Assembly: GCA_035628335.1 (NCBI GenBank)
Contig: DASPKA010000026.1
Coordinates: forward strand, 1-46,065
Reading direction: 5' to 3'
DNA: 46,065 nt
Origin: Patescibacteria group bacterium
Lineage (GTDB): Bacteria; Patescibacteriota; Doudnabacteria; UBA920
This document shows, one piece after another, positions 1-46,065 of this stretch. The notes beneath the pieces are model-generated. The model saw only the letters and a program-made list of their open reading frames with translations, was not told the DNA's origin and made no database searches. Positions within the stretch are counted from its first letter, which is position 1, and every line of letters starts with the position of its first letter. The position numbers and the translations under genes are program-made.

Positions 1-1
1 G

Positions 2-148
2 CTTGGAATCGCGCTTAAAACTCCGGGCGTAGTTACCGGTTATGACACCGACCAAGGGACTGTAACTGTGCGGTGGCCGTGTGATCAGTTCCGGGACTAC
101 TTACCGCATGGTGAGGATAAATTTGTTTTTGCTAAAGAACAAAGCTAA
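2..148 (+). CDS. 3' end of an unidentified CDS running off the left edge (...VVTGYDTDQGTVTVRWPCDQFRDYLPHGEDKFVFAKEQS*)
   Basis: This is the only frame open from the window edge, with TAA at 146-148 and a strong hairpin immediately after. No family recognised. Confidence 0.3.
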   Translation, partial: LGIALKTPGVVTGYDTDQGTVTVRWPCDQFRDYLPHGEDKFVFAKEQS

Positions 149-149
149 T

Positions 150-183
150 CAGTATGGGTGAGTTCTCTGACTCACCCATACTG
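150..183 (+). terminator. Perfect 13-bp stem hairpin (cagtatgggtgag / ctcacccatactg, 8-nt loop) after the partial CDS
   Basis: Inverted repeat read directly. There is no clear T-run, so terminator function is uncertain. Confidence 0.4.
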
Positions 184-348
184 CCAATACATATGAAAAA
201 AATAAAAGATAAGCTTAAAGTAGGAATGGCAATGATTATAAGAATGATCGGTGACTTTTTCCTAAGCTAATGCTATTTTTAGCAAATCTATCTTTGAGCC
301 CGGAAATTTGGTAAGCTTATACGCAGACTCACAGACAGATCTACTAAA

Positions 349-1098
349 ATGACTGGAAGAAAAATACAAGCCATAGTGCTCGCGGCAGGGAAGGGAACGC
401 GCATGGGAGACTTGGAAACCCCTAAAGTCTTAGTGGGTTTTTTGGGTCGCCCGTTGATTGTCCATTTACTTGAGCACCTGAAAAAATTAAAGCATGCGGT
501 TGAAATAATTGTAGTTACTGGTTTTAATGGTGAACGAGTAAGGACAGAGCTCGGGCCTTCATATAGGTACGAGCACCAAGCAGAGCAGCTCGGTACGGGG
601 CATGCGGTAGCTTCAGCTATGGACAGCGTTGATGGTGAACACGTGCTGGTGTTTTATGGTGATATGCCATTGATAACCTCGAAGAGTGTAGACGGACTCA
701 TTGAGACACATTTGCAAAGCCAGGCAGATCTCACGCTTTTTACAAGTGATCCAAAAAGTTTTTCAAAACATTATATGTCGATGTATTTCTTTGGCCGTAT
801 CATTCGTAACGAACATCATAAAATACATGAAATAGTAGAGCTCAGAGAAGCAAATAACGCTCAAAAAGAAATGACTGAGGTGAACCCGGGTATATACATG
901 TTTCGTACTGATTGGCTTAAAGAAAATATTACTAAGTTAGAAAACAATAATAGTAAAAACGAGTACTACCTCACTGATTTGCTCAAGCTTGCCGTTGAGG
1001 GTGGCGCAAAGGTTTCAGATATGCCCATCGCTCCGGAAGAAGTAATGGGAATTAATACCCTAGCTGAGCTTCGGATAGCTGAGCACATTATGAGTTAG
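349..1098 (+). CDS. Sugar-1-phosphate nucleotidyltransferase, GlmU N-terminal-domain-like, with no left-handed beta-helix acetyltransferase domain
   Basis: N-terminal LAAGKGTRM signature and the QAEQLGTGHAV motif typical of GlmU-type pyrophosphorylases. At 249 aa it covers only the nucleotidyltransferase domain. Confidence 0.7.
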   Translation: MTGRKIQAIVLAAGKGTRMGDLETPKVLVGFLGRPLIVHLLEHLKKLKHAVEIIVVTGFNGERVRTELGPSYRYEHQAEQLGTGHAVASAMDSVDGEHVLVFYGDMPLITSKSVDGLIETHLQSQADLTLFTSDPKSFSKHYMSMYFFGRIIRNEHHKIHEIVELREANNAQKEMTEVNPGIYMFRTDWLKENITKLENNNSKNEYYLTDLLKLAVEGGAKVSDMPIAPEEVMGINTLAELRIAEHIMS

Positions 1099-1130
1099 AT
1101 CCTTTAATCACTCACCTCCATGTCAGTGGT

Positions 1131-1706
1131 GTGGCAGAGACCACCCAAGTCAACCTTTGGTATAATGTATATATGTGGCAACTTTTAGTTCTTTTAGGCC
1201 TTTTGGCCTATTCTTTATTTTTGCTTTTTTTAATTAGCTCTGCCTTCTCTGCATTTGCGCGCACAAAGGTGCCGTTTGTGCCAAGCAGGGTACGAGACAT
1301 TGAAGAAGCTATTCGACTGGCAAAGGTGTCTGAGAGGGATATGGTGCTGGATTTGGGGTCAGGTAATGGAAGGGTTGTATTTTTATTTGAAGATCTAGGA
1401 GGCGCAAGGGGGTTTGGTATAGAGACTGGTTTATGGATGCATGGTTATGCAAAGCTTAAGGCGCTGTTTAAAAAAAGCAATGCGAAGTTTGTTTGCGGGG
1501 ACATTTTTAAAGAACCCTGGCGTGAGGCTACAGTTATTTATTCGTACCTGTATCCACCACTCATGCAGCGAGTGCAGGACAAGTTTACATCTGAGGCTCA
1601 GCCAGGCACAAGGCTGGTGGTTAAAGATTTCAAGTTACCGAGTTTGGCTCCCAAGCAAAAGGTTGATTTAGACTCTGTGCATACACTTTATTTATACGAG
1701 CTGTGA
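1131..1706 (+). CDS. Membrane-anchored class I SAM-dependent methyltransferase
   Basis: N-terminal TM helix (WQLLVLLGLLAYSLFLLFLISSAF) followed by SAM motif I (VLDLGSGNGRVVF). The track start at 1131 is GTG, and an alternative ATG lies at 1173. Confidence 0.55.
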   Translation: MAETTQVNLWYNVYMWQLLVLLGLLAYSLFLLFLISSAFSAFARTKVPFVPSRVRDIEEAIRLAKVSERDMVLDLGSGNGRVVFLFEDLGGARGFGIETGLWMHGYAKLKALFKKSNAKFVCGDIFKEPWREATVIYSYLYPPLMQRVQDKFTSEAQPGTRLVVKDFKLPSLAPKQKVDLDSVHTLYLYEL

Positions 1707-1779
1707 TCGCAAAATTCACAGAGTGCACTATGGGTCTGTAAAGCCGCCTCTGTGCTCCTGCTGCCATAAATTTTAAGAA

Positions 1780-3024
1780 ATGAGAGCAATAGTAGATTTA
1801 CATATACATTCAAAGTATTCTCGTGCATGCTCTCGGGAGCTTACTCCTGAAAATTTGGCAATGTGGGCGCAAAAGAAGGGCATTACAGTTTTAGGAACAG
1901 GGGACTTTACTCATCCAGCGTGGTTTGAGGATCTGAGCATTTTAGAAGAAGTCAAACAAGGTTTGTACAGACATCCAAAGTACCAAACTTTGTTTTTATA
2001 CCAAACAGAAGTTGCTTCTATATATAAACAGGGTGATAAAGTTCGCAGAGTACATAACCTTATCTTTGCCCCGAACCGAGAAGCGGCAATAAAACTTACG
2101 GACGCGTTAGTTGCAAGGGGTTGCAATGTGAAGTCAGACGGACGGCCGATTTTTGGTATTCACTGCGACGAGTTAGTTAAAATTTGTAAAGACATAGACG
2201 AGCGCATGGAGGTTGTTCCCGCTCACGCATGGACTCCACATTTTGGTGTCTTTGGTTCGCTGAGCGGTTTTGATACGCTTGAAGAAGCGTATGGTACCCA
2301 GACTAAGTATATTCGTGCCATAGAAACTGGTTTGTCCTCTGACCCGGAAATGAACTGGAAAGTTCAGGAGCTTTCAAATATCTCACTTATTTCAAATTCA
2401 GACCCGCACAGTTTGCCCAAACTGGGTCGTGAAGCAAATGTTTTTGAGTTGGATGTTAACTCTGTAACATACGATGGGATTATACAAACAATCTACAGCC
2501 GAGATCCGAAAAAGTTTTTGTATACTATAGAGTTCTTTCCTGAAGAAGGTCGGTACCATTTAGACGGACATGCTGATTGCAAATTTTCCTGTGAGCCTGC
2601 TATGACGCAAAAATTGGGCGGCATGTGTCCGGTATGTGGTAAGAAGTTGCTCCGAGGTGTGCTTGCCCGCGTCCAGGACTTAGCAAGTCAGAGTAAGTGG
2701 ACGGGGATACCGTATAAAAACATGATTCCATTGCTAGAAATTGTAGCTGAGGTGTATGGCGTGGGAGTTGCTTCCAAGAAAGTCCAGGCAGAGTATGAAC
2801 GTTTGGTTTCACAGAAAACAGAGTTTGGAATTTTGCTGGACTTGGATCACGAAGAGCTGGAAGTGCTTGGTGGAAAAGTGTTTGCTCAGGCCGTAAAAAA
2901 AGTGCGTGAGCGAGATATTATCCTGGCAGGTGGGTATGACGGTATCTATGGTAAGATTCAAATTTTCACACCAGAAGAAAGAGACAGCCTGCTTCTAAAA
3001 CCAAAACAATTTGCATTATTTTAG
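1780..3024 (+). CDS. PHP-domain protein of the endonuclease Q (TIGR00375-like) type with an internal Cys4 zinc-finger region
   Basis: N-terminal DLHIHSKYSRACS PHP metal-binding motif and GTGDFTHP. The cysteine cluster is CKFSC...CPVCGKK. The ~400 aa size fits EndoQ-like proteins. Confidence 0.6.
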   Translation: MRAIVDLHIHSKYSRACSRELTPENLAMWAQKKGITVLGTGDFTHPAWFEDLSILEEVKQGLYRHPKYQTLFLYQTEVASIYKQGDKVRRVHNLIFAPNREAAIKLTDALVARGCNVKSDGRPIFGIHCDELVKICKDIDERMEVVPAHAWTPHFGVFGSLSGFDTLEEAYGTQTKYIRAIETGLSSDPEMNWKVQELSNISLISNSDPHSLPKLGREANVFELDVNSVTYDGIIQTIYSRDPKKFLYTIEFFPEEGRYHLDGHADCKFSCEPAMTQKLGGMCPVCGKKLLRGVLARVQDLASQSKWTGIPYKNMIPLLEIVAEVYGVGVASKKVQAEYERLVSQKTEFGILLDLDHEELEVLGGKVFAQAVKKVRERDIILAGGYDGIYGKIQIFTPEERDSLLLKPKQFALF

Positions 3025-3072
3025 AAATATAGTAAAGTTCTTAAGATAACAACTTCAATATAGGAGAAAGTA

Positions 3073-3378
3073 ATGAGAAAGGAACCTACTTTTATTAAGA
3101 TTGAGGGGGCAACGTGGGAAGTTCAGAGTGAGTTGCTTAGAAAAGCTGCTGAGAATAATGAAAATATCGCCATCATTGAATGGGGTAGATTCATTTTTGA
3201 TGCTGAAAGGTGTAATCGAAAAAGATGGCAGATGATTCGGACTGAAGGGCATTTGGAGATCCAAAATGGCCGTACAGTAATTGTTTGGGCTAATCCTGGT
3301 TTACGAGGTAAGGAATTCCCTGTGGCCTGGCTCCCTTCCGGCACAGAAATTGAATTTGGGTATGAAAATCTTACCTAA
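3073..3378 (+). CDS. Hypothetical protein (101 aa)
   Basis: ORF preceded by an SD-like ataGGAGaaagtaATG. No family recognised. Antisense ORFs of similar size overlap it, so coding status is not certain. Confidence 0.4.
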   Translation: MRKEPTFIKIEGATWEVQSELLRKAAENNENIAIIEWGRFIFDAERCNRKRWQMIRTEGHLEIQNGRTVIVWANPGLRGKEFPVAWLPSGTEIEFGYENLT

Positions 3379-3428
3379 TCAAAAAGCCGTCTTAAATCAT
3401 GACGTATTCTTTCAATCGGAGGTGTGAA

Positions 3429-3761
3429 ATGATCGAAAGAGAAGGACCTTTTGGGTTAATGTCCGAGGTCTGGCCTGTGCCAGTAGTGGTTGCACTCCTG
3501 GAGTTGCTGACTTGTTGGGTTTGGTGCTTCCTTCTCGGAGCTGGACCCATATTTCTACTCTTCGGAACTAAGCCAGAGATTGAAAAGCTCACTTTCCAGT
3601 TGAATGGCTTGCTGGCCGGAATTCTCTTCCTTACATTCCTTTCAGTGATTAAAGGAATCCTGGAGATGAAGTTTACAGTCCGGTACACTCTATGGCAGTT
3701 CGCGCCCGGCCTACTCACCTTCCTGCTCGGGTTGTTGTGGTGGGACTTTTGGGGTAAATAG
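3429..3761 (+). CDS. Hypothetical Trp-rich integral membrane protein (3-4 TM helices)
   Basis: A strong SD (GGAGGTG, 3418-3424) sits 4 nt before ATG 3429; the track ORF starts at 3399. Hydrophobic segments are visible. Local GC is higher than in neighbouring genes. Confidence 0.45.
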   Translation: MIEREGPFGLMSEVWPVPVVVALLELLTCWVWCFLLGAGPIFLLFGTKPEIEKLTFQLNGLLAGILFLTFLSVIKGILEMKFTVRYTLWQFAPGLLTFLLGLLWWDFWGK

Positions 3762-3775
3762 GTGCAGATACGATG

Positions 3776-3810
3776 ACAGTCCCGATGCTTTGTCGGGACT
3801 GTTTAATTTG
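3776..3810 (+). terminator. Intrinsic terminator (10-bp stem acagtcccga/tcgggactgt, then a T-rich tail)
   Basis: Inverted repeat with a 7-nt loop followed by ttaatttg, located after the 3429-3761 CDS. Confidence 0.55.
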
Positions 3811-3849
3811 CTTAAATAAAGCTATTTTTTTCTGGTGGTGATATAATGT

Positions 3850-5244
3850 ATGAGTATGAAAAAGACTAAAATTGTATGCACAATAGGGCCGGCTAGTGAG
3901 TCGGTTAAAGTCCTAACAGAAATGGTAAAAGCAGGTATGAATGTTGCTCGGTTGAATTTTTCCCATGGGTCCTATGAGAATCACGCCAAGCTTATGGAAA
4001 ACATCCGTAAGGTGTCCCAAAAGCTTAAAACTCCGATAGGGATAATGCAAGATTTGCAAGGGCCAAAGATTCGTATTGCAGAACGAAAAGAGGCACTTAA
4101 GATAGCGCCAGGGGATGTGCTTATGTTAGGAGTAGACTTTCATACGGATGTGAATATTATAAAATTTTTAAAGCCTGGCCATAGGATACTGATTGAAGAT
4201 GGTACTATTGAGCTGAAGACGCTTAGAATTGTAGGTGCTCATAAGGCAGAGGTAGAGGTAAAAAATGGAGCGCTTATTCAGTCTCACAAAGGCGTGAATT
4301 TGCCTGACAGCCAAGTTAAGCTTGGGTCACTCACTGAAAAAGACAAAAAGGATTTAGAGTTTGGGCTCAAGAATGGAGTTGACTTTGTGGCAATATCGTT
4401 CGTTTCCACTGTAACAGATGTTCTTGCGGTTAGACGGGTCCTTGCTAAACATTTCCGAAATGGAGGGGTACAGCCAAAGGTGATAGTTAAAGTAGAGCGT
4501 CCCGACGCTGTGAAAAATTTTAAAGAAATTTTGAAAGTTTCGGACGCTGTAATGGTTGCCCGAGGTGATTTAGGTGTAGAAATAGACGACTCAGAAGTAC
4601 CGATAGTGCAGAAGGACATTATATTTGCCTGTAAAGAGGCAGCGAAACCAGTAATTGTGGCTACTCAAATGCTTGACTCTATGGTCCGAAGCCCAAGGCC
4701 TACGAGAGCTGAGGTTTCAGATGTGGCAAATGCAGTAATGGACAAAACCGACGCTGTTATGCTCTCAGGTGAGTCTGCGTTTGGCAAGTACCCGATTGAG
4801 TCTGTCCGGGAAATGGCGAAAATCATAACTTCTACTGAAAAGTCTAGGTACAACCGCCCGCACCCGGAGTTAGTAGAGAGTCCCGCGCACGAGACGCTTG
4901 CAGACCAAACAGCAAGTGCCGCCTGCGAGCTCGCACAAAAGTTAAAAGCTTCTGCAGTGGTTTCTGCGAGCGAAACTGGCTTTGCTGCACGTTTTCTTTC
5001 GCGTCAACGACATAACTTAGACGTGTTTGTGTTCACCCCAGATGAAAAAGTACTTCGACAGCTGGCGTTGCTTTACGGTATTCATCCGTTGCTTTCAGCA
5101 GCCAAAACAATTCCTGAGATGCTGGCACTAGCTCCTACATATTTGCGAAAACATTACTTTGTAAAAAAAGGCCAGCAGGTAGTCCGGGTCGCGATTAAAG
5201 GGACAAAAAAACACCCCTCATTTGTGGATGTTGTAAAAATTTAG
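3850..5244 (+). CDS. pyk: Pyruvate kinase
   Basis: KTKIVCTIGPAS N-terminus, ARLNFSHG, MVARGDLGVE and the VATQMLDSM motifs. The length is typical, and a GGTGGTGA SD lies 8 nt upstream. Confidence 0.92.
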   Translation: MSMKKTKIVCTIGPASESVKVLTEMVKAGMNVARLNFSHGSYENHAKLMENIRKVSQKLKTPIGIMQDLQGPKIRIAERKEALKIAPGDVLMLGVDFHTDVNIIKFLKPGHRILIEDGTIELKTLRIVGAHKAEVEVKNGALIQSHKGVNLPDSQVKLGSLTEKDKKDLEFGLKNGVDFVAISFVSTVTDVLAVRRVLAKHFRNGGVQPKVIVKVERPDAVKNFKEILKVSDAVMVARGDLGVEIDDSEVPIVQKDIIFACKEAAKPVIVATQMLDSMVRSPRPTRAEVSDVANAVMDKTDAVMLSGESAFGKYPIESVREMAKIITSTEKSRYNRPHPELVESPAHETLADQTASAACELAQKLKASAVVSASETGFAARFLSRQRHNLDVFVFTPDEKVLRQLALLYGIHPLLSAAKTIPEMLALAPTYLRKHYFVKKGQQVVRVAIKGTKKHPSFVDVVKI

Positions 5245-5540
5245 TTTTTCTGTCTTATGTGCTTTGTATACTCCCCGACATTCATTTCCATAGCAGCGTT
5301 AGCAGTAGGGTAGTATGAGCTTACGCTCCATGGCTCTAAAGTCTCAATTCCAAGAACATTATTTTCTTTATCTAAAAAAACTACATCAATCGTAAAACAC
5401 ATAAAAAATGTATGTACTTGCTTGCAAGGTGTAAAGGCAAGCCAGGTATTTGTAGGTAACGATCGCTTGCCAAGTAAGCCTATCATCCGTTTCCAGAATG
5501 TGTTTGCAACAATAATTCTAGGTTCCATAGATGTAATCAT
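5241..5540 (-). CDS. DUF192 family protein
   Basis: The KRMIGLLGK...L pattern and the FTIDVVFLD / AMEMNVG pattern fit DUF192. The track start at 5552 lies inside the upstream terminator palindrome, so Met at 5540 or 5528 is more likely. Its stop overlaps the convergent pyk stop. Confidence 0.55.
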   Translation of the reverse strand: MITSMEPRIIVANTFWKRMIGLLGKRSLPTNTWLAFTPCKQVHTFFMCFTIDVVFLDKENNVLGIETLEPWSVSSYYPTANAAMEMNVGEYTKHIRQKN

Positions 5541-5547
5541 ACAAAAA

Positions 5548-5575
5548 GCCATAGACAGCTGTCTATGGCTTTTTT
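5548..5575. terminator. Bidirectional terminator: 11+11 perfect palindrome gccatagacag|ctgtctatggc flanked by an A-run and a T-run
   Basis: Read directly. It lies immediately downstream of the metalloprotease gene on the minus strand. Confidence 0.6.
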
Positions 5576-5577
5576 AC

Positions 5578-6276
5578 TTATATTTTGTTTGTACAGTAGT
5601 TTTTTAGCAGTTTAATGTCAGCAGCTTTCAGGGTTGAAGGTTGGTTTTCAAGGCTTCCGGTTTGGGCGGACATAATCGCTCCGTACGTTTTAGTGTGATC
5701 GAGGCCAATAGCGTGACCTAGCTCGTGTAGCAAGGTGGACTGCAGGTCAGTGTCACTCATATACGCAAGTACGTTTATTTCTTTGCCCACGAGTTTACCT
5801 TTTGAACGTTTTTCAAGGTACTGGCCTAGCTTAATGTTAGTAAGTAGAGTAGCTTGTTTAGTGGCGGGATTCACTCCCGACGCTGAACGAGCGTACTCAC
5901 TAGGAGTTGTTCTGTTTTGTGCGAGTACCACACTGTTAAGAGAGGTAAAATAGTTATTAAGAGCAACTTGGTTTTCTCCATACTTCATATTCACAGAGAG
6001 CATAGAGGTGTTGTCTTCAACTAAAACTTGAGCTCCAGCTGCAGTGTTCCATGCGCGGGCAGCAGTGCGAACCATGCTAGCAAACTTTTCTTGGCTCATA
6101 CCAAACTGGGGGTCAACGGAACCAACTTTATAGGTAACAGAGGAAACAGTGGTGCATGGGTTTGAAGGAGTTACAATAACCTTCTTCTTTTTTGCAGCAC
6201 TCGCCAAAGACAGTGGTACTGAGAGAAGTACCAGTGCAAGAAAACATATGGAGAATATTTTTAGAATGCGGTTCAT
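5578..6276 (-). CDS. Secreted matrixin-like (M10/metzincin) zinc metalloprotease
   Basis: Signal peptide (ILKIFSICFLALVLLSVPLSLASA) and the HELGHAIGLDH zinc-binding motif (HExxHxxGxxH). Confidence 0.75.
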   Translation of the reverse strand: MNRILKIFSICFLALVLLSVPLSLASAAKKKKVIVTPSNPCTTVSSVTYKVGSVDPQFGMSQEKFASMVRTAARAWNTAAGAQVLVEDNTSMLSVNMKYGENQVALNNYFTSLNSVVLAQNRTTPSEYARSASGVNPATKQATLLTNIKLGQYLEKRSKGKLVGKEINVLAYMSDTDLQSTLLHELGHAIGLDHTKTYGAIMSAQTGSLENQPSTLKAADIKLLKNYCTNKI

Positions 6277-6296
6277 ATATGGGAAAGGAGATTAAT

Positions 6297-6343
6297 AAAA
6301 CAAAACAGACTTGAACATCTTTTGTTTAAGTCTGTTTTGTTTT
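6297..6343. terminator. Strong bidirectional hairpin (16-bp stem aaaacaaaacagactt / aagtctgttttgtttt)
   Basis: Perfect inverted repeat directly downstream of flp on the minus strand. Confidence 0.7.
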
Positions 6344-6370
6344 ATTTAGAAGATTTTTTTGAGTTCTAAG

Positions 6371-6583
6371 TTATTTACAATCAGGGTTCGCAGTTGCGTT
6401 TGTGCTGGCTTCAGCTGCTTTTGTGCTTTCTAAACATTTACTTGCGCTAGAGAACTTGTTTGCAATGTCAGCTCCAAACTTAGAGATCACGCCAATAGCT
6501 ACAACTGCTATTAAGGCAAGAATAAGCCCGTATTCGGCTAGGGACTGACCAGATTCGCTCTTTAAGAAATTTCGTAAGGACAT
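6371..6583 (-). CDS. flp: Flp/Fap-family type IVb pilin precursor
   Basis: Leader ending in G followed by QSLAEYGLILALIAVVAIGV (the G/xxxxEY Flp processing motif plus a hydrophobic helix). 70 aa. Confidence 0.85.
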   Translation of the reverse strand: MSLRNFLKSESGQSLAEYGLILALIAVVAIGVISKFGADIANKFSSASKCLESTKAAEASTNATANPDCK

Positions 6584-6678
6584 AAATGAGGATAATTAAT
6601 AGTGTAATATAGCATTAAAAGTTAGTTTTGTCAATATAGTTAAGACCTATGTATTATTTTTTGCTTATACAAGACCTT

Positions 6679-7215
6679 TTATTCTATAACATTTATTGCG
6701 GAAACCGGAATTCCTTGGCAGAAGATATTTGAAGTACCGGTTACGCTGGCAGCAATAACTGCATAGGAGTCTGGCGGCAGGTTGAATTTATACCCCATTA
6801 CCTCAAAGGAGTTTGTTGCTTTTCCAGCATTCTGCACGGCAAACTTAGAACCTGCTTTCATTTGAGATGACCCTTTTTGGGGGACTATTTTGCAGTCTAC
6901 AAACTGGAAGCTCCTGCCTTGATCACGGAAGCTTGTAATTGTAGAGTCATACACGCCATTAAGCCGAACTACTGTTGCGGAGGGAGTTGGTTTTGAAAGA
7001 GTTTTTTTCGGAGTAGGTACCGCAGCTGGGGGTGGTGAGCTAGTTTTCGGAGCAGGAGTTTCAGGGGTTGCAGAACCAACAAGCTTTACCAGCGGTTCCT
7101 GTGGAATAGGCTTAGTTGGGACAGTAAGTAATGAAGTAGGATGTAAGGCGATCCAAACCATGACAGTAGAAGCAAGTAAGGCGGCAGTGATAATATATTT
7201 TTTAAAATTAGTCAT
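6679..7215 (-). CDS. N-terminally anchored envelope protein with a Pro-rich linker and a beta-rich C-terminal domain (hypothetical)
   Basis: TM helix, then PETPAPKTSSPPPAAVPTPKK. The C-terminal alternating pattern (KAGSKFAVQNAGKATNSFEV...) is faintly cupredoxin-like but has no obvious metal ligands. It overlaps the upstream gene by 8 nt. Confidence 0.5.
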   Translation of the reverse strand: MTNFKKYIITAALLASTVMVWIALHPTSLLTVPTKPIPQEPLVKLVGSATPETPAPKTSSPPPAAVPTPKKTLSKPTPSATVVRLNGVYDSTITSFRDQGRSFQFVDCKIVPQKGSSQMKAGSKFAVQNAGKATNSFEVMGYKFNLPPDSYAVIAASVTGTSNIFCQGIPVSAINVIE

Positions 7216-7831
7216 GAATCTTGGTGATTAATAGCTTCATGATTTCCGGGTTTAGCCCAGCAACTGCAAACCCTTTTGGGATATTTACCGTGGTTTGGTC
7301 ATTAAGTGAAATTATTTTCAGATCTTTAAAGACTGCTGAGTCCTGAGTTTCAGTAAAAGTCACCAGAAATTCTCCATTCCCGCTAAGAAAGCTGTTGTCG
7401 TTTGGGAAAGCTGTGACTTCACGAATATTCGAGCCAGCACGGTTTGAAAGAAAAGTCCTGTTTTCTGCGGTTTGCCAGAGAAGATGTGAGCAGTTGAGGG
7501 AAGTTACTACTCTGAGTAATGCGCTATCATGCAGTGACCCATCTAAAGTAGTTTCAGTAAACGCAAGTGAGCTGTCATCTGTGGTGAGGGCGACTACTTC
7601 TGTGATTTGTGGGTCAGTAGAAATGCGGCGAATATAGGCACAGGGGGTACGCTTGAACAACTCATCAAACGTCATAAAGCCCTTGGCTTTATAAACTTGA
7701 ATTGTTTCTGCAGAGAGGTTTGTAAATTCAACAAACCTAGAATTAGTCATAGGCCCTGAGATTAATGTGCGAGCGTATATCCCTCCAGCAAGTACCAGTA
7801 GCCCCAAAAAGACAAGAATTGCCTTTTTCAT
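7208..7831 (-). CDS. Signal/anchor-bearing hypothetical envelope protein (207 aa)
   Basis: N-terminal hydrophobic segment MKKAILVFLGLLVLAGGIYA and a 4-nt overlap with the upstream gene. No family recognised. Confidence 0.5.
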   Translation of the reverse strand: MKKAILVFLGLLVLAGGIYARTLISGPMTNSRFVEFTNLSAETIQVYKAKGFMTFDELFKRTPCAYIRRISTDPQITEVVALTTDDSSLAFTETTLDGSLHDSALLRVVTSLNCSHLLWQTAENRTFLSNRAGSNIREVTAFPNDNSFLSGNGEFLVTFTETQDSAVFKDLKIISLNDQTTVNIPKGFAVAGLNPEIMKLLITKIHD

Positions 7832-8868
7832 TTCACTGCTCCTTGAGGACGGCTCCAGGTCATATCTGCATATTTTCCGAAATTAAGTGTACCGTCACCG
7901 TTTACAGTGAAAGGGACCTTTCGGGGCTGGTAGGTTTCAACGCCATTGCGGTTCGTTATATTGCCATTTTTTTCACTCAGTGTAAAGTTCTGTTCTACTA
8001 CTTCTACATAGCCTTTTTTCGGGGTTTCCATGACAGTATTGGTAGCAATCATGATATGTCCATACCGTCCAAAACCCGCTACCCCAGCCATAAAGTCGCC
8101 TGCCGTTGGCAACTCTTTACTTTTACCAGACTGGAATGTTCTAAGTCCTCTGTCTTTATAGGTATTACCTTGGTCGCTTTTATCTACATGACCAAGAACA
8201 AAGGAAGCCGCATTTCCTTTTAATAGGGTCCCAGTAGTGAGTCGTTTATAATCGTCTGGATATTTGTCTTTCCATATAGTTAAGACATACCGAGTGATAA
8301 GGTCTTTGCATTGGTACTTGACTAAACCTTTTAAGTCTCCAATACGTGAGTTGTAAAAAACTTTAACTCCCTCTATAGAACCTACGGTCTCAGGAAGTGA
8401 GTTTGTTGGAGCATAGACTTTCCCGTTTTTTGGAATTGCTGAGACAAAGCTTGCCGTGCTATTTTGTAAGACGCTTCTCATATGAGTTTCTTCAGCCGCA
8501 TACGCAAGTGGGATAGGGTTTGCGGTATAAGGGAAAGGATTTGTCGTCCTGCGGTAGAGACCAGCTAGAAAGGCCAATAGTAATAGTAGTGCTGCGCCAA
8601 AAGTTAGGACTTGTGGGCTAGGTAGTGAAGTTTTTAGAGAATCTCTCACTGAATTTTCAGTTCTAGGACCTACACAGTAGGGTTCACAGAACCTCTGTTC
8701 ATAAGTTTTTTCTGTAGAGAAATCTTCGCTACTGCTGTTAGTTTTATATTGCGTTGCCCTTTTTTCTTGGGACTGTATTTGAAATGAGTTGGTTTGGGCA
8801 AGTGCAGGTTGCAGAAGAAATAAAGCTATAACCACACTGAGTCCCAGGCGTGTTATGAACGATCTCAT
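7828..8868 (-). CDS. Membrane-anchored CHAP-domain peptidoglycan hydrolase (amidase/endopeptidase)
   Basis: Signal peptide plus a second TM (FGAALLLLLAFLAGLY). The C-terminal domain carries the YQCKDL (Cys nucleophile), AGDFM, GHIMIAT and VEQN motifs characteristic of CHAP. Confidence 0.6.
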   Translation of the reverse strand: MRSFITRLGLSVVIALFLLQPALAQTNSFQIQSQEKRATQYKTNSSSEDFSTEKTYEQRFCEPYCVGPRTENSVRDSLKTSLPSPQVLTFGAALLLLLAFLAGLYRRTTNPFPYTANPIPLAYAAEETHMRSVLQNSTASFVSAIPKNGKVYAPTNSLPETVGSIEGVKVFYNSRIGDLKGLVKYQCKDLITRYVLTIWKDKYPDDYKRLTTGTLLKGNAASFVLGHVDKSDQGNTYKDRGLRTFQSGKSKELPTAGDFMAGVAGFGRYGHIMIATNTVMETPKKGYVEVVEQNFTLSEKNGNITNRNGVETYQPRKVPFTVNGDGTLNFGKYADMTWSRPQGAVK

Positions 8869-10481
8869 ATGAGGTTTTCTTTCTTCTTATTTAATGTCTT
8901 TTTTATAGTTGCATAGGTGCCGGTCAGCCCCGCACCGGTTATTCCAAGAAGTCCTGCGGTACCTATGCTACCGTCAAGGTCAGCTGCGACACGAGTGCCA
9001 TCTGGTAAGTCTAAGTATGCTTGGCCTTGTGTGTAGTCAAAGTGCAGTGGCTGGCCGCTTTGTTGACTGAGCTTCTGGAGATCTGCGAGGCTAATTTGTT
9101 TTGAGCTTCCCACAAAGCTGCTTCCTGCGTTGGTATTCGTACTGTTTTGTAACGCGGCTGGTGTTGGCTGTGAGGCGGTAGATACCTGTGTCTGCTTAGC
9201 GGCTTGGCTTGTACTGTTACCCGTGCTTGAGTTGGATGTGGTGTTTGATACCTGATTTTTCGCCACACTCTGTTCTTTTCGTTCTAGCGCATTTTCACGT
9301 GCTTTGAGGGTCTTATCTTTTTCTTGCAGCGACTTTTCAGCATCTGAAAGTTTTTCTACGGCTCTGTCTATTTTTTTGTTAGCTTCCTGTTGGTCTAGGT
9401 TATTTTTTTCCTGTGCATCTGCTATAGCTTTCAGTCTTCGGGCCTCTGCTTCATTTGCTCTTTGAATTTTTGCTTGTTCTGCTGCTTGCTCGGCTAATGC
9501 TGCTTTTTCGCGGCGCAGCGCATCTTGGGCTTCAGATATTTGTGTTGAGTCTATAGCTGTTGTAGTTCTGGTTGTCTTTGAGGTCTGGTTCACTGCCGGA
9601 GTCGAAGTGGTACTCGGAGCAGTTCCTTGGTTTCTGTTGAGCCACAAAGGTACTAACCAGCTTGCAGTTGTACCCACAGCGTCAACGAGTTTCTTTATCT
9701 TAGGAGCATTTTTTATAAGGTAGCCTCCAGCACGGTACAGTGATCTGCCAGCCATCCATGCTCCCCGAGCTAATACCAATGCGCTTGCCCACGCATACTG
9801 TGCGGCTGCGATGACTGCGCCTATAACCGCAGGAAGTCCAAATGTAAGTACGCAAACCCCCACTACTAATGCAGTTACCACGACCGCGGTAATGATAGGG
9901 TGTTTTTTTGCAAAGTTGATTACAGGCCTTACGACATAGTTATGTACTGGCTTCAGTATTTTGTTATACGTCCATTTCAGCACGGGTGATGTCACGTTTT
10001 TAATACTCCGCCCAATTTGCTTGGCTGACTCAATCGGGTGTGTAAATACTTGTTTCGTAGCCCCCCAGAGAGCGCGAGGAGTGAACGCAGACCATATACT
10101 GATTTTTTCGTTACTTTGACCAGCTTGTTCTGCAGACATAGTACTTTGGGTTGTTGAGGCAGATTGTCCTCCTATTTCAGTACTCCACGGCACTTGGGTT
10201 AGGGGAACTATGTCTTTTGCACGCACAGTGGTATTTACGTTTGCTCCACCTTGCTGCCAGTGAGTACGGTTTGCTCTCGCATTTGCGTTTTCGTCTTTTT
10301 CTAAACTCATTTCTGTGTTTTCGTATGAACTTTCGATTTTGTAGGGAGGGGAAATAAACACTTTCTCAGTTGCCGCACTGGCTGGGCTCAGCACCGAGCC
10401 ATAAAAAAAGATGCCTAAAAACAGCATCCAAAAAATAACTATTCCTGTCCGCTTGTGGCGGGCAAAAAAACGCATGGTCAT
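8865..10481 (-). CDS. Large multi-TM protein with a central ~90-aa charged coiled coil and S/T-rich low-complexity regions (hypothetical)
   Basis: It has an N-terminal signal/TM and two adjacent central TM helices (HPIITAVVVTALVVGVCVLTFGLPAVIGAVIAAAQYAWASALVL). The coiled coil reads AQDALRREKAALAEQAAEQAKIQRANEAEARRLK...KEQ. It is the first gene of the minus-strand operon. Confidence 0.55.
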   Translation of the reverse strand: MTMRFFARHKRTGIVIFWMLFLGIFFYGSVLSPASAATEKVFISPPYKIESSYENTEMSLEKDENANARANRTHWQQGGANVNTTVRAKDIVPLTQVPWSTEIGGQSASTTQSTMSAEQAGQSNEKISIWSAFTPRALWGATKQVFTHPIESAKQIGRSIKNVTSPVLKWTYNKILKPVHNYVVRPVINFAKKHPIITAVVVTALVVGVCVLTFGLPAVIGAVIAAAQYAWASALVLARGAWMAGRSLYRAGGYLIKNAPKIKKLVDAVGTTASWLVPLWLNRNQGTAPSTTSTPAVNQTSKTTRTTTAIDSTQISEAQDALRREKAALAEQAAEQAKIQRANEAEARRLKAIADAQEKNNLDQQEANKKIDRAVEKLSDAEKSLQEKDKTLKARENALERKEQSVAKNQVSNTTSNSSTGNSTSQAAKQTQVSTASQPTPAALQNSTNTNAGSSFVGSSKQISLADLQKLSQQSGQPLHFDYTQGQAYLDLPDGTRVAADLDGSIGTAGLLGITGAGLTGTYATIKKTLNKKKENLI

Positions 10482-10641
10482 ATTATTTTGTCACAGCTCT
10501 TTTCTTCTATAAATTCGCGAGGTACGATCGTGTTAATAAAGTGTTTCGCGCCGTACCTAACAGTGCGCTTATATGCAGGCTTATGCCACAAAGGAACTAT
10601 GTATGTGAAGTTATTATAGGTAATATAGCTACTGTGTCAAC

Positions 10642-10670
10642 TTTACAAAGGAGTATTAAAATTGTATAGT
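10642..10670 (+). promoter_or_regulatory. Candidate sigma70-type promoter for the tad operon (TTTACA, 17 nt spacer, TATAGT)
   Basis: Hexamers read directly in the 200-bp divergent intergenic region. They would give a very short 5' UTR for ATG 10681. Confidence 0.35.
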
Positions 10671-10680
10671 TTTTGACCGT

Positions 10681-11181
10681 ATGAGGCCCACACAATTAGC
10701 TATGAAACAAGAGGGTCAGAGCGTGCTTGAGGCAGCTCTTGTGACTATTGTTTTAGTTCCGGTTTTGTTGTTTATATTACAGATATTTTTTTGGCTTGTG
10801 GCTACCTATACGGTAAACCACACGGTACGACAAGCGGCGTCAGTGATACAAGCAACGGGAAACCCTGAGCTGGCTCGACGAGTGATAGAAGAAAATATGC
10901 GCTACCTGGACAGAGACTTTGATGTAGCAGAGGCAGTGAGTCTTACAGTGACAGACAATTTCGGCGCTGCTAAGTCCAACCCCGCATGGCCCAAGAATGG
11001 CGGAGAAGCTAAGTGGTTTAGAGACATCCATGACCCAACACGTTTTGGTATTCGCCTGGACTTAACTTACAAAATGCCAGGTTATTTATTAAAGCTTGGT
11101 GATAGGTTAACTCAGGTAAGATCTTCAGCCTGGGTACCATTTGGCTGCCAATCACCCGACAATGCAACACCCTGTTCCTAA
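10681..11181 (+). CDS. TadE-like pseudopilin
   Basis: N-terminus GQSVLEAALVTIVLVPVLLFIL matches the TadE N-terminal pattern (processed G, then E plus a hydrophobic helix). Confidence 0.65.
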   Translation: MRPTQLAMKQEGQSVLEAALVTIVLVPVLLFILQIFFWLVATYTVNHTVRQAASVIQATGNPELARRVIEENMRYLDRDFDVAEAVSLTVTDNFGAAKSNPAWPKNGGEAKWFRDIHDPTRFGIRLDLTYKMPGYLLKLGDRLTQVRSSAWVPFGCQSPDNATPCS

Positions 11182-12169
11182 CAAACAATCTGGTGTGTAC
11201 CTTGTGATCGCTTCGGTTTTAATTTTTTTGCTTGTTTCAGTTTTTGTGTTTTTGTTTTACACAGTACAGATCAGGGAGCGGCAGCAGGGTATAAAATTAG
11301 TTGCTACAGAAGCTTTGGATGCTGGGTTGAGTATGATGCAGAGTATTGTTTTGGACCGGGCAGTGAAATATAGCACTGAGTACAACAGATTACAAAAGTC
11401 TGGGTTGAAGAATATTCGTCCTTGCTGGGGATACCTGCCAGACCCCGCAGGAGCAAGTATAAATCCATTTTTTTACCTTGATAATTACGACATCGCTAAG
11501 TTATATGACTTAGAAGGAAAAGCAGGAAAGTTCAGGTCCCTTGGAGGACATATGGAGAATCTCGTTGTTCCTGCAGTTTCAGCTGATAATACCTCCTGGG
11601 CGTGCGGAACTGGCAATACAGATACACGCACACCGCGAGCATTTGCGTTTCAAGATGTTAAGCTCGTTCCCTGCGGTATATCAGTATGTGAGGTCAGGTT
11701 TGACCGTTCACTTCCGTTTAAAGAACCAGAACCCTACATGCTGTGTTACGGCGAGCCGTACTATGAGTGTGTGAAAGAAACAATTTTTATTTCTCTCAAG
11801 TTTCAACTTCAAACAAAAATAGAAGAAGCTCCCACACCAACTGACGCAGAGTTTTGGCAACAGGTTTTGGACTCAGTAAAAAAAAGCGAACATACCGAGG
11901 AGGTTGTGAAACTTACAGAATACACCGGTGCTGCGTGGCAGGACTTTGATTGCCATTCTAAAATAAATGCCTCTGTTGATACCCTTGGTAACCCACAAGT
12001 GCCGGTGCTCGGTATAGAAATACGCTTAACAGCACCATATAGAAGTTTGTGGAAACCTCCTACGAAAAACGGAACCATGCTTTCAGTGGGAGATGTAGTT
12101 AGCGGTCAGCTAAATTTATGTCCAACGGATACGCTTAAATATACGACAATTAACATTATTGCCCCATGA
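11162..12169 (+). CDS. TadG-like Flp pilus-assembly protein, Cys-rich extracellular domain
   Basis: N-terminal SGVYLVIASVLIFLLVSVFVFL...RQQGIKLVATEALDAGL resembles the TadG N-terminal domain. About 10 Cys residues. The track start at 11141 overlaps the upstream gene more deeply. Confidence 0.5.
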   Translation: MQHPVPNKQSGVYLVIASVLIFLLVSVFVFLFYTVQIRERQQGIKLVATEALDAGLSMMQSIVLDRAVKYSTEYNRLQKSGLKNIRPCWGYLPDPAGASINPFFYLDNYDIAKLYDLEGKAGKFRSLGGHMENLVVPAVSADNTSWACGTGNTDTRTPRAFAFQDVKLVPCGISVCEVRFDRSLPFKEPEPYMLCYGEPYYECVKETIFISLKFQLQTKIEEAPTPTDAEFWQQVLDSVKKSEHTEEVVKLTEYTGAAWQDFDCHSKINASVDTLGNPQVPVLGIEIRLTAPYRSLWKPPTKNGTMLSVGDVVSGQLNLCPTDTLKYTTINIIAP

Positions 12170-12951
12170 AGCAAATTCTAGAGAAAATTAAACAATCCAT
12201 GCGTTCAATTAAGGTCCAGCTTACTACTACGCTTGCTGACCCAGAAGAGTTGTCCAAGTTTAGAAGGCAGCTGCAGGCACAATTACTTACTGCTGTGCTT
12301 TTAACCTTGGTTGCAGCTGGTGTGTTTCTATATTGGGCTGAAGGCCTTAAGTCTAAGTACACGCCGGTACAAGTAGTTGCAGCAAATCATGATATTCAAA
12401 CTCCGTGGAAACTTAAACGAAGTGATATAAAGTTTTTGACTATTCCACAAGAATCTTTGCCTGCTGATGCCATACAGCCTGAACATCTGGACAGCGTGCT
12501 TGGTCAAGTGCTGGTGCATAACTTTTCAGAAAATCAAGTGTTGACGAGGAACTCATTTTTGCCAAACACTCCAGCAGATGTGGTAGGTATGAAAATTGAG
12601 AGAGACTATAAGGGCATGGCAATCTCTACAGCCTGGTTTGACGGAAATTATCCTTCACTGCGTAGAGGTGATACGCTAACTTTTGTTATCACTATAACCG
12701 AAGAGGGTAAAGCGCCAGAAGTCCAGTTGCTCGGGCAACGTATTGAAGTGTTAGACGTTATTGCTGGTTCAGAAAAGCAGCCAAGTACGCTCTTGATTAA
12801 AGTAAACGAAGCGCTCTCGAATAGTATTCTACGCGCTCACGCCTCCCGAAACGTTTCATTGCACGCACTTGTCGACGGCTACAAGCCACCGATAGGGGAT
12901 CCGGTAGCAGAGCCTATGGCAGTTTCTGGTACAACAACAAACCCTAAATAG
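12166..12951 (+). CDS. cpaB: CpaB/RcpC-like Flp pilus assembly protein (TM plus SAF-type domain)
   Basis: Single TM followed by VQVVAANHDIQTPWKLKRSDIKFLTIPQESLP (SAF-like). ATGA overlap with the upstream gene, and the position inside the tad operon fits. Confidence 0.6.
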   Translation: MKQILEKIKQSMRSIKVQLTTTLADPEELSKFRRQLQAQLLTAVLLTLVAAGVFLYWAEGLKSKYTPVQVVAANHDIQTPWKLKRSDIKFLTIPQESLPADAIQPEHLDSVLGQVLVHNFSENQVLTRNSFLPNTPADVVGMKIERDYKGMAISTAWFDGNYPSLRRGDTLTFVITITEEGKAPEVQLLGQRIEVLDVIAGSEKQPSTLLIKVNEALSNSILRAHASRNVSLHALVDGYKPPIGDPVAEPMAVSGTTTNPK

Positions 12952-12953
12952 TT

Positions 12954-13520
12954 ATGTCTAAGCATACACGAATGGTAGGACAAGCGCTTCCAGAAACTGC
13001 TCTTACACTATTAGTGATTATTCCCCTTCTGTTGCTGGGTTTTCAGATCTCGTTTTGGGTTTTTGCCAGTCAGATTGTTCATTCCGCTGCGGTAGATGCT
13101 GCGGTAGTTGCTGCGAATACAGGTAACCCTGACTTAGCAGATCGGCTTATAGCAGGAAGAGTGAGTTTGCTTGCTTACCCAAACACTAAGCGAGTTCTGT
13201 TTTCAGAAAATTTTTCTGTTACCTACTTTCTCAGTAAGGACGGAGTATTTACAGACGTACCATGGTCAGGGAATGCGGTAGCGTGTATTCAAAATCCGAA
13301 CACTATACCTCGTTGGGTAGATCTCGGTAAAGACACACGCTGTACTTTTGTAAAAGGTGATGGGGTGGTAAAGATTTCTATATCTTACCGGTTACCAATG
13401 AATCTGTGGCTTAGTTGGTTCGACAAAACCCAAGCAGATGCAACCGCATATATAGTGTGTCAGCCTACGAAGATTGATGACGACCCACGTATGCCATTTT
13501 GTGAAAAATTTAAATACTAA
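12954..13520 (+). CDS. Second TadE-like pseudopilin
   Basis: N-terminus GQALPETALTLLVIIPLLLLGF fits the TadE pattern. Paired cysteines in the C-terminal part. Confidence 0.6.
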   Translation: MSKHTRMVGQALPETALTLLVIIPLLLLGFQISFWVFASQIVHSAAVDAAVVAANTGNPDLADRLIAGRVSLLAYPNTKRVLFSENFSVTYFLSKDGVFTDVPWSGNAVACIQNPNTIPRWVDLGKDTRCTFVKGDGVVKISISYRLPMNLWLSWFDKTQADATAYIVCQPTKIDDDPRMPFCEKFKY

Positions 13521-13522
13521 CT

Positions 13523-14734
13523 ATGAAGATACTTCTTAAAAATAACACTACACTAGACGAGCTGCACGCAGCAGTAGTTTTTGAATTAGAACGAAAGGGT
13601 AGTATATTGAGCCCTCAAGCGGTTGATGAAGTTCTTATCACTTTACTGCAGACAGATCAAGCGGATTTTTCGCATTTGAGAAAGCGGCTACATAACAGGA
13701 TTTTTAGTTTTGGTGTGTTAACAGATATTCTTACGGACCAGGAAGTCACAGAGGTTATGGTGAATGGCCCAGAGCATGTATATATAGAGCGCCAAGGTAT
13801 TCTTTCTCGAGCAGATGTTCGTTTTGAGTCTGAAGAGGAACTGCTTATGGTCATAAACAGAATTGTTTCAGAAGTCGGGCGGCGTGTAGACGCAAGTCAG
13901 CCTCTCTGTGACGCACGGCTCGCAGATGGTAGTCGTGTAAACGTTATTATTCCTCCTTTGTCTTTAGTTGGTCCGGTTTTAACCATACGCAGGTTTCCCA
14001 AAAATGCGATGAATTTAGAAGATTTAGTGATCAAGGCGTCACTAAGTCCAGCTATGGCTGAGTTTTTGCGGGCATGTGTAAGGGCTAAGCTTAACGTAAT
14101 AATCTCTGGTGGAACCGGTGGCGGTAAAACAACCCTCTTAAATGCGCTGGGTTCAGAAATTTCAAAAGCAGAGCGTTTGCTTACCATAGAAGACTCTGCA
14201 GAAATGAAGATTGACCACCCGCATTTGATTTCTCTAGAGGCTCGTCAGGCAAATATAGAAGGGCAGGGGGAAATACCTATTCGTACGTTGGTGAAGAATG
14301 CTCTTCGTATGCGACCGGACAGGATTATAGTAGGGGAGATTCGTGGAGGAGAGGCGCTAGACATGCTGCAGGCTATGAACACAGGACACCAGGGCAGCTT
14401 AACTACAGTTCACGCAAACGCGCCACTCGAAGCACTCTTTCGAGTTGAAACTATGTGTTTGATGTCTGGTGTGGAGCTTCCGCTTTCTGCAGTCCGCCAA
14501 CAGGTTGCGCAAGCAGTGCATGTCATTGTTCAGCAGGAGCGCTTGTCAGATGGTAACAGGAAAGTGACGTCTATATGCATGCTTGAACCAGAGTGGCAGA
14601 ATGGGTTTGTATTGCGTGAGCTTTGCAAGTTCGACAAAGTTACTGATCAGCACGTGTGGACAGGTGAAACACCAAACCGACTTCAGCTGTTTGAGCAGGC
14701 AAAAGTTATCATTCAACCGGAGTGGTTTGCATGA
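13523..14734 (+). CDS. tadA: CpaF/TadA-family secretion ATPase
   Basis: Walker A GGTGGGKTTLLNAL, Asp/His boxes (RPDRIIVGEIRG, GHQGSLTTVHAN), ~400 aa. Confidence 0.9.
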   Translation: MKILLKNNTTLDELHAAVVFELERKGSILSPQAVDEVLITLLQTDQADFSHLRKRLHNRIFSFGVLTDILTDQEVTEVMVNGPEHVYIERQGILSRADVRFESEEELLMVINRIVSEVGRRVDASQPLCDARLADGSRVNVIIPPLSLVGPVLTIRRFPKNAMNLEDLVIKASLSPAMAEFLRACVRAKLNVIISGGTGGGKTTLLNALGSEISKAERLLTIEDSAEMKIDHPHLISLEARQANIEGQGEIPIRTLVKNALRMRPDRIIVGEIRGGEALDMLQAMNTGHQGSLTTVHANAPLEALFRVETMCLMSGVELPLSAVRQQVAQAVHVIVQQERLSDGNRKVTSICMLEPEWQNGFVLRELCKFDKVTDQHVWTGETPNRLQLFEQAKVIIQPEWFA

Positions 14735-15735
14735 AAATATTTAGAATAATTATAGGAATTTTTTCTTTCGCTGCGCTGAGTTATTCCGTTTATATTCTGT
14801 CTGGTAAAGTCTTTACGGCGTACGCTGCCGACCCCCTGCTTCCCTGGGTCGTTGTTTGCATGGCTGCTACAGCTGCGCTTTTGGCAATTTTTTGGTTTGG
14901 GTTGTTTCGGAGTTTTTTTCGCGTGTATACGTTTAGGATGCGACTGCCTGCAAAGAAGGTAACAAGACAAGCCTCCTTTTGGCCTGCTCTAACAGCTCAG
15001 GAAAGGCTTGACTATGTGGGGGACCTCGTTGCAGAAAGTGGAATGGGAGAGCCTAAAGATAGAAATGCTCAAGCAATGGTTGTGGTAATTGCATTGCTCG
15101 TACTTTTTTTGCTCGACCAGTACTTTCTGTTTATGGGAGCAGTTGGATTATTAGCAGCTGGCATTGCAATTTTGCTCAATAGGCGCCGCAAGCGTAAAGA
15201 GATGCTTGTTCGTTCTTTTCCAATGTCATTAGAGATTTTAATCAGCTCGTTGCGTGCAGGATTTTCATTTCCACAGGCTATAACCGCTACTGCCCGTGAA
15301 AGTACGGGTCCGATGGCAGACGTCTTTAAAGCGCTTGTGCGTGCGTATGAGTACAAGTTTCCACTGCAGGAAGCAGTGAGGATACTTAGTGTGTATGTGC
15401 GTATGGAAGACTGGGATAACTTCGGTGACTGTTTACGTATCAATGCGAAAGTGGGAGGAGATATTATCCCTGCACTTGAAGCTTTGTCAAAAACCATTTT
15501 TCAACGTCAGGAGATTGAGAGTGAAACCAAGACAGCTACTGCATCTGGCCGCATGTCAGGAGTGATAGTTTCTGCACTTGCTCCGTTGGGTTGCTTCCTG
15601 TTTTACATAATGTCTCCCGAATATATTGCGCCACTCTTTACTACGACCTCGGGTAATATAATGCTCGTGCTTGCGCTTGGTCTTGAGCTCGCTGGTGCCG
15701 CTTGGATTTGGAAGATTACACAAATCGATTTTTAA
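14731..15735 (+). CDS. tadB: TadB-like type II secretion system F-family platform protein
   Basis: ATGA overlap with tadA. Polytopic membrane protein with a T2SSF-like cytoplasmic domain (SLEILISSLRAGFSFPQAI). Confidence 0.7.
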   Translation: MKIFRIIIGIFSFAALSYSVYILSGKVFTAYAADPLLPWVVVCMAATAALLAIFWFGLFRSFFRVYTFRMRLPAKKVTRQASFWPALTAQERLDYVGDLVAESGMGEPKDRNAQAMVVVIALLVLFLLDQYFLFMGAVGLLAAGIAILLNRRRKRKEMLVRSFPMSLEILISSLRAGFSFPQAITATARESTGPMADVFKALVRAYEYKFPLQEAVRILSVYVRMEDWDNFGDCLRINAKVGGDIIPALEALSKTIFQRQEIESETKTATASGRMSGVIVSALAPLGCFLFYIMSPEYIAPLFTTTSGNIMLVLALGLELAGAAWIWKITQIDF

Positions 15736-15736
15736 C

Positions 15737-16606
15737 ATGACCAAAATATTACTACACACTCCTATAGTCCTTACCCTGTTACTTGTACTGCCATTTTTAT
15801 ATGCGTTCATGAGAATTTCAGCATGGCCGGTAAAACTTGTAATGGGGCTGCGCATAGTGCCTGTATGGAACCGTAAAGTGCTAGAAAGATACTTAAGTTC
15901 TTACCAACCTTCAGGATTTTGGACTCCGTGGCTCAACGTCAGAGCTCTTACCACGCTCAGCGTGCAAATTAACTATGGGGGAGTGAGCTGGCAGTATATT
16001 GCCGGAGCAAAAATTCTTGCAGTTAAATATGGATTGGTATTAGGAGTACTGTGGTGGGTTATGGAAATGAGTGTGTTTAATGCTATGGTTGGCATTGCTA
16101 TTGCATTAACTCTATATCTTTGGCCAGAGTTTTACTTTAAGCGGAAGATTAATTCCCAGACTTTATACTTCACACGCACGTTAAGCAGCGTGCTTGACTT
16201 ACTTAAGATTCAGGTAGGTAGTGGCCTTACGTTAGAGCAGAGTATTGACTATATTTCTCGCACCAGAACAGATGCATGGGCGCATGAGATGGCAGTGGTG
16301 TCGCGTTTAAACAAGGCTGGATTTACGCTTGAAGCAGCTTTAGAGCGTGTGATGGAGCATGTACAAGTAGAAGACTTTGTACGGTTTGTAGGGTCACTAA
16401 AACAAGCAAAGACTTTGGGCGCAAGCTTGTCTAAAACCTTAGAGATACAAGCAGGGCTTATACGCCAACGGCGTAAACAGGCAGCTGAAGAAAAAGCCAA
16501 GACCGCTGCAGTGAGAATAGTGTTACCGCTCGTACTGTGCATTTTCCCCGCCTTGCTGATAGTCTTTTTGGGCCCCGCAATTTTAAGGTTAACCGGAGGT
16601 TTCTAG
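15737..16606 (+). CDS. tadC: TadC-like type II secretion system F-family platform protein
   Basis: ATG lies 1 nt after the tadB stop; the track ORF start at 15671 is an upstream extension. T2SSF-like segment (LDLLKIQVGSGLTLEQSI) and a C-terminal TM. Confidence 0.7.
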   Translation: MTKILLHTPIVLTLLLVLPFLYAFMRISAWPVKLVMGLRIVPVWNRKVLERYLSSYQPSGFWTPWLNVRALTTLSVQINYGGVSWQYIAGAKILAVKYGLVLGVLWWVMEMSVFNAMVGIAIALTLYLWPEFYFKRKINSQTLYFTRTLSSVLDLLKIQVGSGLTLEQSIDYISRTRTDAWAHEMAVVSRLNKAGFTLEAALERVMEHVQVEDFVRFVGSLKQAKTLGASLSKTLEIQAGLIRQRRKQAAEEKAKTAAVRIVLPLVLCIFPALLIVFLGPAILRLTGGF

Positions 16607-16643
16607 TTGACTTGGAGGGTTTGTAATGTTATAAAAGATAATC

Positions 16644-17099
16644 ATGATTTTCTTAGCCGCGCTAATTGCAACGGTGTACTGTTCCTACACTGACATTTTC
16701 TACCGTCGCGTTCCCAACCTCGTAGTAGGAGTCCTCCTGTTGCTCTCTTGTGTCGAGGTACTTCTGTATCCTGCACGGTTTTCCGATATAGGCTACGGGC
16801 TTGTATTCGGTTTGCTCATTGGATTTGCCTTTTATGTGCTTAAAGTCTGGGGTGCAGGGGATGCGAAGTTGTTTATTGCTGTTTCTGCCATTGTAGGCAT
16901 ATTCAGTTTCTTTAAATTCTTTTATTTTACTTTGCTGGCTGGTGGTCTTCTTGCGTTAGGTTATATACTTGCTCACGCTAGCCAAAGGCGAAAAGGGCAT
17001 GCATCGATCCTTTCACACTGGCTCGGGGCCGTGAAACGAGACATACCCTACGGAGTAGCAATCTCCGCCGGTATGGTGGCGCTAAAAATTTTCTCATAA
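16644..17099 (+). CDS. tadV: A24-family prepilin peptidase, TadV/CpaA type (no methyltransferase domain)
   Basis: Two catalytic Asp motifs, YTDIFYRRVPN and GAGDAKLF. 151 aa, polytopic. Confidence 0.8.
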   Translation: MIFLAALIATVYCSYTDIFYRRVPNLVVGVLLLLSCVEVLLYPARFSDIGYGLVFGLLIGFAFYVLKVWGAGDAKLFIAVSAIVGIFSFFKFFYFTLLAGGLLALGYILAHASQRRKGHASILSHWLGAVKRDIPYGVAISAGMVALKIFS

Positions 17100-17107
17100 C
17101 CAAAATT

Positions 17108-17153
17108 AAAAATTCTCTCTTTATCGCAAATGCGATAAAGAGAGAATTTTTTG
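17108..17153 (+). terminator. Very strong intrinsic terminator (~19-21 bp perfect stem aaaaattctctctttatcgca / tgcgataaagagagaattttt, then T-run)
   Basis: Read directly. It ends the tad operon. Confidence 0.85.
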
Positions 17154-17207
17154 TTATGAATATCTTTTTAATTTATTTGTTATAGTATTAGCATAAGGAG
17201 GATTCAA

Positions 17208-17795
17208 ATGTTTAAACAAAATTTAGTCGTTCGTCAGATGCTTAACGTTGAGCAAGCGCTCAAGTTAAAACAGGCAGAGCTTATTGCTGCTGTAAGGGGT
17301 GTTACATACCAACCTCGGGCAATTTGTCCCGCATGCAATACTGTATTAAACCGTGAGCAGATTGACGCAGGCTTCCTTCGAAGCCGCACAAATCTTACTA
17401 CCAAATGTGTGTGCGGTCACAGGTTCATACCAAGCCTGGCTTCACGGAATGAATTGGGCAATATGCTCACGGACTACTATTGTTCGCTCCAAGCCAGGGC
17501 AGCATTGGAGGGGTTGCATAAATCTCCTCCAGAAATTATTGCTAAAAAAAACCCTTCTGCTTATCACTCCGCCATTCTCCATTTTGGCAGCATGCGTGCA
17601 ATGTACAGACTGGACGGTCTCCAGTACGCACACCGTGAAGTTCCACAGTGGCATTCCGCTGTAGCGCCATTTTTGGGTAAAGCACCTGATCAGATGATCG
17701 CTGATGTAGTTGGTGTGCCTGTGGGTGTCATTACCCGCATGCGCAGACAAGCACGTCAGAAGCCATTTGATGAAAGATTGCTTGAAGACGAATAA
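17208..17795 (+). CDS. Hypothetical protein with a CxxC...CxC zinc-ribbon-like motif
   Basis: Strong SD (taAGGAGGattcaaATG). CPACN...CVCGH motif. Basic C-terminus with a possible HTH (IADVVGVPVGVITRMRRQ). Bracketed by terminators. Confidence 0.55.
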   Translation: MFKQNLVVRQMLNVEQALKLKQAELIAAVRGVTYQPRAICPACNTVLNREQIDAGFLRSRTNLTTKCVCGHRFIPSLASRNELGNMLTDYYCSLQARAALEGLHKSPPEIIAKKNPSAYHSAILHFGSMRAMYRLDGLQYAHREVPQWHSAVAPFLGKAPDQMIADVVGVPVGVITRMRRQARQKPFDERLLEDE

Positions 17796-17797
17796 TG

Positions 17798-17835
17798 AAA
17801 AGGCAGAACCTAACCTGTGTTGGGTCTGCCTTTTT
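17798..17835 (+). terminator. Intrinsic terminator (ggcaga...tctgcc stem plus ttttt)
   Basis: Hairpin plus T-run 3 nt after the stop at 17795. Confidence 0.6.
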
Positions 17836-17922
17836 ACTGTTGACCATTTATTTTTCTCGTGTTACTTTTATTAAAATGCCTAACAAAGAAAACAACAGAA
17901 TATTTCAAGACTCTTTCGCCTA

Positions 17923-17951
17923 GTCCCGACATTGTGTCGGGATTTTTTTTT
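17923..17951 (+). terminator. Second hairpin plus 9-T run (tcccgac attgt gtcggga ttttttttt) immediately upstream of the PRTase SD; terminator or attenuator
   Basis: Read directly. The T-run ends 14 nt before the AAGGAG SD of the next gene. Confidence 0.6.
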
Positions 17952-17975
17952 AACCAAAAATAAAAAGGAGAATAT

Positions 17976-18606
17976 ATGAGACAAGGCCAAATCTTGCAGA
18001 AGCTGCAGGAAGCCGGAGCGCTTGTTTTAAACACGCATGTGGTTTATAGCTCGTGGAAGCATGGGGGTGTATGTAAACAAAGACGCATTGTACACGCATC
18101 CCGCTGTTACCGGTATACTCTGCCGTGAAATTGCTAAACGGTTTCGGGTTGGGGTTGAAGTGGTTGCAGCACCAGCCATTGGCGGAGTTATTCTTGCCCA
18201 ATGGACGGCCTTTCACCTGGCCAAGCTCAGCGAGCGGGAAGTTCTGGCGGTCTACGCTGAAAAAAGCGAAGACGGAAAGAGCTTTCTGTTTAAGCGAGGG
18301 TACGAAAAGCTACTGAAAAACGCACGAACACTTGTACTCGAAGACGTCCTAACCACAGGCAGGTCAGTGCGCAGGGTGGTAGATGTTGCTAAACAGGCAG
18401 GTGCCATGGTGGTGGGAGTGGGTGCATTGTGGAACAGAGGCGGGGTAACTCCACAGTCCCTGAATGTTAACCGCCTGGAGTCTCTCATGGACATACGCTT
18501 TGAGTCCTGGGAGGAGAAAGACTGTCAGTTGTGTGTTAAAAAGATTCCTATCAACCTTGAGCTCGGGCATGGGGCTGAGTACATCAAACGGTTCCCTAGC
18601 TTTTAG
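17976..18606 (+). pseudogene. PyrE-like type I phosphoribosyltransferase interrupted by a +1 frame shift at a G5 run (18063-18067)
   Basis: An AAGGAG SD lies 7 nt before ATG 17976. That frame encodes MRQGQILQKLQEAGALVLNTHVVYSSWKHGG, a family-typical N-terminus, and then hits a stop. The rest (VYVNKDALYTHP...LVLEDVLTTGRSV PRPP motif) is in the +1 frame, which is track ORF 18037-18606. Removing one G restores a ~209-aa protein. Confidence 0.7.
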
Positions 18607-18612
18607 TTAACA

Positions 18613-18649
18613 AAAGATAAGCGAAAGCTGTGCTTTCACTTATCTTTTT
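18613..18649 (+). terminator. Intrinsic terminator (16-bp stem with one mismatch, then T-run)
   Basis: aaagataagcgaaagc tgt gctttcacttatcttt tt, directly after the PRTase stop. Confidence 0.7.
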
Positions 18650-18694
18650 ACAATTTTACTATAAATCTGCGGTGAAATATGTTACCATGTATCT

Positions 18695-19042
18695 ATGAAC
18701 ATGAATCCCCTAGTAAACATTTTATTACGTACTCTTGCAGTAGGAGTTGCTGCGTTTATTACTCCTGGAGTTGTTATTACCAGCATATTTTCAGCAATAG
18801 TTGTTGCAATTATCATTGCTCTTTTGAACCACTATTTAAAGCCACTGTTAATAATTCTGACTCTTCCCGTAACTCTCATTACTTTAGGTTTATTTATTTT
18901 AGTAATCAATGCCTTTATGGTATGGTTAACCTCTGCCATAGTCCCCGGCTTTGAAGTAACAGGTTTTTGGAGCGCTGTATTGTTTTCAATCTTACTCACC
19001 CTATTTAATTGGGCTTTTGCAGTTGAGGGAGATAATAAGTAA
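18695..19042 (+). CDS. DUF360 / YvlD-like 'phage holin family' 4-TM membrane protein
   Basis: The pattern LRTLAVGVAAFITPGV...LLNHYLKPLLIILTLPVTLITLGLFILVINAFMVWLTSAIVPGFEVTGFW closely follows the DUF360 consensus. Confidence 0.75.
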   Translation: MNMNPLVNILLRTLAVGVAAFITPGVVITSIFSAIVVAIIIALLNHYLKPLLIILTLPVTLITLGLFILVINAFMVWLTSAIVPGFEVTGFWSAVLFSILLTLFNWAFAVEGDNK

Positions 19043-19069
19043 AAAATCGTTTTTCCGTATTTGGATAGT

Positions 19070-19099
19070 TTGACCTGCAGGAGTATTTTATGGTATCAT
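19070..19099 (+). promoter_or_regulatory. Candidate promoter TTGACC, 18 nt spacer, TGgTATCAT (extended -10)
   Basis: Hexamers read directly in the 232-bp gap upstream of rny. Confidence 0.4.
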
Positions 19100-19105
19100 G
19101 CCTGT

Positions 19106-19236
19106 ACTGTTAATTCGCGTTAAAGCCGAGTTGGATGACGATTTCTACACAAAATTTTTCTTTGAGATTAAGCTCACTTTTGACTATAAATAAAAGCTTT
19201 TTTCCAATCCCGCTAAACTAATGCGGGCATTTTTTG
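19106..19236 (+). ncRNA. Candidate ~130-nt small RNA or rny leader, bounded by the promoter above and an intrinsic terminator (cccgc...gcggg cattttttg, 19209-19236)
   Basis: A promoter-to-terminator unit. It holds no SD-preceded ORF; its only ATG, which opens a 31-codon frame, overlaps the -10 box. Confidence 0.3.
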
Positions 19237-19274
19237 TGGTAGGATCTTCTTCCAAAGTAGGATAGAAGATTTTT

Positions 19275-20828
19275 ATGTTATCAATTATTTACATACTGAT
19301 AGGCCTGGCTATTGGGGCAGGGATAGGTTGGGTGCTCAAACAAAAGACTACTACTGCCAAAATTGGCAATGCAGAGTCCAAGGCAGAGAAAATTTTAGAG
19401 GAAGCCAAATCTAAAGAAAAAGAAATGCTCTTAGACGCCAAGTCTAAGGCTTTGGAAATAACAGAGTCTGCAAAGAAAGCAGAGGCTGATTTCAGAAGTC
19501 AGATTCAGCGTTTTGAAGCTCGTATAGACCGTCGTGAGAAAGAACTCGACACTAAGGAGGCACATTTGGACAAGCAGAAGGCCACTCTGGAAGCTAAGGG
19601 TGAAGAGATCAAGCTGTTGCAGGAAGAAATAAAAGAAGTTAAAACTAAACAGCTTCAAACTTTGGAAAAGATAGCATCTATGACCCGCGAGGATGCTCAG
19701 AAAGTTCTACTCGATAACGCTGAGAAAAGCGTTAAAGACGAAATGGTTCACTTGCACAAAAAGCTTCTGGAATCCACACGTCAGGATGCGGATGCGAAAG
19801 CTCGCGTAATTTTAGCTAATGCTATGGAGCGCGTAGTCTCAGAAGTTACCAGTGAAACTACAACAACGACGGTTGTTATCCCGAACGAAGAGCTCAAAGG
19901 CCGAATTATAGGTAAAGAAGGTAGGAATATACGCGCATTTGAACAAATGCTTGGCTGTGAAATTTTAATAGACGACAGTCCTGACACCGTTGTAATTTCT
20001 GGGTTTAACTCTGTACGTAGACATATTGCCAAACTAACTTTAGAGAAATTGGTTGCTGATGGTCGCATACACCCAGCGCGAATTGAGGAAGCGTATGAAA
20101 AGAGTAAGGCTGAAATAAATGAGCAGATTAAGAAAGCGGGAGAAGAGGCTTGTTATGAGCTTGGAATCACTAACTTCCCACCCAAGCTTGTGCATTTGGT
20201 TGGTCGCTTAATGTTCAGAACTTCTTATGGACAGAACGTATTACGCCACTCAACTGAAATGGCAAAAATTGGTGCAATAATCGCAGAGGAGCTCGGTGCT
20301 GATGTCAGCATAGTGAAGCAAGGTGCGTTGTTGCATGATGTGGGTAAGGCACTTGACCAGGAAGTTGAGGGTACGCACATTGAGATCGGTATCCGTATTG
20401 CTGAGAAGTTTGGCTTGGACCCAAGGGTTATAGAAGCTATAGAGTCGCACCACCATGATACCGATGTTTCTGAGGGTGCTTCTGCCAAGCACAAGCGTGA
20501 ATTCTGTATTGAAGCCATGATTGTCGACTACTGTGATGGGATCTCTGGCGGACGACCAGGTGCACGTAAAGACTCTTACGAAAACTACGTTAAACGCTTA
20601 ACTGACCTTGAGAACATAGCTACCCGCAACGAAGGTGTGCAAAAAGCTTATGCAATTATGGGTGGCCGTGAGATTCGTGTATTTGTGATGCCAGAGTTGT
20701 TGGATGACCTTTCATGCATGAAGCTTGCTCGTCAGATAGCTAACGATATTGAAGGTGAAATGAAGTTCCCTGGAGAAATTCGTGTACAAGTTATACGCGA
20801 AACCCGCGTCATAGAATACGCACGCTAG
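19275..20828 (+). CDS. rny: Ribonuclease Y
   Basis: N-terminal TM, a long coiled coil, the KH motif GRIIGKEGRNIRAFE and the HD domain LLHDVGKA. 517 aa. Confidence 0.93.
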   Translation: MLSIIYILIGLAIGAGIGWVLKQKTTTAKIGNAESKAEKILEEAKSKEKEMLLDAKSKALEITESAKKAEADFRSQIQRFEARIDRREKELDTKEAHLDKQKATLEAKGEEIKLLQEEIKEVKTKQLQTLEKIASMTREDAQKVLLDNAEKSVKDEMVHLHKKLLESTRQDADAKARVILANAMERVVSEVTSETTTTTVVIPNEELKGRIIGKEGRNIRAFEQMLGCEILIDDSPDTVVISGFNSVRRHIAKLTLEKLVADGRIHPARIEEAYEKSKAEINEQIKKAGEEACYELGITNFPPKLVHLVGRLMFRTSYGQNVLRHSTEMAKIGAIIAEELGADVSIVKQGALLHDVGKALDQEVEGTHIEIGIRIAEKFGLDPRVIEAIESHHHDTDVSEGASAKHKREFCIEAMIVDYCDGISGGRPGARKDSYENYVKRLTDLENIATRNEGVQKAYAIMGGREIRVFVMPELLDDLSCMKLARQIANDIEGEMKFPGEIRVQVIRETRVIEYAR

Positions 20829-20830
20829 GT

Positions 20831-20849
20831 ATTAGGCATTAGGCGTTAG
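20831..20849. repeat. Left arm of inverted heptamer repeats (ATTAGGC ATTAGGC GTTAG)
   Basis: Reverse complement of the GCCTAAn units found at 21213-21247. It starts 3 nt after the rny stop. Confidence 0.7.
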
Positions 20850-20859
20850 AAACACAGAA

Positions 20860-21225
20860 ATGAGTACTAGCTATAAAGATTTGATTGTTTGGCAGAAAGC
20901 AATTTTGTTAGTTAAAAGTATATATTATACAACAGAAAAGTTTCCGAAATCTGAAATATTCGGATTAAGTTCTCAAATGAGGCGCGCTGCTGTATCTATC
21001 ACTTCGAACATAGCGGAAGGAAGATACAGGAGTAGCTCAAAGGAAAATAAGCATTTTTATTTGATTGCGTTTGGTTCTGGCGCGGAGTTGGAGACTCAAT
21101 TGATTATTTCAAAAGAGTTGGGATTAATTAAAGTTCCTGAATTTCAAGAATTAACTAATTTATTGGCAGAAGTAATGAAAATGCTAAATGTCTTAATTTC
21201 AAAGCTGTCATTGCCTAAAGCCTAA
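20860..21225 (+). CDS. Four-helix-bundle protein (23S rRNA intervening-sequence protein family)
   Basis: YKDLIVWQKA...FPKSEIFGLSSQMRRAAVSITSNIAEG...ELETQL is the family signature. 121 aa. Confidence 0.85.
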   Translation: MSTSYKDLIVWQKAILLVKSIYYTTEKFPKSEIFGLSSQMRRAAVSITSNIAEGRYRSSSKENKHFYLIAFGSGAELETQLIISKELGLIKVPEFQELTNLLAEVMKMLNVLISKLSLPKA

Positions 21226-21247
21226 CGCCTAACAACCTAATGCCTAA
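21213..21247. repeat. Five tandem heptamers GCCTAAA GCCTAAC GCCTAAC (a)ACCTAAT GCCTAAA
   Basis: Read directly. The array spans the stop of the four-helix-bundle gene and the start codon of ymdB, and it is inverted relative to 20831-20849. Confidence 0.75.
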
Positions 21248-22046
21248 AGTCTTACTACTAGGTGATATATTTGGAAAACCCGGGCGACAGGCTGTTGCTC
21301 GGGTTTTACCGTCTTTGCGCGAGGAGTACGGGTTAGACTTAATTGTAGCAAATGTTGAGAATTTAGCGCACGGCAAGGGTGTAACACCACGAACGTTAGC
21401 AGAGCTTAAGGCAATGGGAATAGATGTGTTTACTTCTGGTAACCACGTGTTTGACAGAGGTGGGCAGTATGAGGAGTGCTTTGAGAGGTTTCCAGAACTT
21501 ATACGTCCCGCTAATTACGAGACCCTTGGACCTGGGACCATAGTGCCTGGCTATGGGTATATTAGAGTTGAAAAAAATGGACAGCAGTACTTGGTTATAA
21601 ATCTGGGAGGTCGTGTGTTTTTTGAAAAGCAGTTTAAGGGTACAATAGCAAATCCGTTCCTTACCGCTGATAAAGTCATAACGCAAGAAGCTCAAAACGG
21701 TGATATAATAATTGTAGATTTCCACGCAGAAGCAACCAGTGAGAAATTGGCGCTTGGTCACTATTTGGATGGTAGGGTTTCCGCAGTAGTGGGGACGCAC
21801 ACACACGTACCAAGCGCGGATACTAGAGTAATGCCATCAGGCACATTCTTTCAGGCTGACCTTGGTATGACTGGCGTCCAACATTCCGCCATAGGAGCTA
21901 CCTTTGAAAGCGTTATGGACATCTTTTTGGATAAAAAAGAAAAATTTAAAATGGAAGTGGCAGAAGGAGAGTGCGTGGTGAATGGGCTATTTATAAATTT
22001 CGAAACCAAAGAGTTGCAAAGGTTACAAAAGATGGTTGATTTATAA
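21240..22046 (+). CDS. ymdB: YmdB-like metallophosphoesterase (TIGR00282 family, 2',3'-cyclic-nucleotide phosphodiesterase)
   Basis: KVLLLGDIFGKPGR, NVENLAHGKG and DFHAEATSEK/GTHTHV motifs. The rny-ymdB neighbourhood is conserved. Confidence 0.85.
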   Translation: MPKVLLLGDIFGKPGRQAVARVLPSLREEYGLDLIVANVENLAHGKGVTPRTLAELKAMGIDVFTSGNHVFDRGGQYEECFERFPELIRPANYETLGPGTIVPGYGYIRVEKNGQQYLVINLGGRVFFEKQFKGTIANPFLTADKVITQEAQNGDIIIVDFHAEATSEKLALGHYLDGRVSAVVGTHTHVPSADTRVMPSGTFFQADLGMTGVQHSAIGATFESVMDIFLDKKEKFKMEVAEGECVVNGLFINFETKELQRLQKMVDL

Positions 22047-22202
22047 TTTAGAACGCTTCTAAGAAGAATATACTTCCTGAGATTTCTGAAATTCTTGAGA
22101 TAAATTTTCCATACTCATATAGCTTCAAAATCAAAATAGTATACAAGGGAGATTAGAAATATGCAAACATTTATTAACGAGTAAAAAACTTGCATTAAGA
22201 TT

Positions 22203-22502
22203 ATGTATTATATTGTTATACTCATTGCAGGGTTATTGTTGCCGACTTTAGCAAACATATGCTTACACGTCCTGGGACAAAGCAATTTCGATCCAAAACT
22301 GATATATGGTGTTGCATTTGTTGTGTTACTTGTAATAGATATTTTTTGTTCAAGAAAAATTATTCTTCAAAGCAAAGGATTACAATCAATACCACAGACA
22401 GTTAAGGGTCTGGGATTATTTTTAGCAAACTTTACTGGCATTCTTTTTTTCTTTATCTTATATAAAATTTTCACTCAAGGTCTGATATTAGGACCGTTTT
22501 AA
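22203..22502 (+). CDS. Hypothetical small membrane protein (3 TM)
   Basis: Hydrophobic segments only. No family recognised. Confidence 0.4.
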   Translation: MYYIVILIAGLLLPTLANICLHVLGQSNFDPKLIYGVAFVVLLVIDIFCSRKIILQSKGLQSIPQTVKGLGLFLANFTGILFFFILYKIFTQGLILGPF

Positions 22503-22507
22503 TCGAT

Positions 22508-23035
22508 ATGAATGGTTTTATAAAACCAGAAAATATAATTGCCCAGGTTGCGCTCAGGAGTGGCGACCGAGTTGCTGACTTTGGGTGTGGAAGCGGTTTT
22601 TATACTATTCCTGCTGCTAAGGCTGTTGGAGCCTCTGGACTTGTGTACGCCTTTGACTTGCTCGACGAGAAGCTTTCCGCAACGCTTTCTGCTGCTCGTG
22701 GATTTGGTTTGCATAACGTCAAGCCAGTTCGTGCGAATTTAGAACTACCCTTAAGCGGGGTAGAGCCATTAACTTTTGATATGGTACTTCTAGGGAACAT
22801 TCTTCACCAGGTCCGTACAGCAGATGCGGTGCTTAGAAATGCTTATGGTTTGCTTAAAACAGAAGGAAGGTTGGTTGCTATAGAATGGAAGCCAGGAAAT
22901 ACCCCCTTTGGCCCAGCGCCTGAAAAGCGGCTTTCAGAAAGTACGCTGGCGTCGCAGCTCGAGAAGTTTCACTTTAAAAAACTAAAGAACCTAGAAGTAG
23001 ACGGATACCACTATGCAGTCATATTCCAAAAATAA
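22508..23035 (+). CDS. Class I SAM-dependent methyltransferase
   Basis: Motif I VADFGCGSGFYTIPAA and the post-I acidic residue (AFDLLDE). 175 aa. Confidence 0.7.
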   Translation: MNGFIKPENIIAQVALRSGDRVADFGCGSGFYTIPAAKAVGASGLVYAFDLLDEKLSATLSAARGFGLHNVKPVRANLELPLSGVEPLTFDMVLLGNILHQVRTADAVLRNAYGLLKTEGRLVAIEWKPGNTPFGPAPEKRLSESTLASQLEKFHFKKLKNLEVDGYHYAVIFQK

Positions 23036-23043
23036 ACCGCTCT

Positions 23044-23064
23044 TGCGGTTTTTTGTTAGAAAAA
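23044..23064 (+). terminator. Intrinsic terminator aaaccgc tctt gcggttt tttt
   Basis: Hairpin plus T-run 9 nt after the stop. Confidence 0.7.
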
Positions 23065-23183
23065 TTAATATATGTAGGCTACTAAGTGTGGCTCTTGTAA
23101 CTGCAGGAAACAGACGGAGGACTCATTTTGTAGCATGTAACACTCGGCTTCAGTTGTGTATACAAGACGGGTGTACACAACTT

Positions 23184-23222
23184 AAAACAAGGCAGCTTTC
23201 TCCAAGCTTTCGCCTTGTTTTT
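23184..23222. terminator. Compound hairpin (aacaaggc-agctt ... aagct-gccttgtt) downstream of the minus-strand regulator gene
   Basis: Inverted repeats read directly, with T-rich flanks on both strands. Confidence 0.5.
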
Positions 23223-23235
23223 CATTTCTATATCC

Positions 23236-23961
23236 TTATATCTTTTCCCACAATTCATTAAAAAATAAACTAAGGGTCTGTTGTGTAACAGGGCTTTCTA
23301 TTACTAGTGCCGTTATTTCTGGCTTAAATGAATAGATTGCAATCTTGTTTTCCCATATTTGAATCAGCCCACTGTCAAAGGCTGAGTTAACCGGGATAAG
23401 CTTTGTGTGTCTCAACTCTTTTGCATCTTTGTCCTTCCTCATTTCACCAAACGGTGTGTTTAAGATAATTGCCCGTAGGGGAATTCTTCTTTCCACCCGT
23501 TGCTTTACAAATTCTTTCATAAAGTCACCTGAGGCTCTGTAAATTTCGTCTGCAGAGCCAAATGCCAAAAGTTCTTGAGCTTCTGAGTATACTTCCCGCA
23601 GTACCGTCCTCAAGCCTTCCATGCCTTCATAGTACCTAACTTTTGCCTCGTGTTTTGAAGAGCCATAGAGAGAGTTAAGTGTGGGGACAGCTTTAGCGAG
23701 CAGCTTTGTTTTTTCCTCATAACCTGCTAGAACTTTGCGAGGGTCGTGAGCGCCAAATAGTAGTGATTGTTTCTTGCGGAAGGTAAATGCAAGACCCTTT
23801 TCCGTGAGACGTTTTAAAATGACCTCAGCGCTTGATCTTGGGATTACGGAAAGTGTTGCGACTTGTCCAACGGTGGCGCTGCCAAGCTCAAGAAGCGCAA
23901 AATACACTTTCGCTTCGTTGGGTTTCAAATTCAATATTTGAGCTATGGTGTTTTTATGCAT
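23236..23961 (-). CDS. TrmB-family transcriptional regulator
   Basis: N-terminal winged HTH LNLKPNEAKVYFALLELGSATVGQVATLSVIPRSSAEVILKRLTEKGL. ~240 aa with a C-terminal TrmB-like domain. Confidence 0.7.
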   Translation of the reverse strand: MHKNTIAQILNLKPNEAKVYFALLELGSATVGQVATLSVIPRSSAEVILKRLTEKGLAFTFRKKQSLLFGAHDPRKVLAGYEEKTKLLAKAVPTLNSLYGSSKHEAKVRYYEGMEGLRTVLREVYSEAQELLAFGSADEIYRASGDFMKEFVKQRVERRIPLRAIILNTPFGEMRKDKDAKELRHTKLIPVNSAFDSGLIQIWENKIAIYSFKPEITALVIESPVTQQTLSLFFNELWEKI

Positions 23962-24092
23962 AAAAATGCCAACATTTATGTTGGCAATAACTACATAGAA
24001 ATTACCATATTATTTGGGTAAATACAATACTTCACACTATTTGTGCCACAGTTATTGATACTCACCATAGATGGCTCTATGATGTGAGGTAT

Positions 24093-25241
24093 ATGAAAAA
24101 ATATATTATTTTTGGTATTAGTGTGATAGTAGTAGGCGCGTATAGTATGTTGGCTCAGCGAGATATAGAGGGTAATGTCTATAAGGTGGGGCTTTCGCTC
24201 CCACTCAGTGGGAACTTCGCAAGCACTGGGGAGGATGTGTTAAGTGGTATACAATTAGCAGTTAAGCACATTAAGGCTGAGAGGGGGGTGGAAATACATC
24301 TTGTGGTTGAGGACTCGAAGGCTGACGCAAAAAGTGCTGTCGATGTTGCGCACAAAATGTTGGATGTCGATAAGTTACCTATGGTTATCTCTGGACCAGG
24401 TTCCAGCGCCAATCTTGCAGCAGCTCCGATATATGAGCAACGTAGAACTTTTTTCTTTGTCGTTTCTCAAACACCTAAACTAAACAATGCAGGTGAATAT
24501 ATTTATAAGTTTTCTCCAGATGTTCCAAAAGAAGCCGTGCTGATGGCTAAGCATTTGCATGAAACAGGTATAAAACATTTGGGTATTATATTTGACTCAA
24601 GCAGCGACACTTCATTTACAATCAATGAAGTTCTATTAAAGGAGTTTATGGTTGGGAGCAGTACTGCTACCAGCGAGGCAGTAGACGCAAAAACTTCAAA
24701 CGATTTTCGCTCCTCTTTAACAAAGATTAAGGCAGCAAATGTGGACGCGCTATTTTTAGCCCCCGGCCCAGACAAAGTTATTGCGCAAGTTATTAACCAG
24801 GCACGAGAGCTGGGGATTAACGTACCGCTCTTCAGCTGGTCTCCCCTTGAAACCAAGACAATCATAGACTCAGCAAAGCAAAATGCAGAGGGTATAGTCT
24901 ATACAGCGCTGCCGTTTTCTTGTGAGTATGGAAATACCCAAATGAAGTCATATTGTGATGAGTTTGAGAAGGCGTATCCGGGAAAAAATCCTTTGCATTT
25001 TGGCCCCCAGGCATATGATGCGCTTGTTTTGTATATAAATGCCATACTAACAGCAGGACTTAAGCCTGAGGACCTGCAAAGCCAGGACGGCAAAGACCGT
25101 TTGCGCTATGAATTAGCAAAAATAAAGAACTATGAAGGGGTAAGCGGGGATATATCTTTGGATGAAAAAGGGAACATAACAGAAAAAGCATTCCAGTTGC
25201 GTCAAGTCAAGGATGGTAAATTTATTCCTTATATAAAATGA
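24093..25241 (+). CDS. ABC-transporter substrate-binding protein, LivJ/Peripla_BP_6 type (orphan: no adjacent permease)
   Basis: Signal/anchor then VGLSLPLSGNFASTGEDVLSGIQLAV, typical of branched-chain amino-acid type SBPs. ATG 24093 is preferred to the GTG at 24084. Confidence 0.6.
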   Translation: MKKYIIFGISVIVVGAYSMLAQRDIEGNVYKVGLSLPLSGNFASTGEDVLSGIQLAVKHIKAERGVEIHLVVEDSKADAKSAVDVAHKMLDVDKLPMVISGPGSSANLAAAPIYEQRRTFFFVVSQTPKLNNAGEYIYKFSPDVPKEAVLMAKHLHETGIKHLGIIFDSSSDTSFTINEVLLKEFMVGSSTATSEAVDAKTSNDFRSSLTKIKAANVDALFLAPGPDKVIAQVINQARELGINVPLFSWSPLETKTIIDSAKQNAEGIVYTALPFSCEYGNTQMKSYCDEFEKAYPGKNPLHFGPQAYDALVLYINAILTAGLKPEDLQSQDGKDRLRYELAKIKNYEGVSGDISLDEKGNITEKAFQLRQVKDGKFIPYIK

Positions 25242-25454
25242 AAACGCGCTGCTTGAAGGCAACGCGTTTACTGGGGTTATCTCAACATATCGGCGCTTGA
25301 GCCGGTAGGATATGATAACTTCTTCGCCGTCAAGCCAGGTTGTCCTTGAGAACCAGACGCCTCCGTTACCGTGCAGCCAGATCATAAACCTATGATTTTC
25401 CACAAGGATCTGGTTTTTTTCCCTACAGTGGACTTTGACTGGGACACGTCTCAT
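25113..25454 (-). CDS. Hypothetical protein translationally linked to the 60-aa gene; its C-terminal third overlaps the convergent SBP gene
   Basis: An AGGAGG SD is embedded in the end of the upstream ORF, 4 nt before the ATG. The last ~43 codons lie inside 24093-25241 and look non-genic, so the gene may be truncated or degenerate. Confidence 0.35.
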   Translation of the reverse strand: MRRVPVKVHCREKNQILVENHRFMIWLHGNGGVWFSRTTWLDGEEVIISYRLKRRYVEITPVNALPSSSAFSFYIRNKFTILDLTQLECFFCYVPFFIQRYIPAYPFIVLYFC

Positions 25455-25455
25455 A

Positions 25456-25638
25456 TCACCTCCTGAGCACTCCAGTAGTTTCGAGCCTGTGGATGATTTG
25501 TTTGGCAGTCGTACCTCTCCCTGCTTCTCGAATAAGCAGGCGTTTTTCTACGCTGCTGGGGTTTGTTCCAAACAAAATATTAAAAACTATTTGCCATCTT
25601 CTTCTTGTATCTGCCTTGCGGCCAGTAGTTCTTTTCAT
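25456..25638 (-). CDS. Small basic hypothetical protein (60 aa), possibly HTH/DNA-binding
   Basis: Strong SD (GGAGGAtccATG). Arg/Lys-rich N-terminus, and the GTTAKQIIHRLETTG segment is HTH-like. No family assigned. Confidence 0.4.
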   Translation of the reverse strand: MKRTTGRKADTRRRWQIVFNILFGTNPSSVEKRLLIREAGRGTTAKQIIHRLETTGVLRR

Positions 25639-25736
25639 GGATCCTCCATATTTGCAATATTATAGCATGTAATAGTTTATATAAAGAAATTGTGAAATAT
25701 TTACAAAAATATCATATTTTGTTATAAATATAACAT

Positions 25737-26372
25737 ATGATAAAGATAAAAGACGCTCTCGCAGAGGTATTAAGGGGAAATGAGTACTTAGACTATGCAT
25801 TGCATCATAATTTGCTAAATAACGCACAGGTAGCTAAGTATTTGCTCCCGTATATAGAAATCCGCACTAAGAAAAGTGTAAGTATGGCTGCGCTTCAGAT
25901 GGCACTCGTAAGGTACAATAAGGAGCTAAATAAAAAAAGAAACAAAACGCAAAAAAAGCCAAAAGGTGAAAGGATTTCTACCATACTCGGGCTTCGTATA
26001 GAGACTTATTCAAATGACATAAAAACTCACGCTAAGATTCAAAAGTTTTATGAATGCATCTCTGAGAAAAGTGGATACTTAAGTATAACCGAAGGATTAG
26101 ACGAGATTACAATAGTTTATGAGGAAAAGTTCGTTAATCTTGCTATTTCTGAAAAACCCAAATTTACATTACTTAATGTAGCAGCTGTAAACCTTCACTT
26201 TTCCGCTGAGTATTTAAAATATTCTGGAATGCTACATTCAGTAATGCATACTATGCTGGTTCAGGGAATAAACATATTAGAAGTGGCATCCACTTCCACT
26301 TCCATAATATTGTACGTACACTCAAAAGACGTAAAGCTTGCGTTTAACACGCTTTATGATAGACTGTTATAG
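25737..26372 (+). CDS. Hypothetical protein; C-terminal region weakly ACT-domain-like
   Basis: The C-terminal pattern LLNVAAVNLHF...GMLHSVMHTMLVQGINILEVASTSTSIILYVHSKDVKLAFNTLYDRL resembles ACT_7 regulatory domains. Weak call. Confidence 0.35.
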   Translation: MIKIKDALAEVLRGNEYLDYALHHNLLNNAQVAKYLLPYIEIRTKKSVSMAALQMALVRYNKELNKKRNKTQKKPKGERISTILGLRIETYSNDIKTHAKIQKFYECISEKSGYLSITEGLDEITIVYEEKFVNLAISEKPKFTLLNVAAVNLHFSAEYLKYSGMLHSVMHTMLVQGINILEVASTSTSIILYVHSKDVKLAFNTLYDRLL

Positions 26373-26414
26373 ACGTTTTTTTTGTACAAACTTTAGTTTC
26401 AGATTGGAGGAAGC

Positions 26415-26852
26415 ATGTCAATTCACGCAGTTCAGAGTAAGAAAATGCTCGCATTTACTGCCCTATGGCTCACGCAAGTTTTCCTTTGTTTTGTATTGCT
26501 TGAGTACATACTGCGAAATTCGAGTCGACAAGTTGCTGGTTATTTGGGGCATACATTGCTAAGTTTGGCTAATGTTGGGATAGCTTATGTAATCCTAACC
26601 TATAGGTCATACAAGAGTAACAAGCGCATTTATGAAGTTGAAGTGTTTTACAGAGCTATTGCATTCATTGCACTCTGTATCTTCGCTGCTTCGGTAGCGC
26701 TTACCTCTGTATTAGTTGCATTCTTTCACGGTTCATTTTCCCAGCCTATCCCCCGTTGGTATGAGTTGGGGTCTGTACTGGTAATTGTTGCCACGTTAGT
26801 CTGTGTCACTACAGCCGTAGTCGGGGCCTGGCGAAAGAAAGCATTTACCTAA
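26415..26852 (+). CDS. Hypothetical 4-TM membrane protein
   Basis: Four hydrophobic helices. No family recognised. Confidence 0.4.
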   Translation: MSIHAVQSKKMLAFTALWLTQVFLCFVLLEYILRNSSRQVAGYLGHTLLSLANVGIAYVILTYRSYKSNKRIYEVEVFYRAIAFIALCIFAASVALTSVLVAFFHGSFSQPIPRWYELGSVLVIVATLVCVTTAVVGAWRKKAFT

Positions 26853-26856
26853 AAAA

Positions 26857-26883
26857 ACGCGGTGCTCCAAGCGAGCACCGCGT
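26857..26883. terminator. 11-bp stem hairpin (acgcggtgctc / gagcaccgcgt) between convergent genes
   Basis: The A-run on the plus side gives a U-run for the minus-strand SDR transcript. Confidence 0.65.
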
Positions 26884-26891
26884 TATAGATT

Positions 26892-27617
26892 TTAAAATGG
26901 CATAATATCTATATCTTGGACATCCACATGAGCGGGTTGGTTAACAACACAAGATATAACCCATGCAATGTCTGCAGCTTCGAGCAGGGGAGGAGGGTAC
27001 GGGAGCCCATAGTTCTCACAACGGCGTTTTAGTGCTTCTTCTGTAAAAAAGTCTGTTCTCACCATGCCCGGGTTTACAGTACAAACCTTTATACCAAAGG
27101 GTTTTAGCTCCAGACGTGTTCCTTGGCTGTAGCCCTGCAAGCCAAATTTTGTTGCATTATAGTATTCGCCATTGCTACTCGCTTTCTTAGCTGCCACAGA
27201 GGCAATGTTGAGTATAAGCCCGGATTTCTGTTTTTTCATATACGGCACTACTAGCTGAGTCAGCTGCGCGAGGCCAATTACGTTGGTTTCCATCATGTCT
27301 CTGAACTCGACAATGTTCATATCTTCTATGCTCGCAAAAATTCCATACCCAGCGTTATTAAGCAGAACGTCAATGTTACTAAATTTTGCAATAGTTTTTG
27401 TGACTACTATCTGAAGGGATTCTTTATTTCGCACGTCTCCTTGAAGTACCAAAAAATTTTCAGGTGAAAACTTTTCCGCTAGGCTTGCCTGCAGTGCTTC
27501 TGTCTTTTCGCCATTGCGAGAAAATGCAGCAACTTTATGACCCTCTTGTAAGAGCAGAAAAACAGCTTCCCTTCCAATCCCCCGAGTACCACCGCTAACT
27601 AATATAACCTTTTGCAT
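26892..27617 (-). CDS. Short-chain dehydrogenase/reductase (SDR) family oxidoreductase
   Basis: VSGGTRGIGRE cofactor motif, NNAG, and the catalytic YNATK. Confidence 0.85.
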   Translation of the reverse strand: MQKVILVSGGTRGIGREAVFLLLQEGHKVAAFSRNGEKTEALQASLAEKFSPENFLVLQGDVRNKESLQIVVTKTIAKFSNIDVLLNNAGYGIFASIEDMNIVEFRDMMETNVIGLAQLTQLVVPYMKKQKSGLILNIASVAAKKASSNGEYYNATKFGLQGYSQGTRLELKPFGIKVCTVNPGMVRTDFFTEEALKRRCENYGLPYPPPLLEAADIAWVISCVVNQPAHVDVQDIDIMPF

Positions 27618-27647
27618 GATTATTCAGACTTTATTATGTTAATAACA

Positions 27648-29822
27648 TTATCCGTTCCATTTTGAAATCATGATGAGGTCGTCTTTGCCTACTAGTCCTT
27701 GTTTGCGCAAGTGCTGCCAGATTGTTTCGGTGACGAAAGGCATAAAGGGGTGCAGAAGTTTGAGTATGTTTATGAGTACGTGAATCAGTATTTTTTGTGT
27801 ATTTTCTTTGAGTGCTTCGTTTTGCATTTGTGGCTTGCTTGTTTCTACATAGACGTCAGCAAATTCTGTCCAGGTGAACTGGTATATTTCTTGTGCAGCT
27901 TCATGGAAACGGAATTCCTCGAGGTTATTGGTGATCTTTTTAATAGCTGAATCTAATTTTTCAAGGATGTCCTTGTCGGCCTTAGTTTTGGCTTCGTATC
28001 TCCAGTCTGTTTTTTCTACATTCATTAAAATGAAGCGTGAAATATTCCAGAGCTTGTTGGCAAAGTGCTTCATGCCTTTTATTTTGTCTTCAGCAAGTGG
28101 GATGTCGGTTCCTGCTGAGGTAGAGAAAACCAGAGCAAAACGCAATGCGTCGGTGCCATAGGTGTCTATGACGCCAAGTGGGTCTATGATGTTCCCTTTG
28201 CTTTTACTCATTTTTTGTCGGTCTTTGTCACGCACGAGACCATGTAGGTACACCGTTTTAAACGGAACTTGCCCTAGGTGGTAGGTAGACATGAGAATCA
28301 TGCGGACGACCCAAAAGAAGAGGATGTCATATCCTGTTTCCAGCACATCTGTTGGGTGGAAGTCTACTAAATCTTTAGTCTTTTCTGGCCAGCCAAGAGT
28401 TGAAAATGTCCAAAGTCCCGAAGAAAACCAGGTGTCCAAAGTGTCAGGATCTTGTTCCCATCCTTCGCCTTCAGGCGCAGTTACGCCACAGTAAGTTTCG
28501 CCATTTTTGTACCAAACAGGAATTCGGTGACCAAACACAATTTGCCTAGAAATGCACCAGTCTTTAAGATTATCAACCCACTGGTTGAAATAGATTTTTT
28601 TGTGATATTCAGGGATTATGTTAATTTGCCCACTTTCAACAACATGGCGCAAAATTTGAACAATGGCAATCTCTTCGCCCTGGGAGATGCCTGTAATTTC
28701 ACCAGTTTTTATTTTGAATTTTTTGTTTACGTCAACAAACCACTGTTCGCGGATTTGTGGTTCTATAATTCCACCACCTCGTGAATTTGTTGCCAGGCGA
28801 TGTTGATATTTATCGTCTATTTTTTCTACCAAACCTTTTGCCTGTAGCTTTTCTATAATTAATGGTCTGGCTTTCTTTATGTGTTGCCCCTCAAATTCTC
28901 CTGCGATAGGGAGGAGGAGGCCTTTTAGATCTATTATTTGTTCTATGTCTAAGTTGTGCCGTTTGGCTATATCATAGTCGGTTGCATCATGGGCAGGAGT
29001 GATGGTCATAACGCCCGTACCAAACTCCATGTCTACTGACTCGTCTTTAATAACCGTGGAAGTAATTTTTCCATTGATCCACTCAACATCAATTTGGTCG
29101 CCGTGTTTAAATTGGCTGTATCTTTTATCGTCTGGGTGCATAACGACGTACTTGTCACCAAACTTGGTTTCGGGCCGGGCAGTACCTATGATAAACGGTC
29201 CATATTTTAAGTAGTAAAAACTAGTAGTTTCATCTTTCCATTCTATTTCCTCATCTGAAACATTTGTCTGAAGTTTCGGGTCCCAGTTTACTAGGCGGTT
29301 GCCGCGGTAAATAAGTCCGTCTTCAAACATATTTTTAAAAGCGGTAGCAACGGCTAAGTTTCTTGGCTCGTCGAGCGTATATGCTAGTCGTGACCAATCA
29401 CAAGAGGCACCCATTTTTTTAACTTGTTCCAGTATAATGTGCTGGTGCTTCAGCGCATAGTCATTAACTAGTGCTACGAACTCCTCGCGTGAGAAATCGC
29501 GACGAGTTTTGTTCTCTTTTTTGTAGAGCTCATTCTCTACTTTTGCCTGAGTTGCAATAGCAGCGCTATCTGTTCCCGGGACCCACAATGCACGCTTGCC
29601 GCGCATACGCTCAAAGCGAATCAGGATATCTTGGATAGTTAAAAACAACGCATGGCCGACATGTAGCACACCAGTAACATTTGGTGGAGGCATAGTAATG
29701 GCATAGGGTCGTCTGCCTTGTGCGTCTGGAAGATTGTCGGGGTTGAAATACCCCGACTTTTCCCATAATTCATAAATTTTCGCCTCTTCTTCTGTTGGGT
29801 TATATGTTTTGGAAAGTTCCAT
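27648..29822 (-). CDS. valS: Valine--tRNA ligase (short form, no C-terminal coiled-coil extension)
   Basis: PPPNVTGVLHVGHAL (HIGH region), KMSKSKGN, and a typical ValRS N-terminus LSKTYNPTEEEAKIYELWE. 724 aa. Confidence 0.9.
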   Translation of the reverse strand: MELSKTYNPTEEEAKIYELWEKSGYFNPDNLPDAQGRRPYAITMPPPNVTGVLHVGHALFLTIQDILIRFERMRGKRALWVPGTDSAAIATQAKVENELYKKENKTRRDFSREEFVALVNDYALKHQHIILEQVKKMGASCDWSRLAYTLDEPRNLAVATAFKNMFEDGLIYRGNRLVNWDPKLQTNVSDEEIEWKDETTSFYYLKYGPFIIGTARPETKFGDKYVVMHPDDKRYSQFKHGDQIDVEWINGKITSTVIKDESVDMEFGTGVMTITPAHDATDYDIAKRHNLDIEQIIDLKGLLLPIAGEFEGQHIKKARPLIIEKLQAKGLVEKIDDKYQHRLATNSRGGGIIEPQIREQWFVDVNKKFKIKTGEITGISQGEEIAIVQILRHVVESGQINIIPEYHKKIYFNQWVDNLKDWCISRQIVFGHRIPVWYKNGETYCGVTAPEGEGWEQDPDTLDTWFSSGLWTFSTLGWPEKTKDLVDFHPTDVLETGYDILFFWVVRMILMSTYHLGQVPFKTVYLHGLVRDKDRQKMSKSKGNIIDPLGVIDTYGTDALRFALVFSTSAGTDIPLAEDKIKGMKHFANKLWNISRFILMNVEKTDWRYEAKTKADKDILEKLDSAIKKITNNLEEFRFHEAAQEIYQFTWTEFADVYVETSKPQMQNEALKENTQKILIHVLINILKLLHPFMPFVTETIWQHLRKQGLVGKDDLIMISKWNG

Positions 29823-29995
29823 AATATAAAAAGCACTTAATAATCTGCGCTCCCAATAGGGAAGGTACCAGCGCGAATGAGTGCTTAACTTTATGGCAGT
29901 TACGGTGCCGACCGGCAGGTTCTACTAAGCTTTCGCGTTTCTTCCTGCGCAACCTCAGAGACAGCTGAGGTATGTGCTTTAACGTTATAGTTTTA
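29823..29995 (-). promoter_or_regulatory. T-box-like leader upstream of valS
   Basis: On the minus strand the leader reads GCGC-UGGUACC-UUCCC-uauu-GGGA-GCGC. This is a 7-nt UGGNACC bulge between two helices, as in T-box antiterminators. It is enclosed by AAGCACU/AGUGCUU plus a U-rich tract that ends at the AUG. A TTGACA -35 box lies at 30018-30023 on the minus strand. Confidence 0.45.
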
Positions 29996-30063
29996 TTTTT
30001 TCATTAATCCCTGAAATTGTCAATTGAATATGTATGCAGAATATGGTACTCTGTTGTATACAC

Positions 30064-31368
30064 ATGAAAAAAGTCCGCTTATTTTTTAAAGCTTTAATGA
30101 ATGTCAGAGTAACGCTACGCGTTGCTTTTTTTCTGGCGTTTAGACAGATTCGCCGATCAAGCAAATGGACTACCGGTCTAATTATTTTTATTATGATGCT
30201 GACGTTCTTGAATTTAGTAGTGGTTTCAGGGTTATTGGTTGGCCTCATCTCTGGTTCTTATGTCCAGTTTAGGGACCACTATGCAGGGGATGTGCTCATT
30301 ACTCCGGCTCCTGGCAGGACATACATTGAGGACTCTCAAGATATAGTAAGTTATGTCAAGGGTTTGCCGGAGGTTGAGACTGTCTCTTCAAGGACTTCCA
30401 TTTTAGCTCAGGTAAAAGGTACGTTAGATGAAAATCCTAAGGCCAAGGAAAAGCCCAATGTGTCTGGAGGTGCGATTATTGGCATTAATCCAGATGAAGA
30501 AGAAAAATTAAGTGAATTCTCTAAGTTTGTTTTGGAAGGGCAAAACCTTAAAAATGGTGAAGAAGGTTTTATTTTGATCGGTGCAAACTTGATCAAAGAA
30601 TATTCTACGTTCGGCGATGTAGACATTCCAGGCCTTGAGTTACTTAAAAATATAAAAGTAGGGGACAGGGTTCGGGTTAGTATTGAAACTGAAGCAGGGC
30701 CAGCAGAAAAAGATGTGATTGTAAAAGGAATTATGAAAAGCAAGGTTGACCAAATCTCTCAGCGGTATTTTATGGTTGATAAAGAGCTGCGTCGTATGTT
30801 GCCGGCCAATAGACTTGAGCTTCAGGAGATAGCTATAAAATCTAAACCAGATATGGGTAGGTTGGTTGCAGACGATGTTATGGCACATTTCAACAATCCA
30901 CGTGTCAGGGTGCAGACGTATCAAGAAGCCATCCCTTCTTTTTTGCGTGATATAGAAACAACATTTGGCATTCTGGGAAACTTTCTATCGAGCTTCGGTT
31001 TGATATTAGCCTGTATTACAGTGTTTATAGTTGTATTCATAAACGCTGTAAACAGGCGAAAGTATATAGGTATACTCAAGGGAATTGGTGTCGAGCCGCG
31101 AGTGATTACGCTTGCGTACGTATGTCAGGCGGTTTTTTATGGAGTCGCAGGTGCTACCATTGGGCTAGTTATTACATTTGGGTTACTCAAACCATTTTTT
31201 GAAAGGAACCCAATCAACTTTCCTTTTTCAGATGGCATCTTGGTTGCAACGCTTGATGGCTCGCTCCTTCGAGTTGGAATTCTCCTCTTTGTAACAATTT
31301 TGGCCGGGTTTATACCTGCATATATGATAGTAAGAAAAAATACTTTAGATTCAATATTAGGACGCTAG
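30064..31368 (+). CDS. ABC transporter permease, FtsX/MacB-like
   Basis: N-terminal TM, a large extracytoplasmic domain and a C-terminal FtsX-type 3-TM bundle. Start moved to MKKVRLFF (the track ORF begins at 30034). Confidence 0.75.
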   Translation: MKKVRLFFKALMNVRVTLRVAFFLAFRQIRRSSKWTTGLIIFIMMLTFLNLVVVSGLLVGLISGSYVQFRDHYAGDVLITPAPGRTYIEDSQDIVSYVKGLPEVETVSSRTSILAQVKGTLDENPKAKEKPNVSGGAIIGINPDEEEKLSEFSKFVLEGQNLKNGEEGFILIGANLIKEYSTFGDVDIPGLELLKNIKVGDRVRVSIETEAGPAEKDVIVKGIMKSKVDQISQRYFMVDKELRRMLPANRLELQEIAIKSKPDMGRLVADDVMAHFNNPRVRVQTYQEAIPSFLRDIETTFGILGNFLSSFGLILACITVFIVVFINAVNRRKYIGILKGIGVEPRVITLAYVCQAVFYGVAGATIGLVITFGLLKPFFERNPINFPFSDGILVATLDGSLLRVGILLFVTILAGFIPAYMIVRKNTLDSILGR

Positions 31369-31369
31369 T

Positions 31370-32047
31370 ATGATTAAGGCTCAGCATATTGTAAAAACTT
31401 TTATTAACGGGGATGTCGTGACACCCGTGCTCAAGGGAATAGACCTGGACATTCGCTCAGGCGAGTTTGTAGCTATTATTGGGCCTTCAGGCGCTGGCAA
31501 GTCAACACTTATGTACCAATTGTCTTTGCTTGATCACCCTACTAAGGGAAGTATAGTTATTGATGGCAGGGAGACTGCTGAGATGAACATTGCCGAACGC
31601 ACGGCATTCCGCTTGCATGAGCTTGGGTATGTGTTTCAGGACTATGCTATACTGCCTGAGCTTACGGCCGTGGAAAATGTTATGACTCCTATTCTCATGA
31701 AAGGAACACCGAAAAAAGAAGCCAGAAAAATCTCACTCCAAGTGTTGGACCAAGTGGGATTAAGTGACCGAGTCGACTTTCTTCCAAATAGGCTTTCAGG
31801 TGGACAACAGCAGCGTGTCTCTATTGCTCGCGCGATTGCACATGAGCCTAAAATTTTATTTGCTGACGAACCTACAGCCAACTTGGATACAGTTACTTCA
31901 CGAGAAATACTCTCTTTATTTATGGATCTGCATGTAAAGGGTCAGACTATTGTTATGGTGACCCATGAAAAAGAGTTTGCAGAAATGGCTGAGAGGATTA
32001 TTGAACTAAAGGATGGACGGATAATCAGTGACAAAAAAACCACCTAA
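31370..32047 (+). CDS. ABC transporter ATP-binding protein (MacB/LolD-like)
   Basis: Walker A GPSGAGKSTL, signature LSGGQQQRVSIARA, Walker B ILFADEPT. Confidence 0.9.
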   Translation: MIKAQHIVKTFINGDVVTPVLKGIDLDIRSGEFVAIIGPSGAGKSTLMYQLSLLDHPTKGSIVIDGRETAEMNIAERTAFRLHELGYVFQDYAILPELTAVENVMTPILMKGTPKKEARKISLQVLDQVGLSDRVDFLPNRLSGGQQQRVSIARAIAHEPKILFADEPTANLDTVTSREILSLFMDLHVKGQTIVMVTHEKEFAEMAERIIELKDGRIISDKKTT

Positions 32048-32062
32048 ACAGAGGTGGTTTTT
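32038..32062. terminator. Bidirectional terminator aaccacct aaacag aggtggtt ttt
   Basis: The hairpin overlaps the ABC ATPase stop, with A-run and T-run flanks. It lies between convergent genes. Confidence 0.75.
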
Positions 32063-32073
32063 GTTCGTGGGTA

Positions 32074-32514
32074 TTATCTGGTTACAGAGACTGTTTGCCC
32101 AAGTTCAGCACTTGGTGCGCCTATGGTAATGCGTCCGTTACTGTCTTGTCGAGCGGTATAGCCGGTGTTATAATCTGTGGTTGAGGTCCATACTCCGGTA
32201 GAAGGGTCAACAGGTAATTGCGGAATATATGTTGGCACCAAACAGGCAAGGTTTACGGTGCTTGTACCCGTGCTTGCGATTGTAGAGGTTGCGGTTGAGA
32301 TAGAAGCACAGAGGGTTCCGCGGTTATCCGCCAAGTTTTGGCCTAACGCATTTAAGAGAGCACTGGCATCACTCCAGCGTTGTGCGTTTCTGGATTGTGC
32401 GAACTGGCGAGCTGGGTTAATTGCAATTAAAACAATTCCTGCGAGCAAGGCAATAATACCTATAACTACAAGGATTTCGATAAGCGTAAACCCTCGTTGA
32501 TTTGTTTTTTTCAT
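32074..32514 (-). CDS. Type IV (T4a/pseudopilin-type) major pilin precursor
   Basis: MKKTNQRG|FTLIEILVVIGIIALLAGIV is a class III signal with Glu+5. It is the last gene of the operon and has its own promoter. Confidence 0.85.
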   Translation of the reverse strand: MKKTNQRGFTLIEILVVIGIIALLAGIVLIAINPARQFAQSRNAQRWSDASALLNALGQNLADNRGTLCASISTATSTIASTGTSTVNLACLVPTYIPQLPVDPSTGVWTSTTDYNTGYTARQDSNGRITIGAPSAELGQTVSVTR

Positions 32515-32546
32515 ACTCTATTATATTTAATTTATAGCTTACGTAT

Positions 32547-32574
32547 ATTGTACCACACTATTTTAGATTAGCAA
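32547..32574 (-). promoter_or_regulatory. Candidate promoter for the major pilin gene (TTGCTA, 16 nt spacer, TGgTACAAT extended -10)
   Basis: Read on the minus strand in the 60-bp gap upstream of the pilin gene. Confidence 0.45.
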
Positions 32575-33000
32575 TTAGATTCCACAAGACGGGCCGGAGT
32601 ACGTTGGATTTTCAAGCCATGAAGTGATGGAGATTGAGCTATTGGTAAGGGATGCTGTAACTTGCAGATTAGTGTAAGAATCTTTATGTTTCGCTCTAGT
32701 TAATATAACTCTGGTCGAACCGGTTCCTACTGAGCATACTTTGCACCCAGTTCCCGCAATTGCGTCTAAAGTGATGGTTTGCCCACCACTCGCAACTGAG
32801 TAGGATGGGTTGTTAGCAACGTACAGCAAGGCTTCGTCAGCACACGCTTCAGCCAGGTACCTGCTAATTTTTTTATTTTCACGTGATATAACATTAAAGC
32901 GTGCAAAGAAACTTACCTGGCTCAATGCTAGTGTGATTATGAGGAGCACGGACATTAAAACTATAACTGATACAAGTGCTATGTACCCTTCTTGTTTCAT
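32575..33000 (-). CDS. PilX-like minor pilin / pilus assembly protein
   Basis: N-terminal MKQEGYIALVSVIVLMSVLLIITLAL is a hydrophobic pilin-like helix without Glu+5, as in PilX. Operon position supports the call. Confidence 0.5.
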   Translation of the reverse strand: MKQEGYIALVSVIVLMSVLLIITLALSQVSFFARFNVISRENKKISRYLAEACADEALLYVANNPSYSVASGGQTITLDAIAGTGCKVCSVGTGSTRVILTRAKHKDSYTNLQVTASLTNSSISITSWLENPTYSGPSCGI

Positions 33001-33464
33001 CTTGATGTGTAGTTTAATTGGTGGGCTATACCTTCAACCGTAACCGCTGCCTGAAGTTTGTCTGGCGGTCCGGTTGTTTTTGTGAACTGGACAGCATCTA
33101 CTTTAACTGCATAATTGTTAAGCAGGGTAGCAGTTGCCGTTCCTCTTTTAAGTGCCATGTTTTTGTTAGCGGTATCATAGCTAAACACGAGCGTAGTCCC
33201 CATTTTTTGTACGGTTAGGCTCTGAGTACTCGTGGCTACAGAAAAGCTCGTTGCCCCGTCTAACGCCCAGTTGATTTTTGAGAGTATGAAATTAGCCTCT
33301 TCTTGAGCGACTACATGGGATTGGGTTATTTCCGTATTTCGTATGATATTAGTAATACTGATAATAGACCCACCCATGATAAACGCAAATAGGGTAATGT
33401 ATATAAGCACTTCAATAAGGGTAAAACCATCAGTGCTTTTATTGCGGAGGGTTGTCTTGGTCAT
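32997..33464 (-). CDS. Minor pilin with a prepilin-type N-terminal cleavage/methylation motif
   Basis: KSTDG|FTLIEVLIYITLFAFIMGG. Confidence 0.75.
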   Translation of the reverse strand: MTKTTLRNKSTDGFTLIEVLIYITLFAFIMGGSIISITNIIRNTEITQSHVVAQEEANFILSKINWALDGATSFSVATSTQSLTVQKMGTTLVFSYDTANKNMALKRGTATATLLNNYAVKVDAVQFTKTTGPPDKLQAAVTVEGIAHQLNYTSR

Positions 33465-34944
33465 AAATTATTCGAAGAGAATCGTTGCTTTTGGCAGATA
33501 TTACAATGAGGTCATCAATATAGTCTAGGCCGGTTGTTTCTTGTGAAAAATTAAAAGAACTGTACTGTACCATGGTACTAGGATTTGCAACTCCCCAGAC
33601 TTGGAATTCCTGGTTTGGGTCATTTGTGCCGACAAACAGTAAGTCTCTGAGTACAAGAATATTCGTTATACCGTTTTGAGTACCTAAATTTGTTTGTGCG
33701 GTTCCTAGCAGGGTAGGGGATGTAGGATTAGTAATATCGTACGCATAGATCTCGGGATTCGTATTATGTCCATCCCGTCCAAAAAACATCTTATTTCCAG
33801 ATAATGATATAGCATTAACAGGTTCATTACCAACAAGGTTTAGGCTGGTAAGAGTAGTTATGTTGCTCGTATTAGTGACGTCTAGAATCCGCAGTTCTGG
33901 GTCGCTTCCTGTACTTGAAAGGCCCAGGTATGCAATGGTTCGTGTGCCTCCACTGATTAACTCGTTTCTGATTTCTATATCCCGCACATCTTGGTTAACG
34001 GAAATTTTTCCAAGCAATGTTGGGTTTGAGGGAGTACTAACGTCATATATCTGAAATTCATCCCCGTTTGTTGCTCGTGTGCCAATATATACTCGATTGT
34101 TATAGAATGTGATCGACTGCCCTTCGGGGTCCGGATTTCCTATTCCTTCAAGTTTTTTCTCTGCTACCACTACAGGGCTTGCCGGGTTTGTGACATCTAT
34201 TATTTGTAATTGTTTGTTTTCATCCTCTTGTGCTGCAAAGATATAGTAGTTGTCACCGACTTTTGCGGCGTCGAGCGCATTGACCCCACTGCCCGTATCT
34301 ATTGAATTCACCAGCGTGGGATTATTTAGTTGGGTAAAATCAAAGATCCATAAATCAGGGCTTGAGGAAGTGCTATGTACAGACGAAAGAAAAATATACC
34401 TGACGCCGTTTACCCGCTGTAAGTCCAAGTCTGTGCCATTATTGCCACCAGGGGAAATATCTATAGAGTCATAGGTGCCTGGATTAAGCCAGGTGTTTGG
34501 AAACCCGATTCTACAATCACCGCCGAAGCGGAATGCTTCAGGTGGATTGCTGATATAAGTTTCCAGCTTTGTCGTTTGAGGCCGATTATTGCGGTTCCAG
34601 GTAACTTGCGAGGAAACGTGCTTGAGGCAGTCAAAGTTTTCTACGGAGAGCTGTGAACTATATATACCGTTTGTCGTAGAGGTAGCAGTGATCGACTCGA
34701 AGTTTGTTTTTGCTGTTTTGCGTGCATTTTCAAGCTGAAGTATTGCCATTTGCAACGCTTCGTCGTTGGTATAGCTGTCAACAGTAAGAGATTGGCTGCC
34801 AAATCCCAAAATAGTAAGGGATGTTAAACTGACGACCAGCAGGCTTAATGCAACCAACATTTCAACTGTAATAAAACCCATTTTATTACCACGAAATCGC
34901 GCCTTCGCTTGATATTGAAATTGTTCCGGTTTTTCCATGGTCAT
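33439..34944 (-). CDS. Pilin-like protein fused to an LVIVD-repeat beta-propeller (candidate tip adhesin)
   Basis: N-terminus KMG|FITVEMLVALSLLVVSL. There are at least six spaced repeats of the type xxLxIxDVTNPxxPxLL: IIDVTNPASPVVV, IYDVSTPSNPTLLG, ILDVTNTSNITTL, AYDITNPTSPTLLG, VWGVANPSTMVQY and IFDFTQLNNPTLV. Confidence 0.65.
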   Translation of the reverse strand: MTMEKPEQFQYQAKARFRGNKMGFITVEMLVALSLLVVSLTSLTILGFGSQSLTVDSYTNDEALQMAILQLENARKTAKTNFESITATSTTNGIYSSQLSVENFDCLKHVSSQVTWNRNNRPQTTKLETYISNPPEAFRFGGDCRIGFPNTWLNPGTYDSIDISPGGNNGTDLDLQRVNGVRYIFLSSVHSTSSSPDLWIFDFTQLNNPTLVNSIDTGSGVNALDAAKVGDNYYIFAAQEDENKQLQIIDVTNPASPVVVAEKKLEGIGNPDPEGQSITFYNNRVYIGTRATNGDEFQIYDVSTPSNPTLLGKISVNQDVRDIEIRNELISGGTRTIAYLGLSSTGSDPELRILDVTNTSNITTLTSLNLVGNEPVNAISLSGNKMFFGRDGHNTNPEIYAYDITNPTSPTLLGTAQTNLGTQNGITNILVLRDLLFVGTNDPNQEFQVWGVANPSTMVQYSSFNFSQETTGLDYIDDLIVISAKSNDSLRIIYDQDNPPQ

Positions 34945-35347
34945 TAGTTATGGTGAAATTTACCGCCGTTGTGTCTGCTGATAATTGCGTAAACACCACG
35001 TCATAAGGGAAAGTGATACCTGCCAGTCTTACTCCGCCTTCGAACGCGAAAACCTGATTCGTGCTTGTTCCGGTCGTGTATGGAAACCTGAATAAGGTGA
35101 TTTGATTGGCTTCTAAGCGTACCCCATGTTTGCTTTCAGCTATATTGCTCAAGGAGTTTTGCCGTGCGGTGACAAGGACGCTTCGCAGCACTTCTCTTGA
35201 AGTGCGGAACTGATAGCCCCTAAAAGAGGAAGTGCCTATGATTAAAGTCAGAGAAGTAATAGCCGTCAATAAAGCTATAACCATGATAACTTCAAAGTAT
35301 GTTATCCCGGCTTGGTTACTGTGGGGTAATATGCTGGGTGACTTCAT
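34886..35347 (-). CDS. GspH/FimT-like minor pilin
   Basis: SNQAG|ITYFEVIMVIALLTAITSL has Glu+5. The following segment (LRSVLVTARQNS...GVRLEANQITLF) is GspH-like. The track start at 35374 overlaps pilC further. Confidence 0.55.
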   Translation of the reverse strand: MKSPSILPHSNQAGITYFEVIMVIALLTAITSLTLIIGTSSFRGYQFRTSREVLRSVLVTARQNSLSNIAESKHGVRLEANQITLFRFPYTTGTSTNQVFAFEGGVRLAGITFPYDVVFTQLSADTTAVNFTITNDHGKTGTISISSEGAISW

Positions 35348-36416
35348 AGATAGGCGTAATGATAGCAATTGCAATAAAACCTACAAGCAAACCCATGACA
35401 ATCATAAGAGCAGGTTCAAGTATGGTAGATAAGTTTTGGGACTTGTCATCCACCTCGTTTTCATATAACTCAGCTAGAAAGGTGAAAGACTGACCTAAAT
35501 TTCCGGTGCCTTCACCTACACTGATCATTTGGGTTAAGATGTCTGGAAAAAGAAAACGGTCTTTTTCCATGAGCTTTGAGGTTCGCTCTCCGGTTGTTAC
35601 CATTTTTTTTATTTTAAGCACTTCTTCTTTATATGCCAGGTTTGGGGTGGTTTGGGCGGTAATCTCCGCCGCTTCTTCAATATGGACTCCGCTTTTTAGT
35701 AATAGGCCGAGAGTCCTACAGAAGTTTGCTAAATTATAGCTGCGAATCATTCCACCTATGGCTGGTGTGCGCATGATCCAGCGGTCGACTTTTGCTTTTA
35801 TAAATTTGACGCGTAATAGGAGCGATCCGCTGAGCAGGGCAAGTCCGGCTGCACCAATAATAGCCCACCAATAATTCAGAGCGGAGTTGCTAATAAAAAT
35901 CAAGAATTTTGTTGACCAGGGTAGGTCAAACTTTAGATTACTAAAAATAGGAAGAACTTTTGGGAATACATAGAGTGTAAGTACACCCGTAATGCCGAAC
36001 GTTGCTATCATGATGACGACCGGATATATGAGCGCCCCGCGAACTTTACGCCGCAACTTTTGTCTTTTTTTTAGCTCGTCACCTAAATATAATAAGTTTT
36101 TTTCCAATCCACCCGTGGTGTCTGCTATCTTGATGACATTAATGACAAAGTCTCCAAAAATTTTTCTAAACTCTTCTATAGACTTGGAGAGAGAAACTCC
36201 GTTTTCAATTTGTGAAGCAATGCGTTCTATAATATATTTTGTGTTGTTAGAAAGCGCTTGCTTTTCAATAAGCTTCAAGCTCTGCAGTACCGGAATGCCA
36301 GACTTAATCATAAGTGAGAGCTGGGTGAGGAATAAAATTTGCTCATCCAGCGACAAGTGTAGCATGAAAGGTTTTTTTGGGATTTTTGGTTTTGTTATTT
36401 GAGCGGTGCTATTCAT
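35316..36416 (-). CDS. pilC: PilC/GspF-family platform protein
   Basis: Two T2SSF repeats (LIKSGIPVLQSL..., LLKSGVHIEEA...) and three TM segments. Confidence 0.85.
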   Translation of the reverse strand: MNSTAQITKPKIPKKPFMLHLSLDEQILFLTQLSLMIKSGIPVLQSLKLIEKQALSNNTKYIIERIASQIENGVSLSKSIEEFRKIFGDFVINVIKIADTTGGLEKNLLYLGDELKKRQKLRRKVRGALIYPVVIMIATFGITGVLTLYVFPKVLPIFSNLKFDLPWSTKFLIFISNSALNYWWAIIGAAGLALLSGSLLLRVKFIKAKVDRWIMRTPAIGGMIRSYNLANFCRTLGLLLKSGVHIEEAAEITAQTTPNLAYKEEVLKIKKMVTTGERTSKLMEKDRFLFPDILTQMISVGEGTGNLGQSFTFLAELYENEVDDKSQNLSTILEPALMIVMGLLVGFIAIAIITPIYEVTQHITPQ

Positions 36417-37779
36417 ACATTACACGCAAAATTTCTTCAATGGACGTGATGCCAGCGCGGGCTTTCTCAACTCCGTCATAGAGCATAGGTACCATGCCTT
36501 GCGCCACTGCTACTTCTTTAATGTTAGCCGCCGAGGCACGGTTAAGTACAGCTTCCCTGACTTTTTCATCCATAAGCAGGACTTCGTAAATTCCCAAACG
36601 TCCTTTATAGCCTGTTTTGCTGCAAGCTTCACAGCCTTCACCGGCATAAAAGATTTCGTCTGCTTTAATCCCTGCATCTGGCATTGCTTGCTGTAGGGCT
36701 TGAACTTCAGCGTCAGTGAGCTTGTGTTCTACTTTGCAAGACGGGCATAGTTTCCTGACAAGACGTTGGCCAATGGCAATATTTACCGTGGATGCAATAA
36801 GGTAGGGTTCAATGTTAAGGTCGAGCAAACGAGGTAACGTGGTTGCTGCGTCATTAGTGTGGATAGTAGAAAGTAAAAGGTGGCCTGTCAGTGCGGTGTT
36901 CACTGCAATGCCCGCTGTTTCTTTGTCCCGAATCTCGCCTACCATAATAATGTTCGGATCCTGTCTGAGCAGGGACTTAAGACCATTAGCAAAGGTTAAG
37001 TCTGTTTGTGGGTTAATCTGTATTTGCTCTATTCCAGCAATCGTGTATTCTACCGGATCTTCAAGTGTAACAATTGAAACTTCGCTTGTATTTAAGAGTT
37101 TTAAGATAGTATAGAGTGTTGTAGTCTTTCCACTACCGGTTGGTCCTGTGGCCAGGATCATCCCATATGGGCGTTTGATTGCTTTAAGTATTCTGTTTTC
37201 GTTAAGCTCACTTAAGCCCAAGGCTTTTAGTTCGTATTTACCTTCGTCATTGGTGAGAAGCCTTAGTACCGCGTTTTCACCATAGTAAGTAGGGGCTATG
37301 GACACACGGATGTCTATAGGCTTTCCGCCAGCCTCAAAGCGAAATCCACCATCTTGGGCAGCTTGATGCTCGTCAATGCGTAAACCAGAGAGAATCTTAA
37401 TGCGACTGATTATTTCCGTATAGCGGTCCTTGGGAAAACGAAACATATCTTGCATGATGCCATCTATGCGATACCGGATACGTGCGTCATCATGGGTCGG
37501 GTCAATGTGTATATCAGATGCGCGAAGGTAAAACGCTTCGTCTAAGAGTTTGTTTACAATTTCAATAACTTGAATTGATTTCCCTTCAGTAAAAGATTTC
37601 AGTATTTCTTGGTCTTCCGCAATCTTTGTTTGGGCATCCCCTATGTCAGTTGCCTTTTCTAAGACAACTTTTTCAGCTGTCGGCTCTACTCTCTCAGAGG
37701 TTGTATCAATTTCTGCCTTAGCTTTTTTTGGGATCTTAGTTTTAGCTTTCTTAGTATTAGCTTCTTTTTCTTTAGGCAT
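36409..37779 (-). CDS. pilB: PilB/GspE-family assembly ATPase
   Basis: Walker A GPTGSGKTTTL, MVGEIRDKETA, TGHLLLSTIHTN and the tetracysteine CPSC...CEAC motif. Confidence 0.9.
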   Translation of the reverse strand: MPKEKEANTKKAKTKIPKKAKAEIDTTSERVEPTAEKVVLEKATDIGDAQTKIAEDQEILKSFTEGKSIQVIEIVNKLLDEAFYLRASDIHIDPTHDDARIRYRIDGIMQDMFRFPKDRYTEIISRIKILSGLRIDEHQAAQDGGFRFEAGGKPIDIRVSIAPTYYGENAVLRLLTNDEGKYELKALGLSELNENRILKAIKRPYGMILATGPTGSGKTTTLYTILKLLNTSEVSIVTLEDPVEYTIAGIEQIQINPQTDLTFANGLKSLLRQDPNIIMVGEIRDKETAGIAVNTALTGHLLLSTIHTNDAATTLPRLLDLNIEPYLIASTVNIAIGQRLVRKLCPSCKVEHKLTDAEVQALQQAMPDAGIKADEIFYAGEGCEACSKTGYKGRLGIYEVLLMDEKVREAVLNRASAANIKEVAVAQGMVPMLYDGVEKARAGITSIEEILRVMYE

Positions 37780-37853
37780 ATAGCGTTATTATATCACGCA
37801 TTGCATCAAAGAGTGTTATTAGACAAATCGCTTAAATATGGTCCCCATTACCG

Positions 37854-38891
37854 TTACACTATCTCCCAGTTGGGATCAGCTTTTACATTTAAAGGACTGA
37901 CTCCTTTTGAGCCATTTCGCAAGTTGAAGTATGCGGCCATTGCTATCATTTCAGCATTGTCAGTGCACAAGGAATGTGGGGGCTTTAAGAATTTAAGTCC
38001 TTCTTCGGCGCATTTTGCAGCAAGTGTTTCTCGTAGCATTTTGTTTGCAGAAACTCCACCGCCCAGTGCGATAGTTTTTACTTTGTACTTTTTTGCTGCT
38101 TGAAAAGTTTTAGTGCTGAGTACACCGATAGCAGTATTTTGGAAACCGGCACAAATATCTGCAGTATCTTGCTCGGTGAGGATTTTATACTCTTTTTGAA
38201 GTAGTTGTCTCACTGCAGTCTTAAGACCAGAGAAAGAAAAATTAAAATCCCCAGAGTGCAGCATGGGCTGGGTAAAGAGTATTTCCTTTTTTGCGTGTGC
38301 AGCAATTTTAGAAACTTCAGGGCCCCCAGGGTAGGGAAGTCCAAGCATTTTCCCTACCTTGTCGAAAGCCTCCCCTACTGCATCGTCTACTGTTTGGCCA
38401 ATAACCTTGTATTTGTTTTCCGCTGTCATAAGCACAAGCATGGTATGACCCCCGCTTACAATAAGCGAGAGTAAGGGGAAAGCAGTTTTGCCGTTTTGGA
38501 AGGCCGAGTACAAATGCCCTTCCATGTGGTTTGTGGGGAGAAGGAGTTTCTTAGTCGCATACGCAAGCCCCTTAGCGTATTCCACGCCCACAATGAGAGA
38601 AGGTATAAGGCCTGGCCCGGAAGTTACCGCAATGTAGTCAAGGTCGTTGAGTTTTTTGTTGGCGACTTTCAAAGCTTCTGCGACAACAGGACCAATATTC
38701 TCTATATGATTACGCGCAGCCATTTCCGGAACTACACCCCCATACTGGGCATGTATCTGTGCCTGAGAATTAATAATAGTAGAAAAAGATTTGAAGTTTG
38801 GGTCTACTGTATCCATCCTTCCTGCCAGAACGCTTGCCGCTGTTTCGTCACAGCTAGATTCAATACCTAAAATTACAACTTGTTTTTTCAT
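37854..38891 (-). CDS. tsaD: tRNA N6-adenosine threonylcarbamoyltransferase
   Basis: MKKQVVILGIESSCDETAASV N-terminus and the SGGHT and GGVSAN motifs. Start moved to Met16 of the track ORF. Confidence 0.9.
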   Translation of the reverse strand: MKKQVVILGIESSCDETAASVLAGRMDTVDPNFKSFSTIINSQAQIHAQYGGVVPEMAARNHIENIGPVVAEALKVANKKLNDLDYIAVTSGPGLIPSLIVGVEYAKGLAYATKKLLLPTNHMEGHLYSAFQNGKTAFPLLSLIVSGGHTMLVLMTAENKYKVIGQTVDDAVGEAFDKVGKMLGLPYPGGPEVSKIAAHAKKEILFTQPMLHSGDFNFSFSGLKTAVRQLLQKEYKILTEQDTADICAGFQNTAIGVLSTKTFQAAKKYKVKTIALGGGVSANKMLRETLAAKCAEEGLKFLKPPHSLCTDNAEMIAMAAYFNLRNGSKGVSPLNVKADPNWEIV

Positions 38892-38949
38892 TATATGATG
38901 TGTAAAGTAAAGAATATCATAACATAATCTTACCAAAAAAGGAGGTGCT

Positions 38950-39471
38950 ATGTGGTATATCCCTCAGGTGGGTGAATTCGTAATGCGGGTAGATGAACAT
39001 ATGGGCATGGGCGAATTTACCTGAGCCAAAGGTTCGTGGGGCCAGGTGGTCCGCAAGAATGGATCTGTGGCATTTATTAAACTGGCATGCTTTTGCATGA
39101 CAGATATTGACGGAAGGCGTCCGTGCGAGGAACCTGACGCTACAAACGAGCGCGAATGGGATGGAGCTGAATGTATTCAGCTTGAACCTGATTGGGTTGA
39201 AGTAGAAATGCGGAAGCATAAAGCACGTTGGCCAAAAAAAGTCAGGGGCAGAGATACCAGCTTTACAATTGAGTTGATGTGCAAATGTAAAATATATTTG
39301 CCATTTACTTGTTGGCTTTTTCCGCAGGGCGTCATGTATCTGATTCCTTTTCACAGTGGATGCTCATGGTCGGGCGCGGGGTTGCACAATAAAGAATATT
39401 TGCAAATAATGAAGCTAATTTTAAGGGCTATCCCGCGTCAAGAAAGTGACAATTTGCCAAAGGTAGAGTAA
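38950..39471 (+). pseudogene. Unknown Cys/Trp-rich ORF with a strong SD, interrupted by one in-frame TGA (39022-39024); coding status uncertain
   Basis: AAGGAGGTG lies 4 nt before ATG 38950. After 24 codons there is a TGA, and the same frame then stays open for 149 more codons (track ORF 39046-39471, GTG start, no SD). The opposite strand is also open across the region. Confidence 0.3.
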
Positions 39472-39493
39472 ACATTTTCTCTGCCTTTTTCTT

Positions 39494-39523
39494 TTGCAAA
39501 TTTTTTTTAATATATGATATAAT
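39494..39523 (+). promoter_or_regulatory. Near-consensus promoter TTGCAA, 18 nt spacer, TGaTATAAT
   Basis: Read directly, about 90 nt upstream of the KH-protein gene. Confidence 0.55.
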
Positions 39524-39530
39524 TGTAAAC

Positions 39531-39594
39531 GGATAGGGGGCTTTTCCCGAGGCTGCCTCGGGACTCGGGTCGAAAGCCGTACTTCTGTCTATCT
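39531..39594 (+). promoter_or_regulatory. Structured 5' leader with nested helices and a duplicated CTCGGG that allows alternative pairing
   Basis: Helices are GGATAG/CTATCT, GGCTTT/AAAGCC and CCCGAGG-ctg-CCTCGGG. A second CTCGGG at 39564-39569 could replace the first partner. Confidence 0.4.
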
Positions 39595-39612
39595 GAAAGT
39601 TTAGTATTACGT

Positions 39613-39957
39613 ATGTCAATGGAAATGGACGAACAGTTCGTTGAATACATTGTGAAGGCTCTGGTTGACCATCCTGACGATGTAAAGACCGAACGCAAAG
39701 TTGATGAGATGGGTGTGTTAATCACTCTCCACATCAACCCAGCTGACATGGGTCAGGTCATTGGCCGTCAAGGTCAGACCGCTAAAGCAATCCGCACACT
39801 TCTTCGTGTTGTTGGCGCTAAGCACAAAGCCCGTGTTAACCTGAAGATCCATGAACCAGAAGGTTCTCACCGTTCCTTTGCTCCTCGTAGTGACGCCTCA
39901 TCAGGCAGTGCGACTAGCAGCATCAGCGACGATGGTATGGATGACTTCAAGCTCTAA
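39613..39957 (+). CDS. KH-domain RNA-binding protein (YlqC/UPF0109-like) with a Ser-rich C-terminal tail
   Basis: FVEYIVKALVDHPDDV...MGQVIGRQGQTAKAIRTLL (GxxG KH motif). It sits upstream of trmD, as in rpsP-ylqC-rimM-trmD clusters. Confidence 0.8.
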   Translation: MSMEMDEQFVEYIVKALVDHPDDVKTERKVDEMGVLITLHINPADMGQVIGRQGQTAKAIRTLLRVVGAKHKARVNLKIHEPEGSHRSFAPRSDASSGSATSSISDDGMDDFKL

Positions 39958-39983
39958 CTATCCGCTAGTTTTAGAGATAAACC

Positions 39984-40030
39984 AAACTCCGCAATCTTCT
40001 CCGCCCGGATGGGCGGAGGTTGCGGAGTTT
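39984..40030 (+). terminator. Long GC-rich compound hairpin (11 bp plus 8 bp stems) between the KH gene and trmD
   Basis: aaactccgcaa tctt ctccgccc ggat gggcggag g ttgcggagttt, followed by gtgttt. It is a terminator, attenuator or processing site. Confidence 0.55.
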
Positions 40031-40042
40031 GTGTTTAAACTT

Positions 40043-40747
40043 ATGAAAAAAATTTCGATTAAAATCATTACACTGTTTCCGGGCTTCACTGACCACTATG
40101 CGACCTTTGGCATTATCGCTCGGGCTGTGAAGAATAAGATTGTAAAGTTTGCCTCAGTGGACTTAAGGCCTTTTGGTGTAGATGCACGAAAAACCGTAGA
40201 TGACCGGCCATATGGTGGTGGGGTAGGTATGGTGCTTCGCCCGGATATTGTTTATAAAGCTATTATGCGAAGCAAGTCGAAAGTCGAAAGTCGAAAGTCG
40301 AAAGTAATACTGCTTACCCCACAAGGGAAAACTTTTTCTCAAAAGCTCGCACAGGAGCTGGCTGAGCAAGAGGAGCTGGTGTTTGTGTGTGGTAGGTACG
40401 AGGGATTTGATGAACGCATTCGCAAGTTTGTGGATATAGAAATTTCCATCGGTGATTATGTCCTTATGGGTGGGGAGCTTCCTGCGTTGGTTATTTCTGA
40501 AGCTGTGTTGCGTTTAGTTCCTGGTGTGCTTGGTAAAGATCACTCGGCAGACAAAGAAAGTTTTTCAGAACAGATGCTTGAGTATCCGCAATATACAAAG
40601 CCGGAAGTATGGGAGGTTGGTGGGAAACGGCTTAGGGTCCCGAAAGTTCTGCTCAGTGGTAATCACGCAAGAATAGATGCATGGAGAGCAGCCGAAGCCC
40701 GGAAGCGGACTAAAAAAAGACGACCAGACTTGTTAGATGCTATATAA
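40043..40747 (+). CDS. trmD: tRNA (guanine37-N1)-methyltransferase
   Basis: IITLFPGF, VDDRPYGGGVGMVL, CGRYEGFDERI and GDYVLMGGELPA motifs. Start moved to MKKISIKI (the track ORF begins at 39851). Confidence 0.92.
   Translation: MKKISIKIITLFPGFTDHYATFGIIARAVKNKIVKFASVDLRPFGVDARKTVDDRPYGGGVGMVLRPDIVYKAIMRSKSKVESRKSKVILLTPQGKTFSQKLAQELAEQEELVFVCGRYEGFDERIRKFVDIEISIGDYVLMGGELPALVISEAVLRLVPGVLGKDHSADKESFSEQMLEYPQYTKPEVWEVGGKRLRVPKVLLSGNHARIDAWRAAEARKRTKKRRPDLLDAI
40274..40306 (+). repeat. Tandem heptanucleotide repeat (AAGTCGA x4 plus a partial copy) inside trmD
   Basis: Read directly. It encodes SKSKVESRKSKV in a variable loop of TrmD. Confidence 0.9.
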
Positions 40748-40773
40748 TTGAAGTACGAATTAATTTATATTCT

Positions 40774-41178
40774 ATGGCTAAGCTAGAAGGTTTTAAAAAA
40801 TTTATTTTGCGCGGTAACGCTATTGACCTCGCAGTTGGTGTGGTTATAGGCGCTGCGTTTACAGACGTAGTTAATTCCATTGTAAAGGGTTTTTTAACTC
40901 CGCTTATTGGAGTCATTGCAAAACCGGACTTTTCTGGCTGGAAGATTGCATTGAGAGGCAATGAGTTTTTAATCGGTGGGATTATAAATTCATTGATAGG
41001 TTTTGTTTTAGTAGCTGCTGCCGTTTACTTCTTTGTTGTTACACCAATGAATAAGCTCATGACAAGACTTAAGAAGGATGATTCCGCCGCTGCAGTAATA
41101 AAAGAGTGTAGCGAGTGTTTGAGTAAGATTCCAGCTGGGGCAGCGCGGTGTGCGTTCTGTACCATAAAGCTTAACTAG
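40774..41178 (+). CDS. mscL: Large-conductance mechanosensitive channel with a C-terminal CxxC...CxxC zinc-ribbon tail
   Basis: FKKFILRGNAIDLAVGVVIGAAF signature and two TM helices. C-terminal tail is CSECLSKIPAGAARCAFC. Confidence 0.88.
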   Translation: MAKLEGFKKFILRGNAIDLAVGVVIGAAFTDVVNSIVKGFLTPLIGVIAKPDFSGWKIALRGNEFLIGGIINSLIGFVLVAAAVYFFVVTPMNKLMTRLKKDDSAAAVIKECSECLSKIPAGAARCAFCTIKLN

Positions 41179-41184
41179 TTTTCA

Positions 41185-41212
41185 AAAAACCCTGTCAGAT
41201 GACAGGGTTTTT
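41185..41212 (+). terminator. Intrinsic terminator ccctgtc agat gacaggg ttttt
   Basis: Hairpin plus T-run 7 nt after the mscL stop. Confidence 0.8.
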
Positions 41213-41382
41213 GATTAAAATTTTTTCGTAGCCTACAGTTCGGGGAATAATTTTTATAGACAAAATATTTGAGATTATCTGAAATGAAACATAGAACGTG
41301 CTTGAGAAAAGTCCGAGGTTTACCGACTTGGAAGGTGTATCAAACATTATAGAATTTTCATTAATAATGCTAAAATTATACC

Positions 41383-42153
41383 ATGAACGTAAACAGTAAA
41401 CAGATCATGGTTGAGGGTATTGCTACGTATTATACCGAAAGTGGGCAGGGGAGTACCCTGGTTTTTTTACATGGGTGGGGTGCTAATGGTGAAAGTTTTG
41501 CAGGGGTTATACGAGAGCTTTCAAAAGACTTTCAGTGCATTACACTTGATTTTCCCGGGTTTGGGCAGAGTGGGATGCCTTCGAAGCCATGGCATGTGAG
41601 TGATTATAAAAATTTCCTACTTGCATTTTTAGAGAGTAGGAGTATACAAAATGCTGATTTTGTTTGTCACTCGTTTGGGGGCCGAGTAATGTTGAAGCTT
41701 GCCGCAGAACACCCAGAGAAAGTTAACCGGCTTATTTTGACCGGATGTGCTGGGGTGGAGAGGAAATATAGGTGGATACGTAGGAAGACCTTAGGTAAGG
41801 CAGCTAAAGCTGTGAAGGCAATGCTCTCGCTTTTTGGCAGATACGGTGAAAAAACTAAAGAAAAACTTGCAGGTCATATAGGCAATGAAGACTATGCACT
41901 GGCCGGAGAGCTAAAGCAAACGTATATTCATGTGATCAACGAAGATCTTTTGCCATACGCACGCAGGGTAAAACTAAAAACTTTCTTAATATGGGGCGAA
42001 GGCGACACCGAAACACCGCTACAAGATGGCAGAATTCTCAAGGACGCGTTAAGAGTCGGCGAGTTAGTCGTAATTCCCAATGCAGGACACTATGCATTTT
42101 TAGATGACCCACAGAAGTTTATTATGTATGTGCGAAAGTTTTTAGAGTTATGA
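41383..42153 (+). CDS. Alpha/beta-fold hydrolase
   Basis: LVFLHGWGANGESF (oxyanion region), nucleophile elbow HSFGG, and a C-terminal GHYAF His motif. Confidence 0.75.
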   Translation: MNVNSKQIMVEGIATYYTESGQGSTLVFLHGWGANGESFAGVIRELSKDFQCITLDFPGFGQSGMPSKPWHVSDYKNFLLAFLESRSIQNADFVCHSFGGRVMLKLAAEHPEKVNRLILTGCAGVERKYRWIRRKTLGKAAKAVKAMLSLFGRYGEKTKEKLAGHIGNEDYALAGELKQTYIHVINEDLLPYARRVKLKTFLIWGEGDTETPLQDGRILKDALRVGELVVIPNAGHYAFLDDPQKFIMYVRKFLEL

Positions 42154-43670
42154 ACGAATACGGACTAGGTGTGTTTAATATTTTTATTACTGTACTGTTT
42201 TTTTCAAGTTTAGTGTCTGGTACTTGGAGTGTTTTACAGCTACTTCAAGTCTTGCAGCAAGAAGAATACGATCTTAAGCGTTTTTTGTTTTGGGTAGGGC
42301 ATAATAAGCGGAAATGGTTATTTAAAATTGTGCCGAAACTTGGAACGAAAAAGCCGCTCAAGTGGACGCTGCGTGCCATACTTATATGCGCATTGGCTTT
42401 GGTGTTTCATGTATGCCTTCCGCTGTTTTTTCTTGTGTTTTCAGGTGATGTTGACAGTGAAGGTCATTCTATAGTAAGGCTACTCTTATTTGCTGTGTTC
42501 CCTAAGGTCTTTTCTTGGCTGTCGCTTCTGCTTGCGTTGTACATTCTCTACCCGTTAGTCTGGTTGGCAAAGAAGCAGCGTGTGGAAGATGCATATAAAG
42601 TTTTGCAGGAAGTAAAACCCATTACAATTGGTATTGCGGGGAGTTTTGGCAAAACTTCTGTTAAGTATTTTTTACACGCCATCCTGTCTGAAAAATTTAA
42701 TACTGAAATGACAAAGGAAAGTTATAACACGTTGCTTGGAATTGCCTCAGAAGTGAAGGCGAAAGTAAAATCAGGCACTGAAGTGTTTATTGCTGAAATG
42801 GGTGTCTATACGACAGGTGAAGTGACGCAGATGTGTGAGTTAGTTCGACCTACGTACGGTATCATGACCGCAATTGGCCCTGAACACTTTGAGAGGTTTA
42901 GACATATGGACAAAATCTTGGAAGCGAATTCTGAGCTCATAATTGCCCTTCCAACCGATGGAATTATTGCGCTGAATTCTGACAATGAATTTTTTGACCA
43001 CCTACAAAAACTGGCAAATTCAAAAGGTCTCAAATGTGTAGCCTATGGACTCAATGCACAGTTCGCAAAACTGACGGCCGTCAATATTAGGAACAGGGTG
43101 GAAGGTGTTGAGTTTGATTTGATGTATGAGGGTCAGAGTATGCGCGTTAATACTCAAGTACTAGGCAAGTTTGCTGTAACAAATATTCTTGGGGCAGCGT
43201 CTCTCGCATTGGAGCTTGGTATGTCCATGGAACAAGTTGTGGCTGGAATATCCAAGATTAAGTCTGCGGAGCACAGACTGCAAATTATTCCAGGGCACGG
43301 AGGGGTTACTGTTATTGATGACGCTTACAATTCAAACCCAGAAGGATTTAAGGAGGCTTTGAGAGTTTTGCGCGACTACCCAGGTAAGCGGAAAATTTTA
43401 GTTACTCCGGGTATGGTTGAGTTGGGCAAGTTGCAAGCTGAGAAACATTTTGAAGTCGCCAACTTAGCAAAAGACATTTGTGACTATATAATAATAGTAG
43501 GCATGGAAAATGCAGCATACTTTGCAGAAGAACTTCATGGTTCGGGTTTTGATGAAAGCAAATTTTATATGATGGCAAACTTGGAGGCGGCTCAAAAAGT
43601 TTTAGGGGAGATTTTACAGCCTGGAGATGTAGTGTTATTTGAGAATGATTTGCCTGATATATACTCATAA
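42150..43670 (+). CDS. murF: MurF-like Mur ligase (UDP-MurNAc-tripeptide--D-Ala-D-Ala ligase) whose N-terminal domain is replaced by ~150 aa of TM helices
   Basis: P-loop GIAGSFGKTS at about residue 160, EHRLQ, and DDAYNSNPEG. The first ~150 aa are hydrophobic helices. ATGA overlap with the hydrolase gene. Confidence 0.7.
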   Translation: MNEYGLGVFNIFITVLFFSSLVSGTWSVLQLLQVLQQEEYDLKRFLFWVGHNKRKWLFKIVPKLGTKKPLKWTLRAILICALALVFHVCLPLFFLVFSGDVDSEGHSIVRLLLFAVFPKVFSWLSLLLALYILYPLVWLAKKQRVEDAYKVLQEVKPITIGIAGSFGKTSVKYFLHAILSEKFNTEMTKESYNTLLGIASEVKAKVKSGTEVFIAEMGVYTTGEVTQMCELVRPTYGIMTAIGPEHFERFRHMDKILEANSELIIALPTDGIIALNSDNEFFDHLQKLANSKGLKCVAYGLNAQFAKLTAVNIRNRVEGVEFDLMYEGQSMRVNTQVLGKFAVTNILGAASLALELGMSMEQVVAGISKIKSAEHRLQIIPGHGGVTVIDDAYNSNPEGFKEALRVLRDYPGKRKILVTPGMVELGKLQAEKHFEVANLAKDICDYIIIVGMENAAYFAEELHGSGFDESKFYMMANLEAAQKVLGEILQPGDVVLFENDLPDIYS

Positions 43671-43678
43671 ATAGGTAG

Positions 43679-43830
43679 ATTTCCAGAAAGATATTTGCTT
43701 TTTTGACACCGTTACGCTTTACAAAAAGCAGCTACGTAAAGCTGCACTTAACAGTAGCACAGCTTGGGCTCTGCTCAAGCGTTGTGCACTTCGCCTTTAG
43801 TGTCAAAAAAGCAAATATCTTTCTGGAAAT
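43679..43830. repeat. Perfect 31-bp inverted repeat (43679-43709 / 43800-43830) around a 90-nt structured spacer; MITE-like element or large RNA hairpin
   Basis: The arms are atttccagaaagatatttgcttttttgacac and its exact reverse complement. The spacer contains GCAGCT-acgtaa-AGCTGC and ACGCTT/AAGCGT pairings. The right arm ends inside ATG 43829. Confidence 0.85.
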
Positions 43831-45592
43831 GGCTATTAAAATGAAAAAGAAAAACCTAATAAAAGAAACAAACAAGATTTTTTGGAAGTTTGTCCTTGTT
43901 TACAAGTGGCAAGGGTTTTTGACGTTTGGGGCGATTGGGGTGGCTACAGTTCTTGAGATTATAGAGCCGCTATATTTCAAAAAGTTGTTTGATTCTATTG
44001 AAGCGAAGACTGCTGATTTACCTTACTTGTTTTCTTTGTTTAGTACTATAGTGCTTGTGGCCGTAGGGTATTGGTTTTTTTGGCGGGTTGCAACGTACGC
44101 TAATGTGTATTTTCAAACTAACGTTAAGCAAGCGCTTTATCAATACTGTTTTGAAAAGTTGCACCTGCACTCGGTTGGTTTTTTTGCAGATAACTTTGCG
44201 GGGAGTCTGACGAGGAAAGTAAACAAGTATGACCGCGCGTTTGAAACAGTAGCAGATGAAATCGCATGGGGCTTTTACACTGCTGGTATTCGTATAGTGG
44301 TAGTAGTTGGCATCTTACTCTACTACTACCCAACCATAGCTTTTATCCTCATAGGATGGTTGTGTATATATATTACCTTCCAGGTGCTGTTTTCTAAATA
44401 TAAGCTGAGGTATGATAGGGTAAGATCTGAATTGGAAACTAAGTCTACGGGTTACTTAGCTGACACTATTGCAAACAACTTTAACCTGAAGGTGTTTGCG
44501 TCGTATAAGCGTGAAGTGGCTGGGTTCGCCAACCTGCTAAAAGATTGGCGTACTGCGTTCATTAAGTCTTGGAACCTCAGCGTCCTTGCAGAAGCAATTC
44601 AAGGAGCGCTTATGATTTCGCTTCGCATGACATTTTTAGGTTTGTCAGTTTACTTTTGGCATAAAGGCAGGTTTTCTGCTGGTGATATTGTCCTTATTTA
44701 CCAATACACAAATATAGTATTTTCTAGGTTATGGGATATGGGTAGGAATATTCGCAGAACATATGAAGCGTACGCTGATGCAGTAGAAATGACTGAGATT
44801 CTTACCACTCCCTATGAAGTGGCGGATAAGGGCACAAAACAGCTGAAAGTAACAGAAGGGAAAATAGTGTTTGATAAGGTTTCATTTGCGTATCCAAATG
44901 GTCAGGAGATTTTCAAAGATTTTTCTTTAACCATAAAGCCCGGTGAAAAAATTGCTTTGGTAGGTACTTCAGGGGCCGGAAAGTCAACACTTACTAAATT
45001 GTTACTGCGGTTTACCAACCTAACTTCTGGAGCTATCCTGGTTGATGGGGAGGACATTTCGAAAGTTACTCAAGACTCACTGCGAAAGATGATAGGCTAT
45101 GTGCCTCAAGAACCAGTGCTGTTTCACCGTACGCTTATGGAAAACATTCGTTATGGAAAACCCAATGCCACAGAAGCTGAGGTTATTGCAGCAGCAAAAA
45201 AAGCTCATTGCCATGAGTTCATCACAAGTTTTTCAGAAGGGTATGACACCTATGTTGGCGAGAGAGGGGTGAAGCTCTCGGGAGGGGAACGGCAACGCGT
45301 GGCTATTGCCCGCGCAATGTTGAAAGACGCACCAGTACTGATATTAGATGAAGCTACTTCTTCTTTAGATTCTGAAAGTGAAAAGTATATTCAAGAGGCA
45401 TTGCATGAGCTCTTCCAACACAAGACGGTGCTGGTTATAGCTCATAGACTTTCAACAGTTATGGAGATGGACAGAATCGTAGTTCTCGAAGAAGGGGGTA
45501 TAGTTGAAGAAGGCACCCACCAAGAACTACTGGAAAAGCAGAATGGAATTTACAAAAAACTATGGAACATCCAAAGCGGTAACTACTTGTAG
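43829..45592 (+). CDS. ABC exporter, fused permease/ATPase (MsbA-like type I exporter)
   Basis: Six-TM ABC_membrane region, Walker A GTSGAGKSTL, signature LSGGERQRVAIARA, Walker B LILDEATS. The track start at 43703 runs through the inverted repeat and is rejected. An alternative start is ATG 43841 (MKKKNL). Confidence 0.85.
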   Translation: MAIKMKKKNLIKETNKIFWKFVLVYKWQGFLTFGAIGVATVLEIIEPLYFKKLFDSIEAKTADLPYLFSLFSTIVLVAVGYWFFWRVATYANVYFQTNVKQALYQYCFEKLHLHSVGFFADNFAGSLTRKVNKYDRAFETVADEIAWGFYTAGIRIVVVVGILLYYYPTIAFILIGWLCIYITFQVLFSKYKLRYDRVRSELETKSTGYLADTIANNFNLKVFASYKREVAGFANLLKDWRTAFIKSWNLSVLAEAIQGALMISLRMTFLGLSVYFWHKGRFSAGDIVLIYQYTNIVFSRLWDMGRNIRRTYEAYADAVEMTEILTTPYEVADKGTKQLKVTEGKIVFDKVSFAYPNGQEIFKDFSLTIKPGEKIALVGTSGAGKSTLTKLLLRFTNLTSGAILVDGEDISKVTQDSLRKMIGYVPQEPVLFHRTLMENIRYGKPNATEAEVIAAAKKAHCHEFITSFSEGYDTYVGERGVKLSGGERQRVAIARAMLKDAPVLILDEATSSLDSESEKYIQEALHELFQHKTVLVIAHRLSTVMEMDRIVVLEEGGIVEEGTHQELLEKQNGIYKKLWNIQSGNYL

Positions 45593-45613
45593 ATTGCCGC
45601 TATTTTATATATC

Positions 45614-45634
45614 ATTTCCTCCTAAGGAGGAAAT
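45614..45634 (+). promoter_or_regulatory. Perfect 21-nt palindrome ATTTCCTCCT A AGGAGGAAAT pairing the SD with an anti-SD directly before ATG 45635
   Basis: Read directly. AGGAGG is the 3' arm. Confidence 0.6.
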
Positions 45635-46006
45635 ATGGGTGACACTAGTGGTTTTAAGTTGATCAAACCTTTTACTAACATTGTGGTATGCTTAGGTCCC
45701 GACTTCCAGACAAAGCGGGAACACAAGCAAGTTAACTTTCACTGGACCAAGGACAACCAAGAGTTTAGGGTAGTGGTTTTGCGTGGGCTTTCAAAGCATG
45801 GGTGTCTCGGAGCTTTGAAGAATCTTAGTTTAGCGACTTTAGTTGGAGCGATACTGTACGATCCAGGTTTTGGAGTTGAAAACGCACAGTACTTGAAACA
45901 TACATTGCTCAAGCGAGCCGCAAGACCAATTGTACTGAGAAAAGTAGAGGTTGATTACGAGATACGGCGGTTAATATATCAAGTAACCATTGTTTCAGCG
46001 ATATGA
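45635..46006 (+). CDS. Hypothetical protein (123 aa)
   Basis: Strong SD. No family recognised. Confidence 0.45.
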   Translation: MGDTSGFKLIKPFTNIVVCLGPDFQTKREHKQVNFHWTKDNQEFRVVVLRGLSKHGCLGALKNLSLATLVGAILYDPGFGVENAQYLKHTLLKRAARPIVLRKVEVDYEIRRLIYQVTIVSAI

Positions 46007-46065
46007 AACACACTTGCAGGGGTTAATCTTTGCTGGAGTTATAGGCTTCTATTATGCAAATAGAA

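Follow-up and report, generated by a model that had tools for sequence, protein, structure and literature searches.

In contrast to type IV pili, flagella and secretion systems, Tad pili have no peptidoglycan hydrolase or lytic transglycosylase on record (PMC12307814, 2025), and their passage across peptidoglycan is an acknowledged gap. The closest described arrangements come from other machines. The hydrolases of Gram-positive T4SSs are anchored by a membrane helix, and the small anchored protein PrgL targets the hydrolase PrgK, whose CHAP domain showed no hydrolytic activity in vitro (PMC11323569). The type VIIb secretion system recruits a dedicated CHAP hydrolase, EssH, which serves the crossing of the thick wall (PMC13059805). 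In the phage endolysin LysK, the catalytic residues of the CHAP domain are Cys54, His117, Glu134 and Asn136, and the calcium ligand Asp47 is essential for activity (PMC4126393).

We analyzed a 46,065-nt stretch (the window) of a Patescibacteria metagenome-assembled genome (GCA_035628335.1, contig DASPKA010000026.1), for which an initial annotation had described four overlapping minus-strand genes followed by the flp pilin gene. The coordinates of the open reading frames matched this layout exactly: p538 and p346 overlap by 4 nt (8865-8868), p346 and p207 by 4 nt (7828-7831), and p207 and p178 by 8 nt (7208-7215), with flp beginning 95 nt after p178. The four genes are translationally coupled. 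When scored against the codon usage of their own genome, all four were positive in the annotated frame (0.10-0.21 bits/codon), while the other frames were negative except for the p178 antisense frame, which was weakly positive (0.075 vs. 0.129). What the initial annotation lacked was the setting of these genes, which are embedded in a complete, secretin-less Tad locus spanning positions 5241-17099 (Table 1).

Table 1. Features of the Tad locus and of the four-gene operon within it (window coordinates).
Feature	Position	Strand	Evidence or description
DUF192 gene	5241-5552	-	Pfam, E 3.7e-15
M10 (matrixin-like) zinc metalloprotease, secreted	5578-6276	-	Pfam Peptidase_M10, E 1.1e-10; signal peptide
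Terminator hairpin 3' of flp	6294-6346	-	23 paired positions
flp	6371-6583	-	Flp-type prepilin; Pfam Flp_Fap
flp promoter-like site, p178-flp gap	6606-6634	-	TTGACA, 17 nt, TATATT; TG extended -10; 11/12
p178	6679-7215	-	178 aa; no family match
p207	7208-7831	-	207 aa; ORFan
p346	7828-8868	-	346 aa; CHAP-like C-terminus
Putative CHAP catalytic core of p346	7969-8337	-	residues ~178-300
p538	8865-10481	-	538 aa; operon gene 1; ORFan
Operon promoter	10613-10640	-	TTGACA, 16 nt, TATAAT; 12/12 consensus
tad assembly operon promoter, divergent	10642-10670	+	TTTACA, 17 nt, TATAGT; 10/12
Tad assembly operon	10681-17099	+	Pfam; NCBIfam for CpaB
TadE-like	start 10681	+	Pfam
Gene of 342 aa	start 11141	+	
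CpaB/RcpC-like	start 12166	+	NCBIfam pilus_cpaB, E 1.9e-9
TadE-like, second	start 12954	+	Pfam
TadA ATPase	start 13523	+	Pfam
TadB	start 14722	+	Pfam
TadC	start 15671	+	Pfam
Prepilin peptidase (TadV)	start 16644	+	Pfam

The locus encodes a Flp prepilin with a G/XXXXEY motif together with TadV, TadA, TadB, TadC, CpaB and TadE-like pseudopilins, and neither a secretin nor TadZ was found by Pfam or NCBIfam among the genes of the assembly operon. The flp product matched Flp_Fap above the gathering score (E 1.8e-9) and carries the processing motif G12/QSLAEY, giving a mature pilin of 58 aa with a C50-C69 pair at its C-terminus. Of 80 cross-phylum Tad loci surveyed by tblastn, 36 had a DUF192 gene alongside tadABC, and we regard the DUF192 gene as marking the far edge of the locus because it is such a recurrent companion. 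As it lies beyond flp, Tad-associated genes enclose the four-gene operon, p346 being located between flp and the DUF192 gene on one side and tadE through tadV on the other. The M10 metalloprotease gene is placed between flp and the DUF192 gene. We conclude that a complete Tad/Flp locus of the monoderm type has its pilin-side arm here, and this embedding gives the strongest argument that the four genes are functionally linked to the pilus. A Mur ligase gene is present in the organism, indicating that it makes peptidoglycan.

The 199-nt region between the four-gene operon and the assembly operon contains two divergent promoters arranged back to back, with their -35 boxes 1 nt apart. At the other end, the prediction of a strong terminator located only after flp held up: the hairpin downstream of flp has a dG of -26.1 kcal/mol (z -7.39; equally good folding in 0 of 200 shuffles), and the 95-nt gap between p178 and flp is unstructured (z +0.24). 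The description of the operon as "hard-wired" to the pilin gene did not, since flp has its own near-consensus, sigma-70-type promoter-like site in that gap, making co-transcription of the operon and flp possible but not required. Separate promoters for the operon and for flp would also suit an unrelated envelope or autolysin operon that serves general wall growth, division or a surface structure, pairs a coiled-coil membrane protein with a CHAP enzyme as PcsB-type systems do, and happens to lie beside the Tad genes. Against this explanation, Tad-associated genes flank the operon on both sides (flp and the DUF192 gene; tadE through tadV), and its promoter is back to back with that of the assembly operon.

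The distribution of the genes bears on the same question. A search of 5.8 billion proteins returned only p538 itself, and p346 likewise gave self matches, with none otherwise significant, in 5.8 billion clusters and 1.84 billion representative proteins; no homologue of p207 was found in the databases searched. The p346 DNA recurs identically on three other contigs, and the other contigs that carry the genes are 100% identical in DNA. None of 160 Tad-type loci contained a match to p538, p346, p207 or p178, nor did the other Tad loci examined contain an ORF with a LysK-type CHAP domain. Around 48 monoderm-lineage Tad loci, no peptidoglycan-hydrolase family was among the families listed with at least two members for the 109 exported ORFs. 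With p538, p346 and p207 being ORFans and nothing conserved across the Tad loci, the proposal of an undescribed "module" is not borne out, and these same absences favor an unrelated neighboring operon, which we nonetheless consider somewhat unlikely. The four proteins also gave no Pfam or NCBIfam match to the Tad-accessory families RcpA/B, TadD, TadF, TadG or TadZ at E <= 0.1, in agreement with the initial view that they bear no detectable likeness to canonical Tad accessory proteins, and none has the pseudopilin motif G/XXXXE ahead of a hydrophobic segment.

The C-terminal part of p346 matched the Pfam CHAP family (PF05257) below threshold (16.8 bits, E 0.0096, residues 186-294; gathering score, 26 bits) and the PHROGs endolysin profile phrog_635 with an E value of 1.8e-4. 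An hhalign comparison of p346 with four LysK-type CHAP sequences gave a probability of 89.3% and a score of 43.7, compared to a mean of 13.0 (sd 2.5, maximum 20.7) for 200 shuffles and 18.2 for the next-best ORF of the window, and a LysK-type HMM matched p346 alone among 8,090 ORFs (E 1.7e-4). The CHAP homology first suggested for this protein is thus remote but real. Its proposed catalytic residues, the Cys of YQC and the His of GHI, align with the catalytic positions of a CHAP domain of known structure: Cys187, His271, Glu292 and Asn294 of p346 fall on Cys54, His117, Glu134 and Asn136 of LysK. These alignments indicate a LysK-type CHAP domain in p346 that has diverged greatly yet preserves every member of the catalytic set, Cys-His-Glu(-Asn). 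The single-sequence AlphaFold2 model had a pLDDT of 41.7, and of ~30 within the CHAP domain, values too low for the model to be informative.

As the inactivity of the PrgK CHAP domain in vitro illustrates, an intact triad is no proof of p346 activity. The genes might be decaying rapidly or be non-catalytic, in which case the CHAP domain would have lost its hydrolase activity and would keep at most a structural or regulatory role. The extreme divergence of p346, with no significant match in 1.84 billion representative proteins, is consistent with such a loss, as are Lys180, which occupies the position of the calcium ligand Asp47 of LysK, and the precedent of the inactive PrgK CHAP domain, which acts as a regulator (PMC11323569). 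The retention of all four catalytic positions argues the other way, as do the intact overlapping frames and native codon usage, and we find this explanation highly improbable.

The N-terminus of p346 resembles a Sec signal peptide, having an n-region with two Arg residues, a 12-residue h-region and an ALA/QT site. It is followed by a 60-aa loop, which contains a CxxxC motif, and then by a strong membrane helix (residues 87-105; mean Kyte-Doolittle hydropathy, 2.35) and RR. By simple topology rules, the combination of signal peptide, second helix and RR places the CHAP domain in the cytoplasm. A type I protein of this kind would act on a cytoplasmic substrate, in muropeptide or precursor turnover or in the processing of machine components, rather than on the assembled wall. 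The canonical appearance of the Sec signal and the strength of the second hydrophobic segment both fit this topology. Cytoplasmic CHAP and NlpC/P60-type enzymes do exist, the Gsp amidase domain being one example. Composition points in the opposite direction: by a crude test on amino acids, the p346 C-domain scores +0.037, as exported proteins do (-0.026 to 0.223), whereas the 16 cytoplasmic proteins of the window all score lower (-0.148 to -0.040). The nearest relatives of the domain, moreover, are the wall-acting CHAP domains of phage endolysins. We regard a cytoplasmic CHAP domain as unlikely, but to call p346 "wall-cutting", as the initial annotation did, was an overstatement, given that the signal peptide and second helix predict the cytoplasmic orientation and only the crude composition test contradicts it.

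The products of the remaining three genes largely agreed with their first descriptions. The p538 protein has three strongly hydrophobic segments by hydropathy. Its N-terminus is signal-peptide-like (ASA/AT), a pair of hydrophobic helices occupies residues 193-238, S/T-rich linkers and a ~110-aa coiled coil are present, and the C-terminal tail is basic; the protein produced only coiled-coil noise against Pfam, NCBIfam and PHROGs and no match in the PDB. A single N-terminal hydrophobic segment is present in both p207 and p178. The p207 protein, which contains two Cys residues, is N-terminally anchored or secreted, with an AlphaFold2 pLDDT of 35.5 and no match in the PDB. In p178, which matched no Pfam or NCBIfam family, the segment is an anchor, joined by a Pro-rich linker to a ~90-aa C-terminal domain with two Cys residues. 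The ectodomains of p538, p207 and p178 all fell inside the exported range of the genome in composition and outside the cytoplasmic range.

Our preferred reading, to which we assign a probability of roughly 40%, is that p346 and its partners form a lineage-specific, membrane-tethered wall-remodeling accessory of the Tad machine, as suggested by gene position in a single genome. The consensus promoter would transcribe the four envelope genes toward flp, which has its own strong promoter, with the sole terminator after flp. Most likely p346 would be a membrane-tethered peptidoglycan amidase or endopeptidase that opens or remodels the organism's own wall locally, allowing the Tad machine and pilus to pass, while p538, a membrane protein with a coiled coil, and the anchored ectodomain proteins p207 and p178 might serve it as a scaffold or as partners for targeting or restraint. 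The mode of action would be akin to that of the VirB1-type hydrolases PrgK and TraG and of EssH.

The initial annotation had also raised the possibility that the enzyme acts on a host wall. p346 and its partners would then attack a host bacterium's wall where the pilus makes contact, in episymbiotic attachment or feeding. The source is a Patescibacteria genome, a secreted M10 protease gene adjoins flp, and contact-dependent prey lysis by Myxococcus requires Tad-like machines, with a wall hydrolase hypothesized to act locally there (PMC8460266). The idea is without specific support, however, because p346 is membrane-tethered rather than secreted: its strong membrane helix is retained, which sets it apart from freely secreted proteins. 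Neither a delivery signal nor a toxin-immunity pair is recognizable. We judge host-directed action very improbable. A bolder form, in which the four ORFans make up a pilus-coupled wall-breaching device whose Tad-tethered CHAP enzyme, carried on the long coiled-coil stalk of p538 and aided by two anchored partners, acts where the pilus touches the host, on the host wall or on both walls, seems to us a long shot. If true, an ultra-small episymbiont would thereby have the means to open its host's envelope, and Tad systems would have their first functionally linked peptidoglycan hydrolase.

The pairing of a CHAP enzyme with a Tad pilus is previously unreported, and here it is seen in one genome and by position alone. 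As a predicted CHAP enzyme with intact catalytic residues, p346 is a concrete candidate for the missing wall-crossing function of Tad pili, in a group whose lifestyle depends on pili. As a single, unconserved instance from an uncultured organism, it is of limited value, offering an experimental lead and not a general rule.

Compared to the Aggregatibacter tad, Caulobacter cpa and Bifidobacterium tad loci, the locus has the same Flp prepilin (G/XXXXEY), TadV, CpaB/RcpC, TadA, TadB and TadC, and like canonical loci it has TadE-like pseudopilins, two in number. It differs in having no secretin, TadD or TadZ and in the placement of flp, which is divergent from the assembly operon with four ORFan genes, one of them encoding the CHAP protein, in between. 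The closest sequence model for p346 is the CHAP domain of the endolysins LysK and LysGH15 (PDB 4CSH, 4OLK), with which it shares the aligned QC...DLIT.YVL helix and the GNA, YGH and EQN motifs. Two insertions widen the Cys-His spacing to 84 residues from 63 in LysK, Lys replaces the calcium ligand, the amidase and SH3b domains are absent, and the gene is chromosomal with housekeeping neighbors, whereas LysK and LysGH15 are of phage origin. EssH of S. aureus is secreted via a signal peptide. Like EssH, p346 is a predicted CHAP enzyme genetically linked to a specialized export machine, but it retains a membrane helix, and the machines differ (Tad vs. type VIIb). Similar to PrgK (pCF10), TraG (pIP501) and VirB1-89K (S. 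suis), p346 contains a putative CHAP domain, is tethered by a membrane helix and is encoded among the genes of a machine that spans the envelope of a wall-bearing monoderm, and its gene, like that of PrgK with PrgL, lies beside genes for small N-terminally anchored proteins. Unlike these three, it belongs with a Tad pilus rather than a VirB4-type conjugation system, has a CHAP domain only, without an SLT, muramidase or LytM domain, and has a signal peptide and a second helix where they have one anchor helix; the sequence relationship that it shares with them is that of the CHAP fold family, beyond which none is detectable.

The genes considered here are four overlapping minus-strand genes, named by the length of their products in amino acids (p538, p346, p207, and p178; together, the operon), and flp, a Flp-type prepilin gene downstream of p178. 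The coordinates of all five in a six-frame ORF list matched the initial annotation exactly, as did the start/stop overlaps of 4, 4, and 8 nt along the operon and the 95-nt gap that then leads to flp. All four operon genes scored positively in their annotated frames (0.10–0.21 bits/codon; housekeeping genes, 0.16–0.36) under a codon model for which 18 window genes of confident assignment served as the training set. One antisense frame of p178 was weakly positive (0.075 vs. 0.129), and the remaining frames of the four genes were negative. Because they score positively in the annotated frame, p538, p346, p207, and p178 are real genes, and their codon usage is native. None has a paralogue inside the window. 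Hydropathy analysis placed three hydrophobic segments in p538, two in p346 (residues 1–26 and 87–105), and a single N-terminal one in each of p207 and p178.

Coordinates of features in and around the Tad locus and elsewhere in the window
Feature	Position	Strand	Remarks
p538	8865–10481	−	Six-frame ORF list
p346	7828–8868	−	Six-frame ORF list
p207	7208–7831	−	Six-frame ORF list
p178	6679–7215	−	Six-frame ORF list
flp	6371–6583	−	Six-frame ORF list
Hairpin 3′ of flp	6294–6346		Folds at −26.1 kcal/mol, z −7.4
Operon promoter	10640..10613	−	TTGACA, 16 nt, TATAAT, 12/12
tad operon promoter	10642..10670	+	10/12; back-to-back with operon promoter
flp promoter	6634..6606	−	Near-consensus, in p178–flp gap; TG extended −10, 11/12
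10-mer in flp promoter	6606–6615	−	GCTATATTAC
10-mer in operon promoter spacer	10620–10629	−	GCTATATTAC
M10 (matrixin-like) zinc metalloprotease	5578–6276	−	Secreted; between flp and DUF192
DUF192 (PF02643)	5241–5552	−	Beyond M10 protease from flp
342-aa protein	11141–12169	+	Between TadE-like and CpaB
TadA	13523–14734	+	
Tad locus	~5241–17099		
Phage_holin_4_2 family membrane protein	18695–19042	+	E 2.7e-29
23S rRNA intervening-sequence protein homologue	20860–21225	+	E 7.8e-38
Second type IV filament system	32074–37779	−	

The flp product scored above the Pfam Flp_Fap gathering score (E 1.8e-9) and carries a G12/QSLAEY processing motif. Its C-terminal extension is unusual, with a Cys50-Cys69 pair around an S/T/N-rich loop that contains a NAT sequon; this loop is reminiscent of the disulfide loop found in type IVa pilins, whereas typical short Flp pilins have none.

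The initial annotation had placed the only strong terminator after flp, and the marked hairpin there, together with the absence of structure in the p178–flp gap (z +0.24), leads to the same conclusion. That gap, however, holds a near-consensus promoter. Our rough expectation for the 6 kb scanned on both strands is about 0.2 matches at 11/12 or better, so flp is very probably transcribed on its own, besides any read-through. Both matches of this quality that we observed lie in the correct intergenic regions and in the correct orientation. The observation in the initial annotation (ORF layout, CHAP domain, and terminator) holds as a whole, and its interpretation is partly supported; that a wall-cutting enzyme is hard-wired to the pilin gene is not supported, as flp has a promoter of its own. 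The 10-mer GCTATATTAC, which forms the extended −10 of the flp promoter, recurs in the operon promoter spacer; this may mark a site for a shared regulator or be coincidental (roughly 0.02–0.05 expected by our estimate). Neither an Rfam element nor significant 5′-UTR structure was found upstream of the operon or flp, and miRNA matches in the Rfam scan were rejected as being the terminator hairpin only.

A 199-nt intergenic region separates the operon from a divergent, plus-strand tad operon. The latter encodes, in order, a TadE-like protein, a 342-aa protein, a CpaB/RcpC-like protein (NCBIfam pilus_cpaB, 1.9e-9), a second TadE-like protein, TadA (T2SSE, 2.8e-60), TadB, TadC, and an A24 prepilin peptidase. 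Secretin, TadD, and TadZ were absent from it in Pfam and NCBIfam searches, as expected in a monoderm-type envelope. The 342-aa protein has one N-terminal membrane helix and no Pfam, NCBIfam, or PHROG match or G/XXXXE motif; it occupies a TadG/TadF-like position, yet is unrecognisable by sequence. On the other side of the operon, the M10 metalloprotease gene inside the locus starts 18 nt past the flp terminator hairpin and has no counterpart at the other Tad loci searched. Homologues of the DUF192 gene beyond it were found by tblastn at 36 of 80 cross-phylum TadA loci (L001–L080), mostly directly after tadB-tadC. An association of DUF192 with Tad was noted earlier for a few Firmicutes only (PMC12786226, 2025); from its distribution, DUF192 appears to be a Tad-locus gene of wide conservation that has gone unrecognised. 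With the tad operon on one side and flp and DUF192 on the other, the Tad locus spans some 12 kb, and the four genes are embedded inside it. That they nevertheless form an envelope operon unrelated to the machinery around them strikes us as rather unlikely.

The nearest TadA was at most 60% identical among the matches listed from GTDB species genomes, and the N-terminal half of TadA reached at most 56% identity among those listed from JGI metagenomes. The nearest relatives listed (L001–L167) came from Chloroflexota, Bacillota, Actinomycetota, and predatory Bdellovibrionota-like MAGs. Among the matches listed, three carried no taxon name and none a Patescibacteria label. This degree of divergence and this taxonomic range suggest that the locus may be rare or horizontally acquired in this lineage. 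A TadB search of metagenomes gave no match.

The rest of the window encodes pyruvate kinase, RNase Y, YmdB, LeuRS, TsaD, TrmD, a Mur ligase, and, apart from the Tad genes, a PilB/PilC cluster for a type IV pilus, so Tad and type IV pili are both encoded within 46 kb. This second filament system comprises a PilB-type ATPase, a PilC platform, two N-methyl pilins, and a 501-aa LVIVD-repeat protein. Two genes downstream of the Tad locus, both amid housekeeping genes, encode a membrane protein of the Phage_holin_4_2 family and a homologue of the 23S rRNA intervening-sequence protein. We rejected a prophage or mobile-element origin given the housekeeping neighbours (pyruvate kinase, RNase Y, LeuRS, TsaD, TrmD, and Mur ligase) and native codon usage; the window is chromosomal DNA. 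A disguised Gram-positive T4SS module was likewise rejected, as VirB4 and VirD4 are missing and the only nearby ATPases are TadA and a PilB.

The Pfam CHAP score of p346 (16.8 bits vs. a gathering score of 26; E 0.0096) is insufficient on its own for a CHAP call. Residues 178–300 match the endolysin family phrog_635 in PHROGs (E 1.8e-4), and the best tblastn matches in phage genomes, which were non-significant, fell on the CHAP exon of staphylococcal phage endolysins. We aligned that phage sequence with three solved CHAP domains that it retrieves from the PDB (4CSH of the phage endolysin LysK, 8H1I, and 6IST) as a reference set, against which hhalign matched p346 residues 157–346 with 89.3% probability (E 2.1e-6; 95 aligned columns). 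The score was 43.7, compared with 13.0 ± 2.5 (maximum, 20.7) for 200 shuffles of the p346 domain, and p346 alone exceeded 18.2 among the 64 ORFs of 120 aa or more in the window. An HMM of these four CHAP sequences had p346 as its sole match among 8,090 ORFs (E 1.7e-4). Cys187, His271, Glu292, and Asn294 of p346 align with Cys54, His117, Glu134, and Asn136 of LysK, whose triad was established crystallographically and by mutagenesis (PMC4126393). Two LysK calcium ligands are kept (Asp45 as Asp178 and Asp56 as Asp189), and Asp47 is replaced by Lys180. Judged by these profile comparisons, which bear out the CHAP call of the initial annotation, the domain does belong to the CHAP family, though it is extremely diverged, and its catalytic set is intact. 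We infer that p346 would be enzymatically active, and consider it highly improbable that the domain is an inactive relic.

Which side of the membrane the domain faces is less straightforward. The p346 N-terminus is a classic Sec signal with two Arg, 12 residues of hydrophobic core, and ALA/QT; after it come a loop of 60 aa carrying a CxxxC motif and then a strong helix, of mean hydropathy 2.35, followed by RR. Since a Sec signal precedes a second strong helix with RR, standard rules predict a type I protein with a cytoplasmic C-terminal CHAP domain, which would hence not cut the wall. We also derived a rough composition score, for which 16 cytoplasmic and 9 exported domains in the window served as reference. 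The CHAP domain scored +0.037, which falls among the exported domains (−0.026 to 0.223) and above the cytoplasmic ones (−0.148 to −0.040), and the p538, p207, and p178 ectodomains scored the same way. Crude as it is, this score points the opposite way to the predicted topology, and the domain may lie on either side of the membrane. We rate a cytoplasm-facing CHAP enzyme with another substrate as fairly unlikely.

Searches of 5.8 billion protein clusters with p346, p538, and p207 returned self matches only. When the p346 C-terminal domain was run with HMMER against all 1.84 billion representatives, it matched itself and one 2865-aa protein, rejected as a homologue because BLASTP traced the match to chance similarities summed over an Ig-like repeat that lacks the His. 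At the 160 Tad-type loci, which were retrieved by way of TadA, tblastn found no relative of any of the four proteins. None of the four had a match in PDB sequence searches, and three other contigs carrying these genes (ENA, Logan, and JGI) were 100% identical DNA. Single-sequence AlphaFold2 models of p346 (pLDDT 41.7) and the p207 ectodomain (35.5) were unusable.

We tentatively read the four genes, with a probability of roughly 40%, as specific to this lineage and as encoding a membrane-tethered accessory that remodels the wall for a monoderm-type Tad machine. Action directed at a host instead, which the initial annotation had also raised, seems very unlikely. In a limited survey within −8/+7 kb of tadA at 48 Firmicutes, Actinobacteria, and Chloroflexi loci, 109 exported-looking ORFs matched 83 Pfam families. 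The 25 families listed, with at least two members each, included SAF/RcpC, TadE, Tad, thioredoxin-like, VWA, and similar families. Since no wall hydrolase was among these 25, such enzymes would be at most rare near tadA in monoderm-lineage loci. Thioredoxin, DsbA, and AhpC-like exported proteins made up 3 of the 109 ORFs (loci from L001–L080), which may point to oxidative folding of Tad components in some monoderms.

The finding bears on an acknowledged gap, as a single, unconserved instance. In the Kil machines of predators, which are Tad-like, local action of a wall hydrolase has been hypothesised, with no enzyme identified (PMC8460266). In Gram-positive T4SSs, the CHAP-containing hydrolases PrgK and TraG are anchored by a helix, and a small anchored partner targets PrgK (PMC11323569); T7SSb has a dedicated CHAP hydrolase, EssH (PMC13059805). 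The concept of an anchored CHAP hydrolase linked to a machine is already well known from such systems, and what would be new here is its pairing with a Tad pilus.
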